A stretch of DNA of 64,000 nucleotides from Promethearchaeota archaeon (GTDB lineage: Archaea > Asgardarchaeota > Lokiarchaeia > Sigyniarchaeales > SOKP01), in contig JAFGOA010000080.1 in the NCBI GenBank assembly GCA_016926735.1, positions 1 to 64,000 of the forward strand, written 5' to 3'. The notes under the pieces are model-generated. The model was not told where the DNA came from and made no database searches. It worked only from the letters and a program-made list of their open reading frames with translations. Shown one piece after another: positions 1-64,000 of the stretch. Both the position numbers and the translations under genes were made by a program. How positions within the stretch are numbered: the first letter of the stretch is position 1; each line of letters starts with the position of its first letter.

Positions 1-684
1 AAAAAAAAAAAAATTTTTGATTCTTTAGGATCAGGTCCTGCAAGAGCCAAAAGTAGAGTTGAAGAAAAATTGTTTAATGAGATTCAATATAGTGATGATT
101 CCAATTGTGCGATAATTTTTTTTGAAACATCCCAACGGCCAAATGAAGAAGTAATGCAAATAATTGCTGATAAATGTAATATTGATGTAAATAAGACATA
201 TGCTTTATATGCTCCAACAGCTAGTTTAACGGGATCAATTCAAATTGCCGCTAGAATTGTTGAAACAGGAATTCATAAATTACATGAAATTGGATTTCCA
301 ATTGATATTATTCAAATTGGATTTGGAACTACATCTGTTGCCCCTGTAGCTAAAAATGATATAGAAGCGATGGGTAGAACAAATGATTCAATAATTGCTG
401 GAGGAATGGTATATTATACAATTTATATTGATGAAGCACAGGAGCCTTCCCTTTTTAAATTAATAGAAAAAGCACCTGCTAACCAATCTTCTAGTTATGG
501 AAAATCTTTTATTGATATTTTTAAGGAAGTAAATTATAATTTCTATGATATAGATCCAGGATTATTTGCTCCAGCGATTTTTAATGTAATAAACATAAAA
601 ACTGGAAATTCAATAACTTCTGGTTCGCTTGATTTAGAATTATTAAAATCTTCTTATCGACTAGATGAACTACACACAATTTAA
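1..684 (+). CDS. mch: Methenyltetrahydromethanopterin cyclohydrolase (5'-truncated by window edge)
   Basis: Frame open from base 1 (KKKKIFDSLGSGPARAKSRVEEKLF...); Mch motifs GSGPARA, APTASLTGSIQIAARIVETG, AMGRTND, FYDIDPGLFAPA. Confidence 0.92.
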   Translation, partial: KKKKIFDSLGSGPARAKSRVEEKLFNEIQYSDDSNCAIIFFETSQRPNEEVMQIIADKCNIDVNKTYALYAPTASLTGSIQIAARIVETGIHKLHEIGFPIDIIQIGFGTTSVAPVAKNDIEAMGRTNDSIIAGGMVYYTIYIDEAQEPSLFKLIEKAPANQSSSYGKSFIDIFKEVNYNFYDIDPGLFAPAIFNVINIKTGNSITSGSLDLELLKSSYRLDELHTI

Positions 685-903
685 AGACTATAGGGATCTA
701 TCAGAACATAATCTCCTATAATGGATTGTTTTTTTTTAAATTCCACTTCATCGCTTTGAGAAGGATTTTCCATTCATAAAGTATCTATATAATACGAAAT
801 TGATTTTCTCCTAAGACTTGATTCATTTCCTTCATAAATGATAATTTTTTCTTGAGCAATAAAGATTAAAAAAATTAAAAATAGAAATCTTTTAAAAATA
901 TTA

Positions 904-2043
904 TTATATATTCGTTAATTCCTCTTGATATTTTAATATTTCATCATATGAAATATCATCATCAAACTTTATTTTTATTTGAATTCCTAAATACGCACAA
1001 GATAGGTTTGCTGCTGCTACAATCTCTGCTTTTTTAAGGGTAACTGAATATTCATCATTTGGATATTCATTTCCATTTGTTGGCAATGAATTTTTTTGAA
1101 ATTGGTTTTCATTGAGTCTAAAAGAACGTTCTGTTTTCATCTTATGAAGTAATGTGGCCATTTTATCAGCTACTAAAAAAGATAAATCATTTTTATTAAT
1201 TAATCTGGCAATATTATTTACATCAAAATAATTTAAACTTTCGAATTTACTTCTCAGATAATTTTTTAGATTTTCTGAATTCCGCTCACATTCAATTTCA
1301 GTCCAATCATGTATTGCTAATCTTCTTCTAAAAAATAATAATTCCCAATCTATTTCTATTTCTTTAAGTAATTCTAAAATTTTATCATCATTAGGTATTT
1401 TAGATTCTAAAACAATATATAATTGAAGACCATAATATTTATGTTCCTGTTGAAGATAAAAACCTCTTTGTTGCATAGACGCAAGAATTTTTAATTTTAG
1501 CGAAAATATATTTTCAGAAAGGTTTTTTCTACCACAACTTAAATAAATAACATTTCCTTCTTCACTGATATAATCACAATCAAGAAATCCTAAGATACTA
1601 TCAGTATTTTCTCCAATAAAATTTATTAATCCAGTTAGAGTAGGTTTCACATCAAATTTAATTAAATCATTTTCATCAATTGTCACATAATCTATTTTAC
1701 TTCCCCCAATTGCTAATTTAATTGAATTTAAAGAAAGTTCCTTCTCATCACCAAAGACCCTCTTTATTGCTTCATTAATAGGAAATACTTCTTCTTCTAA
1801 AATCTTGATATCTGCCATAGATGATTCATAAGGTTCTGGTTCAGTTAAAACTTTATTTAATATTGGGGCTTCTGAAGCATCTACTTCTATTTCATAATTT
1901 TTGGCTAGATCCTTACGGATAACACAATAAGAATGGTTTTTTTTATTATACATTGATAAAGAAGTATTTATATCAATCACTGCTCGAAATTTTTCAGTAA
2001 TTTTGCTTTCAGTCCTGTCTGACTTGGTTCTGCGTCGTCGCAT
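904..2043 (-). CDS. Hypothetical protein (~379 aa, basic N-terminus)
   Basis: Long ORF; ATG at 2043 (MRRRRTKS), track extends to TTG 2052; no family recognised. Confidence 0.7.
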   Translation of the reverse strand: MRRRRTKSDRTESKITEKFRAVIDINTSLSMYNKKNHSYCVIRKDLAKNYEIEVDASEAPILNKVLTEPEPYESSMADIKILEEEVFPINEAIKRVFGDEKELSLNSIKLAIGGSKIDYVTIDENDLIKFDVKPTLTGLINFIGENTDSILGFLDCDYISEEGNVIYLSCGRKNLSENIFSLKLKILASMQQRGFYLQQEHKYYGLQLYIVLESKIPNDDKILELLKEIEIDWELLFFRRRLAIHDWTEIECERNSENLKNYLRSKFESLNYFDVNNIARLINKNDLSFLVADKMATLLHKMKTERSFRLNENQFQKNSLPTNGNEYPNDEYSVTLKKAEIVAAANLSCAYLGIQIKIKFDDDISYDEILKYQEELTNI

Positions 2044-2193
2044 TTTCTTCAAATAATTAACTTTAGTTCTCTATATTTAAATAAAAAACAAACTTTTATA
2101 TTCTTAACTAAACTATATTATAAATTTTCAATATATTAAAATAAAAGAATCTTAATGGAACATCAATGAGTTGTATTAAGGTTAAAAGAAAGA

Positions 2194-2370
2194 TTACAAT
2201 TCATCTTCAAGAAAATAATTTTCTCCTTTTTTAATATATACAATTTCAGAACCAAAATTGTTAAGAACTTTATATTTATCCCCTTGAATTTCTAAAATTT
2301 GTAATGAATAAGGTAATCTTCTTTTATCAATAATGTCTTTTATTATTGCTTTTTCTTCTTTGGGATCCAT
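2194..2370 (-). CDS. Small hypothetical protein (58 aa), not in ORF track
   Basis: Hand-translated ATG 2370 to TAA 2194: MDPKEEKAIIKDIIDKRRLPYSLQILEIQGDKYKVLNNFGSEIVYIKKGENYFLEDEL; protein-like composition, co-oriented with downstream gene. Confidence 0.65.
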   Translation of the reverse strand: MDPKEEKAIIKDIIDKRRLPYSLQILEIQGDKYKVLNNFGSEIVYIKKGENYFLEDEL

Positions 2371-2746
2371 AATATTTAGTTATGTTTACTCAAAAAAAAA
2401 ATTTACCAATTTAGAAAAAGTTCCATATACATGTAACTTTTTTAATTTTCCAAGATAAAAATGTACAAATTTGAATAAAATATTTAATTTTCATAAAATA
2501 TAAGACAAATGAAATTTTAATCTAAAATATTATAGGAATTTATCATTATTCCGAATTTTTAAAATTCGAATAATAGCATTTTAGATTAATTTTAAGATAT
2601 CTTATCCCAAATCATTTGAAAATAAAAAAAGTTTGACTAAGATTATTAAAACAAAATTGAGGTTTTATTAAGATAGAAATATATTTAAACAAATCTATGT
2701 CTAGTTGAATTATATCTCGAAATTCAAAAAATTTTGGTAATTTATT

Positions 2747-3994
2747 ATGGTTAGAGAAAAACTTGAAATTGGCATGTTTTCAAGCATGTATAGCCAGATG
2801 AATGGTTCTGCACATGCAACAAGATTCCTTTGTGAAACAATTGCAGAATTAGGACACAATGTACATGTCTTTGCCCCTCGTATTACATATGATTCTAAAA
2901 AACCAAAAAATCTTCACTTTCATGATTTGGGAGGAGCAAGAGTTGCAAAAAAAACTGGTTTAGTTCTAAGTGCTCCAATACAAAAAATATTTAAATGTGA
3001 TTATAATGATTTAGATATTGCTCATATTCAGACCCATGCTTCAATTGGAGTTTTGGGTGTTAATTGGGCAAAAAAACAAGGAATACCCATGGTGGGATCT
3101 CATCATAGCCCCCTTACCTTTTACACTGCTCAATATGTTCCTATTATTGGAAAATTATTGGTAAAAAATGACCTTATCTGGAAATGGGAACGATTTCTTT
3201 TAGATAAATACGATTTATGTCATACTCCTACAAAGACTAAAAAAGATATGCTTTTGGATTATAAATTTAAAGAACCAATCGTTGCTCTTACCAATGGGAT
3301 TAGAGATTTTTATTTCTCAAATGTAGAAGAGAATGGAATTAAGGAAAAATATAATATAGTGGGTAAAAAGGTATTACTATATGTTTCAAGATTATCTCCT
3401 GAAAAACATCCAATAAGAATCATTAAAACATTTAAAAATATAAAAGAAAAAGTACCTAATGCTCATCTATTGATGGTTGGAAGTGAAGGACCTTCGACTG
3501 AAGCTGTAAAAAAAATCGTAGATAATAATAAATATAAAGATTTTGTTTCATTCGCTGGAAGAGTCCCATTCGAAGATTTATTACGTTTATATAAAACTGC
3601 TGATGTTAGTTGTTTATGGTCTCTAATTGAAGCTGAAGGATTAGTCCTATTAGAAGCAATGGCTCAAGGAACACCTAGTGTTGGTACAAACGCAAGTGGG
3701 ATTGCAAATATAATAAGACATGGAGAAACTGGATATTTAGCAGATAACTTAAAACAATTTGAGGATTATGTTGTTAAATTATTAAAAGATGACGATCTTC
3801 GAAAAGAGTTTGGAAAAAATGCAAGGAATATTGCTGAAAATTATAGACTTAAAGAAATAGCAAAAATTTGGATTAAATTATATAAATTTACTCTTGAAGA
3901 ATTATATCCTTTACGATATTATAGAAAAGAAAGAAAAAAAAGAGTTGAATTAGTAAAAGAATTTGTAAAAGACCTCCCTAACGTATATTTTTAA
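2747..3994 (+). CDS. Glycosyltransferase family 4 (GT-B)
   Basis: GHNVHVFAP, YVSRLSPEK, EAEGLVLLEAMAQGTPSV GT4 signature. Confidence 0.9.
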   Translation: MVREKLEIGMFSSMYSQMNGSAHATRFLCETIAELGHNVHVFAPRITYDSKKPKNLHFHDLGGARVAKKTGLVLSAPIQKIFKCDYNDLDIAHIQTHASIGVLGVNWAKKQGIPMVGSHHSPLTFYTAQYVPIIGKLLVKNDLIWKWERFLLDKYDLCHTPTKTKKDMLLDYKFKEPIVALTNGIRDFYFSNVEENGIKEKYNIVGKKVLLYVSRLSPEKHPIRIIKTFKNIKEKVPNAHLLMVGSEGPSTEAVKKIVDNNKYKDFVSFAGRVPFEDLLRLYKTADVSCLWSLIEAEGLVLLEAMAQGTPSVGTNASGIANIIRHGETGYLADNLKQFEDYVVKLLKDDDLRKEFGKNARNIAENYRLKEIAKIWIKLYKFTLEELYPLRYYRKERKKRVELVKEFVKDLPNVYF

Positions 3995-4009
3995 AATAAT
4001 ACTATGTAG

Positions 4010-4798
4010 TTAGAAATTATTTATTTCTCTAATTTTTATTAATTTTTGATAACATTTATCACAAAATCTAATTGATTTATTATCTATTCCTTCAATCTCT
4101 CTTGAGAATGTCATAACACATAAATTATTATCACAATGTTCTGGTCCTATGATAAGGTGACCAAGTTCATGAGTAGTTTCTTTTATTAAACGAAGCTCTA
4201 AAATAGTTTTATTTTTAGCCCTATTATAATATTCTTCTTTTAATTTAAGTGAAGATACAACACAGCAATTATGTCTTATATGAGCCTCACCAAAAAGGAA
4301 AATGATATTACTATTATTGCTTGAGTAAAGAGGTAAATCTGTTACTGCTAATATCATATCAAGATTGTTTGACTTAGCAAGATCTATTAGTAGTTGGTAT
4401 ATTTTATTTGTTGGATGTAATTCTAATAACTCTGTTGTGTTTTCTATCTCTTTTAATTCTCTTTTAATTCCTTTATTAAAGACCTCTTTAGGAAATTTAT
4501 ATCGTCCTAAATTATATATATTAAAGAAAAAGGAATCAAATTTTTGTTCTATATTATATTGAATTTTTTGAATTAGGTTTAGATTAAATTTACCTATAGA
4601 AACTATTCCTAAATGACATGGTAAAGAGATATTTAATAACGAAGGTTTAACTAATTCAAAATCTTCTTTTGTTGATATTCCAAACTTGAAAACATAATTT
4701 TTAAATTGATATAATTTCCTCTTTAATTTTACACGACTTTTTCGTATTTTTTTTTCATATTTTTGTATTTTTTTTTGTAAACTCTTATATCTTGCCAT
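4010..4798 (-). CDS. amzA: Archaemetzincin family Zn-metalloprotease with basic N-terminal extension
   Basis: HELGHLIIGPEHC..C VM..S....D.K...FC..C, the archaemetzincin HExxH plus Cys4 pattern; FLFGEA. Confidence 0.85.
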   Translation of the reverse strand: MARYKSLQKKIQKYEKKIRKSRVKLKRKLYQFKNYVFKFGISTKEDFELVKPSLLNISLPCHLGIVSIGKFNLNLIQKIQYNIEQKFDSFFFNIYNLGRYKFPKEVFNKGIKRELKEIENTTELLELHPTNKIYQLLIDLAKSNNLDMILAVTDLPLYSSNNSNIIFLFGEAHIRHNCCVVSSLKLKEEYYNRAKNKTILELRLIKETTHELGHLIIGPEHCDNNLCVMTFSREIEGIDNKSIRFCDKCYQKLIKIREINNF

Positions 4799-5033
4799 CT
4801 TGAGAGAATTAATTTAATTCTTATATTCTAAATAGAAAAATCATTTCAATAATAAAAATACTTAATTTATATTATTAAATTTTTAAGTATAAATAAAAAT
4901 ATAATCTTATTAATTAAGGTTTTAATTGAATAATCCATTTATAAGGATTAAAGCTTGATTAATATTATTTTCAATTATATGGTGTATTATTATTACAGAT
5001 AGAAATGAAAAAAAGGATAATAATTCTGAAAAA

Positions 5034-6020
5034 ATGGAATCTGAAATAGATCAAAAAGAAATAATTACAAAAGAACCAGTTCCCCATTTCTTTCCAACAT
5101 TTAGAATAAAAAGAAATCTTTATTCTCTTCCTATTATAACGGCTGTTGTATGTTCAGCAATATTAGCTTATATTGCAAGTTACTTTCCAGATCTGAAAGG
5201 TTCAGGAGCATATATCCCTGAAGATGATCTAGGAATCGTAGCAGGACTTATTAATGGTATCCTTTTTACTGGTTTTGCTGTATTCTTTGCGTTTATAATT
5301 ATATATTTGGTTAAAAAAAAGGGAATTAATGTTTTAAAATATATTTTTGGAGCAAGTATGGGATTTATCTGTTTCTTTTTGACATGGTTGTTTGGAGATA
5401 TGATTTTATCTCTTATAATTTATGGAGGATTGTTCGCTGAATCAGAAACTCTTAATTTAATATATATCATACTTTATATAATTCTTCTTATAACCTATGC
5501 TATATTCAGTTTGGAATTAATCTATAAATATTTTACAACAGAATCCCTGTTTATCAAGAATTTCACAATTCTTTATGTAAGTGTTTTAACTGGGGCTATG
5601 CTTGGTGCATCTATGCCTTATTGGACTACGTTTGCTATATTAATTGGAATTTCCTTATGGGATTTATTTGCTGTCCTTACAAAAAAAGGACCAATTAAAC
5701 AAATGATAGATTTGATGTCTGAAAGTAAAAGTGAAGAATTAGATAGTCAAATAAAAAAAGGAGAAGCAGAATATGATACGTCAAAATTAGAAATTGGGAT
5801 TGGAGATTTTGCTTTTTATAGTATGTTGACATCTGCAGCATTAGTAATTACAGGAAATATATATGTTATGATTTTTTCCGCAATTGCGATTATTATAGGA
5901 ACTGGAATTACAATACAAGGATTAAAAAGAAATAAAATTTTACCTGGACTTCCGATTTCAATTTTTCTTGGTATAGGAACTTTATTAATTTCTTGGGCAA
6001 TTATTGAATTTCTAATATAA
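5034..6020 (+). CDS. Presenilin-family (A22, GxGD) intramembrane aspartyl protease
   Basis: Multiple TM segments; SLWDLFAVL..KGPIK (YD-type motif), IGIGDFAFYS (GxGD), LPGLPISI (PAL-equivalent). Confidence 0.9.
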   Translation: MESEIDQKEIITKEPVPHFFPTFRIKRNLYSLPIITAVVCSAILAYIASYFPDLKGSGAYIPEDDLGIVAGLINGILFTGFAVFFAFIIIYLVKKKGINVLKYIFGASMGFICFFLTWLFGDMILSLIIYGGLFAESETLNLIYIILYIILLITYAIFSLELIYKYFTTESLFIKNFTILYVSVLTGAMLGASMPYWTTFAILIGISLWDLFAVLTKKGPIKQMIDLMSESKSEELDSQIKKGEAEYDTSKLEIGIGDFAFYSMLTSAALVITGNIYVMIFSAIAIIIGTGITIQGLKRNKILPGLPISIFLGIGTLLISWAIIEFLI

Positions 6021-6066
6021 CCTTTATTTACAAAAATAATTTTATTAGTTATTATAAAAGTTGAAA

Positions 6067-6381
6067 ATGAAACAAAAAATTAAAGATTGGAGTGAATTAA
6101 ATATTTCTAATAAAAATAATCATCTTACACCAGGATTTAAAAAAATAATTGAGTATATGAATTATAAATTGGAAAAAAATACTCCTATTGATATTGCAAA
6201 AATAGTTGATGATACTAATCTTTCTTGGACATATGTAAAAAAAAATCTTGAATATATAAAAAAAAAAAATTATTCTGGTTTTAATTTTGAAAAATTAGGT
6301 AATAGTTGGATAGTGTGGAAAACTAGAGATAAGATTATCGCAAAACTTAATAATACTTGTGGTAAATTAATTAAAGACTGA
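6067..6381 (+). CDS. Small putative winged-helix protein
   Basis: PIDIAKIVDDTNLSWTYVKKNL HTH-like segment followed by a beta-hairpin wing (FEKLGNSWIVW). Confidence 0.55.
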   Translation: MKQKIKDWSELNISNKNNHLTPGFKKIIEYMNYKLEKNTPIDIAKIVDDTNLSWTYVKKNLEYIKKKNYSGFNFEKLGNSWIVWKTRDKIIAKLNNTCGKLIKD

Positions 6382-6474
6382 TTAATATTTAAAATAAGAA
6401 AAATGAAATCTAAAATATTTTATATATTTTAGTGCTATTTATGTAAAATTTTTGAAAATTGTTTTAAAAAAATT

Positions 6475-7398
6475 TTATAAATTTTTACTTATATCTTTGA
6501 CTCTACTCCTTAAAGTCACTTCTGTTATACCAGCGATTTCTGAAATTTCTGCTTGTGTCTTTCTGCAATTTGAATTCTTGGCTGCCATATATAATACTGA
6601 AGCAGCGAAACCTTTTGGATCTTTCCCAATTCTATTAAGCCCTCCCTTACTGGAGTTATTTAATAGATTTAAAGCTTCTTTCTGGGTTTCTAAAGGTAAT
6701 TCTAAATCATTTCCAAATCTAAACACTAATTGTTCTGCTGTAATTGGACGATATTTCAAATTTAAATCTGGCAAAATCTCCTTTACAATCATTCCAAGAG
6801 AACGAATAATTGTATGTCTTGATGTCATTGAACTATCACTTACTTCCTCAAGCAATCTTGGAAATTCATGTACTCTGATTGCAGCATATAAACAAGCTCC
6901 AATAAATCCATCAATGGATCTACCCATTGTTAATTTTCTTTTTGCTACCTCAGAATAAACTCTCCAAGCAGTTTCTTCGATATATTCTGGAATATTTAAT
7001 TTTGAAACAAGCATTTTTAATTTTGGTTTTGCTTCCCAGAAATTTCTTTCAATACTGGATACTAAGGATTGTTGAATTTTAGATAATCTTGAGAATAGTG
7101 TTTTTTCTTTTGCTCCCATTCTATTTCCTTTTGAATCAACTTTATCATTTGGTAAAATAGTTCTTGGGCCAAATCCTCTCCATCGTGGTTCAGTTCTTCT
7201 TCTCTTTTCAACTTCTTCTGCAGTATAAGCTCTTCTTTCATTACCTACAATGTCTCTTCCTATTACCATACCGCAATTTATACATACAGAATCTCCATTT
7301 CTATTTTCAATGTTTGGACTACCACAGCAATTGTCTTCTCTTTGTTCAGACAAATCCTTCTTTTTGACGCGGAGTCGATTCCTATAATCTATCGACAT
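6475..7398 (-). CDS. tfb: Transcription initiation factor IIB
   Basis: N-terminal Zn ribbon (CCGS...VCINCG), two cyclin repeats (GRSIDG, GKDPKGFAA), TQAEISEIAGITEVTLRSR HTH; AAGGAG upstream. Confidence 0.95.
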   Translation of the reverse strand: MSIDYRNRLRVKKKDLSEQREDNCCGSPNIENRNGDSVCINCGMVIGRDIVGNERRAYTAEEVEKRRRTEPRWRGFGPRTILPNDKVDSKGNRMGAKEKTLFSRLSKIQQSLVSSIERNFWEAKPKLKMLVSKLNIPEYIEETAWRVYSEVAKRKLTMGRSIDGFIGACLYAAIRVHEFPRLLEEVSDSSMTSRHTIIRSLGMIVKEILPDLNLKYRPITAEQLVFRFGNDLELPLETQKEALNLLNNSSKGGLNRIGKDPKGFAASVLYMAAKNSNCRKTQAEISEIAGITEVTLRSRVKDISKNL

Positions 7399-7883
7399 AT
7401 TTTTTACTCCTTTATATATTTTTTTTCTCGAACTATATATTTTTTTGGTTAAATTTTAATTATTTGAAAAATAAGAAATACTTACTTTTCTATTACAAGA
7501 GATTTCCTAAGAATATCTCCATTGATTTTTTCTATCAAACTCATAAGTTATTAGTAAACTTTAAGCTAGAACTACGGAGATTATGAAAATCTTCCTTTTT
7601 ATTCTTTATCGTTATAAAATATACTACAAATAATCCAAAACCAAAAAAGCGGGGAAATTTTTCCCACAATCCTTATCCAATGATTTTGGGTGCAGTTTTT
7701 CAAACAATAATGATATTAAGATATATTTAAACTTGTCAATATATAAATATTCTCTATATAATCTATATATATTTTTTAGAAAAAATAAATATATTAAAAA
7801 ATAAAAAATTTCTACATTTCAATTTACTAGATATTATTCTAAAATAATTAAATTAAATAAAATGTATAATATTAATATGTATA

Positions 7884-8384
7884 ATGTCTAGTGAGATATA
7901 TTTTAGACCTATAGAAAATAAAGATTTGAAATTTATTTCAGAAGTATACAATTATTTTATTTTAAAATCAACTGCAACATACCACATAAAAATATTAACT
8001 GAAAAAGAGATCAGAGATTATTTCATGTTATTTGATCCTTTAATAGATGGATTCATTGTATCCTTAGGAAAAGAAGATGCTGGTTTTTGCTTAATTAAAC
8101 CTTATAATAAAAAAAAAGGAGGATATTTTCGTACCTATGAAATAACTATATATATAAAAAATCAGTATCAAAAAAAGGGGATTGGTAAAAAAGCAATAGA
8201 ATATTTAGAAATTATAGCAAAAATCAAAAATATACATGTTATTATTGCTGGAATTTGCACTGAAAATATATCAAGTATAAGACTTTTTGAAAGATGTGGA
8301 TATATAAAATGTGGATTTTTTAAAGAAGTTGGTTATAAATTTGATAGGATACTCGATAATGTATATTATCAAAAAATATTTTAG
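7884..8384 (+). CDS. GNAT N-acetyltransferase (phosphinothricin acetyltransferase/YncA-like)
   Basis: QKKGIGK acetyl-CoA motif, ENISSIRLFERCGY, EVGYKFDR. Confidence 0.85.
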   Translation: MSSEIYFRPIENKDLKFISEVYNYFILKSTATYHIKILTEKEIRDYFMLFDPLIDGFIVSLGKEDAGFCLIKPYNKKKGGYFRTYEITIYIKNQYQKKGIGKKAIEYLEIIAKIKNIHVIIAGICTENISSIRLFERCGYIKCGFFKEVGYKFDRILDNVYYQKIF

Positions 8385-8508
8385 TTAATAGATTTAGATT
8401 TTTTTAATCAAATCATTTAAAAAAACAATTTAAGTCCATAGTGTGAAATCTCAAACTTAAATTAATAGAAATCATTTTACATTATGATATTACAGAGGTA
8501 TCTATAAT

Positions 8509-9450
8509 ATGAAAGTAGAAAAAAGTTCTCAAGATTTAGAATCTGAAGTTATATATGCAGGATTATGTATTCATTGCGGAAGTTGTAATGCTTTTTGTCC
8601 CCATATGGATTTTAATAAAGAAACTGGGGAAGCATTTGTAGTTGATGAATGTGCTGAAACTGTTGGGTTATGTTATAATGCTTGTCCTCGTACGTTTTTA
8701 CCAATTAATAAAATTGAAAAAAAAATTTTTGGTGAAAATCGTATTGATTTAGGGCTTGGAGTTTATAAAGATATTATACAAGTTAAATCAAATAATTCTG
8801 ATGATGTACTCTATAATCTTGTTAAAATTGCTTTTGACGAGAAAATTATAGAATATATTATTTTAGGAGATCAAAAAACTGAAAAACCTCCTTTAGCTTT
8901 CCCAGTTATTATCGATAATCCAAAAGACGCTAAAAATTACATACCAAAATCTACAATAGCAAATGCAGGTCCATTAATCACGGGTATAGGACAAGCTTAT
9001 TTAGAACAAAAAAAAAAAGTAGGGATCATAGCAAATCCATGTCATTTACAGGGTCTTTCTAAGCTTTTAACGTCAGATTTTAATACAGGTGCAAAAGAAA
9101 CAGTATCATTAAAAATTGGTTATGCCTGCTCTTCAGGAGGGATGTCAGGATGTAAATTTTGCATAGATTTCTCTGGAGAATTCTCAGACATATCATATTC
9201 TCCTTGGGGTGCTCCTAAAGGTGAAATAATGCTTATTATTAGGACTGAATTAGGACAGAAAATTGTGGATAAAGCAGTAAGTAAAAAATTGATTGAAATT
9301 ACTGAGAAAAATCCAAATTTAAGCGAAATGAAAAAATTCATTAATAAAAAACGAAAGAAAAATTTGAAAAATCTTATTGGAAATTCAATGATTTCTGTAA
9401 AATATTTAAAATTAAATATTGATCAATTAAAGGATTTTTTAGCTGATTAA
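8509..9450 (+). CDS. Coenzyme F420 hydrogenase/dehydrogenase beta subunit family (FrhB/FdhB-like) with N-terminal ferredoxin
   Basis: LCIHCGSCNAFCP and CYNACPR ferredoxin motifs; ANPCH; GCKFCIDFSGEFSDIS; IIRTELG. Confidence 0.85.
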   Translation: MKVEKSSQDLESEVIYAGLCIHCGSCNAFCPHMDFNKETGEAFVVDECAETVGLCYNACPRTFLPINKIEKKIFGENRIDLGLGVYKDIIQVKSNNSDDVLYNLVKIAFDEKIIEYIILGDQKTEKPPLAFPVIIDNPKDAKNYIPKSTIANAGPLITGIGQAYLEQKKKVGIIANPCHLQGLSKLLTSDFNTGAKETVSLKIGYACSSGGMSGCKFCIDFSGEFSDISYSPWGAPKGEIMLIIRTELGQKIVDKAVSKKLIEITEKNPNLSEMKKFINKKRKKNLKNLIGNSMISVKYLKLNIDQLKDFLAD

Positions 9451-9476
9451 ATCCACTAATTATTTATCTTTTTATT

Positions 9477-9995
9477 TTAATTAGTTTGTTTAAAAAGATT
9501 TATTGCTAGTTCATCAAATAATTCCTTTACATTGTGTCCTGTTTTCGATGATGTTTCAAGAGAAAGTTGAATATTTTTTTTCTTTTTAAAATCATCAATT
9601 TCAGATTTTGTAATTACCTTTTTCTCCTCATCTAAATCATCTTTACATCCAACAAGAATAAAAATTGGATTGTTTTTCTTATCAATAATATCATACCATT
9701 GATTTAAACGCTCAAAAGTCACACGTCTTCCAAAATCATAGCATAATAAACATCCTTTAACTCCTCTCGAATAATTTGGAAGAAAAAATTGAAATCTACG
9801 TTCACCCGCAAAATCCCACAGTTGTAATATTATTTCTTCATCTTCAAAAATAGTCTTGTATGTTGATAAATCTGCTCCTATAGTAATCTTTTGTTCAATA
9901 TATTTCCCTGTGATTAGTCTTTTAACCATTGTGCTTTTTCCAACACCACCATCTCCAACAATACATATTTTAAATAGAAATTTTCGTCTCAACAT
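9477..9995 (-). CDS. Rab/Ras-like small GTPase
   Basis: GDGGVGKST, TIGAD, WDFAGE, GCKDD, ETSSKTG; no C-terminal prenylation Cys. Confidence 0.92.
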   Translation of the reverse strand: MLRRKFLFKICIVGDGGVGKSTMVKRLITGKYIEQKITIGADLSTYKTIFEDEEIILQLWDFAGERRFQFFLPNYSRGVKGCLLCYDFGRRVTFERLNQWYDIIDKKNNPIFILVGCKDDLDEEKKVITKSEIDDFKKKKNIQLSLETSSKTGHNVKELFDELAINLFKQTN

Positions 9996-10066
9996 ACACT
10001 ATTAATTCTATTTTTTAGTTATACTAAAGGGTAGTAATAATACTATACAAAAGATGTATTAAATTA

Positions 10067-10942
10067 TTATTTTATATTCTTCTTTTTTTTAAATTTTATA
10101 TTTAAAATTCGAAAATTTTCTGAAATTAAATTTTTTATTTCTTCTGAACAATTATTAAAAATATTTTCAACTTGATTAGGATCTAATTTATTAATTTGAT
10201 TATAAATTATAAAAAAAAGAATAATTGTAAGAATAGGGGAGATTAAAAGTGATAAGAATAGAAGATAGTTTAGTAATAATCCTTGAGACAATTCGAGATT
10301 AGTTCCGGGTAAATTTAATTCAATTCCAGGAATGATTGAATTTAAGGTAAGGAATGAAAATAAAGTATTCAATATATTAAGAATTAAAAATACAATTAAG
10401 CTGAGATATGATATTAATTTTATAAATTTGATATCAATTATATGATTAAATTGAGTAATATTTTGTTTAGTTTCATCTGAATTTTTATATTCTTTAAGGG
10501 GTGTTATTATTATATGAGAATAATTCCATATATCTAAAAAAATCCAGAAAAATGTAAAAGTATAAGTAAAAATATATAAAATTTGAAAAAATAAGCTATA
10601 ACTGCTAATTAATTGTGGATGATAATAAGATTCTGCACCTATCCAAAATAAAAAGATTAAAAGGAGAAGGGATGAAAAGAAAAAACGGTTAGAATGAATT
10701 TTTTCAGAACCCAAAGGATTATAGTTTAAGATATCACTTTTAATACTAATCCTCCATTTATTATCATTGATTATTTGAAAAATAATAGACAATGAAAAAG
10801 TGATTATTGGAAATATAAAAAGGATAATATTATCCCATTCTTGGGTAATTGTAAAAATAAATAACGTAAAAAATAAAATACAATTTCTTAAAATCTTTTC
10901 AGAGAATAAATCTCTTACAGATAAATATAATTCTTCACTCAT
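10067..10942 (-). CDS. Hypothetical multi-pass membrane protein
   Basis: About six long hydrophobic segments; no family recognised. Confidence 0.7.
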   Translation of the reverse strand: MSEELYLSVRDLFSEKILRNCILFFTLFIFTITQEWDNIILFIFPIITFSLSIIFQIINDNKWRISIKSDILNYNPLGSEKIHSNRFFFSSLLLLIFLFWIGAESYYHPQLISSYSLFFQILYIFTYTFTFFWIFLDIWNYSHIIITPLKEYKNSDETKQNITQFNHIIDIKFIKLISYLSLIVFLILNILNTLFSFLTLNSIIPGIELNLPGTNLELSQGLLLNYLLFLSLLISPILTIILFFIIYNQINKLDPNQVENIFNNCSEEIKNLISENFRILNIKFKKKKNIK

Positions 10943-11033
10943 TTTGATTATTAAACCAACTTAATAAATAAACTTTTATGGAGTTTAATTATATAAACTA
11001 TAAATTAGTAATTAATTTTATCAAGTCTTTTTT

Positions 11034-11038
11034 GGTGA
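11034..11038 (+). promoter_or_regulatory. Shine-Dalgarno-like GGTGA 6 nt before proposed ATC start of xpd
   Basis: GGTGA-AACACT-ATC; GGTGA matches the archaeal SD core. Confidence 0.55.
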
Positions 11039-11044
11039 AACACT

Positions 11045-13021
11045 ATCAATTACAATCAATTCTTTCCTTATAATGAATTTAGAATTTCCCAAGAGAAAAT
11101 AATTCAACAAATTGAAAATAATGCTAGAGATAGAAAAAATATATTATTATCAGCCCCGAATGGAACTGGAAAAACAGTAATTGCATTAAGTGCTTTACTC
11201 CCAATCGCTATTGAGCAGGATTTAAAAATAATATATCTTTGCCGTACACATTCACAAAATACAAGAGTAATAAGAGAAATGAAAAAAATATCCTCATTTA
11301 TTTCTAAAAAAAAAGAAAGATATTTATTAAATGGTATTTCTATTAGAGGAAGAAATGAAATGTGTCTCAATAAGACTTTAATTTCTTTGAAACCAAATTC
11401 TAGTGAATCAATGTCAATCTGTAAAGATTTAAGAAACAATCATAATTGTTCTCATTTTTTAAATTTGTTAAAAAAAAAAGATAGTATAGATAATCCGATC
11501 CTATTATCTCCAGAACTATTTAATAAACCAATTGATGCTGATGATCTTATTAATCTGTGTAAAGAAAAAAAAATATGTCCATATTTTCTAAGTAAATTTC
11601 TCTTACCTGAAATGAAAATTATCATATGTAATTATCAGTGGATTCTCAATCCATATATCAGAAAGTCATTTTTAAAATTTATAGGAAAAGAACTTCATGA
11701 ATGTATAATTGTTGTAGATGAATGTCATAATATAGTTGATTTGGCAACTGAAATAAATTCCCTTAAAATTTCACCTTATTCTCTCAGATTATGTCTTAGA
11801 GATTTAGAACTTTATAGAGCACCTTCCATTATGCATAATTTTGCTAAGATTCTATTAAACCATCTTTTAAAAAAAAAAAAAAAACTCAATGATATTGAAT
11901 TATCGATCTCTCCAGAAAAATTATTAAATAACATTTATTTAGCATTAGGACATACAGATTTAAATGAATTTAAGAATTTTATTAATGATTTATATGACTT
12001 TAGTGTTGCCATACATGAAGAAAAAACAGCAAATGGATTAATCTCTCGTGATTATATTGGAATTTTAGCAGAATTTTGGTTAATATGGATAAAAACTGTA
12101 TCTTCAGATAAATACTTTTTTTGTTATTCTATTATAGAAAGAAACGAAAAAAAATCTATTAATTTAGAAATAGTTGCGTTAGATCCAAGAGAAATAACTT
12201 TACCTTTATTAAAATATTCTTATTCGATATTACATCTTTCTGGAACAATTAATCCTTATGTATATCACAATCTAATAGGATTGAATCAAAGTGGAAAATC
12301 ATATAAAGGAATAATAGCAGAATCACCTTTTAAAAGAGAAAATGTCAAAGCTCTTATAATCGATGGTGTTGATACAAGAAAAAAAAACAGAAATCCTTCT
12401 ATGTTCAAAAAAATAATTCAAAAAATTAATGAAGTATTATATTGTACCCCTGCAAATATAGGGATTTTTTGTGCCTCATATGGGATTTTAAAGGCTTTAA
12501 TAAACAATGGAATTGAACAAATAGTATTAAATAATAATAAAAAATTATTTGTTGAAAATTCAGGATTAACAGCCCAAGAGAATTCCTTATTAATAGAGGA
12601 TTTTAAATCTCTGGCAGATCCCCCTAATAATGGGGCTGTTCTTTTGGGTGTTTCAGGAGGAAGAAATTCAGAAGGAGAAGATTATCCTGGAAATTATATG
12701 AATGCTGTAATTATTACTGGATTTCCATATCATTTACCCACTCCCCGAATAGAGGCAAAAATCCACTACTATGATAAAGTTTTTCACAACCAAGGATGGG
12801 ATTTTGCATATTTATATCCTGCAGTTCAGCGAGCAAATCAAGCTTCTGGAAGACCAATAAGAAAACTTGATGATAAAGGAGCAATCATTTTTATGGATTG
12901 CAGATTTATCCAAAAAGTTAAATGGATCTCAAATTGGATAAAAAATCGGTTGGAAGTGATACCTGATAAACCTGATGTAATAAAACAAAAATTATATCCA
13001 TTTTGGAATATTGATAAGTAA
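11045..13021 (+). CDS. xpd: XPD/Rad3-family Fe-S DNA helicase (start extended upstream to proposed ATC)
   Basis: Frame open from 11039 encodes FFPYNEFRISQ (Q motif) and APNGTGKT (Walker A) upstream of the track ATG 11279; Fe-S Cys, VDECHN, LSGT, GRNSEGEDY, QASGRPIR. Confidence 0.92.
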   Translation: MNYNQFFPYNEFRISQEKIIQQIENNARDRKNILLSAPNGTGKTVIALSALLPIAIEQDLKIIYLCRTHSQNTRVIREMKKISSFISKKKERYLLNGISIRGRNEMCLNKTLISLKPNSSESMSICKDLRNNHNCSHFLNLLKKKDSIDNPILLSPELFNKPIDADDLINLCKEKKICPYFLSKFLLPEMKIIICNYQWILNPYIRKSFLKFIGKELHECIIVVDECHNIVDLATEINSLKISPYSLRLCLRDLELYRAPSIMHNFAKILLNHLLKKKKKLNDIELSISPEKLLNNIYLALGHTDLNEFKNFINDLYDFSVAIHEEKTANGLISRDYIGILAEFWLIWIKTVSSDKYFFCYSIIERNEKKSINLEIVALDPREITLPLLKYSYSILHLSGTINPYVYHNLIGLNQSGKSYKGIIAESPFKRENVKALIIDGVDTRKKNRNPSMFKKIIQKINEVLYCTPANIGIFCASYGILKALINNGIEQIVLNNNKKLFVENSGLTAQENSLLIEDFKSLADPPNNGAVLLGVSGGRNSEGEDYPGNYMNAVIITGFPYHLPTPRIEAKIHYYDKVFHNQGWDFAYLYPAVQRANQASGRPIRKLDDKGAIIFMDCRFIQKVKWISNWIKNRLEVIPDKPDVIKQKLYPFWNIDK

Positions 13022-13026
13022 AAATC

Positions 13027-13404
13027 TTAAACAGAAGCAATAACATCAATTTCTATTCTAAGATTTGATTTTGGTAGATTTGAAATTTCCACAGTTGTTC
13101 TTGCTGGAAAATCTTTAATAATACCCTTTTCACGGAAAAATTTCTCATATATTTGATTCATTTTCTCAAAATCATTTATATTTTTTAAAAAAATTGTGAC
13201 TTTTATTATTTTTGAAATATCTGAATTTCCAGCTTCTAAAATATCGCTTATTTTTTCAAAGATATATAACGTCTGTTCTTTAATAGTTTTCATAGTTGGA
13301 TCTGAAATCTGTCCTGATATAAAAATAAGATTACCAATCTTTATTGCATCACTATAAGGCCCAGCTTTATTAGTTTTTATATTAATTGCTTTAATATCAA
13401 CCAT
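13027..13404 (-). CDS. ridA: RidA/YjgF/UK114 family deaminase
   Basis: AGPYSDAI, LIFISGQI, FPARTTVEISNLP, IEIDVIA; ATG 13404 (MVDIK) preferred over TTG 13512. Confidence 0.9.
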   Translation of the reverse strand: MVDIKAINIKTNKAGPYSDAIKIGNLIFISGQISDPTMKTIKEQTLYIFEKISDILEAGNSDISKIIKVTIFLKNINDFEKMNQIYEKFFREKGIIKDFPARTTVEISNLPKSNLRIEIDVIASV

Positions 13405-13629
13405 ATTTATCCTTTTTATTTTAAATTTTTTATATTTATTATATATAATAGAAATTTTTATATAGTTAATATTGAAATGATTGAGAATTGCTCTAGTTGT
13501 CATAACAAACAAATTCTAATTTAATTAAACTTTTATTAATAATATTTTTTTAGAGAATTGGATTGATGTTTTTTAAGAATATATCAAAATTATTTTTAAA
13601 ATAATAAAATAGAATAAAATAGATTCACG

Positions 13630-15408
13630 TTGATAGGCCCAAAAAAGAAAGTCTGGATTTTAACTTTTGAATATACAGGAATTGTAAAAATTGGGGGATT
13701 AGGAGAAGTTCCTACTAATCAAGCTAAATATTTAAAAGATATTTTTGATATAACTGTATTTATACCTTCACATGGTCAAATTGAAAGACTAAAAGAGTTC
13801 TATCTATGGAAAAAATCTCCTTATATTTATCATACGAAAATTGATCCTAGTTTTCTGGGTATTTTTAACCAAGAAGAGGAAATAATGATCTCTTATTATG
13901 AGTTTTTGATGGATGGTGTAAAAATTTTACTGATTACAGGAGAAAATGCTTTTACTAAAAGATTTTTAGATGATAATGCAGTATATAATCCAGAAACGTT
14001 TAATGGTAAAATTATCTTTTTTAGTTTAGGAATACGTGCATATATAAATTATCTCTTATCAAATAATTACATTGGTTTACCATTTTTAGTTCATCTCCAT
14101 GATTATCATGTTGTTCCTGCATATATTAATATTAAACAAGAATTACATAAAAAACAAAAAGATATTTCTTCAATAATAACTCTTCATCTACTTACTCATC
14201 CAAGACAACCTATACAATTTTATGAAAAATGTGGTATAGATAATACACCAATTAAGATACGAATGAAAGAGGAATATAAAAATTATACTATAGAACAGAT
14301 CTTTTCTATATGTGATAATAATTCTATATTTAGAAGTGTAAATTTACCCTCAATTGAAAAAATTGGAGCAATAGTAAGTGATTTAGTAACCACCGTTAGT
14401 GAATCCTATTTAAAATCAGATATCATCCCTAATTTTGGAGCAGAATTAATAGAATTTAAAACTGATTTCATTTGGAATGGATGTGATTGGGATTATGAAG
14501 AAATTAATACTAAAGTTCTTAATAATTTTGGGAATGAAATCCGGGAATTTTTAAAAATACCAATTAATTTAAGTATAACCAGAGAAAATTTAAAGAAATA
14601 TTTACTTACCTATAAAATTGGAAACCTAAATAAAAGTCCATTAATTAACTCAAAAAAAATTCTTGATGTAATTAACGTAATTTCTAATGATAATCCTCTT
14701 ATTAAAAATGGTAATACTAAAGTTTTTGAAGATTCTGGACCATTAGTAATAACTACAGGTAGAATATCTCCTCAAAAAGGTTTCGAAGTAGTATTTGAAT
14801 CTATCTCTGAAGTCATAAAAATATTTCCAAATGCTAAATTCTTATTTCTCGTCCTTCCAACAGAATATAGTTTAAATGAGATACAATATTATGCCTCATT
14901 TGTTAAAACATTTCCAAATAATGTAAGAATAATTTTTGGAATTGCATCAGAGATTTTTTATTTAGCTCATATGGCAGCTGATGTCTACTGTGCTTTATCT
15001 AGATGGGAACCTTTTGGAATAATTGCGCTAGAAGCAATGGCTCTTAAATTACCCATAATTGCTACAAAAGTAGGAGGATTACAAGAATCTATCATTGATA
15101 TAAGAAGTGATAAAGAGAATTGCACAGGATACTTAATAGATAAAGAAACACCAAAGCAATTTACAGAAGCATTAATTTCTTTCTTTCATTTAGCAGAGAT
15201 ATCAAAAAGTGACGATGTCTATAAGACAGAAATTCTCCAAATGATAAATCAAATTCCTGATGAAGTTATAAAATCCAGAGTTATATTAGATCCTCATTTT
15301 TATCAAAAAATCAGAGAAAATTGTTATAATAGAGTACAAAACAATTTTCGTTGGAATATTGTAACTAAAAAACTTATTAAATTGTATAATAGCTTTATTA
15401 ATTATTGA
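13630..15408 (+). CDS. glgA: Glycogen/starch synthase (GT5)
   Basis: KIGGLG ADP-glucose motif, HLHDYH, TTVSESY, GRISPQKG, SRWEPFGIIALEAM. Confidence 0.88.
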   Translation: MIGPKKKVWILTFEYTGIVKIGGLGEVPTNQAKYLKDIFDITVFIPSHGQIERLKEFYLWKKSPYIYHTKIDPSFLGIFNQEEEIMISYYEFLMDGVKILLITGENAFTKRFLDDNAVYNPETFNGKIIFFSLGIRAYINYLLSNNYIGLPFLVHLHDYHVVPAYINIKQELHKKQKDISSIITLHLLTHPRQPIQFYEKCGIDNTPIKIRMKEEYKNYTIEQIFSICDNNSIFRSVNLPSIEKIGAIVSDLVTTVSESYLKSDIIPNFGAELIEFKTDFIWNGCDWDYEEINTKVLNNFGNEIREFLKIPINLSITRENLKKYLLTYKIGNLNKSPLINSKKILDVINVISNDNPLIKNGNTKVFEDSGPLVITTGRISPQKGFEVVFESISEVIKIFPNAKFLFLVLPTEYSLNEIQYYASFVKTFPNNVRIIFGIASEIFYLAHMAADVYCALSRWEPFGIIALEAMALKLPIIATKVGGLQESIIDIRSDKENCTGYLIDKETPKQFTEALISFFHLAEISKSDDVYKTEILQMINQIPDEVIKSRVILDPHFYQKIRENCYNRVQNNFRWNIVTKKLIKLYNSFINY

Positions 15409-15429
15409 TTATTAATTAGAGATTTTATT

Positions 15430-16590
15430 ATGAATTTAACTCAAAGAATAAAGAGTATTGATTTTTTTAGAGGATTATGTATTACTTGGATGATTTTTGG
15501 ACATCTTTCTGAATGGTGGATGCAGCAAGATTTATTTGACTTTATAAATACTCCTGGAAGAGGTTTTTTTACAATAATGGATTTTCTTGGAGCAGCAGGA
15601 TTACTTTTTATTTCTGGAATGAGTATTACTATCTCTTATCGTAAAAAATTGGAAAGAAAAAGACAATATAATGATTTTAATTTTAAAAAATATCGAATTG
15701 AATATATTATACGGGCTTTTTTACTTTTTATTATAGGAATACTATATAATATATTTGAATCCATTAAAATAGGTGATTATAGTAAAATGTGGATATGGTT
15801 TATATTACAAACACTTCCATTATGTTTACTTATTTCATGGCCATTTTTAAAGTTAAATAAATATTATAAAATAATTGTTGCAGTTATCTTTCTAACAATA
15901 AATGAGATACTTATTTTTTATTTATTACCATATAAAGGTCAATATAATAATATAGAGGGTATTTTATTTTATATACTTTATAATGGTGTAAATTTAAGTC
16001 CGATATTGCAGTTCTTTTCATTTTTTATTATTGGTAGTTTTATTGGAGATGTTATTCATGAAAATATATCATCAATAGAACTAAATAAACATACAAGTGT
16101 TGAATTTTTAAAAAAAATTACTTTGCCATTGTTATCTTTAGGAATATCCCTTATTATCATATCTACACTAATTCTACCAAATAATCCATTCCAAGATTAT
16201 TATGTACCCAGAAATTTTTCTTGGGTTCTTTATTCAATAGGTTGCTTAACTTGTTTATACATATCAATATTAATAATTGAGAAATGTGAATTAATAAGAA
16301 TTAAGACTAAATATCGGTTCTTTTATTATTTTTCATTTTATTCATTTTCTATTTTTCTGATACATCTTCCTCTTTTTTACATTTTTTATAAGAGATTAGA
16401 CTTCCTATCATTTATACTTATTACTCCAATAACCATCATTTTAATTGGTTTGATGTTAAAAATCATTCATAATAAACTAAATACACATTTCTCAATAAAA
16501 GTTCAAATAAGTCGTATAAGCTCTTATATAGCTCGAGTTTTTATAAAAGATCAAAAAGATTCTAAGGAAAAAAATAAGATCACTATTTAA
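15430..16590 (+). CDS. DUF1624/HGSNAT-like membrane acyltransferase
   Basis: RIKSIDFFRGLCITWMIFGH N-terminal signature, FISGMS, multiple TM segments. Confidence 0.8.
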   Translation: MNLTQRIKSIDFFRGLCITWMIFGHLSEWWMQQDLFDFINTPGRGFFTIMDFLGAAGLLFISGMSITISYRKKLERKRQYNDFNFKKYRIEYIIRAFLLFIIGILYNIFESIKIGDYSKMWIWFILQTLPLCLLISWPFLKLNKYYKIIVAVIFLTINEILIFYLLPYKGQYNNIEGILFYILYNGVNLSPILQFFSFFIIGSFIGDVIHENISSIELNKHTSVEFLKKITLPLLSLGISLIIISTLILPNNPFQDYYVPRNFSWVLYSIGCLTCLYISILIIEKCELIRIKTKYRFFYYFSFYSFSIFLIHLPLFYIFYKRLDFLSFILITPITIILIGLMLKIIHNKLNTHFSIKVQISRISSYIARVFIKDQKDSKEKNKITI

Positions 16591-16675
16591 TCTCCCAAAA
16601 ATCTAAAATTTTTTATTTTTTCTTACATTTTAATTTTTATAATTTTGAAATTTTATATTAATAAAGGTTACTTTA

Positions 16676-16969
16676 ATGGCAATAAACAATTTGGAAATAT
16701 TGGGGATGGAAGGAGCAATTGTTAATTATCGTAGGGGGCGTCATACAGTTCATCTTAAACATTGTATCTTGGTCTTTCCTAGCATAACATCAAAAAAAGA
16801 AGCTAATAAACTAATTAGTAGAATAGTTTTATGGACAAGTCCAAGCGGTAAGGAATTAAAAGGAATGATTACTCGTTCTCATGGTAATAATGGAGCTGTA
16901 AGAGCTCATTTTAAGAAAGCAGGACTCCCAGGACAAGCATTAGGGCAAAAAATTAAGATAATTAAGTAA
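16676..16969 (+). CDS. rpl35ae: 50S ribosomal protein L35Ae (eL33)
   Basis: NYRRGRHT...GMITRSHGNNGAVRAHFK..LPGQALG; true start may be ATG 16706. Confidence 0.93.
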   Translation: MAINNLEILGMEGAIVNYRRGRHTVHLKHCILVFPSITSKKEANKLISRIVLWTSPSGKELKGMITRSHGNNGAVRAHFKKAGLPGQALGQKIKIIK

Positions 16970-17259
16970 TTTAAATCACCTTACTATAAATATTTAATTT
17001 CTCATTTTAATTATTGAAACAGTATCAATCTCAATTAAAGATACAACTATTATAGATATTTTGAATAAAAATATTATAAAAAAGAATCACAAGTGCAAAT
17101 TAATAGCATTTATTTTTTTATATCTTATTTTAAATAATATTAGTAGGTTAGTGATGATTTTTTAGATAATATATGTATAACATTAGTATTTTTCAATAAA
17201 AAATAATGTTTTATTGATATAGCGATTTTTTTAGTTAAATAATTTAAGGATAGATTAAG

Positions 17260-19317
17260 ATGTCAGAGCGATTTATGCAAGGAGATATATGTTGTTTTTG
17301 TCAAAGAAATGAGAAATTAGCATATTTTTGTGAAAATTGTGGCGTAAGTTGTTGCTCTGATTGTTTGGATATTGAAAAAGTCGAAACATTAGTGTGTGAT
17401 GATTGCAATTCAAGATACTTAGATATAAAGAGTACTGATAAAAAGGAGAATAAAAAGATATGCAAAATATGTGGTAAAGAAAATGTGATTAAATTATCTC
17501 AATACATAAAAACATGCCCTAAATGTCACTCACAAAATATCATTAATATCTATGAAAAGAAAGAAAAACTTGAACAAAAATTCTTAGAATTAATAAAAAG
17601 TTCAAGATTATACATAGAACCATTTAGAGATGTAATAAATAAAATATATCTTCTCAGACAAAAAGTAAGAAAAGCTAGAGATCCTCCAATTACGTGTTTT
17701 CATTTTCCGAAAATGGAATCAAAGTTATTATCATTGTTTAAACTGGTAAAATATCTTGAAATTAGTCTATTAGAGAGAATTACTACATATTTCCATTATT
17801 TAGCATCAAATGAAGATTATTTTTTTGCTATATATCAACAACCAAATTCAAATATTAAGGTAATCGAAGGAATTCTGGAAAATTTAAATAAAAGTCATGT
17901 TTCAATCAAAGAATTCATAGATAAAAATATAGATATGATGAATAATGATATCAACATACTTAATAAAAATCTAAAATTTATTAACAAAATAACAGAATAT
18001 TTCTCAACATATAAAAGATTTATAAATTTAGCTGAAAATGAAAAACCTGTTTATGCTATAAAATCAAAGTTATCCAATGGATCTACAAATCAAGATATGA
18101 TGAAAAAAAATAAAGGCTTTCTATTTATCACAAATATTGATTTATCATTCGTTCAAATATATGGAATTATAAAAAAAAAGCAAGGATTAATCTTTAAAGC
18201 ACCAGTGAATGATTTGTTAAGAATAAAAGAAAAGGGAAAAATATTAAAAAAATTATATTTGGAATTTTCTTATGGGACTTATGAATTTTCGCTACCTAAC
18301 AAATCAATTTCAAGAGTTATCGAATATATCCTTCTAGCCAGAAATTTTGATGAAACTACATTATATGATGAAGAATCTGCAAAGAAATTAGATGAAATTG
18401 ATATTGATCTTAATAAACTAAATACATTTATAGAAGATGGTATAAATTCATTCTTCAGTATAAAATGTGAACAAAATTATATATCTAACGTTAAAACTGA
18501 ACAAGAGGAAAATAATAAAAATGATTATCCGTACTATCACTATGATCATCCAAATATCCCTCCAAATAGATTACATCCTTCTTACTGTAATCCATCAGAA
18601 CCAATATATCCTCCAATGATTCCAGATTCTGACACAGATATATATCCAAATAATCCAAATAATCCAAATAATTATCAAATCATTTTCCAAAACAATCATG
18701 ATGCTCCTAAAAGTAACTTATTTAAAAATAGACTATATCCAAATAGATTCCAAAATTATGATCCTAGATTGCTAAGAAAAGACCTAAAACAGAAAGAAAT
18801 TGATCAAGAAGAAAAAAATATTCTTATGAAAAAATTAATTCAAGCTCAAAAATTTGGACAATATAATCCAGAGCAAAGAAATCGGATTATCAAAGATCTC
18901 ATAAACAAAGACTCTATAAAAAATTATCCTGAAACAATTTATCCCGATCCAATAAAATCAAATCCTTTTTCAGACTACAATATGAATCATTTATCCGAAT
19001 TATTTAATTCTGAGAATAATCCTAAAGAAAAATTATATAACTATGATAATGAAGATTTTTTTGAAAATGTGGACAAAAATACTAAAGTAATGATGGATCT
19101 GAAAACACAAAGATTTAGTATACAAGAAATTCTAGATGATTTAGATAAGAAATTTGATAGAAATAGAATATCAGAGAGAGATTACTATAGAGCTTTTAAA
19201 CATCATAAACAGGAATTGTATATGATAAATAAAAAAATAGAACAAATAAAAAAGAAAATGGAAGACGATAAAAATCTACGGGAATTTAAAAGAAAATATG
19301 AAAATCAATATACATAA
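17260..19317 (+). CDS. Multi-domain Zn-finger (B-box-like) / coiled-coil / PH-GRAM-like / Pro-rich protein
   Basis: Six CxxC pairs in the first ~90 aa; helical heptad region; GFLFITNIDLSFV PH/GRAM-like strand pattern; Pro/Asn/Tyr-rich linker; C-terminal helical hairpin. Confidence 0.6.
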   Translation: MSERFMQGDICCFCQRNEKLAYFCENCGVSCCSDCLDIEKVETLVCDDCNSRYLDIKSTDKKENKKICKICGKENVIKLSQYIKTCPKCHSQNIINIYEKKEKLEQKFLELIKSSRLYIEPFRDVINKIYLLRQKVRKARDPPITCFHFPKMESKLLSLFKLVKYLEISLLERITTYFHYLASNEDYFFAIYQQPNSNIKVIEGILENLNKSHVSIKEFIDKNIDMMNNDINILNKNLKFINKITEYFSTYKRFINLAENEKPVYAIKSKLSNGSTNQDMMKKNKGFLFITNIDLSFVQIYGIIKKKQGLIFKAPVNDLLRIKEKGKILKKLYLEFSYGTYEFSLPNKSISRVIEYILLARNFDETTLYDEESAKKLDEIDIDLNKLNTFIEDGINSFFSIKCEQNYISNVKTEQEENNKNDYPYYHYDHPNIPPNRLHPSYCNPSEPIYPPMIPDSDTDIYPNNPNNPNNYQIIFQNNHDAPKSNLFKNRLYPNRFQNYDPRLLRKDLKQKEIDQEEKNILMKKLIQAQKFGQYNPEQRNRIIKDLINKDSIKNYPETIYPDPIKSNPFSDYNMNHLSELFNSENNPKEKLYNYDNEDFFENVDKNTKVMMDLKTQRFSIQEILDDLDKKFDRNRISERDYYRAFKHHKQELYMINKKIEQIKKKMEDDKNLREFKRKYENQYT
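18646..18672 (+). repeat. In-frame 9-bp tandem repeat (CCAAATAAT)x3 encoding PNN PNN PNN
   Basis: Read directly from sequence. Confidence 0.8.
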
Positions 19318-19452
19318 ACTATAACTTTTCTTTTTTTTTGCTGCATTCATGAATATAGTAAATATCTTTTTTTTGGAATAAATCAGAAATATTAATCTAA
19401 TTGTTATTTTTATATTAATTATTCAATCTATCATAATTAAAAGTGTTGTTTT

Positions 19453-20472
19453 ATGGATAAAGATGGATTATGGACTTCAGTTACAGGAAGTTTTCCTTTA
19501 AAAAATAATAATGAGAATATCAGAAGGACAATAAAGGATCAAATTGATATAGGTATAGATTATCCTTGCTATGGACAATTAGAATCTATATTAACTCAAT
19601 TTTTAAGACCATTAACTGAAAAATTACCTGAATTTACATATTCAAATAATAGATTTTACCTAAATGATGAATTTTCGGTACCAAATGAAACAATAGGTTT
19701 AGATTATGTACGGTTCTTAATCAATTTCTTGGATGAAAGAAAAGCTTTAAAAAAAAAGATTAAAGGAACAAAAGGATGCCTCACAGGACCCTTTACACTT
19801 GCAAGCGAAATAATTCTCGGTGAAAATCTCTCAAAAGGATTAAAATCTTTATTATTTAATGAACCTCGAGGTGTTATGGTGGAGTGGATTGTTAGTAAAT
19901 TAGGAGATATAATGAAAAATGTTGCAAAAGATTACTACAATATGGGTATAAATATTATTGCAATGGATGAACCTATTTTAGGATTGTTAGTAGGAAGAAA
20001 AATAATGTTCCATTCTGAAGATTTTATCATCAAAACATTAAATAATGTTATGTCAGAAATAGATTGTCTTTCTTCTGTTCATGTATGTGGTCAAGTTAGT
20101 CCTAATTTAAGAGATATACTCTTAAAAACGGATATTAATATCTTAGATCATGAATTCCAGACTAATGCTGAGAATTTTAATATTTTCAATAAAAGTCATT
20201 TTGAAAGAAATGATAAATATCTTGCATTTGGTACGGTAAAAACAAAAATCCAACCTATAAAAAACAGTAAAATTAATGATTACGTTGAATCAGAAAAAGA
20301 AATCAAAGTAATTCTTAAAAAAGCTATTAATTTCTATGGAAAACAGAATCTTTTTATAAAACCAGATTGTGGATTTTTGCCATTGAGAGATGCATTTGAT
20401 GAAGATTTTGCATATCAAATTGCGTTGAGAAAATTAAAAAATATGGTTTCAGCTGTAAAAAAATTAAGATAA
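19453..20472 (+). CDS. metE: Cobalamin-independent methionine synthase catalytic-domain (MetE C-terminal) family protein
   Basis: TSVTGSFP, LTGPFTLA, MDEP, Zn ligands HVCG...E...PDCGF. Confidence 0.8.
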   Translation: MDKDGLWTSVTGSFPLKNNNENIRRTIKDQIDIGIDYPCYGQLESILTQFLRPLTEKLPEFTYSNNRFYLNDEFSVPNETIGLDYVRFLINFLDERKALKKKIKGTKGCLTGPFTLASEIILGENLSKGLKSLLFNEPRGVMVEWIVSKLGDIMKNVAKDYYNMGINIIAMDEPILGLLVGRKIMFHSEDFIIKTLNNVMSEIDCLSSVHVCGQVSPNLRDILLKTDINILDHEFQTNAENFNIFNKSHFERNDKYLAFGTVKTKIQPIKNSKINDYVESEKEIKVILKKAINFYGKQNLFIKPDCGFLPLRDAFDEDFAYQIALRKLKNMVSAVKKLR

Positions 20473-20497
20473 AACATTTTTAAAAAAAATATAAAAA

Positions 20498-21148
20498 CTA
20501 ACCTTCAAGTTCTTTACGTAGTTTTTCAATTTCTTCCTGTAATTTCTCTTTCGATTCACCTGGTATTTCTTCTTCTTCAATTGGATAATCTGGAAGATAT
20601 ACTAAATCATCTGTTGGTACCTTAGGCATTGATCCACCTTTCTCTAACAACATTTCAGTTTCTAATTGATCTAATTCTTCACTCACATCGATTGCCAGAT
20701 CAATTTCTGGATCACCTGCAAGAATGTCTGCTGCTTCTTCTATTTGAGTGACATAAAGTTCAGAATCTTCAGCGATTTCAGCTGCCTTTTCAGGGGATGC
20801 TTTAGTTGCAATATATTCCAATTCATCTCTCATTCCTTCCATAACTGAACCTGTTTGTGAAACAATCTGTCCTTCCTCCAAGGCTTCTATCTGTCTTTCA
20901 ATTTTACTTCGTATATTATTTGCTCTATCTACCTTTGTTTGATAGTTTTTATATTGAATCAGATAATTCTTTGCTCTATCTTTTTCTCCTCTTTGTAATG
21001 CTATCTTAGCATTCTTTCTACTTATTTCTGCTCGTTTGCTATAATTCTTATTAATCATAGCAAGTTTTCTTATGTGTGTTTTTGCTTTTGTGACTATTAA
21101 ATCTTTACTTTGTCCTTTTTTAGGAAATAATTTATCTTTTAGACCCAT
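20498..21148 (-). CDS. ESCRT-III Snf7-family protein (Vps20/32/60-like)
   Basis: MGLKDKLF amphipathic N-terminus, AKIALQRGEKDRAKNYL helical hairpin, EELDQLE, MPKVP Pro motif, acidic C-terminal helix. Confidence 0.85.
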   Translation of the reverse strand: MGLKDKLFPKKGQSKDLIVTKAKTHIRKLAMINKNYSKRAEISRKNAKIALQRGEKDRAKNYLIQYKNYQTKVDRANNIRSKIERQIEALEEGQIVSQTGSVMEGMRDELEYIATKASPEKAAEIAEDSELYVTQIEEAADILAGDPEIDLAIDVSEELDQLETEMLLEKGGSMPKVPTDDLVYLPDYPIEEEEIPGESKEKLQEEIEKLRKELEG

Positions 21149-21310
21149 CTTTTTTTATCACACAGCTAAAAGTTTTTAATTTTTTTATTCTTTCTATTAT
21201 AGATATAAGTTTCTAATTTAAAAATTTATTTTGATTCCTTTATTTAATACTATGAGAAATTATGTAATTTTAAATAATAAAAATTTATAGAGACCAAATT
21301 TTGATAAAGT

Positions 21311-22423
21311 ATGAAAAGAATAATTTTAAACATCGAAAATAAAGAAGAAGATTTTAATGAATTTGTTCAAGAAGCATTCAATAGAGATATACTAAATTTT
21401 CTCGTATCTAAAGATACATTTTCAGAATTTAAAGATATTGAACGTATAAAAACATTTTCAAAAGATTCAGAGTTAGAATGTGATTATATTATTTATGAAG
21501 ATAAAGAAATCCTAGTGAAAGATTTAGAAAAGAATAATCTAAAAAGGAACATTGGATTTTTTAAAGAATTAAGATCTAAAAATGATGAATTAGAAATCAA
21601 AAAATTATCAAATAATCCTAATATTGATTTTATAATTGTATCAGCTACTGATTGGAAAATTATTCCTTTTGAAAATTTAATAGCAGATATGCATAATAAA
21701 GATACAGAACTTATTGCTCAAGTGGAAAATATTGAAGAAGCACAATTAATGTTTAATACTTTAGAGATAGGTGTTGATGGAGTACTAATTAAACCAAAAA
21801 ATATCAATGATATTTTAGAACTAAAAAAAATAATAGGCTCTAAACTAAATATTGAACTAATTAAAGCTAAAGTAATTAATATACAAGAAATCTCAGAAAG
21901 TAATCGAGTATGTGTCGATACAACTTCAATATTATCTGAAGGAGAGGGTATGTTAATCGGATCAACCGCGATGGGTTTTGTTCTTGTTCATGCTGAAGTT
22001 TTTGAAACTCAATTTGTGGCATCAAGACCATTTAGAGTCAATGCAGGAGACGTTTCTGCTTATGTTCTAGTTCCTAATGAGGGATCAGATAATATATATC
22101 GTACAGAATATTTAAGCGAATTAAAAGGTGGAAAAAAGGTTTTGGTGGTCAATAATAAAGGTGAAGCAAGAATAGTATCTGTTGGTAGAGTAAAAATTGA
22201 GATACGACCGATGTTACGTTTTGAATTAGAAGTTGAAAAAGAAGGAAAGAAGATACCAATAAATTGTATATGCCAAAATGCAGAAACCATTCGTTTAGTA
22301 GATAGTAATGGTAAAGCAAAATCTGTTGTTGATATTAAAATTGGTGATGAAATTTTAGCTCATATTGGACCTGGAGCAACACATTTTGGTACTGCTATTA
22401 GAGAAACTATTATTGAAAAATAA
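21311..22423 (+). CDS. aroB': 3-dehydroquinate synthase II (archaeal AroB')
   Basis: DWKIIPFENLIA, RVCVDT, GEGMLIGS, SRPFRVNAG, VGRVKIEIRP, QNAETIRLV, HFG..I.E.I.EK. Confidence 0.95.
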   Translation: MKRIILNIENKEEDFNEFVQEAFNRDILNFLVSKDTFSEFKDIERIKTFSKDSELECDYIIYEDKEILVKDLEKNNLKRNIGFFKELRSKNDELEIKKLSNNPNIDFIIVSATDWKIIPFENLIADMHNKDTELIAQVENIEEAQLMFNTLEIGVDGVLIKPKNINDILELKKIIGSKLNIELIKAKVINIQEISESNRVCVDTTSILSEGEGMLIGSTAMGFVLVHAEVFETQFVASRPFRVNAGDVSAYVLVPNEGSDNIYRTEYLSELKGGKKVLVVNNKGEARIVSVGRVKIEIRPMLRFELEVEKEGKKIPINCICQNAETIRLVDSNGKAKSVVDIKIGDEILAHIGPGATHFGTAIRETIIEK

Positions 22424-22542
22424 TTTTTCTTTACTGCTTTTTTTATGATTCCTTGATACTCTAATCCTACATATCAATTTTTTAAGCTTTGTCTCATTTT
22501 CTAATACAGATCTCTAAAAAAAAACATATAATTGGTAATAAT

Positions 22543-23817
22543 TTGACAACTTTTTGGGCACCTTTACTTCATATTTATCAACCACCTACGCAAGATATAG
22601 AAGTATTAAGAAGAATAGATGCTGAATGCTATAAACCTTTATTTAAGGTATTAGATAACCTTGATAGGGTTAAATTTAGTTTAAATATAAATGGTATACT
22701 AATTGAACTTTTAAAAGAATTTGGAATGGGCGATAGTATAGATTTATTAAAAAATCTAGTTTCTGAAGATAAAATTGAAATACTTGGAACAGGAAAATTC
22801 CATCCTATTTTACCTCTTTTTCCAAGAAAAGAAATATCTCGACAAATTAGATTAAATGAAGAAATAAATAGAGAAGAATTTGGAAATAACTGGATTAAAA
22901 AAGGATTTTTCCCACCAGAAATGGCTATTTCAACAAAAGTAGCTAAAATTGTACGTAATTATGGATATAAATGGTTAATAATGAGTGGTATTGCATGTCC
23001 TACTGATTGGCCATATGATAGAATTTATACGACTCCTGATGGACTTCAACTATTTTTTAGAGATGATCTATTAAGTAATAGAATTTCTTTTAAGGATATA
23101 AATGCAAAAGAATTTGTTTCTGAATTAGCATCTTTACATAAAACCAAACTTCAATTATATAAAAACAACACTTATATAATTACAGCTATGGACGGAGAGA
23201 CATTTGGTCATCACATTAGAGGTTATGAAAAAACATTTATAGCAAAAACATTCAAACTAATAAATGAAAATAATAATGATCTAACCAAGGAGAATGATAA
23301 AATTGAAATGGAATTTATTTCAAACTTAGATCATTTTTTTCCTACAGCAAAAGATAAATTAATTCCTTGTCCATCTAGTTGGAGTACAACTTCTGATGAC
23401 TTAAAAAATAAAATACCATATCCCTTATGGAAACATCCGGATAATTCCATTCATAAATATTATTGGAAAATTATAAAAAGTCTCAATAAACTAATTAATT
23501 TAGCAGATCGATTGGATATAGAAAAAGATTGGAATATTGAAAATTATCATAATACTGCCAGATATTTTTATGATAGGGGTCTTCATAGTTGTCCCATATG
23601 GTGGGCAAATGCTACTAGAAATATCTGGAGTCCAAATTTAATTTATAAAGGTATAGAGCTACTTATACGAGCAGCACTTAATGCTCAATTAGCTTTAGTA
23701 AATGCTGGAGAGAGTAATGGAGATGGATATTTTGATTCTATTTCTTATTATCATGGTCTTCTACTAATGGAATTATATTCAATAAGTAAACAAAACCTTA
23801 GAAAGCAAAAAAAATAA
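22543..23817 (+). CDS. Glycoside hydrolase family 57
   Basis: LHIYQP, HPILPL, FPPEMA (catalytic E), AMDGETFGHH (catalytic D); TTG 22543 after GGTAA preferred over 22489. Confidence 0.9.
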   Translation: MTTFWAPLLHIYQPPTQDIEVLRRIDAECYKPLFKVLDNLDRVKFSLNINGILIELLKEFGMGDSIDLLKNLVSEDKIEILGTGKFHPILPLFPRKEISRQIRLNEEINREEFGNNWIKKGFFPPEMAISTKVAKIVRNYGYKWLIMSGIACPTDWPYDRIYTTPDGLQLFFRDDLLSNRISFKDINAKEFVSELASLHKTKLQLYKNNTYIITAMDGETFGHHIRGYEKTFIAKTFKLINENNNDLTKENDKIEMEFISNLDHFFPTAKDKLIPCPSSWSTTSDDLKNKIPYPLWKHPDNSIHKYYWKIIKSLNKLINLADRLDIEKDWNIENYHNTARYFYDRGLHSCPIWWANATRNIWSPNLIYKGIELLIRAALNAQLALVNAGESNGDGYFDSISYYHGLLLMELYSISKQNLRKQKK

Positions 23818-23979
23818 CTCTGTTTTCTTTTCATATTTTGTCTTCTCTTGATAATTTTTTTTTCATAAATCTTTAAATTTCAATATTTCCGTTATAAGCT
23901 AATCTTAATTTTAAAATCATAAATTATATAATTTTTAGTATATAATTATAACAAAAAGATGTATTTAATTTCATGAGAA

Positions 23980-25083
23980 ATGTCCGAAGAAAAACAAGAT
24001 AAAATTAGATATTGCGCTTATTGTGGTCATAAACTGGAAAATGATCGTATATACTGTCCAAAATGTGGGAAATTAGGTGTAAAAATAAAATCATCAAATT
24101 ATCATAATGATACTCTCATTTCAAAAAAACATATACCTTCTCTTGAAATTCCTGAAAGAGTTTGCGCAAATTGCGGTTCTATTATAAAATCTATGATTCT
24201 TAATCAATGTCCTATATGTAATACCAAACTAAAAGAAATTCCAAAAGAAAATATTGAAAAGATTCAAGAAAAAAAACCAAGCTTTCTTTTCACAGGTAAT
24301 AAATTAGTGTCAGAAAAAGAATTAAAAATAAGTGAAGATTCTTGGAATTTCAAAGAAGGTTTAAGTGTTTTCTCAAATAGTATCCTTCTTTTTATAACCG
24401 TTTTTTTTTTTATTATAATTGCGTATAGCTTTGGTTACGAAGGAGATACCCCTCCTGAGAATATCTATAGTCTAATTGTCTTTTCTTTACCAGATATATT
24501 ATTTGGTATATTACCAATTTGGTATATTTCTTCAAAAAATCATTCTTTTCAAAAGTTAAAATTAGATATTGACAAAAAAAAAATAGCATTTATCATAATC
24601 ATTGGAATTATTGCCGGCATTTGTTTATATTTTATCAGTATTTTTTCAGATTTTTTAATTCAAATCTTTATTGATTTAGGTTTAGAAAACATTCTCCCAA
24701 TAAAGGATGATATTGAGACAAACACATTAATTATAAAGAATGCAGAAATATATTGGATTATATTAATAATGATAATAAATATATTGAATTCAATATCTAT
24801 TGAAATTCTTTTCCGGGGAGTACTTCAAAATACATTAAAAACGAGATATAAAAATGGATTAATAGATAAACTTATTATAATTTCTCTAACTACACTAGCT
24901 TATACGATAATATTTTCGCTAATTTCATTTAACCATGCTATATACTTTATTCCCTATTATTTATTAATTAACTTTGTAATAGGTATCATTTTTGAATATA
25001 GTGATTCTCTTTATACGACAATTATAGCACATTGTTTCTTGAATGTATTCGGTTTAATTGTAATTTATTTCAATCTTTTTTAA
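23980..25083 (+). CDS. Double zinc-ribbon plus CPBP/CAAX-protease-like membrane protein (degenerate catalytic motifs)
   Basis: Two CxxC..CPxC ribbons; TM domain with SIEILFRG and AHCFLN. Confidence 0.75.
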   Translation: MSEEKQDKIRYCAYCGHKLENDRIYCPKCGKLGVKIKSSNYHNDTLISKKHIPSLEIPERVCANCGSIIKSMILNQCPICNTKLKEIPKENIEKIQEKKPSFLFTGNKLVSEKELKISEDSWNFKEGLSVFSNSILLFITVFFFIIIAYSFGYEGDTPPENIYSLIVFSLPDILFGILPIWYISSKNHSFQKLKLDIDKKKIAFIIIIGIIAGICLYFISIFSDFLIQIFIDLGLENILPIKDDIETNTLIIKNAEIYWIILIMIINILNSISIEILFRGVLQNTLKTRYKNGLIDKLIIISLTTLAYTIIFSLISFNHAIYFIPYYLLINFVIGIIFEYSDSLYTTIIAHCFLNVFGLIVIYFNLF

Positions 25084-25205
25084 AATCTGATATTAACCAT
25101 TTCATATTTAATTTTAATAATAATAAATCAATTTAGTCTATAGTAAATAATAACAAAAGAATTCTATAATTATATTAAATAGTTTTTGCAATTGGAGTAT
25201 CTGGA

Positions 25206-25925
25206 TTGACAAGAAAAAGCTATAAGAATAAAGGACTGAAGCAAAATATCGTTATTTCTCTTGCTGGAGCACATGGAGTAGGAAAAACGACTATTTTTTA
25301 TCTATTAAAAAAAGAAGTTATCGATAATCCTAAATTTAAATTTTTTCCTGAAAGATATAAAAAAAATCCTCCTTTTCCATTTGGATCAAAAAATAAACAA
25401 ATAGCTTTTCGATCAGAAATTCATTTTTTACAACAACTTATTAAAAGAAATAAAAATATTATCAATTATGATCAAAACTATAATGGCCGCATAGTTATTC
25501 TTGATAGAACGCCTTTATGTGTTTTAATCTATTCAAAAGGTCTTTTTCTTAAAGAAAAGGATTATAACCTCATCAAGGATATGTATAATTCTGTTTCATG
25601 GAGAGAAGATTATATTGTATATTTAACAGCAGAGCCAGAAACTATTCTAAAAAGAACAATTCAAAGAGGATCATTAGAAACAATAAGAAAAGAATGGAAT
25701 GAAACTGAAATGAATTATCTTAAAAATATTCTTACGTTTTATCAGCAAATGTTAATAATAAAACAACAGGAAAAAAAACTTTTTATAATAGATACTGAAA
25801 ATGAAAGTCCTCAAAATATAGTAGAAAAACTGAAAAATATTATCACAGAAATAACACACTATTCATTTAAAAAATGTCTTGCTTCTCCTTCTTGGCAAAT
25901 GAATTTGTCTAAATTTTTAAATTGA
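25206..25925 (+). CDS. Deoxynucleoside/nucleotide kinase-like P-loop protein
   Basis: GAHGVGKTT, FPE, ILDRTPLC, VYLTAEPETILKRTIQRG. Confidence 0.75.
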   Translation: MTRKSYKNKGLKQNIVISLAGAHGVGKTTIFYLLKKEVIDNPKFKFFPERYKKNPPFPFGSKNKQIAFRSEIHFLQQLIKRNKNIINYDQNYNGRIVILDRTPLCVLIYSKGLFLKEKDYNLIKDMYNSVSWREDYIVYLTAEPETILKRTIQRGSLETIRKEWNETEMNYLKNILTFYQQMLIIKQQEKKLFIIDTENESPQNIVEKLKNIITEITHYSFKKCLASPSWQMNLSKFLN

Positions 25926-26012
25926 AAAGTAATAAATTTTATTAATAAAGTGCATTATCTTTATCTATATTAAGGTACAATCAAACATAACAGAAATAAA
26001 TTTCGTAAAATT

Positions 26013-27056
26013 ATGTCAACTTTAGCTGATGATGTCAGAGAAAAATTAATGTATCTACTAAAGGATGAGGAACAAAAAACCGATCTAGAGGATCTGGCTG
26101 TTTTATCTCGAGTTGGGATGAAAATATCTACGGCAAAATCCTTTATTCTAGATGCTGATGCTATCTCCGCATCTAGTACTGCCCTCATTGATTTAGGTCT
26201 AAGACTAAGTGAAGCAACTAATCATGGATCTCTAAGGGAAATAATACTTCATAATTATTCGGGTTATAGCATTCTTATGGCTATTAATGATGAATATATT
26301 GTTTTTGGAGGTCTCTGTGCCGTTCATAGAATTGGATACTATTTAGGATATCTTCGTGATTTAGCAAAGAAGTTAAATAGACTTATTTCTGGTGATGAAG
26401 AAACCGAAATGGCCCTAACTCTTGAAGATGCTGAATTAGACAAAATACGAAAGCAAAAACAAGAAGAAAAACTAGAAGAAGAAGTATTAGTAATTAAACC
26501 TCCTTCTATTGAGGAAGATAAAGCTGCTCTCGATGGGCTACTTGGATTTCTTGATGATTGGGAAAAAGAGGGAAGCGATTTTGAAGCTTTAGAGCAAGAT
26601 AATGCAAGTAACATTGTATCAATTCCTAAAACTAAAATCCCTGAAGCTGGAATTACTCCTCATAATACTCCAATTGCATCATCTAAGATATCAGAAGAAG
26701 CTGAATTTAAAGTATATGATGATGAAGTACCCCCAATACCTCTTGATGATTACACTCCGATGGAAATAGATGAAGGAGAAGGAGGAACTGATTTGAAAAA
26801 AGAAGAGATTATTCCCCCTCCCCCAGAAGAATTTGCTCAAGAATATGATGATTCAGCGATTTCTATTCCATCATTGGAAAAACCTTCAAAAACTGAAGCA
26901 TCTTCAAATCAATTACCTACTTTAGATAATTTAGTTCCTCCTGATTTTGAATCTGAAGAAGCTTCTGAGTATCAAACTGAATTTATTCTAGAAGAAGAAT
27001 CCGAGTCTTTAGATGCTGTATTAAAAGATCTAGGATGGGATCTTGAAGAAGAATAA
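26013..27056 (+). CDS. Roadblock/LC7-domain protein with long acidic Pro-rich tail
   Basis: N-terminal ~125 aa with roadblock pattern (LAVLSRVGMKIST...AISASSTAL...GSLREIILHNYSGYSILMAI); remainder E/D/P-rich. Confidence 0.8.
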   Translation: MSTLADDVREKLMYLLKDEEQKTDLEDLAVLSRVGMKISTAKSFILDADAISASSTALIDLGLRLSEATNHGSLREIILHNYSGYSILMAINDEYIVFGGLCAVHRIGYYLGYLRDLAKKLNRLISGDEETEMALTLEDAELDKIRKQKQEEKLEEEVLVIKPPSIEEDKAALDGLLGFLDDWEKEGSDFEALEQDNASNIVSIPKTKIPEAGITPHNTPIASSKISEEAEFKVYDDEVPPIPLDDYTPMEIDEGEGGTDLKKEEIIPPPPEEFAQEYDDSAISIPSLEKPSKTEASSNQLPTLDNLVPPDFESEEASEYQTEFILEEESESLDAVLKDLGWDLEEE

Positions 27057-27226
27057 CAAATAAAAATCCTATATCTAATCTAACGAAATATTATTATTTA
27101 CATTATAAAATAATATTTTTTTCTAAAACTTATAATTAATATAGGAAAGTCAGATTAGATTTGTATAATTAAAAAAAAACTAAAAGCAATAATAAAATAA
27201 ACAATACCTAACTAATTCTATCAATA

Positions 27227-28588
27227 ATGAGTATCTTTAATAAAGTGTTAGAAATTTATCAAGATCAATATATCTGTTTAGATTGTCTTGGAAGAATGTT
27301 CTCTTTATTAGGAACAGATTCAACTAATAAAGAAAGAGGAAAATCATTATTACTTTCATTAACTATGGAATATCATCAAAAATATCTAACAGGAGAAGAA
27401 AAAGTAAGAAGTAATGCTATAGCATATTTAAAATTAATTGCAAATCGAGCAAAATTTACACCTGCTCGAGAGATATTAAAAAAAGAGGGATTTAAAACAT
27501 CTCTAACGGATGAAAATCCTTATTGTTATCTCTGTCATAATATCTTCCAAAGTCTTGACAATTATGTTCAACAAGGAATAAATGCTCTTAATAAAATTGA
27601 GTATTCAACTTTCTTAGTTGGAACAAGTCCAAGTGGTAAAATTATTAATAATGAAGATAAATTTAAAGCAAAACATAATATAATTGAGGCTGAATCTTTT
27701 AAAACACATTTAAATAGAGAAATTGGAAAAAAATTATTAAATGAACTTGATAAACTAACAGATTTTACTCAGCCTGATATAACTCTTATTTATTCAATAG
27801 ATTATGATAAATCTTCGATAAATTTAATTATACGCTCTTTATTTATTTTAGGTAGATATAAGAAACTGATCAGGGGTATCCCCCAAACCCGATGGCTCTG
27901 TAGAAAATGTAGTGGAGATGGATGTGAAATATGTAATCATACGGGTAAACAATATGAAACAAGTGTTGAAGAATTAATTACTCCTGAATTCATTAAATCT
28001 TCTCAAGCAAATGATTCTAAATTTCATGGAGCTGGAAGAGAAGATATCGATGTTCGAATGATAGGCACTGGAAGACCATTTATTATTGAACTTAAAAATC
28101 CAAAAATTAGAACATTTGACTTAGAAAACATTCAAAACATAGTTAATAATGTTAATAAAGATAAAATTGAAATAAGTAATCTTTCTTTTACCAATAAAAA
28201 ACAAGTAATTTCAATGAAAGAAAATGCTGAAAATACAAAAAAAACATATAAAGCTATTACTGAGAGTACAAGTGAATTATCAGACGAAAATTTTCAGGAA
28301 AAATTAGTAAAAATAATAAATACATTTGAAAATAAAAAAATTAATCAAAGAACTCCACATAGAGTCGCACATCGAAGAGCAGATAAAATTCGAGATAAAA
28401 TGATTTTCAAAATTGAGGGTAAATATATAAAATCGAACTTATTTGAATTTTTAATTGAAACCCAAGGTGGTACTTACATAAAAGAATTAATAAGTGGAGA
28501 TGATGGTCGAACATCCCCTTCTTTTAGTGAAATTCTTGAAATTCCATTAAAATGTGCAGAATTAGATGTATTAAAAATAGATTATTAA
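27227..28588 (+). CDS. pus10: tRNA pseudouridine(54/55) synthase Pus10
   Basis: ICLDCLGRMF, GRYKKLIRGIPQTRW, FHGAGREDIDVRMIGTGRPF, QRTPHRVAHRRAD, GGTYIKELISGDDGRT. Confidence 0.96.
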   Translation: MSIFNKVLEIYQDQYICLDCLGRMFSLLGTDSTNKERGKSLLLSLTMEYHQKYLTGEEKVRSNAIAYLKLIANRAKFTPAREILKKEGFKTSLTDENPYCYLCHNIFQSLDNYVQQGINALNKIEYSTFLVGTSPSGKIINNEDKFKAKHNIIEAESFKTHLNREIGKKLLNELDKLTDFTQPDITLIYSIDYDKSSINLIIRSLFILGRYKKLIRGIPQTRWLCRKCSGDGCEICNHTGKQYETSVEELITPEFIKSSQANDSKFHGAGREDIDVRMIGTGRPFIIELKNPKIRTFDLENIQNIVNNVNKDKIEISNLSFTNKKQVISMKENAENTKKTYKAITESTSELSDENFQEKLVKIINTFENKKINQRTPHRVAHRRADKIRDKMIFKIEGKYIKSNLFEFLIETQGGTYIKELISGDDGRTSPSFSEILEIPLKCAELDVLKIDY

Positions 28589-28803
28589 ACGATACAAAGA
28601 ATTATTAGCTATTAAAAATCTTTAGAAAAAATTTAATGATAATATATAAATCTCAAAATAAGCTAAATAATTATTATAAATTTCTTTGTTTATAGATTAA
28701 AGAAGAAGTATATTTCCACTTTCTCTTTTTTTTTCCATTTTTTAAAATCAAAAAATAATTAAATTATCCTTCATGAATTTTAATAAGAATACTATATAAT
28801 TTG

Positions 28804-29127
28804 GTGATTAGAATAACTCTTCACAAGGGCTACAGAAATAAAACAAGAAAAAGATATAGAAAAGTACCAAGAACCAAGGGTCTTGGAGCTGTAGATAAAT
28901 ATTTATTAGATTATTCTTTAGGTGATAAGGTAGATATTATTACAGATCCATCACAACATAAACGTGGATTTCCACATCGTAGATTCTATGGTAGAACGGG
29001 AACTGTTATTGGTTCAAGAGGAAGATGCATTGAAGTAGAGGTAAAATTAGGGAACTCTAAGAAGACTTTAATCATCGGAAAAGAACATCTTAGATTGAGT
29101 TTTGCTTCGAAAAAAGAAGTTGTTTAA
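28804..29127 (+). CDS. rpl21e: 50S ribosomal protein L21e
   Basis: GYRNKTR, GDKVDI..DPS.HK.G.PHRRFYGRTG, EHLR; start ambiguous (GTG 28804 or ATA 28813). Confidence 0.95.
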   Translation: MIRITLHKGYRNKTRKRYRKVPRTKGLGAVDKYLLDYSLGDKVDIITDPSQHKRGFPHRRFYGRTGTVIGSRGRCIEVEVKLGNSKKTLIIGKEHLRLSFASKKEVV

Positions 29128-29156
29128 TTTTTAATCTAAAAGAATTATTAAATATT

Positions 29157-29522
29157 ATGTTTGGTAAAAAAATTGAAGAAAAATCTGTTTCAATTCCAGA
29201 AGTTAAAAAGATAATGGAAAACATAAAAGAGCAGATGATAAAAATTGATCCTGAAGAAGGTATGTCACATTTTCAAGAAATTACTCATGCATATGTAGAA
29301 AAATATGCTAAGATGTCACATAAAGATTCTGTTAAAATTAAGAATTTTTTAGTGGAGAAATATGATATTGAAGAGGTATATGCTATTAATATTGTAAACA
29401 TCGATCCTAAGACAATACAAGAATTAAAAATGATTTTGGAAAAGAGTTATACAGGAAAAACTTTTAATGATGATAAACTCCAAGAAATCTTATATCAAAT
29501 TGAAGAATTAAAAACATCTTAA
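29157..29522 (+). CDS. rpoF: RNA polymerase subunit Rpo4 (RpoF)
   Basis: VSIPEVKKI...AINIVNIDPKTIQELKMIL; conserved pus10-L21e-rpoF-DUF655-rsmA order. Confidence 0.88.
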   Translation: MFGKKIEEKSVSIPEVKKIMENIKEQMIKIDPEEGMSHFQEITHAYVEKYAKMSHKDSVKIKNFLVEKYDIEEVYAINIVNIDPKTIQELKMILEKSYTGKTFNDDKLQEILYQIEELKTS

Positions 29523-29681
29523 ATTTATAAAGTAAAAAATAGGCGAACTATTTGTTCTTTTTTAGAACGAAGAATTTATAAATATAGAAGGGTTTAACTT
29601 TAAATGAGCAACTTGTTCATACTAATTATTTTTTAAAAAAAATGGATAATGCAATAATAAAAAATAGGAAGATCAGCAATT

Positions 29682-30329
29682 ATGAGTGGAAGAGATCGAT
29701 ACAGAAGACCTTCCAGAAAACCTTATCAAGGAAAATCAGGTTTTCGGGAAAAAAAACAATTTATCAAAAAAGAAAGAAAAGTAGTTATATTAGATCTCTT
29801 ACCGCATGGACATATTGGTGATGAAAAACCAAGTTGGTCTCGCAATCCTATTGCACAAGTTATTACATTTCCAGATTTTGTTCTTTATGAAGTTAAATTC
29901 AACAGAGATTCAAAAATAAAGGTTCAAGATATAAATACTTTTGAATATTTTAGTGAAAATAAGCAATTAAACGAAGTTTTAACAAAAATAGATTTCAATG
30001 ATTTAACAAATACATCAAAAGCATTGATTCAATCAATTATTGAAAAAGAAATAATTGAATCTGAAGAAACTTTTATAAATTTTTTTAATAATTCGACATC
30101 AATTACACCACGACTTCATGCTTTAAAATTAATACCTGGAATTGGTGAAAAACATATGTGGGAAATTTTAAAAGCAAGAGATCGTCAAAAATTTGTGACT
30201 TTCCAAGATATTGCTGATAGAACAAGTTTATCAAATCCGGCTAAACAAATCGCATTACGAATAGTTAAAGAATTGCAACGAGAAGATATTAAATATTATC
30301 TTTTTAGCAAAACTAAAAGATATGAATAA
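29682..30329 (+). CDS. DUF655 family putative RNA-binding protein
   Basis: VILDLLPHG, PIAQ, FINFFN...ITPRLHALKLIPGIGEK HhH, KYYLF; synteny. Confidence 0.9.
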   Translation: MSGRDRYRRPSRKPYQGKSGFREKKQFIKKERKVVILDLLPHGHIGDEKPSWSRNPIAQVITFPDFVLYEVKFNRDSKIKVQDINTFEYFSENKQLNEVLTKIDFNDLTNTSKALIQSIIEKEIIESEETFINFFNNSTSITPRLHALKLIPGIGEKHMWEILKARDRQKFVTFQDIADRTSLSNPAKQIALRIVKELQREDIKYYLFSKTKRYE

Positions 30330-30343
30330 ATCGAAATTTCAAA

Positions 30344-31195
30344 ATGAATAAAGAACAAATACAATTTATTTTAAAAACTTTAGAATTTATACCAAAGAAA
30401 TCTCTAGGACAGAATTTTCTAATAAATTTTAATGTCTTGGAATATATACTTAAGCTTGCAGAACTTAAAAAAGAAGATATAGTCTTAGAGATCGGACCCG
30501 GTTTAGGTGCAATAACAGAACAAATTCTAAAAAAATGCCAAAAACTATATGCATATGAAATAGATAAGGTATTATATAAAAATTTATTAGAAAAATTTTC
30601 AATCTTTAATCATTTAAGATTATTTAATAGTGATATTTTGGATGTAAAACTTCCTTTATATAATAAAGTTATTTCAAATATACCTTATACAATTACAGGA
30701 AAAATATTTGAAAAAGTATTTTTTACTACCGATCCTCCAGAAGGAGTATTATTAATTGAAAAAGCTATAGCAGATCGTATTTTTTCTTATAATACTTATA
30801 AAAAATTCTCTAGGATTACCATTACAGTTAACTCTTTTTTAAATCCTATAACTAGGGTAGAAATTTCTCCAGATTCTTTTTATCCTAGTCCAAAAATTAA
30901 ACTATCCCTAATAAAACTAAAACCAAAAAAAGAAATACATAATTTCCTCAGAAAAAAGCACAAAATTAAATTTTATCTTAAGTTTGTTGCTGGAATTATG
31001 CCTTATAAAAATAAAAATATTGGAAATGCTATTGATTTATTTTTAAAAAACATAAATAAAAAACATATAACTAGAGCTCATATTATTGATATATTAGAAA
31101 AAAATAATTTTAAAAATAAAAAATTATCACAATTAGAAATTAATAGCTTTCCGGAGTTATGTAAGATTATCTATCATCTTATAAATAGAGAATAA
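30344..31195 (+). CDS. rsmA: 16S rRNA adenine dimethyltransferase KsgA/RsmA/Dim1
   Basis: KKSLGQNFL, VLEIGPGLG, YEID, SNIPYTI, FYPSPKI. Confidence 0.95.
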   Translation: MNKEQIQFILKTLEFIPKKSLGQNFLINFNVLEYILKLAELKKEDIVLEIGPGLGAITEQILKKCQKLYAYEIDKVLYKNLLEKFSIFNHLRLFNSDILDVKLPLYNKVISNIPYTITGKIFEKVFFTTDPPEGVLLIEKAIADRIFSYNTYKKFSRITITVNSFLNPITRVEISPDSFYPSPKIKLSLIKLKPKKEIHNFLRKKHKIKFYLKFVAGIMPYKNKNIGNAIDLFLKNINKKHITRAHIIDILEKNNFKNKKLSQLEINSFPELCKIIYHLINRE

Positions 31196-31198
31196 ATA

Positions 31199-31882
31199 AT
31201 GAAATACATAAATAGATATAGAGATCCTGAGATATATTATGAATCAGAAAAAGTTTACGCTCCTTCTGATGATAGCTATCTCATTATTGATTTTATAAAA
31301 AAAAATCTAAACAATGACTATTTTAATGGAACAAAATTAGAAAATATAAATAATATTTTAGATATGGGTACTGGAACAGGCATTATTTCTATTATATTAT
31401 TAATGATGAAAGAAGAAAATCCTAAATTTAAAGCCCAAATGTATGCATCTGATATCTCAGAAGAAGTATTAAATTGTGCAAAAAAAAATGAAAAAGTAAA
31501 TGGATTTACATCAAAAATTAACTATATTCATTCTGATCTATTTAAGTCATTTCCAAATTCTCTTCATAACATATTTGATATTATTTTTTTTAATCCTCCA
31601 TATTTACCTTTGATAAGCAATTCAGAATATAAAAAAAATGAGAATGATTTCTGTTGGGATGGAGGAAAAGGTGGGATTGAGTTATTCATTCGATTTCTCA
31701 AAGATGTTAAAAATTTTTTAAATATAGACAATAAAAGTTGTGTCTATTATATTTCATCTTCTAACGCAGATCAAAGAGAATTAAACAAAATAATCAAAGA
31801 TAAAGGGTTTAAAAGTAGTATTATTGAAAAGAAACATATTTTTTTTGAAGATATTCTTCTAAATAAATTAGTTCTTGTTTAG
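31199..31882 (+). CDS. HemK2/PrmC-like N5-glutamine methyltransferase
   Basis: VYAPSDDSYL, LDMGTGTG, FNPPYLP, WDGGKGG, FFEDI. Confidence 0.88.
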   Translation: MKYINRYRDPEIYYESEKVYAPSDDSYLIIDFIKKNLNNDYFNGTKLENINNILDMGTGTGIISIILLMMKEENPKFKAQMYASDISEEVLNCAKKNEKVNGFTSKINYIHSDLFKSFPNSLHNIFDIIFFNPPYLPLISNSEYKKNENDFCWDGGKGGIELFIRFLKDVKNFLNIDNKSCVYYISSSNADQRELNKIIKDKGFKSSIIEKKHIFFEDILLNKLVLV

Positions 31883-31885
31883 ATT

Positions 31886-33163
31886 TTAAAAAGGTCTTCT
31901 ATTTCGTCTTTTCTCTAATAAATATATTCCATATTTATTTAATTTTCTTTTCAAGTTGTTGAATAATAAATTTACTTCATAAGGTTTAAATACTGCTCTT
32001 TTATGAGCTTCAATTTGTGGAATTGGCAACCCATAATGATCATTTAAACTAGATATAGGCAAAATAATTGAAGAAATCAAATCTGCTTTTTTTACAGCTT
32101 CATCTAAATCATGTTTTTCATCTACATAGAATTCAATTCTACAAGGGATATCATATTTCGTAGTTTTTAAATAATAAGCATAAAAAGTAAGTGGAAAATA
32201 ATAGGAAATCTCTTTTTTGATTCCAGTATCTCGAATTTTATCAATTTCTCTTTTACAATTAAAGATACAACTTCTCTCATTTTTATTTAAGATTCTATTA
32301 AATAGATCCAAATCTGAAAAGTACTTTATAATATTTCTATATCCTATTTCCATGAATTCATATAAATTATTATAATTTGGTTTCAATAATTGAATGCTAT
32401 CTCGAAGAAGATTACATAATGCTGAGGTTCTTGAATCTTTGATAGAACCAATAAGGATTATACCATTTTCGTTACAATTTTGATATAATTTTTGATATTC
32501 TCTTAATAAATTATCATATTTCTCTATAATTTGAGGGTCTTTTGAAAATATAAGATTTATTGGCATAATTACTATGGAGCCATCAATTATTATAAATTCA
32601 ATATCATTAGATTCTTTTATTATTCTATTTATTAGTTGAATTTCCATGAAATTCATATCTAATGAAGTATTAAAGTCAATACATTGTTCATTTGTATTTA
32701 CTATTGTTCTCTTTATTGAATAATTATTAAATCCATTTAAATCCGGAAAATACTCAATTTTAGCATCTCTATTATTATAAAAATGATATTTCACAGCTAT
32801 TGCTTTCAAAAATGAGAAATCAATATTCATAAATTTTCTTATAACGGAACTTCCATCAACACTGACTATATTTAACCCTCCAATTTTTGATGGAATGATC
32901 GATTTTCTTAATTTTTTCTCTTTAATAAAATATTGTGGATGATTTATAAATTCAGTAAAATCTAATTCTTTTTCTTTTTCGATTAAAAGGGTCGTAAATT
33001 TCTTTTTAATATTCTCAATTTCATTACATTCAATTGCAATATTTTCTAATTGTTCAGTCAATATTTTTTCTTTAGTTGTTCCACTAAGTTTTAAATCCAC
33101 GTTTATTTCTGAATTTTGATAAAACCTTTTTTGATTAATTAGAAAATCTTTTCCATTCAACAT
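31886..33163 (-). CDS. nurA: NurA-domain nuclease
   Basis: VSVDGS, IIIDGSI, GSIKDSRT, GLPIPQIEAHKRA; ATG 33163. Confidence 0.85.
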   Translation of the reverse strand: MLNGKDFLINQKRFYQNSEINVDLKLSGTTKEKILTEQLENIAIECNEIENIKKKFTTLLIEKEKELDFTEFINHPQYFIKEKKLRKSIIPSKIGGLNIVSVDGSSVIRKFMNIDFSFLKAIAVKYHFYNNRDAKIEYFPDLNGFNNYSIKRTIVNTNEQCIDFNTSLDMNFMEIQLINRIIKESNDIEFIIIDGSIVIMPINLIFSKDPQIIEKYDNLLREYQKLYQNCNENGIILIGSIKDSRTSALCNLLRDSIQLLKPNYNNLYEFMEIGYRNIIKYFSDLDLFNRILNKNERSCIFNCKREIDKIRDTGIKKEISYYFPLTFYAYYLKTTKYDIPCRIEFYVDEKHDLDEAVKKADLISSIILPISSLNDHYGLPIPQIEAHKRAVFKPYEVNLLFNNLKRKLNKYGIYLLEKRRNRRPF

Positions 33164-33248
33164 CGACAATTCTTATAAATTTATAAATATTTATTATTTA
33201 TAGAGTGACTAAGTTTATTGATTTAATAATAAAAAATCAACATATAAT

Positions 33249-33911
33249 ATGATATGTCAACTTGGAGATAGTCCATGGATCTTAATTTTAATTACATTTT
33301 TCGAATTAGTTTTTCTTATTATTCCACCATTTATTGCTTCAAAAGTTGAGCATAATACATTAAAAGAACAGCTTATTGATCTGGGCTTTTCAAAATCAAA
33401 TGATTCAATATTAGAAAAATTATTAAAAATAATTTCTGGACTTGGATTAAGTATTATATTTGTAGTATTAGCTCATTATCTCTTTTTCTTTTTTACATAT
33501 ATTTCAGAATTGATCTATGGAATTAATTTTGTTGATACTGCACAAAAAGGTATTGTATCAACAAGCCCAATAAATCCAAATTTTTTACAATTAGTAATTA
33601 TAATTTTTCAGCAAATTTTGATAATAGGGCTCTGTGAAGAAGCATTCTTTAGAAGTTTCCTTATAAGAAAACTCAACAATAAATTTAGATATTCAGTTTG
33701 TATCATAATTTCATCTTTATTATTTGCCTTTTATCATGTTCCTCCATTTATTGTACCTTGGTCAACAATAATTACATATTTTGGATATTATTTTACTTTT
33801 GGGGTAATATTATCGATAATATTTCTTTTTTATAAAAAATCATTGTTACCAGTTGTAATCTCTCATGGATTTTTTAATAGTTTCTTAGTAATGATTTCAT
33901 TTTTCAATTAA
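33249..33911 (+). CDS. CPBP (CAAX/Abi) family intramembrane metalloprotease
   Basis: EEAFFR, FAFYH, SHGFFN motifs intact. Confidence 0.9.
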   Translation: MICQLGDSPWILILITFFELVFLIIPPFIASKVEHNTLKEQLIDLGFSKSNDSILEKLLKIISGLGLSIIFVVLAHYLFFFFTYISELIYGINFVDTAQKGIVSTSPINPNFLQLVIIIFQQILIIGLCEEAFFRSFLIRKLNNKFRYSVCIIISSLLFAFYHVPPFIVPWSTIITYFGYYFTFGVILSIIFLFYKKSLLPVVISHGFFNSFLVMISFFN

Positions 33912-34112
33912 TCTTATTAATGAAATATATAAAAATTAATAACAATCAAAATATTTTTTTTCCCATTATTACTTAGATATCTTAAGATTTTTTACCAAAG
34001 AAATCATTTGTAATATTATTAAATATTTTTATTTACTATTAATGAAACAATCTCTATTTTTAAATGAAAAGAATTTTCCTTTTTCAAAAAAAATTAAGAT
34101 TGTTTTTCATAT

Positions 34113-34667
34113 GTGGTAAGAAATTTGACAGATTTTGATTATACATTTAAAGTAATGATGGTTGGTGATGCGTCCGTTGGTAAAACATCACTTACTATTA
34201 GATTTATTTCAGGATCGTTTTTAGAAGATCTTAAACTCACTATAGGAGTGGATTTTTATAGTAAAATTATGTCTTATAATGATAAAAGGGTCAAATATCA
34301 AGTCTGGGATTTTGGTGGAGAACAAAGATTCAGATTTTTATTACCACAATACTGTAGAGGTGCGAATGCGGCTTTTTATCTTTATGATATAACAAATCCA
34401 GTCACTTTAGAGCATTTACCCGATTGGACAAGTATTATACGTGAACATGCTGGTGATATACCTATTTTTCTAATTGGATCCAAACTTGATTTAGATCAAT
34501 TTAGAGGTATTACTAAAGAAGAAGGAATCAGAGGTAAAGAAAAATATAATCTAACAGCTTTCATAGAGCTTTCCTCAAAAACCGGAGAAAATGTTGAAAA
34601 AGCATTTAAAGATATGACTGAAGTTTTGTTCAATAAATATGTATATATTAACAAAAGAGAACTTTGA
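34113..34667 (+). CDS. Rab-like small GTPase
   Basis: FDYTFKVMMVGDASVGKTS, TIGVDF, WDFGGEQRF, GSKLD, SSKTGENV; start may be TTG 34125. Confidence 0.93.
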   Translation: MVRNLTDFDYTFKVMMVGDASVGKTSLTIRFISGSFLEDLKLTIGVDFYSKIMSYNDKRVKYQVWDFGGEQRFRFLLPQYCRGANAAFYLYDITNPVTLEHLPDWTSIIREHAGDIPIFLIGSKLDLDQFRGITKEEGIRGKEKYNLTAFIELSSKTGENVEKAFKDMTEVLFNKYVYINKREL

Positions 34668-34918
34668 TATATTTTATTTATATATAAATTATTTTTCCAC
34701 TTTTAGGTTTTAAAAATTATATAACATTAAATTAAAGAATTGGGTATTGAATAAATCTTTTAATTTTTTATCAATAATTTAATTAATTTTTAAAAGAATA
34801 CCTACTAATTTAAGGGAATGATGTTCTAATTTAATTAAGTTAAATTGAAAAATAATCCACAACTATAAGCGATTGTCAATTTTACATGAAAGAACTAAAA
34901 GTTTATAAGGAATAATTT

Positions 34919-36262
34919 TTGCAGATTAAGTTTGCTTTTTTTATAATTCTTGTAGGAATTGTTGGAGGAATTGGAGCATGGATATTTAGATTATTTATCA
35001 TTTTTATCTTTAATATTTTTTATTTAGAACCTCAAAAATTATTTAATGGTACAAATATTGAGTTTTTATCTTGGCTTCCATTTCTTACAGCACCTATTAT
35101 TGGAGGCTTAATTGTTGGGTTATTGACTTCAAAGATATCAAAAGAAGTCAAAGGACATGGAGTTCCTGAAATTATTGAAGCAATTCATGTTAATGAAGGT
35201 AAAATGAAAATGAGGATACCTTTTATAAAAATTATTGCTTCAGGATTCACAATTGGAACGGGTGGATCTGCCGGTAGAGAAGGTCCAATTGTGCAGATTG
35301 GAGCCGGTTTTGGATCAATTGTTGGACAAAAAGTTAATTTAGAATCTAAAAACCTAAAAATTCTTGTCTCTGTGGGTGCTGCTGCAGGAATATCGGCAAC
35401 CTTTAATAGTCCTATTGGTAGTGTTTTTTTTGTTTGTGAAGTAATTTTAGGTATTTATTCGATATCATTAATAGTTCCACTTCTTGTTGGCTCATCAACA
35501 GGATTAATAATAAGATATCTTATTATTGATACAAATGTTATATTTAATAATGTTCCAATGGTTGGCCTCAACAATTTTCTTTTTATTCCTATTTTTATCC
35601 TATTAGGAATTTTTATGGGAATTATATCTGCATATTGGATAAAAATTTTTTACAAATCTGAAGATAAATTAGATTATGTTTTTGAAAAAACGAAGATTCC
35701 TGGGTTCCTTCAACCGGCTATAGGGGGTTTATTTGTTGGAATAATATTAATGATTATATATCTAATTACCAATGACAAATGGAATGATTATTCTGTGATG
35801 GGAATAAATTACACCCCAATGGAAGCAATATTCTCTGGATCTTTACTCCAGGCTCCTATATTGATAGTCCTACTTATTATTAGTATCCTTTTAATTTTAA
35901 AAATAGTTAGTACTATTTTTACTATCATGTCTGGAGGATCAGGAGGTGTTTTTGCTCCAACCATCTTTATCGGATTAATGTTAGGTGTAATATTTGCTTT
36001 GATTTTTCAATTTTTCTTCTTTCTCTCTGAAACAGAAGTTATCTTATTTTCTGTTGTAGGTATGGCGAGTTTTTTTGCAGGAACCGCTAGAGCTCCACTA
36101 ACAGCTATTATAATGACTGCTGAATTAGTTGGTAATTATTTATTAGTTGTTCCTTTAGCCATTTCCGTGATTATAAGCATTATTATTTCTATTAAATTGC
36201 AATCTGAAAATATATATATTCGAAAACTTACCAAACGTGGTTCTAAGATTACTGCATTTTAA
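34919..36262 (+). CDS. ClC family chloride channel/antiporter (no CBS domains)
   Basis: GHGVPE, GREGP (gating Glu), GGVFAP, RAPLTA, C-terminal IY. Confidence 0.92.
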   Translation: MQIKFAFFIILVGIVGGIGAWIFRLFIIFIFNIFYLEPQKLFNGTNIEFLSWLPFLTAPIIGGLIVGLLTSKISKEVKGHGVPEIIEAIHVNEGKMKMRIPFIKIIASGFTIGTGGSAGREGPIVQIGAGFGSIVGQKVNLESKNLKILVSVGAAAGISATFNSPIGSVFFVCEVILGIYSISLIVPLLVGSSTGLIIRYLIIDTNVIFNNVPMVGLNNFLFIPIFILLGIFMGIISAYWIKIFYKSEDKLDYVFEKTKIPGFLQPAIGGLFVGIILMIIYLITNDKWNDYSVMGINYTPMEAIFSGSLLQAPILIVLLIISILLILKIVSTIFTIMSGGSGGVFAPTIFIGLMLGVIFALIFQFFFFLSETEVILFSVVGMASFFAGTARAPLTAIIMTAELVGNYLLVVPLAISVIISIIISIKLQSENIYIRKLTKRGSKITAF

Positions 36263-36306
36263 TATATAATTTAACACTTTAAAAAAAACAAAAAGATTTA
36301 TAGTCA

Positions 36307-37149
36307 TTAGACTAATTCTTTCTCTAAAATCTTTTCAAATTCTTTATCAGAAACAAATCCTTTATTTTGCATTATATCAATAATGTTTTTAATAACATTT
36401 GGCGCGCATTGAACTTCGGATATTTGTGTATAAAGTGCATCGATTGTATTGGTTAAATCATTGACTTTATCAATTTTAGCTTCTAAATCTTTTTCTAATT
36501 TTTGTATAATATGATCTTTACTTATTATTGCTCGATTTAGATCTTGTTTTGTAATTCTTATTTGTTCATCTTTTACCATCAATTCTTCTTTTATTCTTCT
36601 CATTTCTTTGTTTGATTCTGGAATTGTTTTTTCAAAGTTGTCAATCAAATTATCTAATCTTTCATTTATTTGCCCAATTTCAGATTTGTTTATTGTAAAT
36701 TCGTTTATATGTTCTGTTTGGAATTTTTGTAATTCTAATTTTATATTGTCAATATCTTGAGATATTTTATGCATTGTCAAGGTATTTGAAAAATCTTCTT
36801 TTTTAGGAATTAAAGTTGTTGCTGATTTTATTTTTGGTAGAGGACCTTCATAATATTTTAATTTTTTATCTTTTTTATCTAGATCATCTTCAGCTTTCTC
36901 TAATTTTTCTTTTAAGGTACTAATATTTACTTTTAGGTCCTTTTCGTTTGTCGAAATTCTATCGATTATTTCTGTAAAATTTCTTTCTGTCATTAAGTAT
37001 TTTTCTTTTGATTTATTCAATTTTTCTAAGAATTGTTCAAGATCATCTTCTAAATCAGAGATTCGTTCTTTTAATTTTAGTAGATCTTTTCCTTTTATTT
37101 TCTGGCAAGAATTAGGTCTTGAATATGCTTTTTCCCAATTGATACTAAT
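36307..37149 (-). CDS. Long coiled-coil protein (start extended to proposed ATT)
   Basis: Heptad-rich sequence; frame remains open 43 codons upstream of track TTG 37020 (MSINWEKAYSRPNSCQKIKGKDLLKLKERISDLEDDLEQFLEK). Confidence 0.7.
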   Translation of the reverse strand: MSINWEKAYSRPNSCQKIKGKDLLKLKERISDLEDDLEQFLEKLNKSKEKYLMTERNFTEIIDRISTNEKDLKVNISTLKEKLEKAEDDLDKKDKKLKYYEGPLPKIKSATTLIPKKEDFSNTLTMHKISQDIDNIKLELQKFQTEHINEFTINKSEIGQINERLDNLIDNFEKTIPESNKEMRRIKEELMVKDEQIRITKQDLNRAIISKDHIIQKLEKDLEAKIDKVNDLTNTIDALYTQISEVQCAPNVIKNIIDIMQNKGFVSDKEFEKILEKELV

Positions 37150-37684
37150 AATAAATCACCAAATTTGATTTAGTATTTTTAATAAGTAGTTAAAGAATAA
37201 ATAGTACATTCTAATTAATAAATTTATATTAATTATTTATTATATTTCTTTGGAAATTCAACAAATAATTGTATAATTATATTGAAGAATGAACTTTTTT
37301 TTAAAATATATGCAAAAAAATAAATCAATTATATTAGAAAATAATATATATCAAATTTAGAGTATTTTATCTTTTATTAAATATTCCAATTAATAATAAT
37401 TGGACACATGATTAAACAGATATACTAGATAGTTACTATCTTCTGATCACAAACATCATTAATACAAAATAGTCATTCATCAAATCATTCAATAAAGTTC
37501 ACTAGTAAAAAATTTTGTTTCTATCAATGAGTAATTTTTTTGTCGAATAAAATTAAGTGATATTTTTGCTCAGTTTAACCAACACATTTATATATAACAA
37601 ATACTAAAATAAATATAAGATAATAAAAATTATCTAAAAAATAATTACATTAAATTATAATATAAGTGGAGGAATGAATAAAAA

Positions 37685-37894
37685 ATGGGAGCATTTGCTT
37701 GGAGCCCACTAAGGGCATTAATGAAGAAAGCTGGAGCAGAAATTGTAAGTAGAACCGCAGTTGATAAATTAATGGACTACTTAGAAGAATATGCTAAAGA
37801 ATTAACTACATGTGCTTTAGATATTGCTAAACACTCAGGACGTAAGAAAGTTACTTCTCAAGATATGAAGATTGCTATTGATCTAATAGTTTAA
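37685..37894 (+). CDS. Archaeal histone (HMf/histone-fold), tailless
   Basis: PLRALMKKAGAEIVS...LEEYA...AKHSGRKKVTSQDM histone-fold signature; GGAGG at 37668. Confidence 0.93.
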   Translation: MGAFAWSPLRALMKKAGAEIVSRTAVDKLMDYLEEYAKELTTCALDIAKHSGRKKVTSQDMKIAIDLIV

Positions 37895-37930
37895 AGCTTC
37901 AGCTTAAATTTTTTATCTTTTTTTTTTCTT
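37894..37930 (+). terminator. Putative T-rich terminator after histone gene
   Basis: AAGCT-TC-AGCTT inverted repeat followed by long T tracts. Confidence 0.35.
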
Positions 37931-38109
37931 ATATAGTTTTAAAATTCAAAATATTACATAATTAAAATAGAATAAATTCCTTTTTTATCTGATTCTAACC
38001 ATAAAATTTTTATTTTTTACTTGATTAACACTCATACAGTGGAGAACTTATTAACTGATTTTTTAATATATTATAATTTTAAAAATACAAATAAGGATGC
38101 TTTCTTTTT

Positions 38110-41085
38110 ATGAGTTATACATTCTCAAGAACAAAATTAATTGAAAAAATAAAATTTGGTCTTCTTAGTCCTGATGAAATCAGAAAAATGTCATCTGCAA
38201 GAATTATAACAGCAGATACTTATGATGAAGATGGTTTACCTATTCCTTCTGGCTTAATGGATCAAAGATTAGGTACTATAGAACCAGGACAAAGATGTCA
38301 AACATGTGGTAACCTAGTAAGCAACTGTATGGGGCACTTTGGTCATATTGAATTAGCAAGACCAGTTATCCATGTAGGGTATTCTAAAAAGGTATTAAAA
38401 ATTTTACGGTCAATTTGTCCAGAATGCTCAAGATTGATGCTTTCTGAGGAGGAAAAAGAAAAACTTCGACAAGAACAAATTACTCATCGTAAGATATTTG
38501 CTGAAGGAGATGAAGAAATTACAAGACTTGTTTTTAAAAGAGCAAGGAAAAATAAGGTATGTCCATATTGTGGTGCTAAAAAAAAAAAGATCATTTTAGA
38601 AAAACCCACAACCTTTTATGAAGAGGAAGAGGTTAAAGGGTCAAGAAGATTGACTCCAATCGAAATACGAGAAAAATTAAAGAAAATGATTGATGTGGAT
38701 CTTCGAATTCTAGGAATTTCTCCCCAAAATGCAAGAATGGAATGGGTTGTTTTTACCGTATTGCCTATACCTCCTGTATGTGCGAGACCCTCAATAACAC
38801 TTGATAGCGGAATTCGTTCTGAAGATGATCTTACACATAAACTTGTTGATGTTATAAGAATTAATCAAAGATTAAGAGAAAATATTGATGCAGGAGCTCC
38901 TCACTTAATCGTAGAAGATTTATGGGAATTATTACAATATCATATTACTACTTATTTTGATAATCAAGTATCCGGAATCCCTCCTGCTAGACATCGTTCT
39001 GGTAGAGCTTTAAGAACATTAACTCAGAGATTAAAGGGAAAAGAAGGTAGATTTAGAAGTAATCTCAGTGGAAAACGTGTTGACTTCTCTGCAAGAAGCG
39101 TTATTTCTCCAAATCCCCATATAAGTATTAATGAAGTTGGAGTACCACGTAAAATCGCAAAAATTTTAACTATTCCAACAAATGTTAATGACTGGAATAT
39201 AGAACAAATGAAACAGTTAATCTTAAATGGTCCTAATATACATCCCGGAGCTAATTATATTATTAGAAATGATAGAAGAAGAATAGATTTACGATATGTT
39301 AAAAATAGAAAAATAATCGCTGATATGGTTGCTCCAGGATTCACGGTTGAAAGACACCTTAATAATGGAGATTTAGTTCTTTTTAATAGACAACCTTCTC
39401 TGCATAGAATGTCTATTATGGCACATGAAGTAAAAATAATGATAGGTAAAACCTTTCGCTTAAATCTCACCGTTTGCCCGCCCTATAACGCAGACTTCGA
39501 CGGAGATGAAATGAATCTCCATGTGCCTCAGAGTGAAGAGGCAAGAACAGAAGCAGAATTATTACTAAAAGTACAAGAACATATATTATCACCTCGTTTT
39601 GGCGGTCCTATCTTAGGAGGAGTACAGGATTTTATTTCTACTATTTTCCAATTTACCAGTAAAAATTCTGTGTATAATGTTAAGGATACATTAAAATTAC
39701 TTTATATGGGTAATATTTTCGATTTACATCCCGATTTTGATTTAAATAAAATTGAACCTTATATAAAAGAACCTGAACCAATGTATTCTGGTAAACAAAT
39801 TTTTAGTACACTATTACCAGAAGATTTGAATATAAGAGTAAGATCAAAATTCTGTAAAAAATGTTTTATCAAGGAAGGTCAAAGCTGTAAAGAAGAAAAA
39901 TGCGAATATGATGCTTATGTAACTATCAAAAATGGACACTTAATAGCAGGTACAATCGATGAAAACTCATTTGGAGCTATGCAATCAAATAGTATATTAC
40001 AAAGAATTATCAAAGATCATGGTAATGCAACAGGAAGACAATTTTTAGATAATTCTACAAGAATGCTTCTATATGTTATTAGACTTAATGGAATCACAAT
40101 GGGACTCGATGAAGTATATATTAAAGGGGAATCTCATGAACATATACAACAAGTATTACATGAAGCAACTGAAGAATCGAAAAAATTAATTAAAGCATAT
40201 CGAGAAAATGATACTAAAACCCTTAAAAGAGCTCCAGGACGTTCATTAAAAGAAACATTAGAATTAAGAATCCGGCAAGTTTTAGCTGAAGCAAGGAAAA
40301 AAGCTGAAGAATTAGCAACTCATTTTATTGGTGATGAGGCTCATTCAGTTATTATGACAAAATCAGGAGCAAGAGGAAATATTCTAAATCTTGGTCAAAT
40401 GTCGGCAGTTGTTGGTCAACAAGCTATAAGAGGTGAAAGAATTAACAGAGGATATTCATCAAGAACACTTCCACACTTTAAAGTTGATGACCTCACACCT
40501 AAAGCCAGAGGATTTGTAGAACAATCATACCGCAATGGACTTGAACCCGCTGGCTTTTTCTTTCATGCTATGGGGGGAAGGGAAGGTTTGGTTGATACAG
40601 CGGTCCGAACAAGCACAAGCGGGTATATGCAGCGACGTTTAGTTAACGCTCTACAAGATATGGTAATAGAGAATGATGGAACAGTCCGAAATTCAGATAA
40701 AAATATTATTCAATTTGAATTTGGTGATGATTCTATTAATCCTCAACATACTGATCATGGAGATGCTGTTAATTTGGATGTTTTATTACTTAAAGCAAAA
40801 ACTTTAGATCTTGATGAAATCAGAAATCTTAAATCTAAAAAACCAATAAAAACCTCTAAAACAATAAAAATTGAAGAAAAATCCCCTCAAGCACCATTAA
40901 AACCTACACCAAAACCAAAAACTACATCCAAACAAGAAAAAGTAAAAAAATCTCAAGATTTACCAGATGAGAATGAATTACAGCAACAATTCAAAGACGA
41001 GACTGGAAAGAATGCTGTTTGGAGAGGAAAAGTAACTCAACAATTTATTGAATGGAAAGAACAAAATTATGGGATTAAAGAATAA
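38110..41085 (+). CDS. rpoA1: RNA polymerase subunit A' (Rpo1N) with C-terminal extension
   Basis: [57 protein letters not shown]; no intein. Confidence 0.98.
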
Positions 41086-41105
41086 ATTTACGAGGGAAAT
41101 TAAAA

Positions 41106-42299
41106 ATGGCAAAAATGACAACTCAATTATTGAATAAATCTTTAGAAGAACTTCAGAATGATGGAATACCTGAAGATTTAATTAACAAAATAAGAAATAA
41201 AATTAAAAATGAAGATCTGGAAGAAGAGCAACTTGAATATCTTCTGAATAAAGTCTATATTAATTTTAATAATGCTATAGTAGAAACTTCTGAACCTGTT
41301 GGAACCGTTGCAGCTCAATCCATTGGAGAGCCTGGAACTCAGATGACTCTTAGAACATTTCATTATGCAGGAGTGGAAGAATTCTCGGTAACCCAGGGAT
41401 TACCTCGCCTCATTGAGATAGTGGATGCACGTCGTTTCCCTAGTACCCCACAGATGACAATATATTTAGATTCCGCGCATCGGAATGATGAAAAAGAAGC
41501 TATAAAAGTTCATAATAGGATTGAACAAATAAGAATTGAACAAATAAGTTCAGAAGTCGATTTAGATTTTGTAAATTGGAATATAATAATTAATTTAATA
41601 CCAAAAATATGTGAAAAGAAAGGAATTGATGTTGATTCAATACCTGAAATTTTAAAAAGATATAAGAAAAAAGGGTCAATTAAAAGGGAAGGAAATAAAA
41701 TTATTGTTGATCCTGGTATTGAAGACTTACAACAACTTCAAAAATTACGTGAAAAAATACTGAAAAAGGTTGTGAAAGGTATAAGAGGTGTAAAAAGAGG
41801 TTTACTTACACCTGGAGATGACGGGAAAGAATGGGTAATAAAAACTGAAGGTACAAATATGGTTGGAGTTGTTCAAATAGAAGGTGTAGATATTTCAAGA
41901 ACAGTTTCAAATCATATCCATGAAGTTGAGAAATTATTTGGAATTGAAGCTGCGAGAAGTTTAATAATCGAAGAAGCTAAAAAAGTACTTGAACAACAAG
42001 GTCTTGATGTTGATTTAAGACATTTGTTAATACTTTCTGATTTGATGTGTACAACAGGATCCATTCAATCTATAGGAAGACATGGAATATCAGGAGCAAA
42101 ATCAAGTGTTTTTGCTAGAGCTGCTTTTGAAGTTACAGTAAATCAATTGCTTGATGCAGGACTTTATGGTGAAGAAGAACGCTTACTAGGAATTCCAGAA
42201 AACGTTATCGTAGGACAAGTATGTCCCATAGGAACTGGACGTGTTTCTGTTCAATTTGATCTTGATAAAAACTTAGAAATTCTAAAAGCTAAGAAATAA
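41106..42299 (+). CDS. rpoA2: RNA polymerase subunit A'' (Rpo1C)
   Basis: [49 protein letters not shown]. Confidence 0.98.
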
Positions 42300-42377
42300 C
42301 CCAAAAAAATTAAAATAACAAAACATTTTTTTTATTTACTTATTAAATTGTATTAATTATCTACTAAGTGAAGAATC

Positions 42378-42749
42378 ATGGCAAAGAAAAATAATAAACC
42401 GATGGAAATAGACTTATCTAGGAAAAAAGAAAAAGGTTTCGATATAGACGTTAATATAAAGGTTGCATTGAAAACCGGTAAAGTTGTATATGGAAAAAAC
42501 CAAGTATTAAAACAATTAAGAGAAAATCCATATAAAATGTTAATTGTCGCAAATAATTGTTCTGAAGATATTATGAATGAGTTAAATCATTATAACAAAA
42601 TATCAAAAACTAATATTCATATTCATAAATATAAAGGTTCAAGCTGGGATCTCGGGCTTGCTTGTGCTAAACCTTATATGATAAGTGTAATTGGAATACA
42701 TAATTTTGGAGATAGCGATCTAAAATCCTTAATTAATAGAAATAATTAA
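42378..42749 (+). CDS. rpl30e: 50S ribosomal protein L30e
   Basis: ALKTGKVVYG, IVANNC, YKGSSWDLGLACAKPY, GDSDL; operon position. Confidence 0.95.
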   Translation: MAKKNNKPMEIDLSRKKEKGFDIDVNIKVALKTGKVVYGKNQVLKQLRENPYKMLIVANNCSEDIMNELNHYNKISKTNIHIHKYKGSSWDLGLACAKPYMISVIGIHNFGDSDLKSLINRNN

Positions 42750-42779
42750 AAATAAAACAATATACTAAACGTTGTAGTT

Positions 42780-43259
42780 ATGATCAAGAAAAACATAAAG
42801 ATTGATAGACAATGCATGGAATTAATTAGTCTTTTCAATAATATTTCTGGTGCTATAATAAAAGATTGCATTATATATGATACCCCTGAAAGTTATGGAG
42901 AAATTATTATTTTCCTTGTTAAAAAAGATGATGTAGGTAAGGCTATTGGTAAAGATGGAGAACATGTAAAAGACTTAACTACAAAACTTCAAAAAAAAAT
43001 TGATGTTATTCCTTTTTCTGAAAAGCTTGAAGTATTTATAAAATATATACTAAATACTACAAAAAATTCAATAAAAGTAAATGGTATTGAAGTAAAAGAA
43101 GGTAAAAATTTTAAAAAAACTGTCATCATATCAGTTCGCCCTCAAGATCGAGGAAAAGCTATCGGAAAAGAAGGCTCAATGATAAGAAAAGTTAAAAAAT
43201 TAGTAACACGACATTTTGAAATAGATAATGTAATAATTGATACCCGTCCTTTACATTAA
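42780..43259 (+). CDS. nusA: Archaeal NusA (KH domains)
   Basis: Two GKAIGKxG KH motifs; position between L30e and S12. Confidence 0.93.
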   Translation: MIKKNIKIDRQCMELISLFNNISGAIIKDCIIYDTPESYGEIIIFLVKKDDVGKAIGKDGEHVKDLTTKLQKKIDVIPFSEKLEVFIKYILNTTKNSIKVNGIEVKEGKNFKKTVIISVRPQDRGKAIGKEGSMIRKVKKLVTRHFEIDNVIIDTRPLH

Positions 43260-43472
43260 TTTTTTTTACTCCTCTGAATAATAGGAACTATTTTTATATT
43301 TAAAATTTTCATTCCAATAAAGCATAAAATTCATTTATAGATATTAATTATGAAATTTAATCTGTAATTTTCATTATTACCTACATATTTTTATCTTTTT
43401 CAATAATTTTAAGTTAAAAGAAATATTTACAGAAATATAAAAAAAATTTTATATTTTAAGGTTTAATTTAAT

Positions 43473-43901
43473 ATGCCAAAAGGATTATATGCTGCACGAA
43501 AACTTAAAGCAAATAGAAAAAAGTTCCGTTGGTCAAAGACAAAATACAAAAGAAAAAAACTGAAACTAAAACAAAAAGTTGATCCTTTAGAAGGAGCACC
43601 TGCAGCTTCTGGAATCGTTTTAAAGAAGGTTGGAAGAGAAAGTAAACAACCTAACTCTGCAATTAGAAAATGTGTCCGAGTACAATTAAAGAAGAATGGT
43701 AAATCTATAACTGCTTCATTACCTGGAGATGGTGCTTTGAATTTTATCGAAGAACATGACAGAGTTATCGTTGAAGGAATCGGAGGTGCTAAAGGTAGAG
43801 CTGTTGGAGATTTACCTGGAGTACGATGGAAAGTGACTAAAGTTAATGGAGTCAGTCTTGATGCTTTAATAAAAGGTATTAAAGAAAAACCAATGAGATA
43901 A
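43473..43901 (+). CDS. rps12: 30S ribosomal protein S12 (uS12)
   Basis: [25 protein letters not shown]. Confidence 0.98.
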
Positions 43902-44112
43902 ATTTCTTTATTACAATTTCTAATTTTAAACCTATGTCATTATTATTTATATCTATAGAAGATTAAAATAATCCCTAATTTATTTCTAATAAAATTGATA
44001 TTCATCAAATGTGTTATTTTGGATATCCTATCTATTTTTTATAATAATTTAAATATTATGTTTAAGTTATATTTCATAATTAAAAGGCAATGTTTGGGAA
44101 ATAAATGATTTA

Positions 44113-45981
44113 ATGCCAATAAATTGGAATATAGAAGTAATTTCTGCTCTAATAGGTTTTTTTTTCTTTTTGGGATTTAGCTTGTTATTTCTATATCTAT
44201 CAATAAAAAATAAAAATAAGATTTATTTTTCATTGTTTTTTGTCTTTCTCATTTTTACATTCTTTCATATCCTTGAAGCAATGGCTTACCTTTTTCTCAA
44301 TTTTGAAATTAAACGTTTAAGTGCCATTATGTATTCATTAGGATTGTTTACATTAATACTAATCGTAGATTTCGTTTCTAAAGATAAAATAACTTTATGG
44401 AAAAGTATTTTATCAAGTTTTATAATAGGTTGCACTGTTGTATTAGCATTTATTCCAGAAAATATTGTTCTTTATAATCATGAAATCTTTGGATATCCAA
44501 CTTTAGCTTTTTCTGGGGTTTTAAATTATATTAATATTTTTGCATTATTCCTAGTTATATTTCAATTACTTCTATGGTTTTTTAAAGTATGGAAAAATTC
44601 TCCTTCTGAAATAAAAAACCAAGCATTTTTTCTTTTTATTATAGTCATAACCTTCTTTATTTCTATATTTATTATATATTTAACAGGTTTGTGGTTAATA
44701 TTCCCCCTAGGGTATCTTATTGCAGCAGGGTTAATCTCGATAATAATTGTATTTGTACTAAGATATCCAAAACTCTTACATATTTTATCATTTTCTACAT
44801 ATAGGATCATAGTAATTTCAAATATTTCTGGAAACCTATTATTTAATTTATCATGGAATCTTAAAAGTGAAAATCCTGATGAAGAACAAATAATACTTGC
44901 CAAATGGATACCAATTATCCAACACTTAGATATTAAATTCGATAATTCTATAAAAGTATCCGAAATAATACTTAAAAATAATATATTACATTTTAAACGT
45001 GGAGAATATATAACCGCCATTTTTCTCTCTAAAACATCTACTTTTGCCCTTAAAGATGTTTTAAATAACTTTGTTGAAGGTTTTGAGAAAAAATATAACT
45101 TATTGCTCAAAACAGGTATGGATAATAGCTCTTATTATTGTGATGCTATTGAATTAATCGATAAATTTTTTCCTTTAGGTATTATATCACCAATAAATTC
45201 TGATGATTCTTTAAGTAATTATTTGGAAGTTCTAATAAAACAGCGTACTGATAAATTAAAGAAATTAAGTCAAGAATATAAAGAAGCTAATAGATTAAAA
45301 TCACTCTTTATTGCTTCGATGAGTCATGAACTACGTACACCGCTCAATTCTATTATAGGGTTTTCGGAATTAATTCTCTCAGATCCTTTTAATCATTTGG
45401 ATGACACATTAAAGGATTATATCCAATGTATATCTGAAGAAGGGATCTATTTATTGGATCTAATAAATAGAATACTTGATATTTCTAAAATTGAAGCTGG
45501 AAAACTTGAAATATATCCTACTGAATTTGAATTAAAGGATCTAATAGAATCTATAACACAAATGTTATCAGTGAAAATCAAAGAGAAAAATTTAAAATTA
45601 ATCTATAAAATACCAGATTCTATAATTCTTTTTTCTGACATAAATAGAGTAAGACAAATTTTGATAAATTTGATTCAAAATGCAATAAAATTCTCAGATA
45701 AACCAGCTAATATAAAAATTGAAGTGGAATTAAAAGAAAAATTTGTAGAAATTCATATAATTGACTATGGAATAGGGATTTCAAAAAATAATCTTAATAA
45801 ATTATTTCAACCTTTTCAACAAATTGATATGTCTGACTCAAGAAAATATAGTGGTACTGGATTAGGTTTATATCTCTCTAAAAAGATTGTTAAGCTTCTT
45901 GGTGGAAAAATTTACGCTAAAAGTGAATTTGGTAAAGGAAGTGATTTTTATTTTACTATTTTAAAAGAACTTAAGTTTTAA
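44113..45981 (+). CDS. Membrane sensor histidine kinase: 7TM, longin-like domain, HisKA, HATPase
   Basis: Seven hydrophobic segments; MSHELRTPLNSIIGF H-box; NLIQNAIKF, DYGIGI, GTGLGL. Confidence 0.9.
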   Translation: MPINWNIEVISALIGFFFFLGFSLLFLYLSIKNKNKIYFSLFFVFLIFTFFHILEAMAYLFLNFEIKRLSAIMYSLGLFTLILIVDFVSKDKITLWKSILSSFIIGCTVVLAFIPENIVLYNHEIFGYPTLAFSGVLNYINIFALFLVIFQLLLWFFKVWKNSPSEIKNQAFFLFIIVITFFISIFIIYLTGLWLIFPLGYLIAAGLISIIIVFVLRYPKLLHILSFSTYRIIVISNISGNLLFNLSWNLKSENPDEEQIILAKWIPIIQHLDIKFDNSIKVSEIILKNNILHFKRGEYITAIFLSKTSTFALKDVLNNFVEGFEKKYNLLLKTGMDNSSYYCDAIELIDKFFPLGIISPINSDDSLSNYLEVLIKQRTDKLKKLSQEYKEANRLKSLFIASMSHELRTPLNSIIGFSELILSDPFNHLDDTLKDYIQCISEEGIYLLDLINRILDISKIEAGKLEIYPTEFELKDLIESITQMLSVKIKEKNLKLIYKIPDSIILFSDINRVRQILINLIQNAIKFSDKPANIKIEVELKEKFVEIHIIDYGIGISKNNLNKLFQPFQQIDMSDSRKYSGTGLGLYLSKKIVKLLGGKIYAKSEFGKGSDFYFTILKELKF

Positions 45982-45990
45982 TTATAACTT

Positions 45991-46353
45991 TTATAGATAT
46001 TGTCTCAGTTTTTCCTTAAAATCTAAAACTCTTATTGGTTTTGTGATATATTCATTAAAACCAGCATTTAATATTCGTACTTCATCACCTTTCATAGCAT
46101 AAGCAGTAACCGCAAGTATTGGGATAGATTTAAACCTTTCAATTTTTCTTAATTCTTGACAGATTTCTATCCCTGTCATCTTTGGTAACCTAATGTCAAG
46201 AATAATTAGATCAGGACTACCAGATTTTATAAGTTCTAATCCTAAATCGCCCTCCACTTCTTCAAAAACTTCTATTTCAGGAAATTGTTTCAGAATCGCC
46301 TTATATAATTTCATATTTTTTGGATCATCTTCAACAATATATACCTTTTTCAT
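45991..46353 (-). CDS. Single-domain response regulator, DivK-like
   Basis: IVEDD, LIILDIRLP, AVTAYAMKGD, YITKPI. Confidence 0.93.
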   Translation of the reverse strand: MKKVYIVEDDPKNMKLYKAILKQFPEIEVFEEVEGDLGLELIKSGSPDLIILDIRLPKMTGIEICQELRKIERFKSIPILAVTAYAMKGDEVRILNAGFNEYITKPIRVLDFKEKLRQYL

Positions 46354-46590
46354 TTTTATAAACTCTGCAAATAGGAATTTATGGTATTTTTTAAGTATTA
46401 AACAAAAAGTAAGAAAAATTCTAATTATATAACTTTAAGTTTTATTGATAATTGCATTATCAGATTTTTGTTATAAATAATAGAATAATATAAGAGTATA
46501 GAATATTAAATTCAACTTTTATGATATATCTACATATTATTTTTATTTATTTCTACACAAATTTAAAAATTCTGAATTAATGTTATAATA

Positions 46591-48015
46591 ATGTCAAATT
46601 CATCAAAGACAATAATCAAGTATTTCTGTGATAGATTTTTAAACTTAGAATACTATCCTGAAAACATTAAAACCATTTTAGATCTTCCTTTAGACAAATT
46701 AAAAGATACAAAGAAAGAAGAAATTTCAATATTAAACAATATTAATATTAATACTATTCGAGATTTTGCTTCTATTGATATGTCAATTTATGATACATTG
46801 TTAGAGTCATCAACCCTTACTGAAAATACTTTAAAAAAGCTTTATATTGCATCAAAACTAATTGCAAATGCTTGGGGAAAAAGAACTACCTACCTTAAAA
46901 AACCTCAAATGAAAGTAATTGTTGCCGGTTTAGATTATGCTGGAAAAACTTCTTTAATCAATAGATTAATGAATGATTATAATTATAATGATGTAATTAA
47001 TTTAGAACCAACTGTTGGAGTTAATGTAGAAGAATTCAAATCAGAAAGATTAAATCTGATTCTATGGGATTTGGGAGGACAAAAAAATCATATTGATGAA
47101 TATCTTGAAGAACCTGAAAGATTTTTTATTCAAATGGATGTATTAATTTTCGTTATAGATTCCCAAGATGATGTAAGATATGATATAGCAATAAAATATC
47201 TTAATGATTTAATAGAAATTTTAGGATATTTAGATGAATTTCCTTTTATTCTTGTACTGCTAAACAAAGCCGATACTGATATAATAAATGATCCTGATTA
47301 TCAAATCAAATTGGAATATATTACTGAAAAAGTAACTGATTTATTCATAGAACATGAAAAATCATGGATTGTGGAAATTATTCCTACAAGTATATATAAT
47401 TTTTATTCTAATACCCCTGAAATTGCAAAAAATATTAAAAATATATTTTCAAAAGATATCAGTCAACAAAAAGACGATAAACTACCAGAAATTGAAAAAA
47501 AGGTGCAAAAAATACTAGATATAAATCTCCAATTTATGGATAAAATCTCAGCTGATCTTGCGGAAATAAAAAAGATTATGTTTAGAACACTACCAACGGC
47601 TATTTCGGGTTCATTATTTGAAGTTCCATTTCAAAAAGTTTCTTTTGAAGAGCAGCCTGAAAAAAAAAAGAAAAAGAAAAAACTAAAGCCATCCAAAAAA
47701 ACTTCTATCCCTCAAGTAATCCCTTCAATTAAATTACCCCAAAAAACTCAAACTACACTACTTGATCAAATAAAAAATGTCCAATTAAAACCTCCAGCTA
47801 TATCTTCTGATCCAAATAATCCCCCAATGGCCCCACCAAAAACTCAGAGAATTGAAGGATTGAATCCTCCACCAAAATCTACAGAAAAACTCACATCTAA
47901 ATTAGAAAGTTCTCAAGAATCAAATCAAGAACCCCCTATTAATCGTGCCCAAACAAGGCAACAAATAATATCAGAATTGAAAGATTTGTTTGTTAAAAGA
48001 GGTATTGTTGGATAA
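46591..48015 (+). CDS. Arf-like GTPase with N-terminal HhH-like domain and polybasic/WH2-like/Pro-rich C-terminal tail
   Basis: GLDYAGKTS, EPTVGVNVE, LWDLGGQ, FVIDSQD..R, LNKAD. Confidence 0.88.
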   Translation: MSNSSKTIIKYFCDRFLNLEYYPENIKTILDLPLDKLKDTKKEEISILNNININTIRDFASIDMSIYDTLLESSTLTENTLKKLYIASKLIANAWGKRTTYLKKPQMKVIVAGLDYAGKTSLINRLMNDYNYNDVINLEPTVGVNVEEFKSERLNLILWDLGGQKNHIDEYLEEPERFFIQMDVLIFVIDSQDDVRYDIAIKYLNDLIEILGYLDEFPFILVLLNKADTDIINDPDYQIKLEYITEKVTDLFIEHEKSWIVEIIPTSIYNFYSNTPEIAKNIKNIFSKDISQQKDDKLPEIEKKVQKILDINLQFMDKISADLAEIKKIMFRTLPTAISGSLFEVPFQKVSFEEQPEKKKKKKKLKPSKKTSIPQVIPSIKLPQKTQTTLLDQIKNVQLKPPAISSDPNNPPMAPPKTQRIEGLNPPPKSTEKLTSKLESSQESNQEPPINRAQTRQQIISELKDLFVKRGIVG

Positions 48016-48295
48016 TAAAAAGACTTATATTGCCTAAAAAATCTATGAATGTACTCCATATATCATAATAGAATAATTTAATTGAAAGTTCTATAAAGAT
48101 TTTTTTTTTCTAACTTAATAGATTTAAACTAATCAAAATCAATATATGTTTATTTTCTACTTTATAGAGGAAGATATATTAACTAAATCTAATATAAATT
48201 AATTGTTAATCTTAAAATTATAATTACTAACCAAAAGAATTATTCTTAAGATATAAAAATAATAAAAATACCAAAAAACATAATAAAATCAAAAA

Positions 48296-48937
48296 ATGCA
48301 TTCATTCAATGAATTAAATGATCTTCTTGATAATTTACCTTTTATCGTTATAATTGGAAAATATGATCATATACTTGGTCCTAGAGCTATTTTCTCTCCA
48401 ATTAAGATCGTTGATGATCAATTTATACGAAATCTACTTCGCGATGCTTTAAATACAAAAAATAAATTTGTAATTCTTAATTATGATGATTTCTATTCTC
48501 AAGTATGTAAGGTAGATGTTAAGGATGAAACTGCAAGAGGGAAAAAACAACTATATGCTATTATCTTACTAAGGCATGTCGATTATCCATTGATCCCAAC
48601 GGTCTATTTTCAAAGGATCGAAATGATATTTAGAAAACTAGGGGAAAAAAAAATACTCATTGATGATGAATCCATTTTTAATAAATTTGCTGAGGAAATT
48701 CAAAATATTTATCTTGAGAAAAATGAAATAATTCCGCTAGAATCTGCAAATCTTGAAATCAGAAGTGAGATTAATACAATAAGGGGTTTTTGTGAATTAA
48801 TTCTTGAAGAAAAAGACAAATCAGGTAAATTATCTGATGATTTAGTAATAAGATATGTCGAAATTATATTAGATTCATGTGATGATATAATTGAAACAAT
48901 AGAAAAGAATATGCATAATCAATTACAGGGAAATTAA
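48296..48937 (+). CDS. uDENN/folliculin-like longin domain fused to degenerate HisKA
   Basis: KYDHILGP and VKDETARG..QLYAII; C-terminal LEIRSEINTIRGFCELIL mirrors HELRTPLNAIIGFSELIL. Confidence 0.6.
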   Translation: MHSFNELNDLLDNLPFIVIIGKYDHILGPRAIFSPIKIVDDQFIRNLLRDALNTKNKFVILNYDDFYSQVCKVDVKDETARGKKQLYAIILLRHVDYPLIPTVYFQRIEMIFRKLGEKKILIDDESIFNKFAEEIQNIYLEKNEIIPLESANLEIRSEINTIRGFCELILEEKDKSGKLSDDLVIRYVEIILDSCDDIIETIEKNMHNQLQGN

Positions 48938-48959
48938 TTTAAATAAGTCAAATGTAAAA

Positions 48960-49853
48960 ATGACCAATAAAAAAAAAATCATATTAGTAGGTCCTCCTGC
49001 CGCGGGGAAGACTACAATAACAAAAGTATTTTTCCAAAAATCTAACCCTAAAATTTTATTGGAAAAACCTTTAGAACCAACGAGAGGTGTACATACATCA
49101 CTTTTTTCATTATTTAACTCAGAATTAGGAATCTTTGACTTGGCTGGACAAGAAAATCAAAACTGGTTTTCAAAAGATAATGATATTTTTGAACATTCTA
49201 ATATAATAACTTGTATTTTTGATATAAATAGTTCGTTAGAAAACATAACTTCATTTTTAAATAACATAATTGATATAAAAGCAAAATTTGATTCCCTCTC
49301 AGAGTGCAAAATATTTAGTTTTCTCCATAAGATTGACACTGTAGACAATTCATACTTAAATGAGAAAATTAATGCAATTAAAAATTATTACAAAAGAAAA
49401 TTTCCTTCTAATGGATTTTATATGGAAATATTTGGCACTTCTATTGCTAAAGAAAATTATTATCCTACATTTCATATTCTTTCAAACATATTAATTTCTA
49501 TTTATCCAGAGGATAATGCATCAATAAATTTGTCTGAATATGAAAATATAAAACAAGATCTAAAAATTATTGCAAATTGTAAATTATCTGTTAAATATAA
49601 GGTTCTTAATCTCTCGAATAAATTTAATCTTAGTTTTGATGTTCTTAAATTCCATTTAGAGAGATTAGATAAGCTAGGAATGATTGAATATTTATCATAT
49701 AAGAATTTTATTCGATTAACTTATAGAAGTGAATTATTAAAAAAAGATCTAAAAAAAGAAATCGATGATATGGATAAAATCAGGGAAGATAATGATATTA
49801 AACTTTTCAATATTTTTCTAAATCTTAATAAAATCCCTTTATCAGATTTTTAA
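48960..49853 (+). CDS. Rag/Gtr-like GTPase with C-terminal winged helix
   Basis: GPPAAGKTT..VFF, LEPTRG, FDLAGQE, FLHKID, GTSI; wHTH pattern LSNKFNLSFDVLKFHLERLDKLGMIE...IRLT. Confidence 0.82.
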   Translation: MTNKKKIILVGPPAAGKTTITKVFFQKSNPKILLEKPLEPTRGVHTSLFSLFNSELGIFDLAGQENQNWFSKDNDIFEHSNIITCIFDINSSLENITSFLNNIIDIKAKFDSLSECKIFSFLHKIDTVDNSYLNEKINAIKNYYKRKFPSNGFYMEIFGTSIAKENYYPTFHILSNILISIYPEDNASINLSEYENIKQDLKIIANCKLSVKYKVLNLSNKFNLSFDVLKFHLERLDKLGMIEYLSYKNFIRLTYRSELLKKDLKKEIDDMDKIREDNDIKLFNIFLNLNKIPLSDF

Positions 49854-50020
49854 CTTTTAATAACTCAAAAAAAATAATTAGAATTCAAAATCCATACTAA
49901 GGTTAAGTAAATTTAAATTTGACACCTTTTATAATTATGACAAAAGCATATAATAATAAATATATTGCTTTTAAACCCCAAAGATAAAAAAAAAAATTCT
50001 AAATAGAAGATAAAATTCTT

Positions 50021-52255
50021 ATGAACATTAATATTGTTAAAATTCTTTCAATTTTAGATCATATTGAAATTTTAGATTATATAAGAACAATTTTAAATTC
50101 TTCAAATAGATTCAATTATGAACTTTTTAGTTGTAATTCAATTAAAAAAGGAATGGATTTTATATCGAATTATCAGATAGATATAATAATTCTAGGATTA
50201 TATCTTCTTGATAGTAATGGATTTGAAACATTTTATAATCTAAGATTAAAAACAAGAAATATACCTATAATTCTTATAGTTTCTCAAGAAGATGAAGGAA
50301 TAGCAAAAAATGCTGTTCAATTAGGTGCCCAAGAGTATTTAATTCAAGAACAAATAAATCCAGAATTACTGGAACATTATATTTTTACAGCAATTACTAG
50401 ACATAATATGATGCTCACAATTGAATCTTTAGCTAATAAAATTCAAGAAAATGAACAATATTTAAAACAGATTATAGAAAAAAACATTGATTCAATTATA
50501 ATCACAGATAAATGTGGTAAAATTCGTTATGTAAATCCATCAGCTGAAAAACATTTTAATAAAACCAAGGAGGAATTGTTAGGACAATTATTTAAAGATT
50601 CTTCATTTAAGGAGAGAAAAATAGGTTTCAATATTATTCAAAATAATGAACTTACATCAATTTCAGAGGTCCACACTGTAGAGATAGAATGGGAAGGGCA
50701 ACCCGCATATTTTTTCTCAATAAGAGATATTTCAGAACGTAAACAAATTGAGCATATGTTAAAAGAATCTGAAAAAAAATATACTCTTTTATTCGAGAAA
50801 TCACCTCATCCTATATTAATTTTAAATTTAGAAGGTTTTATAATAGATAGTAATTCTGTAGTAGAAGAATTGATTGGATTTTCAAAAAGCCAGATTATTA
50901 ATCAAAGATATGAAAATCTAATTCTATTTCCAAAACAATATCTCCATGTTTTTAATATGATTTTTAATGCTCTAAAAGAAAATAAAATTCCTGATCCTTT
51001 AATTTTGAATATAAATAGAGAATTTAAAAAAGATCTATGGCTCAATATGAATTTTTCATTAATTAATTTAGATAATCAAAAGTTAATTTTCCTTTTAATT
51101 CAAGATATTACTGAAATACGACAATCAAAACAAGAAGTAAGAATACTTGAGCAAACTTTGCATGAAATGAATGCTCTAATAGAAAATGCTCCTTCAGCTA
51201 TTTTTTTACTACATCAAAATGGAAAAATATTAAGAGCGAATAATAAATCAAAAGAATTATTTGGTTATGAAGAAGAAGAATTTCTTAATTCTAAAATTTT
51301 GGATCTGTTTGATCCCGAATATTTAGAAATTGTAAAAAAACACTATACAAATGATATTTATGAATCATTAAAAGATAACTCTTTAGAAGCAAAAATCATA
51401 AAAAAAAATGGAGAATTTATCAATGTAGATATAGTATCAAATATCATAAAAATTGCTGATAATATAATAATACAATCATTTATTTCTGATATAACCTCAA
51501 GAAAAGATTTCGAAAGAAGTAGAGAACAATTATTGGATCAATTGATAAAATCTCTTGAGTATAAATCAAAATTTTTTGCTGCGATGTCACATGAATTGAG
51601 AACTCCTCTGAATGCAATCATAGGATTTTCGACATTATTAATTGATGGAGGATATGGTGTATTAAATGATGATCAAAAGGATTATTTAAACGATATATAT
51701 ACTGCTGCTGAGCATTTAAATGGATTAATTAATTCTATATTAGATCTCTCAAAAATTGAAATTGCTAAATTTAAATTAGAAAAAGAAGAATTTCAATTAT
51801 ATCCCATCATGCAACAAATTCATTCAATATTTAAACCCATCTATATGAAAAAAAAATTATATTTTAATTTGGAAAATGTTGATCAACATACTGTAATATT
51901 TGGAGACCAAATGAGATTCAGACAAATACTTTATAATTTAATTGATAATGCTATAAAATTTACAAGTAAAGGTGGTATAGAGGTAAAGGGATTCGAAAAA
52001 TATGATCATTGGGAATTTCAAATTATAGATTCTGGTGTTGGGATTGATAAAGAAGATTATGATGTTGTTTTTAGAGAATTTGGGAGGATTGAAAATGATC
52101 TTACCAAAGATGTAAGTGGTTCTGGCATTGGATTAGCTTTAACTAAAAGGTTAGTTGAACTTCATGGTGGAGAAATATGGTTTGAAAGTCAAAGAGGAAA
52201 AGGAACTACATTTTATTTTACGATTCCAAAAAAAAAAGGTGATAATCATAAATAG
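50021..52255 (+). CDS. Cytoplasmic histidine kinase: pseudo-receiver, 3 PAS, HisKA, HATPase
   Basis: REC-like N-terminus; PAS ends RDISERK, QDITE, SDITSRK; MSHELRTPLNAIIGF; NAIKFT; GSGIGL. Confidence 0.92.
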   Translation: MNINIVKILSILDHIEILDYIRTILNSSNRFNYELFSCNSIKKGMDFISNYQIDIIILGLYLLDSNGFETFYNLRLKTRNIPIILIVSQEDEGIAKNAVQLGAQEYLIQEQINPELLEHYIFTAITRHNMMLTIESLANKIQENEQYLKQIIEKNIDSIIITDKCGKIRYVNPSAEKHFNKTKEELLGQLFKDSSFKERKIGFNIIQNNELTSISEVHTVEIEWEGQPAYFFSIRDISERKQIEHMLKESEKKYTLLFEKSPHPILILNLEGFIIDSNSVVEELIGFSKSQIINQRYENLILFPKQYLHVFNMIFNALKENKIPDPLILNINREFKKDLWLNMNFSLINLDNQKLIFLLIQDITEIRQSKQEVRILEQTLHEMNALIENAPSAIFLLHQNGKILRANNKSKELFGYEEEEFLNSKILDLFDPEYLEIVKKHYTNDIYESLKDNSLEAKIIKKNGEFINVDIVSNIIKIADNIIIQSFISDITSRKDFERSREQLLDQLIKSLEYKSKFFAAMSHELRTPLNAIIGFSTLLIDGGYGVLNDDQKDYLNDIYTAAEHLNGLINSILDLSKIEIAKFKLEKEEFQLYPIMQQIHSIFKPIYMKKKLYFNLENVDQHTVIFGDQMRFRQILYNLIDNAIKFTSKGGIEVKGFEKYDHWEFQIIDSGVGIDKEDYDVVFREFGRIENDLTKDVSGSGIGLALTKRLVELHGGEIWFESQRGKGTTFYFTIPKKKGDNHK

Positions 52256-55022
52256 CAGTAAATATAGTATTCAAGATATTTTTAGTTCTTTTTTAGATAA
52301 TTCTTTAGATATAATTTATATATTTGATATTAATGGGAAATTTATTGATATTAATGATATTGCTTTAAAATTATTTGAATATAATAGAGAAGAGCTCTTT
52401 AATAAATCTTTTGTAGAAATATTGGATAAAGGACAAGATGAAAAATTTTTTACTCTATTAGACAATCTCAAAGCTAATGTTAAAAAATCCAATTATATAA
52501 ATTATAAAGTTAACACTAAGAATGGTAATATTATATTATTAGATACATATACTATACCGATAATGAATAATAATCTCATAGCAATTATCAATATATCTAA
52601 GATTATATCCAATAAAGATCATATTTATAAAGATTCTAATAGACATGAATTTAATTTTAGCAATATTTTTGATCATATTCCTGTTGGATTTCATTTATAC
52701 TCATTAAACGCAAAAGATCAATTAATTTTAAAAGATTCAAATCCCGCAGCTAATGAAATTCTTGGGATTGACTCCTCAAAATTACTATTAAAACCAATTG
52801 AAGAAATATTTATTTCCTATAAAGAATCCGATATTCTTAAAAGATATATAAACATTGCTAAAAATGGTGGTATAGAGAAATGGGATCATATTGAATATCA
52901 CCTTGATGCTATTGAAGGAGCATATGAAATAATTGCATTCCAATCATCTCCAAATAATATAGTAGTTTCTTTTGTAGATATAACTAAACGAATAACATAT
53001 GAAAAAAAATTAGAGGAATCTGAATCAGAATTACGTAATTTATCTGAAGAATTGGAAAATAAAATTTCGAGAAGAACAAAAGAATTATATGAATCAGAAG
53101 AATTATATAGAAATCTATTTGAGAACATCCCTAATGCTATTATTCTAATGGATATGAATAAAAATTTTCTAATAACAAATCCTGCATTTAATAAAAATTT
53201 TGGTTATAAAGGAGATGAGTTTATTGGCAAAAATATACAAGAAAATTGTTTTTGCACAGAACCATCTTTAAAAAAAATCTCTGACTCATTATTAAAAATA
53301 GAAAAAGATAAGAAACCAGTAATGTTTGAAGCAGAAATATATAGAAAAGATAATACTATAGCAAAGATTTTTGTTCAATTAAATCTAATTGAATTTGAAG
53401 AATTAGAGTTAATATTACTCATTATACAAGATATTTCCAATTTAAAATTTGAACAAGAAAAAGCTAAACTATATTTAGAAACTGCAGGTGTTATAATTGT
53501 AGCTTTAGATAAAAAAGGTAATATTAATTTACTAAATAAAAAGGGTTGTGAAGTATTAGAATACGAACAAAATGAACTAATTGGTAAAAATTGGTTTAAT
53601 AATTGCATTCCTATAAATTACAGAGATAAAATAAAAAAAATTTTTGAAGATATTATTGAAAATAAGAATGTAAATATAGAATTTTATGAGAGTCCTATTA
53701 TTTCTAAAAGTGGTAAAGAAAAGATTATAGCATGGCATAATACCATTCTATATGATAATAATAACGACGTTTTAGGAACATTGAGTTCTGGAGAAGATGT
53801 AACTGAAAGAAAAAAAATGGAAGTAGAATTAAGAGAATCAGAAATTATATACCGTAAATTATTTGAATCACATATTGATGGAATTATTATGATGGATCTT
53901 AATGGAATGTTTATCGATGCTAATAAAACTTTCTTAGATATGAGCGAATATAAATTAGCACAATTAAAAAAATTCTCTATTTTTGATATAACACCAGAAA
54001 AATGGTATGATGATATAAAAACTATAATAGATAGTAAATCTAAAACATTGTCTAGAGAATTCGATATAGAACTTAAGAAAGAAAATGGAACTATCATTCC
54101 AATTAATTTAAAATTATGGACAAAAACTGATATATATAATGAACCTTCTGGTTTCTGGGCTATTATAAGAGATATTTCAAAAAAAAAACAAGATGAATTA
54201 TTACAAATAGAATTTAGGAAACGTTTAGAAAAAGAAGTTAAAAAAAGGACAAAAGAACTCAATAAAGCTTTAGAAAAACAAAGATTATTTCAATCAGAGA
54301 TTATTAAAGCTTCTAAATTCAAATCTGAGTTTCTCGCTACTATGTCACATGAATTAAGAACACCATTAAATGCAATAATTGGATTTACAGAATTAATGTT
54401 AGATGAATCATTTGGTACATTAAACAAAGAACAGTATGAATATATGATGGATATAAAAACCTCCGCTGAACATCAATATGATATGATAAGTAGCATTCTA
54501 AATATTACTCAAATAGAATCAGGTCAAGTAATTCTAAATAAACAACAATTTTCTATAAATACTATCATTGATCAAGTTATATCTACAATCAAACCTATGT
54601 ATACAAAAAAAAAAATACAATTTATCGTTGAAGGATTGGAATCAGATATAAAAATATTAGCTGATCCTTTAAGAATAAGAGAAATACTCATTAATCTATT
54701 AACTAATGCAATAAAGTTTACAATCGAAGGGAAAGTCAAATTAATTATTAAAGAATTATTTGATAAATGGGTTTTTAAAGTAAGAGATGAAGGAATCGGA
54801 ATCGCTCAAGAAGATTTTGATATTATTTTTCGAGATTTTTCAAGAGTTGATTCTGCTTATGTAAGATCTACGCCAGGTACAGGATTGGGACTTTCTTTAA
54901 CAAAAAGATTAGTTGAATTACATAATGGAACAATAAATTTTACGAGTGTTTTAGGAGTAGGGACAACTTTTACATTTACTATTCCCAAACCTTCAGAAGA
55001 ATACGATTTAGATTCCTATTAA
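52239..55022 (+). CDS. Cytoplasmic multi-PAS (about 5) histidine kinase
   Basis: PAS ends VDITKR, QDIS, EDVTERK, RDISKKK; MSHELRTPLNAIIGF; GTGLGL; start likely GTG 52239 or ATA 52248 rather than TTG 52155, which lies deep inside the upstream gene. Confidence 0.92.
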   Translation: MIIINSSKYSIQDIFSSFLDNSLDIIYIFDINGKFIDINDIALKLFEYNREELFNKSFVEILDKGQDEKFFTLLDNLKANVKKSNYINYKVNTKNGNIILLDTYTIPIMNNNLIAIINISKIISNKDHIYKDSNRHEFNFSNIFDHIPVGFHLYSLNAKDQLILKDSNPAANEILGIDSSKLLLKPIEEIFISYKESDILKRYINIAKNGGIEKWDHIEYHLDAIEGAYEIIAFQSSPNNIVVSFVDITKRITYEKKLEESESELRNLSEELENKISRRTKELYESEELYRNLFENIPNAIILMDMNKNFLITNPAFNKNFGYKGDEFIGKNIQENCFCTEPSLKKISDSLLKIEKDKKPVMFEAEIYRKDNTIAKIFVQLNLIEFEELELILLIIQDISNLKFEQEKAKLYLETAGVIIVALDKKGNINLLNKKGCEVLEYEQNELIGKNWFNNCIPINYRDKIKKIFEDIIENKNVNIEFYESPIISKSGKEKIIAWHNTILYDNNNDVLGTLSSGEDVTERKKMEVELRESEIIYRKLFESHIDGIIMMDLNGMFIDANKTFLDMSEYKLAQLKKFSIFDITPEKWYDDIKTIIDSKSKTLSREFDIELKKENGTIIPINLKLWTKTDIYNEPSGFWAIIRDISKKKQDELLQIEFRKRLEKEVKKRTKELNKALEKQRLFQSEIIKASKFKSEFLATMSHELRTPLNAIIGFTELMLDESFGTLNKEQYEYMMDIKTSAEHQYDMISSILNITQIESGQVILNKQQFSINTIIDQVISTIKPMYTKKKIQFIVEGLESDIKILADPLRIREILINLLTNAIKFTIEGKVKLIIKELFDKWVFKVRDEGIGIAQEDFDIIFRDFSRVDSAYVRSTPGTGLGLSLTKRLVELHNGTINFTSVLGVGTTFTFTIPKPSEEYDLDSY

Positions 55023-55037
55023 ATTTTATTTTATTAT

Positions 55038-56339
55038 TTATTTTGATTTTTTTCTTAAATAATAATAATCATTAATTTTTCTTCTTATTTTTCCCATAAG
55101 AATAATTAGTTTGTTCACATCCATTGATTCTGAAATCAAGATTAAATTTTTGATTGAAAATTTTTGAAGATTAAGATAATTTAAAATAGTATTAATTGAT
55201 TTTGAGCTTGAAATTATAAGATGTGCTATATTATCATTTAAAACCATATTTTCAAATGATTGAGTTATCTGTGCTATCATTTTATGAATATGATTTATTA
55301 AGATCGTATTAAAATCTCTTGACATAGATTGTATTATTATTGAATTGTTATTATTTGTGATATAACACATAGATTTTGGAGTATTAATAAAAGATTCATC
55401 TAGTATTTTTTTTATCTCAAAAGAATCTTCAGAAAAATTACTAATAATACTATAAAAAGCGTTGTAAAGATTATATATTAATTTTGGATATATACTTGTA
55501 AAATATATTAAACCATTAAAATCTTTTTTAATCTCTTGAAGTACGTTATCTCTTTTATTTTCCTCTATTAAATCTATTTTATGAAGAAAAAGGATAAATT
55601 CAACTTTATTATTTTGATTCTTTATTATATTCCTGATTTTTTCTATGTCTGTGAATATCATTTTTTTTTGAGAATTCCATAAAGATACATCAAAAAGATA
55701 TATAACTATATCTGTATTTTCAAATGCTAAAGTCTGTTCCATTGTTTCATCATTAAGTAGATCTTCAATTTCCTGACCGGAGGTATCAAATAAACCTAAT
55801 TTTGCATCTAACCAAGAATAAACTGAAGGTGTAATCCCTCGAGTTGGTTCTAATGGATTATATAATAATTTTCTTGGATCTTTTCCCTCAAATATTATTT
55901 CTTTGATAGTACTTTTACCAGTTCCAGCCCTTCCCAAAAGTAATATTTTTTGTGCTGTTCTTTTTTGAAAAAATTTATCCATATTATCATAGAAAAACCT
56001 TTTTCTTTCTTCTCTATGTTTGCTAAACAATGCTTTCCCGAAATCTAGGAGATCTTGTTTTAATTTATATATATTTTCCTTTTCTATATCTTCAATAACA
56101 ATAACAATAACTTCATATCCTACCTGTGCTACTCTATTTTTATCACAATAGCTAATAATCGTTTGATTATTAAAAGTTACTTCAAGTAATTCTTCTTTAT
56201 TAAAATCTTCATTAAAGGCGTGGGACATATATATTTTTTGGGTTAAAGAGTTTGAAATATCAAATCTTTCTGGATATTTTAAATCTAAAATAGACCCAAT
56301 TTTTTGATCCCAAATAAAGACAGCAATACCTTCAGGCAT
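55038..56339 (-). CDS. Longin-like domain, Rag/Gtr-like GTPase and roadblock-like C-terminal domain
   Basis: N-term GIAVFIWDQKIGSILDLKYP; GRAGTGKSTIKEIIF, LEPTRG, FDTSGQE, FLHKIDLI, FTSIY; C-terminal alpha/beta domain as in Rag GTPases. Confidence 0.82.
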   Translation of the reverse strand: MPEGIAVFIWDQKIGSILDLKYPERFDISNSLTQKIYMSHAFNEDFNKEELLEVTFNNQTIISYCDKNRVAQVGYEVIVIVIEDIEKENIYKLKQDLLDFGKALFSKHREERKRFFYDNMDKFFQKRTAQKILLLGRAGTGKSTIKEIIFEGKDPRKLLYNPLEPTRGITPSVYSWLDAKLGLFDTSGQEIEDLLNDETMEQTLAFENTDIVIYLFDVSLWNSQKKMIFTDIEKIRNIIKNQNNKVEFILFLHKIDLIEENKRDNVLQEIKKDFNGLIYFTSIYPKLIYNLYNAFYSIISNFSEDSFEIKKILDESFINTPKSMCYITNNNNSIIIQSMSRDFNTILINHIHKMIAQITQSFENMVLNDNIAHLIISSSKSINTILNYLNLQKFSIKNLILISESMDVNKLIILMGKIRRKINDYYYLRKKSK

Positions 56340-56492
56340 ATAATAGTGGTTCTCCTTAGTAAAGATATAAATAAATAATACTTCAATTTATATATAAACG
56401 TATGTAATAAAACATGATTAAAGTTCTAATACATCTATATTAAAATAAAGTTAAATATTCAAATCATTTCATAATTATTTAGAGGTTTATTA

Positions 56493-56864
56493 ATGACTAA
56501 AAATGTATATGTTATTGAAGATAATGAAAAGAATATGAAATTATTCAAAGCTATCTTAAATTTAATTCCTAACATTCAAATCTTTACAGAAACTCAAGGA
56601 GATTCAGGATTAGAACTTATAAAATCAGGTAATCCTGATCTTATTATTCTTGATATTCAATTACCCAAATTGAGTGGGATTGATATAACAAAGGAATTGA
56701 GAAAAATTGAAAGGTTTAAATCTGTTCCAATTATCGCTGTGACTTCTTTTGCTATGAAAGGTGATAGAGAAAGAATTCTTAAGGCAGGAATAGATCAATA
56801 CATATCAAAACCTATAAAAGTACAAGAATTTCGAGAAAAAGTTACTGAAATTTTAAAAATATAA
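56493..56864 (+). CDS. Single-domain response regulator, DivK-like (paralog of 45991..46353)
   Basis: VIEDNEKNMKLF, LIILDIQLP, AVTSFAMKGDRERI, YISKPI; GAGGT upstream. Confidence 0.93.
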   Translation: MTKNVYVIEDNEKNMKLFKAILNLIPNIQIFTETQGDSGLELIKSGNPDLIILDIQLPKLSGIDITKELRKIERFKSVPIIAVTSFAMKGDRERILKAGIDQYISKPIKVQEFREKVTEILKI

Positions 56865-57021
56865 TCATATATATATTATCTAAAGAGATAAAAATTAATT
56901 ATAATTAAATTGGAATAGTACAATTTTATAATGAATTCCTTACATATAAATAATTTTAATAGATTTTAATAGTAAATCTATTAATATAATTAAAATTAAA
57001 TTTAAAAAAAACTTGGTTAAT

Positions 57022-57822
57022 ATGGAACAAAAAATAATTGTTTTGGGTTTAGATAATGCTGGAAAAACTTCCTTATTGTCTAGATTCGGAGGAACTTTAG
57101 GAATAGACGAACTTGCATCTTTAGAACCTACTAGAGGCGTAATTAGAAGAGAAATTGATACAAAAGATATGAGGTTCTTTATATGGGATTTTGGAGGTCA
57201 GGAAGATCATAGGATCCAATATATACAAGATCCTGAACATTATTTTATAGGAATAGATTTAATTATATATATTATTGATATAAAAGATGATAAAAGATAT
57301 AATGAAAGCATTTCTTATCTTGAAAAGATATTAAACCTCGTGAAAAAAATGGGTCAAAATAGATATATCCTTATCTTTATACATAAATGTGATCCTGAAA
57401 TTAAGGGTAAAAAAGAAACTATTTCTAATATTGATTTTTTGAAAAAATCTATAGAACCCCTTCTAATTGAAAAAGATTTTGAATATGAGATTTTTCTAAC
57501 TTCTATATACTCTGGATTCCCAAAAGAACCAAAATTTGTAAATTTAGTAAAGCAAATTATCGATGGTCAACCAATTAAAGATGGAACTGTCGATTTAAAA
57601 TTAAATCGAATGGCAGAAGTTTTAGAATCAACGATGAACGCTGTGATTAAAATTAGTTCGAATATAATGGACATCGAGGATAGGATAAGAAATATTGAAA
57701 AATCCACCGTATATAGCAATAAAAAATTGCCTGAGATTGATTCAAAAATTAAAGATATGGAAACCCTGAAAAATAATACAATATCACAATTAAAAGAAAT
57801 TTTTGTTCGAAAAGAAGAATAA
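57022..57822 (+). CDS. Arf-like GTPase with C-terminal coiled coil
   Basis: LGLDNAGKTS, EPTRG, IWDFGGQ, IHKCD, TSIY; ATG 57022. Confidence 0.88.
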   Translation: MEQKIIVLGLDNAGKTSLLSRFGGTLGIDELASLEPTRGVIRREIDTKDMRFFIWDFGGQEDHRIQYIQDPEHYFIGIDLIIYIIDIKDDKRYNESISYLEKILNLVKKMGQNRYILIFIHKCDPEIKGKKETISNIDFLKKSIEPLLIEKDFEYEIFLTSIYSGFPKEPKFVNLVKQIIDGQPIKDGTVDLKLNRMAEVLESTMNAVIKISSNIMDIEDRIRNIEKSTVYSNKKLPEIDSKIKDMETLKNNTISQLKEIFVRKEE

Positions 57823-57982
57823 TATAATCCGACTTTTTTTTATTTAAAAGAGATTAAAAAAAAGATTTAAAAAATATAAAAAAACATCAAATCTATTATT
57901 TTTTAATTTAAATCCATAAAAAATTAAAATAATCAAATATTTTTCATCTTAATTATTTTATTATGATTTTTGTTGTACTAAT

Positions 57983-58600
57983 ATGAGTGAAAAAGAAAAC
58001 GATATCAAATTATTAGATCGATGGTCTTATGATGATGTTGAGATCAAAGATTGGACACTTGAGAGATATATTAATTTAAAAAAAATTATCATACCTCACT
58101 CATGTGGAAGACATGAAAAAAAGACTTTTTGGAAAACTTCAAAAGTATCAATCATAGAGAGATTTGTTAATCGATTATTATCTCCTGGATTTATAGCAAC
58201 CAAAACTAAAGGACGTAAGAGTTCTTATCATCAAGGTAAAAAAAGTCTTATTTTAAAGACAGTAATGAATGCTTTCATTCTTATAGAATTGAAAACAGGT
58301 AAAAATCCTATTCAAGTATTGGTTGATGCAATTTCAAATACTGCTCCACGAGAAGAAATTACAAGAATTGCAATGGGAGGTATATCATATAGCTCTGCTG
58401 TAGATATTGCTCCTCAAAGACGTATAGACTTAGCAATTAAATATTTAGTCCAAGCTATAGGTACATCTGCTCATGGAAATATTAGAACTTTTGAAGAAGC
58501 AATAGCTCAAGAATTAATTCAAGCGGCTAAAAACAGCCAAGATTCAAAAGCTGTTAAAAAGAAGGATGAAATCGAGAGAATTTCCTTATCTGCAAGGTAA
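57983..58600 (+). CDS. rps7: 30S ribosomal protein S7 (uS7)
   Basis: PHSCGRH, IIERFVN, NPIQVLVDAI.N.APREE, AVDIAPQRRID, KKDEIERI..SAR. Confidence 0.97.
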   Translation: MSEKENDIKLLDRWSYDDVEIKDWTLERYINLKKIIIPHSCGRHEKKTFWKTSKVSIIERFVNRLLSPGFIATKTKGRKSSYHQGKKSLILKTVMNAFILIELKTGKNPIQVLVDAISNTAPREEITRIAMGGISYSSAVDIAPQRRIDLAIKYLVQAIGTSAHGNIRTFEEAIAQELIQAAKNSQDSKAVKKKDEIERISLSAR

Positions 58601-58792
58601 AAATCTCTTTTTAAATTTAATTATTTATCTATTTATTATTTTAGAGTTATTACATCGATTTATCTTTAAAATATTTAAAAAACTCCTTTTTAAATTGTAT
58701 TTTTATTTTAAAAGAATAATATATATATATTCTCTGGTATTTCAGAATGACAATAACAAATCTATTTTTAACTAATTTATAGTGATATTTAT

Positions 58793-59872
58793 ATGATTTT
58801 TCAATTAACTCCTGATCAAATGATATTTCTTAACCATTTAATGATGTATTTATCAACTATTGGTTTTGGTTTTGCATTAGCAAATGCTCTTATTGGTATA
58901 TCCCATATTAAAAATTTAAAAGAACTCTCTATTTCAGAGATAAAAGCGCATAAAGGATTTGGACGGACGGGTGGGCTGATTTTTTATTTATTATCAATAT
59001 TATGCATATATTTTGCAGTAATACCAAAATTAAATCCATCAGGTTTAGAAGATTTTATAAAACCAACAATATTTTGGCATACTTTCATTGGCGGTATAGT
59101 AGCATTTATTTTTCTTACAATAAAATTATCTATAGCAAAATTTAAGAAAGACTTAATTTATAAATATGGTAAATTTATAGGACCATTAGGATTTTCTGGA
59201 TGGTTTTTAGCTTATTTTACAAGTAATATAGATTTCTATTTTTATGTAATTCCAAATATTTCTTTTATGTCGAATCCGTATTTAATGCCCAATTTTTTTG
59301 TTTCCCTTATTTTTTCATTATTTATGGGCATTGTATTATTTATTGTTGTAAAAGCAATAAAATATAAAGAATATGGAGGTAAGAGTAAAGCACAATCTCT
59401 TCATGGTGTTGCTATGATTCTTCACGGAATTACATTTGGATATGAAGGAAGCGCTAAAGATCTAATTGGAACACCAGTACTTTATAAATATGTTTTTCCT
59501 AAGACCTATCAATTTTTAGAGAGATATGCGGGGCAAATTGGTTTAGATTTAGAAGAACTTAAAAAACATAATCTTAATGATGCATTAGAAATTGCAATGA
59601 ATAAATTCGCAAGTATAGGAATGGCTGAAAAACTAAAAATAAGATGGTTGTCTGATAATGAATTGACTATCGAATCTATAAATTGTTCGACCGCTGTCGT
59701 AAGATCATATATGAATTCAGATGAATTAATAGGATCTATATGTCCATGGGCAATTCTATCAGCAACGATTATTAATACACTAATTGATAAGGAATTAGAA
59801 ATAAGTCCAAGCGAATTTAATCAAATTGGAGCATTAACAAAATTAAAAATTATTGACAAAAAGAATATTTAA
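58793..59872 (+). CDS. Membrane protein: His-containing TM region plus C-terminal V4R/MetOD1-like Cys domain
   Basis: About five TM helices with His at helix starts (AHKGFG, FWHTFIG); soluble C-domain with ESINCST and ICPWA. Confidence 0.55.
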   Translation: MIFQLTPDQMIFLNHLMMYLSTIGFGFALANALIGISHIKNLKELSISEIKAHKGFGRTGGLIFYLLSILCIYFAVIPKLNPSGLEDFIKPTIFWHTFIGGIVAFIFLTIKLSIAKFKKDLIYKYGKFIGPLGFSGWFLAYFTSNIDFYFYVIPNISFMSNPYLMPNFFVSLIFSLFMGIVLFIVVKAIKYKEYGGKSKAQSLHGVAMILHGITFGYEGSAKDLIGTPVLYKYVFPKTYQFLERYAGQIGLDLEELKKHNLNDALEIAMNKFASIGMAEKLKIRWLSDNELTIESINCSTAVVRSYMNSDELIGSICPWAILSATIINTLIDKELEISPSEFNQIGALTKLKIIDKKNI

Positions 59873-60057
59873 TCGGAATTGGATACACATACTATTCTAT
59901 CCTTTTTTTCTAAAATTAAAGAGAAAGATTATACTCTTCGGTAGTTAATTTTTGTTTATTGATTTTTTTTTTTCTAAATACAAACAGATAAAAATTTCAA
60001 TTTCTATTTTCAATAATAAAAAAAATAATTTTACATAAAATAAATTGGTTTTTTAGA

Positions 60058-60372
60058 ATGGATAAAAAGAAAGACACAGTAGATAAGGAATTAGAATGTT
60101 ATTCTAATATAATTAATCTTTTTTCAAAATTTGATAAAGATCCTGTAACAATTGAAAAATGGAAAAATAATCTTATTACAAGACTTATGAATGCTTTAAA
60201 AGAACCTAAAAATGAAAGCTGGTTAAAAAATGCCCTTATTATATTACTTTCTTTAGTTGATAAAAAGCCATCAGATCTATATGCTAATATGGGTGAAAAT
60301 TTCAATATTCTTTCAAAAGAGGAAAAAGAATTAGTTCTTTCAAAATTAAAAGAGGAATTATCACTTGAATAA
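60058..60372 (+). CDS. Hypothetical helical protein (104 aa)
   Basis: ORF with ATG start, co-oriented with neighbours. Confidence 0.6.
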   Translation: MDKKKDTVDKELECYSNIINLFSKFDKDPVTIEKWKNNLITRLMNALKEPKNESWLKNALIILLSLVDKKPSDLYANMGENFNILSKEEKELVLSKLKEELSLE

Positions 60373-60485
60373 AAATTGGTTCTATCATGTAATTACTTTA
60401 AATCATTCCTAAATTTTTATATATTCAAAATAACTATTTTTTATTAAAAGAATTTTATTATTAGATATATCTGATATAATAAATT

Positions 60486-62393
60486 ATGAATTCCGACAAA
60501 ATCCCTAAACTTTTAGAGAGATATCTCAAAATAATTGGAAAAAAAACTAGGTTAGATATATTAAAATCATTAAGTAACAAAGATAATGCATTAACTTTTT
60601 CTGATATTCAGAAAGAAATATTTAATTTGGAAAATGGGAATATAAATCTTTCATTTCATTTAAATGCATTAAAGAAATTAGAACTTATAGAAACATCTCA
60701 ATCTGGGTATTCGATCTCAAATCTTGGTAAAGATATTCTTAAGAAGATTCTTGAAATTGAACAAACTTTAAACCATTTTAATAAATGTCTCTTGATTAGA
60801 ACCTCAAAATATATAACTGAACCCTTTGACTCTAAGAAAATTAATAATTTTCTCATTAAAGAAGCTGGTATGGAATCCTTTTTAGCCAAAAAAATTTCTA
60901 ATTTAGTACAAAATAAACTTTCAAAAACAAAGATAAAATATCTAACTTCACCTTTATTGAGAGAATATATAAATGGTATTCTTTTAGAGGAGGGATTAGA
61001 AGAATTTAGACATAAATTAACTAGATTGGGCGTACCACCTTATGATACAAATATTTTTTTTCAAAATAATTCATTAGATCCAGAATTATTTATAAAACGT
61101 ATGGGTTCTGAAGTATCAGAACAATTTCTTTTACTAAATCTTTTGCCAAATAATCTTGCAGATCTCTATCTTTCAAAAAAAATTATTTTAAAATTTTTGG
61201 ATTATTGGGCTTTAAGGCCTTTAAGCGTTTTTATCCAATTAAAAACCCTATTTAAATATTTAACAGATAACAATAACTCAGTCTATAATTTTGAAAATTT
61301 CTTCGAAGATAATCTTTATATGAAATTTAATACCAAACTACAGCATATCCTGAATTTAATATCTCCTTTTTTTTCAGATAATATATTTTTATTTAATAAT
61401 GAAGATCTAAATGAAAATATCTATAATGATGGGAAAAAAATAGATATATTTTTTAGTTCATTAGTATCTCAAATTAATATTTTTAACCAATTTAATAATT
61501 TTCCAAAAATAAATATTGGAATTAGTTATAATTATTCATCAATTGTTCAAATTATTAAGAAATTATTATCATTTGATTATTTATTAGAAACTAATCCTCT
61601 TATTTTTTATTTAGATCACTCCGAATTATATAATACAAATATATTTACCGAGATAACCCGTAATCCTTTAATATTAAAACACATAAATAAAATTGTATTC
61701 CAAATTGTACAAAAAAAATCAAATTCTTTAATTCTACCAAATCCTAATATAGAAAATGCTCAAAATTCGAATAGAATAGTTCTGGATAAAATTTTAATCA
61801 ATTTAAATCAAATTGCACAAGAAGCAAAAACAAATGATAATATTTTTTTTGAGATTTTGGAAGATCGTTTGAATTCAACATTTTCCTTGTTTGAATTCAA
61901 AGAAGACCTGATCCAAAAAAAAATAGGAAATTCAAAAACGTGGAGAATTATCATAGAAAATTTAATTCAAAATGATTTAAGTAATTGGATAAAGAAAACA
62001 ATAAAATCAATTAGTTTTATTGGTTTAAATGATGCTGTGCTGAACCATTGTGGATTAGAAATAGATAAGATTGAACAGAGTGAATCATTTGCTTGTAGCA
62101 TTCTTGAATTTATGAAAAAAAAAATAATTGAAAAAAACAATTTCGATAATAACATGTATTGTCTATCTCAACCCTCAATAGAATTTGGTTCATCTGATTA
62201 TGATTTAATTAGGCAAGATTCTAATTTACCACTTGAAAACAAAATAATTTTATTTAAAAAAATAAGTCAATTTATTGATGATGGGGCAGTATTTAATGTA
62301 AATTTAAAACCTGATGAAGAAGATCAAATTATACCTGTATCTAAAATAATAATAGATTCAAATATAAATAGGTTTAAATTTAATTTAAAATAG
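60486..62393 (+). CDS. ArsR-type HTH, ATP-cone and truncated/degenerate class III ribonucleotide reductase (NrdD-like) body
   Basis: TRLDILKSL...LSFHLNALKKLELI HTH; IRTS...EPFDSKKI...LTSPLLREYIN..L ATP cone; TRLGVPPYD; SISFIGLNDAV; no glycyl-radical domain. Confidence 0.8.
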   Translation: MNSDKIPKLLERYLKIIGKKTRLDILKSLSNKDNALTFSDIQKEIFNLENGNINLSFHLNALKKLELIETSQSGYSISNLGKDILKKILEIEQTLNHFNKCLLIRTSKYITEPFDSKKINNFLIKEAGMESFLAKKISNLVQNKLSKTKIKYLTSPLLREYINGILLEEGLEEFRHKLTRLGVPPYDTNIFFQNNSLDPELFIKRMGSEVSEQFLLLNLLPNNLADLYLSKKIILKFLDYWALRPLSVFIQLKTLFKYLTDNNNSVYNFENFFEDNLYMKFNTKLQHILNLISPFFSDNIFLFNNEDLNENIYNDGKKIDIFFSSLVSQINIFNQFNNFPKINIGISYNYSSIVQIIKKLLSFDYLLETNPLIFYLDHSELYNTNIFTEITRNPLILKHINKIVFQIVQKKSNSLILPNPNIENAQNSNRIVLDKILINLNQIAQEAKTNDNIFFEILEDRLNSTFSLFEFKEDLIQKKIGNSKTWRIIIENLIQNDLSNWIKKTIKSISFIGLNDAVLNHCGLEIDKIEQSESFACSILEFMKKKIIEKNNFDNNMYCLSQPSIEFGSSDYDLIRQDSNLPLENKIILFKKISQFIDDGAVFNVNLKPDEEDQIIPVSKIIIDSNINRFKFNLK

Positions 62394-62397
62394 AAAA

Positions 62398-63318
62398 TTA
62401 TTCTTTTAAAATTTCTGCTAAAATAGCTTGTCTCATTTTTAATCCATAAAATGTTTGCTTAAAATAAATAGCTTTTTTTGAATTATCAATATCTGTAGAT
62501 ATTTCATTAATTCTTGGTAAAGGATGTAATAATTTGAAGTTTTCTTTCGTTTGCGATAGATCTTTTTTAGTAAATATGTAAAAATTCTTAACTCTTTCAT
62601 ATTCTTCTAGATCAGCAAATCTTTCTTTTTGTATTCTTGTTATATATAGAACATCCAAATCATCTAAAATCCGTCTATAATCTGTAATCTCTTTAAATTT
62701 AAATCCTCTATAATGAAATAAATAATCTTTATATCTATTTCGCATTCTTAATTCTTCTGGACTAATAAAATAAAGTCCAATATTATATCGAGATAATAAA
62801 ATTGCTAGTGAATGAACTGTTCTTCCATATTTTAGATCTCCCATAATTCCTATATTTAATCCATCTAATTTCCCTAATTCTTCTTTAATTGTAAAAATAT
62901 CTAACAGTGCTTGTGTAGGATGCTCTTTACTTCCAGAACCCGCATTAATTATTGGAATATTAGAAAACCTTGCTGCCATCTTAGCAGAACCTTCACTAGA
63001 ATGGCGAATTACTATACAATCACTATAATTCTCTACTGTCCTAATAGTATCTGCTAAACTTTCACCTTTCTTTATAGATGATACATCCCCCGATTGGAAA
63101 CCAATAATGTTCCCCCCTAATCGAAGCATAGCTGATTCAAAACTTAATCTTGTTCTTGTGGATGGTTCAAAGAATAAAGTAGCTAAGATTTTTCCCTTTA
63201 AAATAGTTGAATCTTTAACTTTCAACATTTCATGTGCTTTTTTTAATAGATGATCTATATCTTCTCTATCAAAATCACGAGCACTTATTATCCCATCCTT
63301 AAATTTCTCCTTAAACAT
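62398..63318 (-). CDS. pyrB: Aspartate carbamoyltransferase catalytic subunit
   Basis: FFEPSTRTRLSFE, HPTQALLD, GDLKYGRTVHS, TRIQKERF, HPLPR. Confidence 0.97.
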   Translation of the reverse strand: MFKEKFKDGIISARDFDREDIDHLLKKAHEMLKVKDSTILKGKILATLFFEPSTRTRLSFESAMLRLGGNIIGFQSGDVSSIKKGESLADTIRTVENYSDCIVIRHSSEGSAKMAARFSNIPIINAGSGSKEHPTQALLDIFTIKEELGKLDGLNIGIMGDLKYGRTVHSLAILLSRYNIGLYFISPEELRMRNRYKDYLFHYRGFKFKEITDYRRILDDLDVLYITRIQKERFADLEEYERVKNFYIFTKKDLSQTKENFKLLHPLPRINEISTDIDNSKKAIYFKQTFYGLKMRQAILAEILKE

Positions 63319-63580
63319 ATTTTTTTTTTTTTTATAATTTATTAGAGGAGCTTCTTATATATTATTTTTTATTTAAAAAAATGTAGCTACATTTAAATCA
63401 TTATTATGAAGAATTCTCCTGGCATCTTTTTTTTAATCTTATATGAATCTTAAAAAAATAAAGAAACCTTGCTATTTTTAAACCATATTTGAATCAACTA
63501 AAATTAAGTTATTTTTGAAAAAATTTAAAATTTATAAAAAATTTTAAGCTATAAGATATAGGAAAATAGATTGAATTAAA

Positions 63581-63862
63581 ATGAAATACCCTAAAGAAGT
63601 AAATCGTTACTGTAAAAGTTGCCGCAAACATTCAAATCACTTAGTTTCTGTATATAAAAAAGGAAAAGAACGTATGCTTAATCATGGAAGAAGAAGAGTT
63701 GAGAGAAAAAAGAGAGGTTATGGTTCTTTTCCAAAGGAAATCTTTCATAAAAATGCTAAAATCAACAAAAGAACACAATTAATGTTTGAATGCTCTGAGT
63801 GCAAAAAGAAATTTTATGGAAAATCTTTTAGAGTTAAAAAATTTGAACTGCAACAAGTATAA
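63581..63862 (+). CDS. rpl44e: 50S ribosomal protein L44e (eL42)
   Basis: MKYPK...RYC..C.KH..H.V..YKKG, RKKRGYGS, FECSECKK. Confidence 0.95.
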   Translation: MKYPKEVNRYCKSCRKHSNHLVSVYKKGKERMLNHGRRRVERKKRGYGSFPKEIFHKNAKINKRTQLMFECSECKKKFYGKSFRVKKFELQQV

Positions 63863-63904
63863 TTTTAATTCTTATTATTATCATTAAACTCATAATTATT
63901 ATAA

Positions 63905-64000
63905 TTATTTTCTTCCAATGACTATCATTGGTTCCATTAAAAGTTCTAATTTTGAATATTCAACCAATAGTTTTTTAATATCATTAGTCAAATATTGTTT
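63905..64000 (-). CDS. Probable 3' end of a gene running in from beyond the window
   Basis: Open frame from 64000 to TAA 63905: KQYLTNDIKKLLVEYSKLELLMEPMIVIGRK. Confidence 0.45.
   Translation of the reverse strand, partial: KQYLTNDIKKLLVEYSKLELLMEPMIVIGRK

Follow-up and report, generated by a model that had tools for sequence, protein, structure and literature searches.

A gene from a Loki-type (Promethearchaeota) Asgard archaeon encodes a predicted class-I membrane sensor histidine kinase in which seven transmembrane helices (7TM, residues 7-217) are followed by a cytoplasmic domain with a predicted longin fold (residues 229-352) and then by a HisKA/HATPase_c kinase. The gene is a single ATG-started open reading frame of 622 codons (P0001) within the window, the 64,000-nucleotide stretch of DNA analyzed here (Table 1). 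A first-pass annotation made from the sequence alone had described seven helices, a soluble domain with the strand and helix order of a longin, and an intact HisKA-HATPase, and this architecture was confirmed by AlphaFold2 (AF2; mean pLDDT of the full-length model, 86.4), by Pfam and by the positions of the catalytic motifs. The longin domain occupies the slot between membrane part and kinase that is usual for PAS, HAMP or GAF domains. We think it probable, with modest confidence, that the longin domain acts on the cytoplasmic side of a 7TM sensor family, as a transducer or a platform for partners, and has been reused with different outputs, the kinase tail having been gained once. The gene is not a chance reading frame, as it is conserved: a word search returned three close homologues, a search with an alignment of six close kinase orthologues returned nine full-length kinase loci in archaeal metagenome-assembled genomes, and, of 1.84 billion representative sequences searched, 86 are related to the middle domain at E ≤ 1e-3.

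Table 1. Features of the kinase gene and its neighborhood, in window coordinates; residue numbers refer to the protein encoded by the feature.
Feature	Coordinates	Strand	Evidence
Predicted 7TM-longin-HisKA-HATPase_c sensor histidine kinase, whole gene	44113..45981	+	ORF list, Pfam, AF2
Seven transmembrane helices (7-33, 36-61, 64-90, 95-112, 135-162, 165-190, 197-217)	44131..44763	+	Hydropathy, AF2
Juxtamembrane motif PKLLHILSF (219-227), from TM7 to first longin strand	44767..44793	+	Alignment frequencies, AF2
Predicted longin-fold domain (229-352)	44797..45168	+	AF2 models, Foldseek and VIA-align against PDB
Linker from longin a3 to signaling helix (353-363), low confidence (359-365 pLDDT < 50)	45169..45201	+	AF2
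Long helix and DHp hairpin (364-423, 431-461)	45202..45495	+	Pfam, AF2, motifs
Catalytic ATP-binding domain (469-617)	45517..45963	+	Pfam, AF2, motifs
Stand-alone receiver, 120 aa (E8/D9/D10, D53, T83, K105)	45991..46353	-	Pfam Response_reg E 8e-25, residues
Gtr1/RagA/Arf-like small GTPase, 474 aa, N- and C-terminal extensions	46591..48015	+	Pfam Gtr1_RagA E 2.3e-22, Arf E 2.5e-22
213-aa protein, N-terminal folliculin-like region with G28-P29-R30	48296..48937	+	Weak Pfam, BLASTP, motif positions
Rag-like GTPase, 297 aa, C-terminal region resembling a winged helix	48960..49853	+	Pfam Gtr1_RagA E 1.1e-16
Two soluble PAS histidine kinases	50021..55022	+	Pfam; orthologues adjoin kinase in L028, L034
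Gtr1/RagA-type GTPase, 433 aa, ~125-aa N-terminal and C-terminal extension	55038..56339	-	Pfam Gtr1_RagA 130-344
Second stand-alone receiver	56493..56864	+	Pfam
Fourth Arf/Rag-like GTPase	57013..57822	+	Pfam

Both catalytic domains scored above their Pfam cut-offs, HisKA over residues 396-463 (E 6.4e-20, 71.4 bits) and HATPase_c over residues 509-617 (E 1.7e-27, 96.5 bits). All five boxes are present, bearing out the earlier description of the kinase as intact: the H-box reads SHELRTPL, with the phospho-acceptor H405 encoded by the CAT codon at 45325-45327, and it is followed by the N-box (519-527), G1 (551-556, DYGIGI), F (565-570) and G2 (581-586, GTGLGL). H405, N523, D551/G553/G555 and G581/G583/G585 are invariant in six orthologues. 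NCBIfam yielded sub-threshold kinase equivalogs only, the best being TorS at 228 bits against a threshold of 676. The linker that joins the middle domain to the signaling helix is modeled with low confidence at residues 359-365, which fits regulation through domain contacts rather than through a continuous helix.

At the membrane end, Kyte-Doolittle hydropathy over residues 5-228 gave six hydrophobic stretches, the last of which (167-228) could hold two helices, and the AF2 model contains all seven helices claimed, modeled confidently (ten-residue block means of pLDDT 79-98 over residues 1-220). The K-rich loops 1, 3 and 5 would lie in the cytoplasm, given the positive-inside rule and a kinase that has to be cytoplasmic. 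A conserved beta-hairpin (118-133) lies in a loop that would then face outside, and P115/E116/N117 and G127/Y128/P129/T130 are conserved in the kinase orthologues. Between TM7 and the first longin strand, b1, the models contain only a short helix of one four-residue turn (220-223), within a juxtamembrane motif whose family consensus is PKLxYILPF (column frequencies in an 88-row alignment: P219, 0.89; L225, 0.91; F227, 0.80). Matches to known seven-helix inputs were faint: Pfam 7TMR-DISM_7TM reached E 0.012 and 15.9 bits against a cut-off of 29, and 59 relatives gave no hit at E ≤ 0.01. The Atlas feature comparison offers a lead only, scoring 0.88 to a cluster that has HisKA_7TM in 48% of its members.

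Two AF2 models agree on the secondary structure of the middle domain (DSSP: b1 229-236, b2 242-247, a1 255-275, b3 284-286, b4 291-296, b5 300-306, a2 311-333, a3 339-352). This is exactly the beta-beta-alpha-beta-beta-beta-alpha-alpha order claimed for 44797-45171 (residues 229-353), and the shorter of the two models, of residues 215-375, had a pLDDT of 83.2 and a pTM of 0.77. In Foldseek against the PDB, all 13 matches at E ≤ 1e-3 were longin-fold proteins (AP sigma, Sec22b, TRAPP, Fuzzy). A VIA-align comparison with 48,161 chains was led by Sec22 (Z 12.1, rmsd 3.8, 124 aa aligned), followed by VAMP7 (11.7), SYBL1, sedlin and synbindin (11.6 each) and Fuzzy (11.0); judged from entry titles, ranks 1-33 are longin proteins or complexes (Z 8.9-12.1). 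Other longin-type structural matches included AP sigma and Fuzzy/Mon1, and the GATOR1 and FLCN-FNIP2 entries scored Z 7.6-8.1. TM-scores to solved longins are only ~0.52-0.56, at 8-18% sequence identity. Pfam gave nothing credible for residues 228-353 and no Longin, Fuz_longin_1 or Folliculin (PF11704) match at E ≤ 0.1 in the kinase, and a family profile run against PDB sequences returned kinase-core matches and noise, with none for the middle domain. Among relatives, Fuz_longin_1 (PF19036) matched one of 59 family members weakly (E 1.4e-3), and Longin (PF13774) gave a weak, below-cut-off match (E 0.0046) in a 239-aa homologue from the same genome (C115).

A similar beta-beta-alpha-beta-beta-beta core is common to longin, roadblock, PAS and GAF domains (the SCOP profilin-like fold class). 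PAS domains place several short helices between b2 and b3, GAF domains have a six-stranded sheet with flanking helices, and neither is known to pack a C-terminal helix pair on its sheet; roadblock domains run alpha-beta-beta-alpha-beta-beta-beta, with or without one C-terminal helix. We rejected a roadblock/LC7 identity (MglB, LAMTOR), as the model lacks a helix before b1 and has two C-terminal helices. The first roadblock in VIA-align, MglB, ranked 34th (Z 8.7, 103 aa, model residues 11-120 only), roadblock chains in general (Z 7.2-8.7) aligned over ~93-107 residues (model 9-120) and left the last helix uncovered, and Pfam found no Robl_LC7 match in the protein. By secondary structure and Pfam we likewise rejected a PAS or GAF identity: the model has five strands, and Pfam found no PAS or GAF in residues 228-353, though the same scan detected PAS in the neighboring kinases. 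In the comparison of longin against PAS/GAF that the first-pass annotation had called for, no PAS or GAF chain was among the 50 rows listed by Foldseek or by VIA-align; the Foldseek rows also include two flagellar-doublet entries whose titles do not name the chains.

These results bear on whether the insert could be a PAS/GAF-like sensor that binds a small cytoplasmic molecule and thereby sets kinase activity, the 7TM part being mainly an anchor. The position of the domain between membrane anchor and DHp is where PAS and GAF domains sit elsewhere, and an NCBIfam MASE3-PAS kinase model aligns with residues 7-616, but at only 164 bits against a cut-off of 560. We regard this reading as very unlikely, given that the rows listed by each fold search hold longin and roadblock entries instead, that a single 21-residue helix joins b2 to b3 and two C-terminal helices pack on the sheet, that the conserved positions form mostly hydrophobic core with no evident pocket motif, and that the 7TM part, with its conserved outside hairpin, is as conserved as the domain itself.

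The kinase is one member of a much larger family. Relatives of the middle domain mostly have lengths of 340-370 or 427-443 aa, with the longin-type domain starting near residue 215, and most 7TM-longin copies carry no kinase, ending after the longin domain (~350 aa) or in an acidic tail (~435 aa). These kinase-less proteins are 20-35% identical to the window protein and homologous to it in helix bundle, juxtamembrane motif and longin domain. A 7TM-longin match occurs in 189 of 201 sampled genomes of the phylum, including all 86 high-quality ones. The genome of the window has 18 matches (11 at E < 1e-100), with a kinase on the window copy only, and among the matches listed kinase-length frames were confined to one family, f1. 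In a 70-row tree built from the 7TM-longin columns only, the six kinase rows formed one group with SH-aLRT 100; the kinase fusion arose once.

Other copies have other outputs. A ~240-aa multi-winged-helix protein is encoded next to a 7TM-longin gene in every one of its eight best own-genome copies, and in a 676-aa protein from a Lokiarchaeota genome (P0017) the two occur naturally fused in one chain (hhalign probability 100%, E 7e-56). The pairing of kinase-less copies with a winged-helix protein suggests a simple membrane-to-gene route. Elsewhere in the same genome, the same longin subtype follows single-pass receptor-like ectodomains or TPR repeats, or precedes a TrmB-type winged helix. NCBIfam had no match for a kinase-less paralogue, the winged-helix partner or the 213-aa protein of the kinase neighborhood.

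This distribution also bears on whether the longin domain is a passive dimerization spacer that holds two kinase chains together and carries no signal, which we consider as improbable as a ligand sensor. The DHp hairpin already dimerizes class-I histidine kinases, and hundreds of proteins that lack a kinase retain the domain along with the conserved juxtamembrane motif, a pattern that favors a function linked to the 7TM sensor. The spacer reading draws on Asgard roadblock and longin proteins that crystallize as dimers, according to the available portion of one report (PMC10933270) and the title of PDB entry 8yqg.

The kinase is surrounded by further signaling genes. The nearest, a stand-alone receiver, converges on it across a 9-bp gap and is not co-transcribed with it, and a receiver adjoining the orthologous kinase is kept in L026, L028 and L029; the receiver of the window is 67% identical to that of L028. 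The window receiver is likely the cognate phospho-acceptor of the kinase, judging from its sequence and position; the pairing is uncertain because the two genes are not co-transcribed and because two further kinases and another receiver are encoded in the island. Those kinases have REC-PAS-HisKA-HATPase (744 aa) and multi-PAS-HisKA-HATPase (955 aa) architectures, and their listed frames overlap at 52155-52255.

Four Rag- or Arf-like GTPases lie in the same island. The 297-aa GTPase is the one most consistently kept near the kinase, with 41% identity to the GTPases adjoining orthologous kinases in L028 and L034, and the 433-aa GTPase is 51% identical over its full length to a 437-aa protein upstream of the L028 kinase. 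A relative of the 297-aa GTPase is named 'GTPase SAR1 family protein/predicted transcriptional regulator' in one source. We asked whether the tail of the 297-aa GTPase is the equivalent of the winged-helix partner of the paralogues, and hhalign did not support this (probability 0.8%, E 0.069). The 213-aa protein matches Folliculin (E 0.0022) and HisKA (E 0.011) below the Pfam cut-offs; its C-terminal stretch resembles a HisKA helix without the histidine, aligning with the H-box region of the kinase (BLASTP E 6e-4) with a gap at S404-H405. An hhalign comparison of the 7TM-longin family profile with this protein found no relation between the longin-like regions (probability 0.2%), so the kinase longin and the folliculin-like one look like different subtypes. 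Rag-like GTPases cluster with the kinase in the window, L028, L029, L107 and L034, that is, in five of nine loci with usable flanks and in three of five gene arrangements. A pure transducer role leaves this clustering unexplained, and it makes room for a GTPase reading.

The first-pass annotation had gone further, suggesting that a longin-gated kinase could be regulated by, or recruit, a small GTPase at the membrane. The fold held up in Foldseek and VIA-align; the coupling fared less well, with inconsistent neighbors, paralogue loci that lack a small GTPase and no GP motif in the window copy. In its full form, this explanation would have the longin domains of the kinase dimer dock an island Rag/Arf-like GTPase, as effector site, GEF or GAP, such that its nucleotide state controls autophosphorylation, or would have the receptor bring the GTPase to the membrane or activate it there. 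Most eukaryotic longins with solved complexes bind small GTPases, and such complexes are among the VIA-align matches (Mon1-Ccz1/Ypt7, Fuzzy-Inturned/Rab23, FLCN-FNIP2/Rag, TRAPP/Ypt1, AP and COPI/Arf1, SRX/SR-beta). Additionally, four of the genome's best 15 Gtr1/RagA-type genes lie within 12 kb of the kinase, and orthologues of the 297-aa and 433-aa GTPases adjoin orthologous kinases at 41-51% identity, the kinases themselves being only 42-56% identical. However, the 3-8 kb covered around the kinase in L032 and L104 contain no GTPase, in L030 the only candidate is a Ras-type gene ~4.8 kb away, and ten kinase-less paralogue loci (120 ORFs scanned) contain no small GTPase, only an Obg/DRG-type GTPase, indicating that GTPase linkage is not a property of the 7TM-longin module. 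The island also offers more obvious GTPase regulators, namely the 213-aa protein with its folliculin-like GP-R longin and the extra domains of the GTPases themselves.

GAP-type longins (FLCN, NPRL2, SMCR8, C9orf72) end the b1-b2 loop in a GP motif beside the arginine finger, as described in the available part of PMC12290439. Across the family the loop glycine is near-invariant (85 of 88 rows); the next residue varies, and 42 of 88 rows have a proline at +2, in the place of the GP motif. On b1, the position of R231 is an arginine in 68 of 88 rows. In the window copy the loop sequence is S-G240-N-L-L-F, with no GP motif and no proline, and we rejected a GAP-type identity for its domain. When a complex of the longin domain (224-364) and the 297-aa GTPase was predicted from alignments of 88 and 89 rows, respectively, the scores were 0.01 and 0.00, far from the mark of 0.32; this result speaks neither for nor against binding. 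Taken together, we judge GTPase coupling of the kinase to be unlikely. Somewhat less likely again is a broader version, in which the 7TM-longin protein is an archaeal GPCR-like receptor whose longin domain is a docking or exchange platform for Rag/Arf-like GTPases, the kinase-fused form wiring a receptor-to-GTPase route to a bacterial-type phosphorelay; if true, longin-GTPase regulation at membranes, with the logic of Ragulator/FLCN, TRAPP and Mon1-Ccz1, already served signal reception in Asgard archaea.

Under the reading we prefer, the longin domain as transducer of a reused sensor, the 7TM and longin input cassette of the kinase would derive from the near-universal, multi-copy Asgard family. 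Most copies of that family would work through an acidic helical tail and an adjacent, sometimes fused, multi-winged-helix protein, and in one lineage the tail would have been replaced, once, by a HisKA-HATPase transmitter. The 7TM bundle may sense a signal in the membrane or from outside, the outside beta-hairpin being a candidate site, and this signal would shift the two longin domains, each attached directly to TM7, or change how they pair. The longin change would in turn set autophosphorylation of H405 in the kinase dimer, with the phosphoryl group passing to the neighboring output-less receiver, which may feed into the PAS kinases, receivers and Rag-like GTPases encoded around it. We infer this signal flow, the choice of receiver and a longin domain that acts by dimer or partner contacts rather than by GTPase regulation.

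Longin domains count as eukaryotic signature proteins in Asgard archaea, where discussion usually treats them as forerunners of membrane trafficking. Here a predicted longin fold is the cytoplasmic module of a membrane sensor whose family occurs in nearly every sampled genome of the phylum, which suggests that signaling is a major, and possibly an older, longin job in this group. Within this large, uncharacterized family the kinase-fused copy is the easiest to study, as autophosphorylation and phosphotransfer are simple readouts that could reveal the stimulus of the 7TM part, the function of the longin domain and whether neighboring Rag-like GTPases bind it.

Among known systems, kinases with 7TM inputs (7TMR-DISM_7TM, PF07695; HisKA_7TM, PF16927; NCBIfam MASE3-PAS) resemble the window protein in having a seven-helix input, a cytoplasmic linker domain and a HisKA-HATPase_c transmitter, but here the linker domain is a predicted longin rather than PAS, HAMP or GAF, and the 7TM part falls below curated thresholds. 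The kinase-less Asgard 7TM-longins share its bundle, motif and longin domain, and in its own genome they pair with a multi-winged-helix protein and carry no kinase. Eukaryotic longins (Mon1-Ccz1, Fuzzy-Inturned, TRAPP, FLCN-FNIP, GATOR1 Nprl2/3, SR-alpha SRX, and the SNAREs Sec22, VAMP7 and Ykt6) have the same predicted fold of ~120-135 residues with both C-terminal helices; at 8-18% identity to them, the domain described here differs in being joined to a 7TM sensor on one side and to a histidine kinase on the other.

Actinobacterial conservons, operons of the CvnA kinase, CvnB roadblock, CvnC and CvnD GTPase as described in the available portions of two papers (PMC13343842, PMC13621833), are a prokaryotic precedent for cross-talk between a kinase and a small GTPase, by analogy only: a conservon consists of four separate proteins, whereas in this archaeal lineage a roadblock-superfamily longin is part of the kinase chain itself and the GTPases are of Rag/Arf-like type. 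We rejected the island as a conservon, as its genes are spread over both strands and none of those scanned with Pfam matched Robl_LC7. In the openly readable literature, including text passages of Liu et al. (bioRxiv 10.1101/2020.10.19.343400), we found no prior description of an Asgard 7TM-longin histidine kinase, and that paper was the sole mention of longin/two-component fusions. The Asgard fusions noted in its text, with NPRL2-like longins, likewise combine a eukaryote-type longin with two-component domains in one chain near Rag-family GTPases. Unlike those described there, the domain reported here is closest to the longins of SNAREs, TRAPP, adaptors and Fuzzy (Z 11-12), lacks the GP motif and stands behind a 7TM sensor.

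The first-pass annotation had described this kinase as seven hydrophobic helices followed by a soluble insert and an intact HisKA-HATPase, an architecture borne out by the modelled transmembrane helices, the Pfam matches and the presence of all of the kinase boxes. The H-box is intact (H405, codon 45325-45327), as are the N, G1, F and G2 boxes, and these boxes are invariant across six orthologues. A 7TMR-DISM_7TM match fell below the Pfam threshold (E 0.012, 15.9 bits versus 29), and residues 228-353 had no credible Pfam match. The full-length AlphaFold2 model, built from the 88-row family alignment (mean pLDDT 86.4), gave the elements listed in the table. Because loops 1, 3 and 5 are lysine-rich and the kinase must be cytoplasmic, we infer that the N-terminus and the hairpin in the fourth loop face outside.

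Positions of the kinase elements, island genes, orthologous loci and related longin genes (G000 is the window's own genome; C-numbers are its contigs, L-numbers are archaeal loci)
Feature	Position	Detail
Kinase ORF	44113..45981 (+)	622 aa
HisKA	residues 396-463	Pfam, E 6.4e-20
HATPase_c	residues 509-617	Pfam, E 1.7e-27
Seven TM helices	residues 7-33, 36-61, 64-90, 95-112, 135-162, 165-190, 197-217	AlphaFold2 model
Beta-hairpin in fourth loop	residues 118-133	AlphaFold2 model
Compact (middle) domain	residues 229-352	AlphaFold2 model
Low-confidence linker	residues 359-365	AlphaFold2 model
60-residue helix bearing H405	residues 364-423	AlphaFold2 model
Second DHp helix	residues 431-461	AlphaFold2 model
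ATP-binding domain		AlphaFold2 model; last modelled part, after DHp
Island gene 2		stand-alone receiver, convergent with kinase
Island gene 3	46591-48015	474-aa Rag/Arf-like GTPase
Island gene 4	48296-48937 (+)	213-aa protein, between two Rag-like GTPases
Island gene 5	48960-49853 (+)	297-aa Rag-like GTPase
Island genes 6-7		two PAS kinases
Island gene 8	55038-56339 (-)	433-aa Gtr1/RagA-type GTPase
Island gene 9		second receiver
Island gene 10		269-aa Arf/Rag-like GTPase
Arrangement A	window, L026	L026 contig stops after receiver
Arrangement B	L028, L029, L107	PAS kinase, PAS kinase, two Gtr1-type GTPases, kinase, receiver, Gtr1-type GTPase, Ras gene, later roadblock gene
Arrangement C	L034	kinase, PAS kinase, Arf/Gtr1 GTPase
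Arrangement D	L030	ABC transporters, kinase, phosphate-uptake genes; Ras-type gene ~4.8 kb off
Arrangement E	L032, L104	methyltransferase, endonuclease V, flavoprotein; receiver 3 kb off in L104
Paralogue and ~240-aa partner pairs	G000 C41, C192, C153, C228, C95, C97, C69, C16	loci L013-L019, L021
Longin subtype after large N-terminal region and single hydrophobic helix	C74:260-2647 (-)	796 aa
Longin subtype after large N-terminal region and single hydrophobic helix	C153:6410-9133 (+)	908 aa
Longin subtype behind TPR repeats	C19:6541-8733 (-)	731 aa
Longin subtype ahead of TrmB-type winged helix	C115:6807-7523 (+)	239 aa

The middle domain was also folded alone (residues 215-375, same alignment; pLDDT 83.2, pTM 0.77), and this model reproduced the b-b-a-b-b-b-a-a order of strands and helices that had been read from the sequence. 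Tran et al. (PMC10933270) tell these folds apart by their terminal helices: one at each end in a roadblock, the N-terminal one alone in RBLC7, and none at the N-terminus but two at the C-terminus in a longin; the predicted domain fits the longin definition. All 13 Foldseek matches in the PDB at E <= 1e-3 were longin-fold chains (nine AP sigma chains, Sec22b, one TRAPP core subunit and two Fuzzy entries), with query-normalised TM-scores of 0.44-0.56. VIA-align over 48,161 representative chains returned 44 at Z >= 8, and ranks 1-33 were, judged by entry titles, longin proteins or longin-built complexes. These were led by Sec22 (Z 12.1), VAMP7 (11.7), SYBL1, sedlin and synbindin (11.6 each) and Fuzzy (11.0), and included AP/COPI small and medium chains, SR-alpha SRX, Mon1-Ccz1, Lst4 and a Lokiarchaeial longin (Z 9.0). 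The first roadblock, MglB, appeared at rank 34 (Z 8.7), and roadblock chains superposed over only ~100 residues, ending short of the last helix. Because both searches ranked longins first and placed no PAS or GAF chain among their best 50 rows, the earlier inference of a longin fold rather than PAS or GAF stands as a structural prediction. The tie to longin models at the sequence level was faint: one of 59 relatives had a weak Fuz_longin_1 match, and one same-genome homologue a weak Longin match (E 0.0046).

A full HMMER pass with residues 215-375 over 1.84 billion representatives recovered 86 proteins at E <= 1e-3. In nearly all aligned relatives the domain lies ~215 residues from the N-terminus behind a homologous 7TM region, and the protein stops just past it (~340-370 aa) or 55-70 residues later (~427-443 aa); the ~435-aa paralogues terminate in an acidic helical tail. 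Of the genomes sampled from the phylum, 189 of 201 matched the family profile (E <= 1e-5), as did 86/86 of those of high quality and, counted by genus, 56 of 59. The kinase is far rarer. In the alignment it is present in the closest relatives only, Pfam found HisKA/HATPase in 5/59 scanned members, and among the 18 profile matches of the window's own genome (11 with E < 1e-100) it occurs in the window copy alone. In a tree of 7TM-longin columns (70 rows, after 18 of the 88 had been removed as N-terminally incomplete), the six kinase rows formed one group on a long branch (SH-aLRT 100), and among the matches listed in the phylum survey kinase-length frames were confined to one family (f1). Judged from these sequences, a single fusion event would be enough to account for the kinase form. 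Family members are annotated as 'hypothetical protein' or as 'signal transduction histidine kinase' and in no source as longin, and our literature searches found no published description of a 7TM-longin kinase or family; Asgard longin/two-component fusions are already in print (Liu et al., bioRxiv 10.1101/2020.10.19.343400).

The kinase-less paralogues have a recurrent neighbour, a ~240-aa protein whose sole Pfam signal is a weak HTH_24 match and whose sequence we interpret as a series of several winged helices. When its profile was run against the genome, the eight top-scoring genes (E <= 1.2e-67) all directly adjoined a 7TM-longin gene, and none of these eight lies on the window's contig. 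On C41, where the partner itself adjoins a paralogue, a 116-aa Roadblock/LC7 gene (L013:9276-9623, -) follows just past it. In a 676-aa Lokiarchaeota protein (P0017) the 7TM-longin part and the partner are fused (hhalign probability 100%, E 7e-56, residues 440-667). Paralogue and partner may form a membrane-to-transcription signalling pair. The same longin subtype occurs in other settings in this genome (Table). The 796- and 908-aa proteins look receptor-like by eye; the one Pfam match was a weak one, to a beta-propeller repeat, in the 908-aa protein. In our reading, Asgard sensors use the domain as a general-purpose cytoplasmic transducer or platform for partners, and it is usually accompanied by winged-helix proteins.

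The window has a GC content of ~25%, and rpoA'/A'', L30e, NusA and S12, an archaeal gene set, lie directly upstream of the kinase region. Public records of the closest relatives of the kinase gene bear the titles Promethearchaeota archaeon or uncultured archaeon, and relatives of one neighbouring gene carry the names Lokiarchaeota or Promethearchaeota, which makes the source a Loki-type Asgard archaeon. The kinase is the first gene of a ~14-kb island between S12 (43473-43901) and S7 (57983-58600), genes that are usually adjacent in archaeal operons. The island encodes three kinases, two receivers, four Rag/Arf-like GTPases and one longin-like protein, and it accounts for four of the genome's 15 best Gtr1_RagA matches. 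The 297-aa GTPase, with a C-terminal region resembling a winged helix, belongs to a widespread ~290-aa family (125 proteins at E <= 1e-10), to which one source gives the name 'GTPase SAR1 family protein/predicted transcriptional regulator'. The 433-aa GTPase is 51% identical to a protein encoded upstream of the kinase orthologue in L028. It is extended at its N-terminus (by ~125 aa) and at its C-terminus, and these extensions may be longin and roadblock domains like those of Rag proteins. The 474-aa GTPase ends in a low-complexity K/P-rich tail similar to the lysine- and proline-rich C-terminal extension (~100 aa) of RpoA' (38110-41085). The TTG listed as the start of the 955-aa PAS kinase lies ~100 bases before the end of the 744-aa kinase (overlap 52155-52255), and the true start is probably further downstream.

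Nine public loci carry full-length or near-full-length orthologues (42-90% identity), and a genome search added two further kinase loci. L026 (90% identity) shares the window's upstream genes, and arrangement B contains orthologues (41-74% identity) of the window's receiver, 297-aa and 433-aa GTPases and PAS kinases. A Rag/Arf-type GTPase lies <=5 kb from the kinase in 5/9 loci with usable flanks, loci that fall into three arrangements and are not independent; neither arrangement E locus shows a GTPase gene within the 3-8 kb covered. The clustering is real, and it is not universal.

It had been proposed that a longin-gated kinase could be regulated by, or recruit, a small GTPase at the membrane. 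Alongside this clustering, the general biology of longin domains favours such a link, and so does a b1-b2 loop glycine in 85 of 88 rows (proline at +2 in 42), at the position of the GP motif of GAP longins (FLCN, NPRL2, SMCR8 and C9orf72; PMC12290439, section 2.4). However, the window copy reads G-N-L at this loop, and the 120 ORFs scanned around 10 loci with 11 own-genome paralogues included no Ras/Arf/Rag family gene, only an Obg/DRG-type GTPase at one locus and one Robl_LC7 gene at another. The island also holds a better candidate GTPase regulator, the 213-aa protein, which has weak Folliculin (longin) and HisKA Pfam matches and a G28-P29-R30 motif of the kind marking GAP-type longins. Its C-terminal stretch can be aligned with the kinase H-box, but S404-H405 fall in a gap and the histidine is thus unmatched. 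Judged from these weak matches, it may be of the NPRL2-like longin/two-component kind that Liu et al. (bioRxiv 10.1101/2020.10.19.343400) describe in Asgard. The island GTPases may act downstream of the kinase, in parallel or, less likely, as direct longin partners.

In the mechanism we propose, the 7TM bundle would act as the sensor, the longin domains would pass the signal on by domain contacts, H405 would be phosphorylated, and the phosphoryl group would go to the adjacent receiver. A conserved PKLxYILPF motif joins the longin domain to TM7. We favour domain contacts over a rigid helix because the model shows a flexible linker between the longin domain and the signalling helix. Two known systems may serve as analogies for kinase-GTPase cross-talk in the island. 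One is Myxococcus, in which the MglA/MglB polarity module takes input from the Frz kinase. The other is the actinobacterial conservons (PMC13343842, PMC13621833).

Follow-up and report, generated by a model that had tools for sequence, protein, structure and literature searches.

Rag GTPases and longin GAPs (folliculin, GATOR1) form the core of eukaryotic amino-acid sensing, and the origin of the Rag GTPase/longin-GAP module is, to our knowledge, an open question. The locus described here raises it in a particular form. A gene from a Loki-type Asgard archaeon encodes a protein in which a longin domain is followed by a kinase dimerisation hairpin without its histidine, and the gene lies in a cluster, itself conserved, where Rag/Arf-like GTPases are encoded together with PAS histidine kinases and single-domain receivers. 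To what class does the longin domain belong, where does the hairpin come from, and what could such a protein do between the kinases and the GTPases encoded around it? The window analysed is a stretch of 64,000 nucleotides, and the features of the gene itself, numbered within that window, are the following.

48296..48937, + strand: the longin plus His-less DHp gene, 213 aa (ORF list).
48335..48718, + strand: longin domain, aa 14-141 (AF2 model, pLDDT 84.4; VIA-align).
48359..48382, + strand: KYDHILGP, aa 22-29 (Tyr-Asp, three residues, GP), where GP opens strand 2.
48533..48541, + strand: A80-R81-G82, candidate arginine finger; its loop (aa 77-83) joins strands 4 and 5 (aa 66-76 and 84-94).
48728..48925, + strand: His-less HisKA-type helical hairpin, with helix 1 at aa 145-176 and helix 2 at aa 181-210 (AF2 model).
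48752..48754, + strand: L153, at the position of the phospho-acceptor His (profile alignments to the kinase His).

The gene encodes a two-domain protein, in which a longin domain, apparently of the GAP-longin type known from folliculin and NPRL2, is joined to a hairpin that derives from the DHp of HisKA kinases. Consider first the longin domain. Its AF2 model has longin topology, i.e., two strands, a helix, three strands and helices, with strands at residues 17-24, 28-33, 58-62, 66-76 and 84-94 and helices at 41-53 and 102-140. When the model is compared with solved structures by VIA-align, the Z values are 12.6 to 8fw5_B (a GATOR1 entry), 12.2 to 8yqg_B (a solved Lokiarchaeota longin of unassigned function), 11.9 to 6nzd_H (an FLCN-FNIP2 entry) and 11.8 to 8adl_S (the SEA complex), where the identities of the chains are inferred from chain length, since the tables give entry titles only. 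Longins from VAMP7, AP sigma, CPLANE and Mon1-Ccz1 give Z of at most 10, and the values range from 8 to 12.6 across many longins. The five best Foldseek matches of the model are all chains of GATOR1 entries, with E from 2.5e-4 to 9.5e-4, and sequence identity to the longins of the eukaryotic GAP complexes is 7-15%. Since the Lokiarchaeota longin 8yqg scores as high as the GAP longins, the fold alone does not single out the GAP class.

At E ≤ 0.1 the Pfam family Folliculin (PF11704) finds every one of 31 members examined, with 7.6e-5 as the best value, while the match in the 213-aa protein itself covers aa 74-114 and scores 18.2 bits, below the curated cut-off of 23.3. The C-terminus is a helical hairpin of 66 residues and neither a DENN domain nor the C-terminal domain specific to NPRL2; the protein stops three residues beyond the hairpin. 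The sequence-only reading of this DNA had spoken of a folliculin/DENN-like longin domain. Of this description the folliculin part stands, in the form of a folliculin/NPRL2-class longin recovered by AF2, Foldseek and VIA-align, and the DENN part falls away, as only the longin is present. That reading had also named structure prediction as a check, and both a longin fold and a helical hairpin appear in the model.

More specific than the fold are two motifs, for which residues were counted over 183 family members, including at each column only those members that have a residue there. KYDHILGP is found at aa 22-29, and VKDETARGKKQLYAII, which begins at nucleotide 48518, covers aa 75-90, both where the earlier reading had placed them. 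Y23, D24, L27, G28 and P29 are invariant in one family alignment, and in the counts over the 183 members G28 is Gly in 174 of 174 and P29 is Pro in 173 of 174. In the model, G28-P29 sits at the start of strand 28-33, a position that fits the definition given for GAP longins and their Asgard look-alikes in section 2.4 of PMC12290439, by which GP closes the loop preceding strand 2 or opens that strand. A80-R81-G82, which falls within the Pfam Folliculin match, is likewise invariant in that alignment, and R81 is Arg in 169 of 173 members. Counts of this size place both motifs beyond chance. From the topology, the GP loop and the R81 loop would share one end of the sheet. In the FLCN-FNIP2 GAP for RagC/D the finger is reported to be Arg164 (PMC9473554), and R81 is a candidate equivalent of the published arginine fingers. 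This equivalence is by loop position and not by residue-level superposition, because the protein and two family profiles, when searched against PDB sequences, recovered neither folliculin nor NPRL2 nor SMCR8 at E ≤ 10.

The DHp domain of a kinase serves for dimerisation and carries the phospho-acceptor His. That the hairpin derives from such a domain, with this His lost and the ATPase domain absent, follows from profile comparison. When the family was aligned by hhalign with 61 local kinase DHp segments, the match extended over 50 columns with L153 opposite the kinase His (probability 80%, P 1.4e-5), and its score of 30.9 is to be compared with 11.6 +/- 2.4 in a column-shuffle control, where the shuffle maximum was 19.3 and none of 200 shuffles reached the observed value. 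The earlier alignment of LEIRSEINTIRGFCELILEE, which starts at aa 153 and nucleotide 48752, with the H-box of the neighbouring kinases had been made by eye, and is thus borne out together with its register. In the column aligned to the kinase His there are 137 Leu, 27 Met, 5 Ile and 4 His among 177 members, so that Leu or Met replaces the phospho-His in 164 of them. Three distant full-length members (P0127, P0129 and P0144) keep His in this column. Pfam gives no match to a HATPase domain in the 213-aa protein, in agreement with the earlier claim that a Leu stands in place of the phospho-His and that the ATPase domain is missing.

Other searches bear on this derivation as well. Pfam HisKA (PF00512) matches the 213-aa protein with E 0.011 and 16.2 bits, below the curated cut-off of 26.9, and it matches 5 of 31 family members at E ≤ 0.1. 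When the family profile is run against PDB sequences, kinase DHp chains are among the top matches (7n0e_A, E 0.039; 4jas_A, E 0.065), and HisKA is annotated on 28 of 30 named matches in the ESM Atlas. In a six-frame search of its own genome with the family profile, the gene is the single strong match (E 1e-94), i.e., it is present in one copy, and the only other matches overlap the HisKA domains of two of the cluster kinases (E 9e-4 and 2.8e-3). When the C-terminal 71 residues alone were made into an HMM and run against 8617 ORFs of the same genome, no kinase was recovered convincingly: the best match, with E 0.0095, was out of register, and the one at the H-box had E 0.22. Superposition of the hairpin on HK853 (5uht_A) by VIA-align gives Z 8.3 with rmsd 2.2 over 69 residues, which was rejected as evidence for HisKA ancestry, as unrelated hairpins give Z 8-9.2 and the match is indistinguishable from them.

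The mean column identity is 0.82 in helix 1, the highest value in the protein, compared with 0.73 in the longin domain and 0.58 in helix 2. Helix 1 retains nearly all of the H-box except the His and the Pro; after the lost His, positions +1 (E/Q), +3 (R), +4 (S/T) and +7 (N) are conserved, with Gln at +1 in 142 of 177 members. There are also PAS-fused variants, in which a His-less DHp helix stands between a PAS sensor and a longin of the same type (P 2e-6). The architecture is real and well-defined, and it is of a kind already published.

The homologues of the 213-aa protein number 259 at E ≤ 1e-3. Longer fused forms (414-2000 aa) were not found at this threshold, which is weak evidence. The family has one copy per genome, is confined to one Asgard order among the 301 genomes sampled, and is present in the cultured strain MK-D1. 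NCBIfam assigns the protein to none of its families. A match to Pfam DUF5327 (E 6.9e-4, aa 122-176) was set aside as chance helical similarity, as it scores below the cut-off and recurs in no more than 2 of 31 members.

To see what the protein could act on, consider the genes around it in the window.

44113..45981, + strand: membrane histidine kinase with HisKA and HATPase (Pfam).
45991..46353, - strand: single-domain receiver (Pfam Response_reg 8.2e-25).
46591..48015, + strand: Arf/Rag-like GTPase, 474 aa, upstream of the longin gene (Pfam Gtr1_RagA 2.3e-22, Arf 2.5e-22).
48960..49853, + strand: Rag-type GTPase, 297 aa, 22 nt downstream of the longin gene (Pfam Gtr1_RagA 1.1e-16).
50021..52255, + strand: receiver-PAS-HisKA-HATPase kinase (Pfam).
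52155..55022, + strand: multi-PAS histidine kinase, with a listed TTG start (Pfam, ORF list).
55038..56339, - strand: GTPase, 433 aa, with a Rag-type G domain at aa 131-345 (Pfam Gtr1_RagA 5.6e-19).
56493..56864, + strand: single-domain receiver (Pfam Response_reg 5.6e-26).
57013..57822, + strand: Arf/Rag-like GTPase with a coiled-coil tail (Pfam Arf 2.7e-24, Gtr1_RagA 1.2e-21).

The cluster thus holds, within 11 kb, 4 of the genome's 22 matches to Gtr1_RagA together with three kinases and two receivers. The true start of the kinase at 52155 is probably later than the listed TTG, which overlaps the previous gene. In the GTPase at 55038, about 120 aa precede the G domain and about 90 aa follow it, and full-length orthologues of this protein occur in 18 of 49 loci. 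At the loci of the family, kinase-like matches are present in 41 of 49 and receiver-like matches in 35 of 49. In 25 of 41 loci the longin gene has an orthologue of the GTPase at 46591 at most 600 nt upstream, and in 24 of these 25 the orthologue is on the opposite strand. In the MK-D1 clade an orthologue of the receiver at 56493 is found directly upstream of the longin gene, and the order in MK-D1, on one strand and with gaps of 51-79 nt, is receiver, longin/pseudo-DHp protein, PAS kinase of 1061 aa, GTPase. P0127, which has kept the His and lost the Arg, has kinases nearby rather than GTPases; it is the one such locus examined.

The closest neighbour is the GTPase at 48960, which the earlier reading had correctly taken to be Rag-like. 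Its Z by VIA-align is 22.3 to RagD (2q3f_B) and 21.4 to LokiRagO (8yl2_A), with all others at 17.8 or less, and its best Foldseek match is Gtr1 (4arz_A, E 1.9e-13). Fold searches with this protein are dominated by its G domain; the tail, where a roadblock domain would be expected in a Rag/Gtr GTPase, is modelled in aa 191-268 as three helices followed by a beta hairpin and one more helix, as is usual in winged helices. The P-loop, DLAGQE and HKID are invariant among 14 orthologues, which means that the GTPase has its own Gln, but that an Arg would have to be provided in trans. An orthologue follows the longin gene on the same strand within 200 nt in 24 of 42 loci and is not adjacent in the remaining 18, and in the present genome the two genes are probably co-transcribed.

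From gene order and conservation only, we infer that the protein may have GAP activity, that it may dimerise, and that it may be coupled to kinases or receivers. The combined reading is that the longin domain acts on a GTPase of the cluster, while the pseudo-DHp dimerises and docks a two-component partner, so that a signal through the kinases sets the state of the GTPase; for this reading taken as a whole we regard the balance of probability as about even. In such a scheme, the longin domain would be an arginine-finger GAP, or at least a regulator specific for a nucleotide state, and its likely client would be the Rag-type GTPase at 48960, from the same presumed operon, or the Arf/Rag-like one at 46591, or both. 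A four-helix-bundle dimer formed by the pseudo-DHp would provide a platform of paired longins, a pairing for which the GAP longins of eukaryotes rely on a partner subunit. The conserved H-box helix could in addition dock a component of the two-component system around it, either one of the single-domain receivers or a PAS kinase through its DHp, and kinase signalling would in this way be passed on to the GTPase.

The competing readings differ from this one in what they let the hairpin do. The hairpin could provide dimerisation and nothing else, in which case the protein would be a constitutive homodimeric longin GAP or GEF on the neighbouring GTPase, and kinases and receivers would work independently of it. 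Dimerisation is the established role of a DHp, His and ATPase domain are gone, and the immediate partner is a GTPase rather than a two-component gene in 24 of 42 loci, but helix 1 is more conserved than a coiled-coil interface needs, and two-component genes are present at most loci and directly flank the gene in the MK-D1 clade; such a role for the hairpin is possible, if on balance improbable. An H-box surface that is conserved without its His could also mean that information flows in reverse. The pseudo-DHp would then pair with, or cap, the DHp of a kinase and inhibit or re-target it, while the longin domain senses the nucleotide of the GTPase, which would make the protein an anti-kinase or adaptor and not a GAP. 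The profile matches in its own genome, which are to cluster kinases only, agree with this, and the analogy with DivL drawn in the earlier reading points the same way; a pure sensor role leaves the near-invariant GP and Arg unexplained, however, and we consider the reversal unlikely. The HisKA phosphatase motif involves positions +1 and +4. Since +1, +3, +4 and +7 are conserved in the hairpin, it could have kept a His-independent HisKA activity, for instance dephosphorylation of a phospho-receiver, so that a receiver phosphatase would be tethered to a GTPase regulator; here +1 is Gln and not acidic in those 142 of 177 members, and a surviving phosphatase is most improbable.

The remaining alternative concerns the longin domain. 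It could act on the GTPase as a GEF, or serve it as a passive platform, and the conserved Arg would then be structural. Most longin domains are described in PMC10933270 as GEF platforms and not GAPs, with longin/roadblock dimers as mainly GEFs, and GEF roles for Asgard DENN/longin modules have been proposed by Liu et al. (10.1101/2020.10.19.343400). Against this, GP together with an Arg in a neighbouring loop is reported to be specific for GAP longins, other longins lacking it (PMC12290439), and both are near-invariant in the longin/pseudo-DHp family, which leaves the GEF or platform role with a small probability. We keep as the preferred reading that of a longin regulator of the GTPase with a dimerising and docking pseudo-DHp. 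A stronger version of it would have the dead hairpin as a live signalling surface that docks a phosphorylated single-domain receiver or pairs with a PAS kinase's DHp, with a phosphorelay of bacterial type that directly switches an arginine-finger GAP for a Rag-type GTPase, and with the relatives that kept His and lost Arg, together with the PAS-pDHp-longin fusions, as surviving intermediates; this we put forward as a speculation that is more probably wrong than right.

The family offers a compact, single-copy and strongly conserved pair of regulator and GTPase, the input side of which is apparently a prokaryotic two-component system. The gene context suggests a testable link between a Rag GTPase and two-component signalling. 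If Arg-dependent GAP activity and its control by a receiver or kinase were shown, a published genomic inference would become a tested mechanism. If the hairpin is indeed a live surface, the system would be an archaeal forerunner, fed by two-component systems, of signalling from nutrients to Rag; if the hairpin binds nothing, what is left is a longin regulator of Asgard archaea that works as a homodimer.

How does the protein compare with known systems? In the open literature that was searched, no report of a longin domain joined to a His-less HisKA came to light. The general kind is already in print, both as NPRL2-like longins with two-component domains and as Asgard longins with GP and an arginine finger. 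As to the former, Liu et al. (10.1101/2020.10.19.343400) have proposed that growth in Asgard archaea is regulated via two-component systems with 'eukaryotic' regulators, and like their proteins the present one joins an Asgard NPRL2-type longin to a two-component domain. The words 'histidine kinase' occur 0 times in the main text of that work, and the passages compared here name no His-less HisKA hairpin and mention no operon with a Rag-type GTPase. As to the latter, the Asgard FLCN/SMCR8-type longins in PMC12290439 (Traffic 2025) have, like the present one, GP at the start of strand 2. Close to it they have an Arg finger, for which R81 is the candidate counterpart, and they are suggested to act as GAPs on Rag or Arf-related GTPases of Asgard archaea. 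The reference protein there is a heimdallarchaeial one, the logo being drawn from 14 further proteins, and the paper does not mention kinases ('histidine kinase' occurs 0 times), unlike the situation in this cluster, where they are neighbours.

With the eukaryotic complexes FLCN-FNIP2 (acting on RagC/D), GATOR1 NPRL2-NPRL3 (on RagA/B) and C9orf72-SMCR8 (on Arf), the protein shares a longin fold that is among the closest, the GP and a loop Arg. These complexes act on Rag or Arf GTPases, and here a GTPase of Rag/Arf type is encoded next door as a candidate client. Unlike them, the protein has no DENN or NPRL2-type C-terminal domain, its tail being the kinase-derived hairpin; eukaryotic longin GAPs pair with a second longin subunit, a part that the hairpin dimer would take over here. 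With the class I HisKA DHp (HK853; 5uht, 4jas) it has in common a helical hairpin and an H-box helix conserved except for His and Pro, and it differs in having Leu or Met for the His, in lacking a HATPase domain, and in placing the hairpin after a longin domain and not after a sensor or HAMP. A further parallel is with the actinobacterial conservons (kinase-like CvnA, roadblock CvnB, CvnC and the small GTPase CvnD; PMC13343842), which also bring together a kinase-like protein, a roadblock/longin protein and a Ras-like GTPase. MglA/MglB belongs likewise among the prokaryotic systems that combine the roadblock/longin superfamily with a small Ras-like GTPase. In both the conservons and MglA/MglB, each component is a protein of its own, the part of the regulator is taken by a roadblock protein and not by a GAP-type longin, and the GTPase is not of Rag type, whereas here the kinase piece is fused to the longin domain itself.

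The gene in question (48296-48937, +, 213 aa in the ORF listing) belongs to a genome of 3.88 Mb (238 contigs, 99% complete), in a window with a G+C content of about 25%, and ends 22 nt before the ORF at 48960-49853 (+). The motifs that a sequence-only reading had placed in its product are all present: KYDHILGP occupies aa 22-29 of the N-terminal part, VKDETARGKKQLYAII occupies aa 75-90 with its first nucleotide at 48518, and LEIRSEINTIRGFCELILEE starts at aa 153 (nt 48752). The protein consists of a longin domain followed by a His-less HisKA-type hairpin (pseudo-DHp), and this two-domain architecture is conserved. The neighbouring genes are named below by their start coordinates.

Genes of the signalling cluster around the longin gene
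44113-45981, +, membrane kinase
45991-46353, -, receiver
46591-48015, +, Arf/Rag-like GTPase
48296-48937, +, longin gene
48960-49853, +, Rag-type GTPase
50021-52255, +, receiver-PAS kinase
52155-55022, +, multi-PAS kinase
55038-56339, -, 433-aa GTPase with extensions
56493-56864, +, receiver
57013-57822, +, Arf/Rag-like GTPase

A structure prediction with AlphaFold2 and a 31-sequence alignment (pLDDT 84.4, pTM 0.67) gave both a longin topology and a helical hairpin. In the N-terminal part of the model, strands 17-24 and 28-33 are followed by a helix (41-53), strands 58-62, 66-76 and 84-94, and helices in 102-140, which in this model is the topology of a longin domain. A Foldseek search of the model against the PDB had chains of GATOR1 entries as its best matches: all five at E<=1e-3 are such chains, of 362-370 residues, and after them come FLCN-FNIP2, the SEA complex, DENND10 and a solved Lokiarchaeota longin. 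When the model was compared with 48,161 representatives by VIA-align, the highest Z was 12.6, to 8fw5_B (GATOR1 entry), followed by 12.2 to 8yqg_B, a Lokiarchaeota Roadblock-Longin protein, 11.9 to 6nzd_H (FLCN-FNIP2 entry, 15% identity) and 11.8 to 8adl_S (SEA complex entry), where the subunits of the GATOR1, FLCN-FNIP2 and SEA entries are deduced from chain length and range; VAMP7, CPLANE, AP sigma, Lst4, SMCR8-C9orf72 and Mon1-Ccz1 lie at Z 8.2-10.0. The Pfam Folliculin match (PF11704, aa 74-114, E 0.0022) is below cut-off, and at E<=0.1 the same domain is found in 31/31 aligned family members, with a best E of 7.6e-5. In the model, G28-P29 forms the start of strand 2, which is where PMC12290439, in the sections consulted, locates a GP motif specific to GAP longins and common to some Asgard longins. 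R81 belongs to the strand 4-5 loop, and from the sheet topology we infer that this loop and the strand 1-2 loop share one end of the sheet. Among 183 family members, G28 is Gly in 174/174, P29 is Pro in 173/174 and R81 is Arg in 169/173 of those aligned there; the finger of FLCN is Arg164, according to the part of PMC9473554 consulted.

The C-terminal part is modelled as helices 145-176 and 181-210. Its Pfam HisKA match (aa 154-203, E 0.011) is below cut-off; at E<=0.1 the domain is found in 5/31 aligned members, and two distant members reach E 0.0015 and E 0.013. The alignment of aa 143-213 was compared by hhalign with 61 kinase DHp segments, taken from the window and from 49 loci fetched from species genomes, the cultured strain MK-D1 among them. 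The resulting match (probability 80%, P 1.4e-5, 50 columns) places the kinase 'SH' opposite 'NL' and bears out the alignment to the neighbouring kinases previously made by eye. The observed score is 30.9, to be compared with 11.6 +/- 2.4 and a maximum of 19.3 for 200 column shuffles of the hairpin query, and with 12.3 for the reversed query. When a profile of the wider family was searched against the PDB, the kinase DHp chains 7n0e_A (E 0.039) and 4jas_A (E 0.065) were among the best matches, with the kinase His opposite the family Leu in both. A six-frame search of the genome recovered the longin gene, which is present in one copy, and otherwise nothing but matches overlapping the HisKA-coding stretches of kinases 44113 (E 9e-4) and 52155 (E 2.8e-3); a language-model search with aa 143-213 returned HisKA on 28/30 named clusters with a score of 0.95. 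Against HisKA kinship count an HMM of the tail only, which found no convincing kinase match in the same genome, and the structural Z of 8.3 between the hairpin and HK853, no better than that of unrelated hairpins. At the lost-His position (L153), where Leu had been claimed, 177 members have L in 137 cases, M in 27, I in 5, H in 4 and other residues in 4. The three full-length members with His there (P0127, P0129, P0144) are all distant, which favours an origin in a genuine HisKA domain. Helix 1 has the highest mean column identity of the protein (0.82, against 0.73 in the longin domain and 0.58 in helix 2), and its H-box is kept at positions +1, +3, +4, +7, +11, +12, +14 and +15, counted from where the His was lost.

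Each hairpin helix has one Cys that is invariant in the 31-sequence alignment, C166 (window 48791-48793) and C195 (48878-48880); the pair is C/C in 162/183 family members and replaced in the MK-D1 clade, and it may be redox-active or bind a metal in the putative dimer. Invariant in the same alignment are, among others, K22, Y23, D24, L27, G28, P29, A80, R81 and G82 in the longin part and R156, N160, T161, I162, G164 and F165 in the hairpin.

Relatives number 259 at E<=1e-3 among 404 candidates, and 278 in a family-profile search; all that carry a source name are called 'hypothetical protein', and they come from Promethearchaeota/Lokiarchaeota bins, with two bins labelled otherwise. Among 1.84 billion cluster representatives, only 27 clusters match at E<=1e-3. 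In a sample of 301 genomes across the phylum, at least 30 gave a hit at E<=1e-10; the count is a lower bound because ten candidates were scored in each genome. All positive genomes belong to two families of one order (26/68, 3/7 and the own genome), and 0/225 genomes of 28 other families had such a match among the ten candidates scored.

The next gene downstream is, as claimed, Rag-like: the G domain of 48960 is closest to RagD (VIA-align Z 22.3), then to a solved Lokiarchaeota Rag-like GTPase (21.4), with other GTPases at <=17.8, its best Foldseek match is Gtr1, and P-loop, DLAGQE and HKID are retained in 14 orthologues. Where eukaryotic Rags have their roadblock, its tail (aa 191-268) is instead predicted to form three helices, a beta hairpin and a helix, in a winged-helix-like order. 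An orthologue of 48960 occurs on the same strand within 200 nt downstream in 24/42 loci with at least 1 kb of downstream sequence, and its start is visible in four shorter loci. A 46591 orthologue lies within 600 nt upstream in 25/41 loci, divergent in 24 of these; kinase-like matches occur in 41/49 loci, receiver-like matches in 35/49 and full-length 55038 orthologues in 18/49. The cluster holds 4/22 of the genome's Gtr1_RagA matches. In MK-D1, a receiver (L042:9514-9909), the longin/pDHp gene (9989-10621), a 1061-aa PAS kinase (10673-13858) and a GTPase (13937-15088) follow each other on one strand; the gaps are 51-79 nt, in the closed genome of a cultured strain.

The listed TTG start of 52155 overlaps the 3' end of the preceding kinase gene by 101 nt (window 52155-52255), and translation probably begins further downstream. 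The N-terminal extension of GTPase 55038 opens with Trp-Asp, three residues and Gly-Ser, the spacing of Tyr-Asp-x3-Gly-Pro in the longin/pDHp protein; judged by this sequence likeness, the extension may form another longin, non-catalytic and able to pair with that protein. The cluster, 13.7 kb long, sits between the genes for ribosomal proteins S12 and S7 (window 43473-43901 and 57983-58600), with RpoA', RpoA'', L30e and NusA upstream. In 4/5 relatives (G019, of the same genus, G207, G040 and G147) S12 and S7 are at most about 300 nt apart, and in G030 they are on separate contigs; their separation here is due either to an insertion specific to the lineage or to a join made in assembly.

Variant architectures also occur. 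In P0133 and P0135 (~390 aa) the order is PAS domain, His-less helix like the kinase H-box helix (hhalign P 2e-6 for P0135, 3.7e-6 for the pair), longin and C-terminal helix, so that the kinase-like helix comes before the longin and not after it; G129:C258:701-1270 (L063) is of the same PAS-fused type. The metagenomic P0140 (556 aa) has six tandem HisKA-like repeats (Pfam E 1.6e-37 over six stretches) with Phe at the His position in each. The distant members P0127 and P0129 keep 'SH' at the phospho-acceptor position and lack the longin-loop Arg. P0127 (L053:1492-2118, +) has a receiver-PAS kinase gene on either side and, over 3.6 kb, no GTPase; its genome (G389), a single case, also carries a canonical copy flanked by GTPases.

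The sequence-only reading is partly supported: the two-domain architecture stands and is conserved, and we infer the GAP, dimerisation and docking roles. The longin domain would act through an arginine finger as a GAP, with the adjacent Rag-type GTPase (or an Arf/Rag-like one) as its putative client; alternatively, it may act as a GEF or a platform. If the hairpin dimerises, two longins would thereby be paired, and its H-box face would be a candidate docking surface for a receiver or a kinase. Other rival proposals assign the hairpin a plain dimerisation role or a His-independent phosphatase activity, or make the protein an anti-kinase. The observation itself is confirmed, and the fusion is a real feature.

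In the parts consulted, Liu et al. (bioRxiv 10.1101/2020.10.19.343400) describe NPRL2-like Asgard longins joined to two-component domains and propose that Asgard growth control is still centred on two-component systems. PMC12290439 describes Asgard longins of the FLCN/SMCR8 type that carry both an Arg finger and a GP motif, and raises Rag or ArfR GTPases as their possible clients; because of these findings the longin/pDHp protein is placed in an already published kind. The term 'histidine kinase' is absent from the main texts of both. According to the consulted part of PMC10933270, GTPase genes in MK-D1 generally lie outside operons with longin genes, a rule that most loci of the present family break. 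What the family adds is a hairpin that lacks the His, a probable operon partner, relatives in which the His is retained, and forms fused to PAS.
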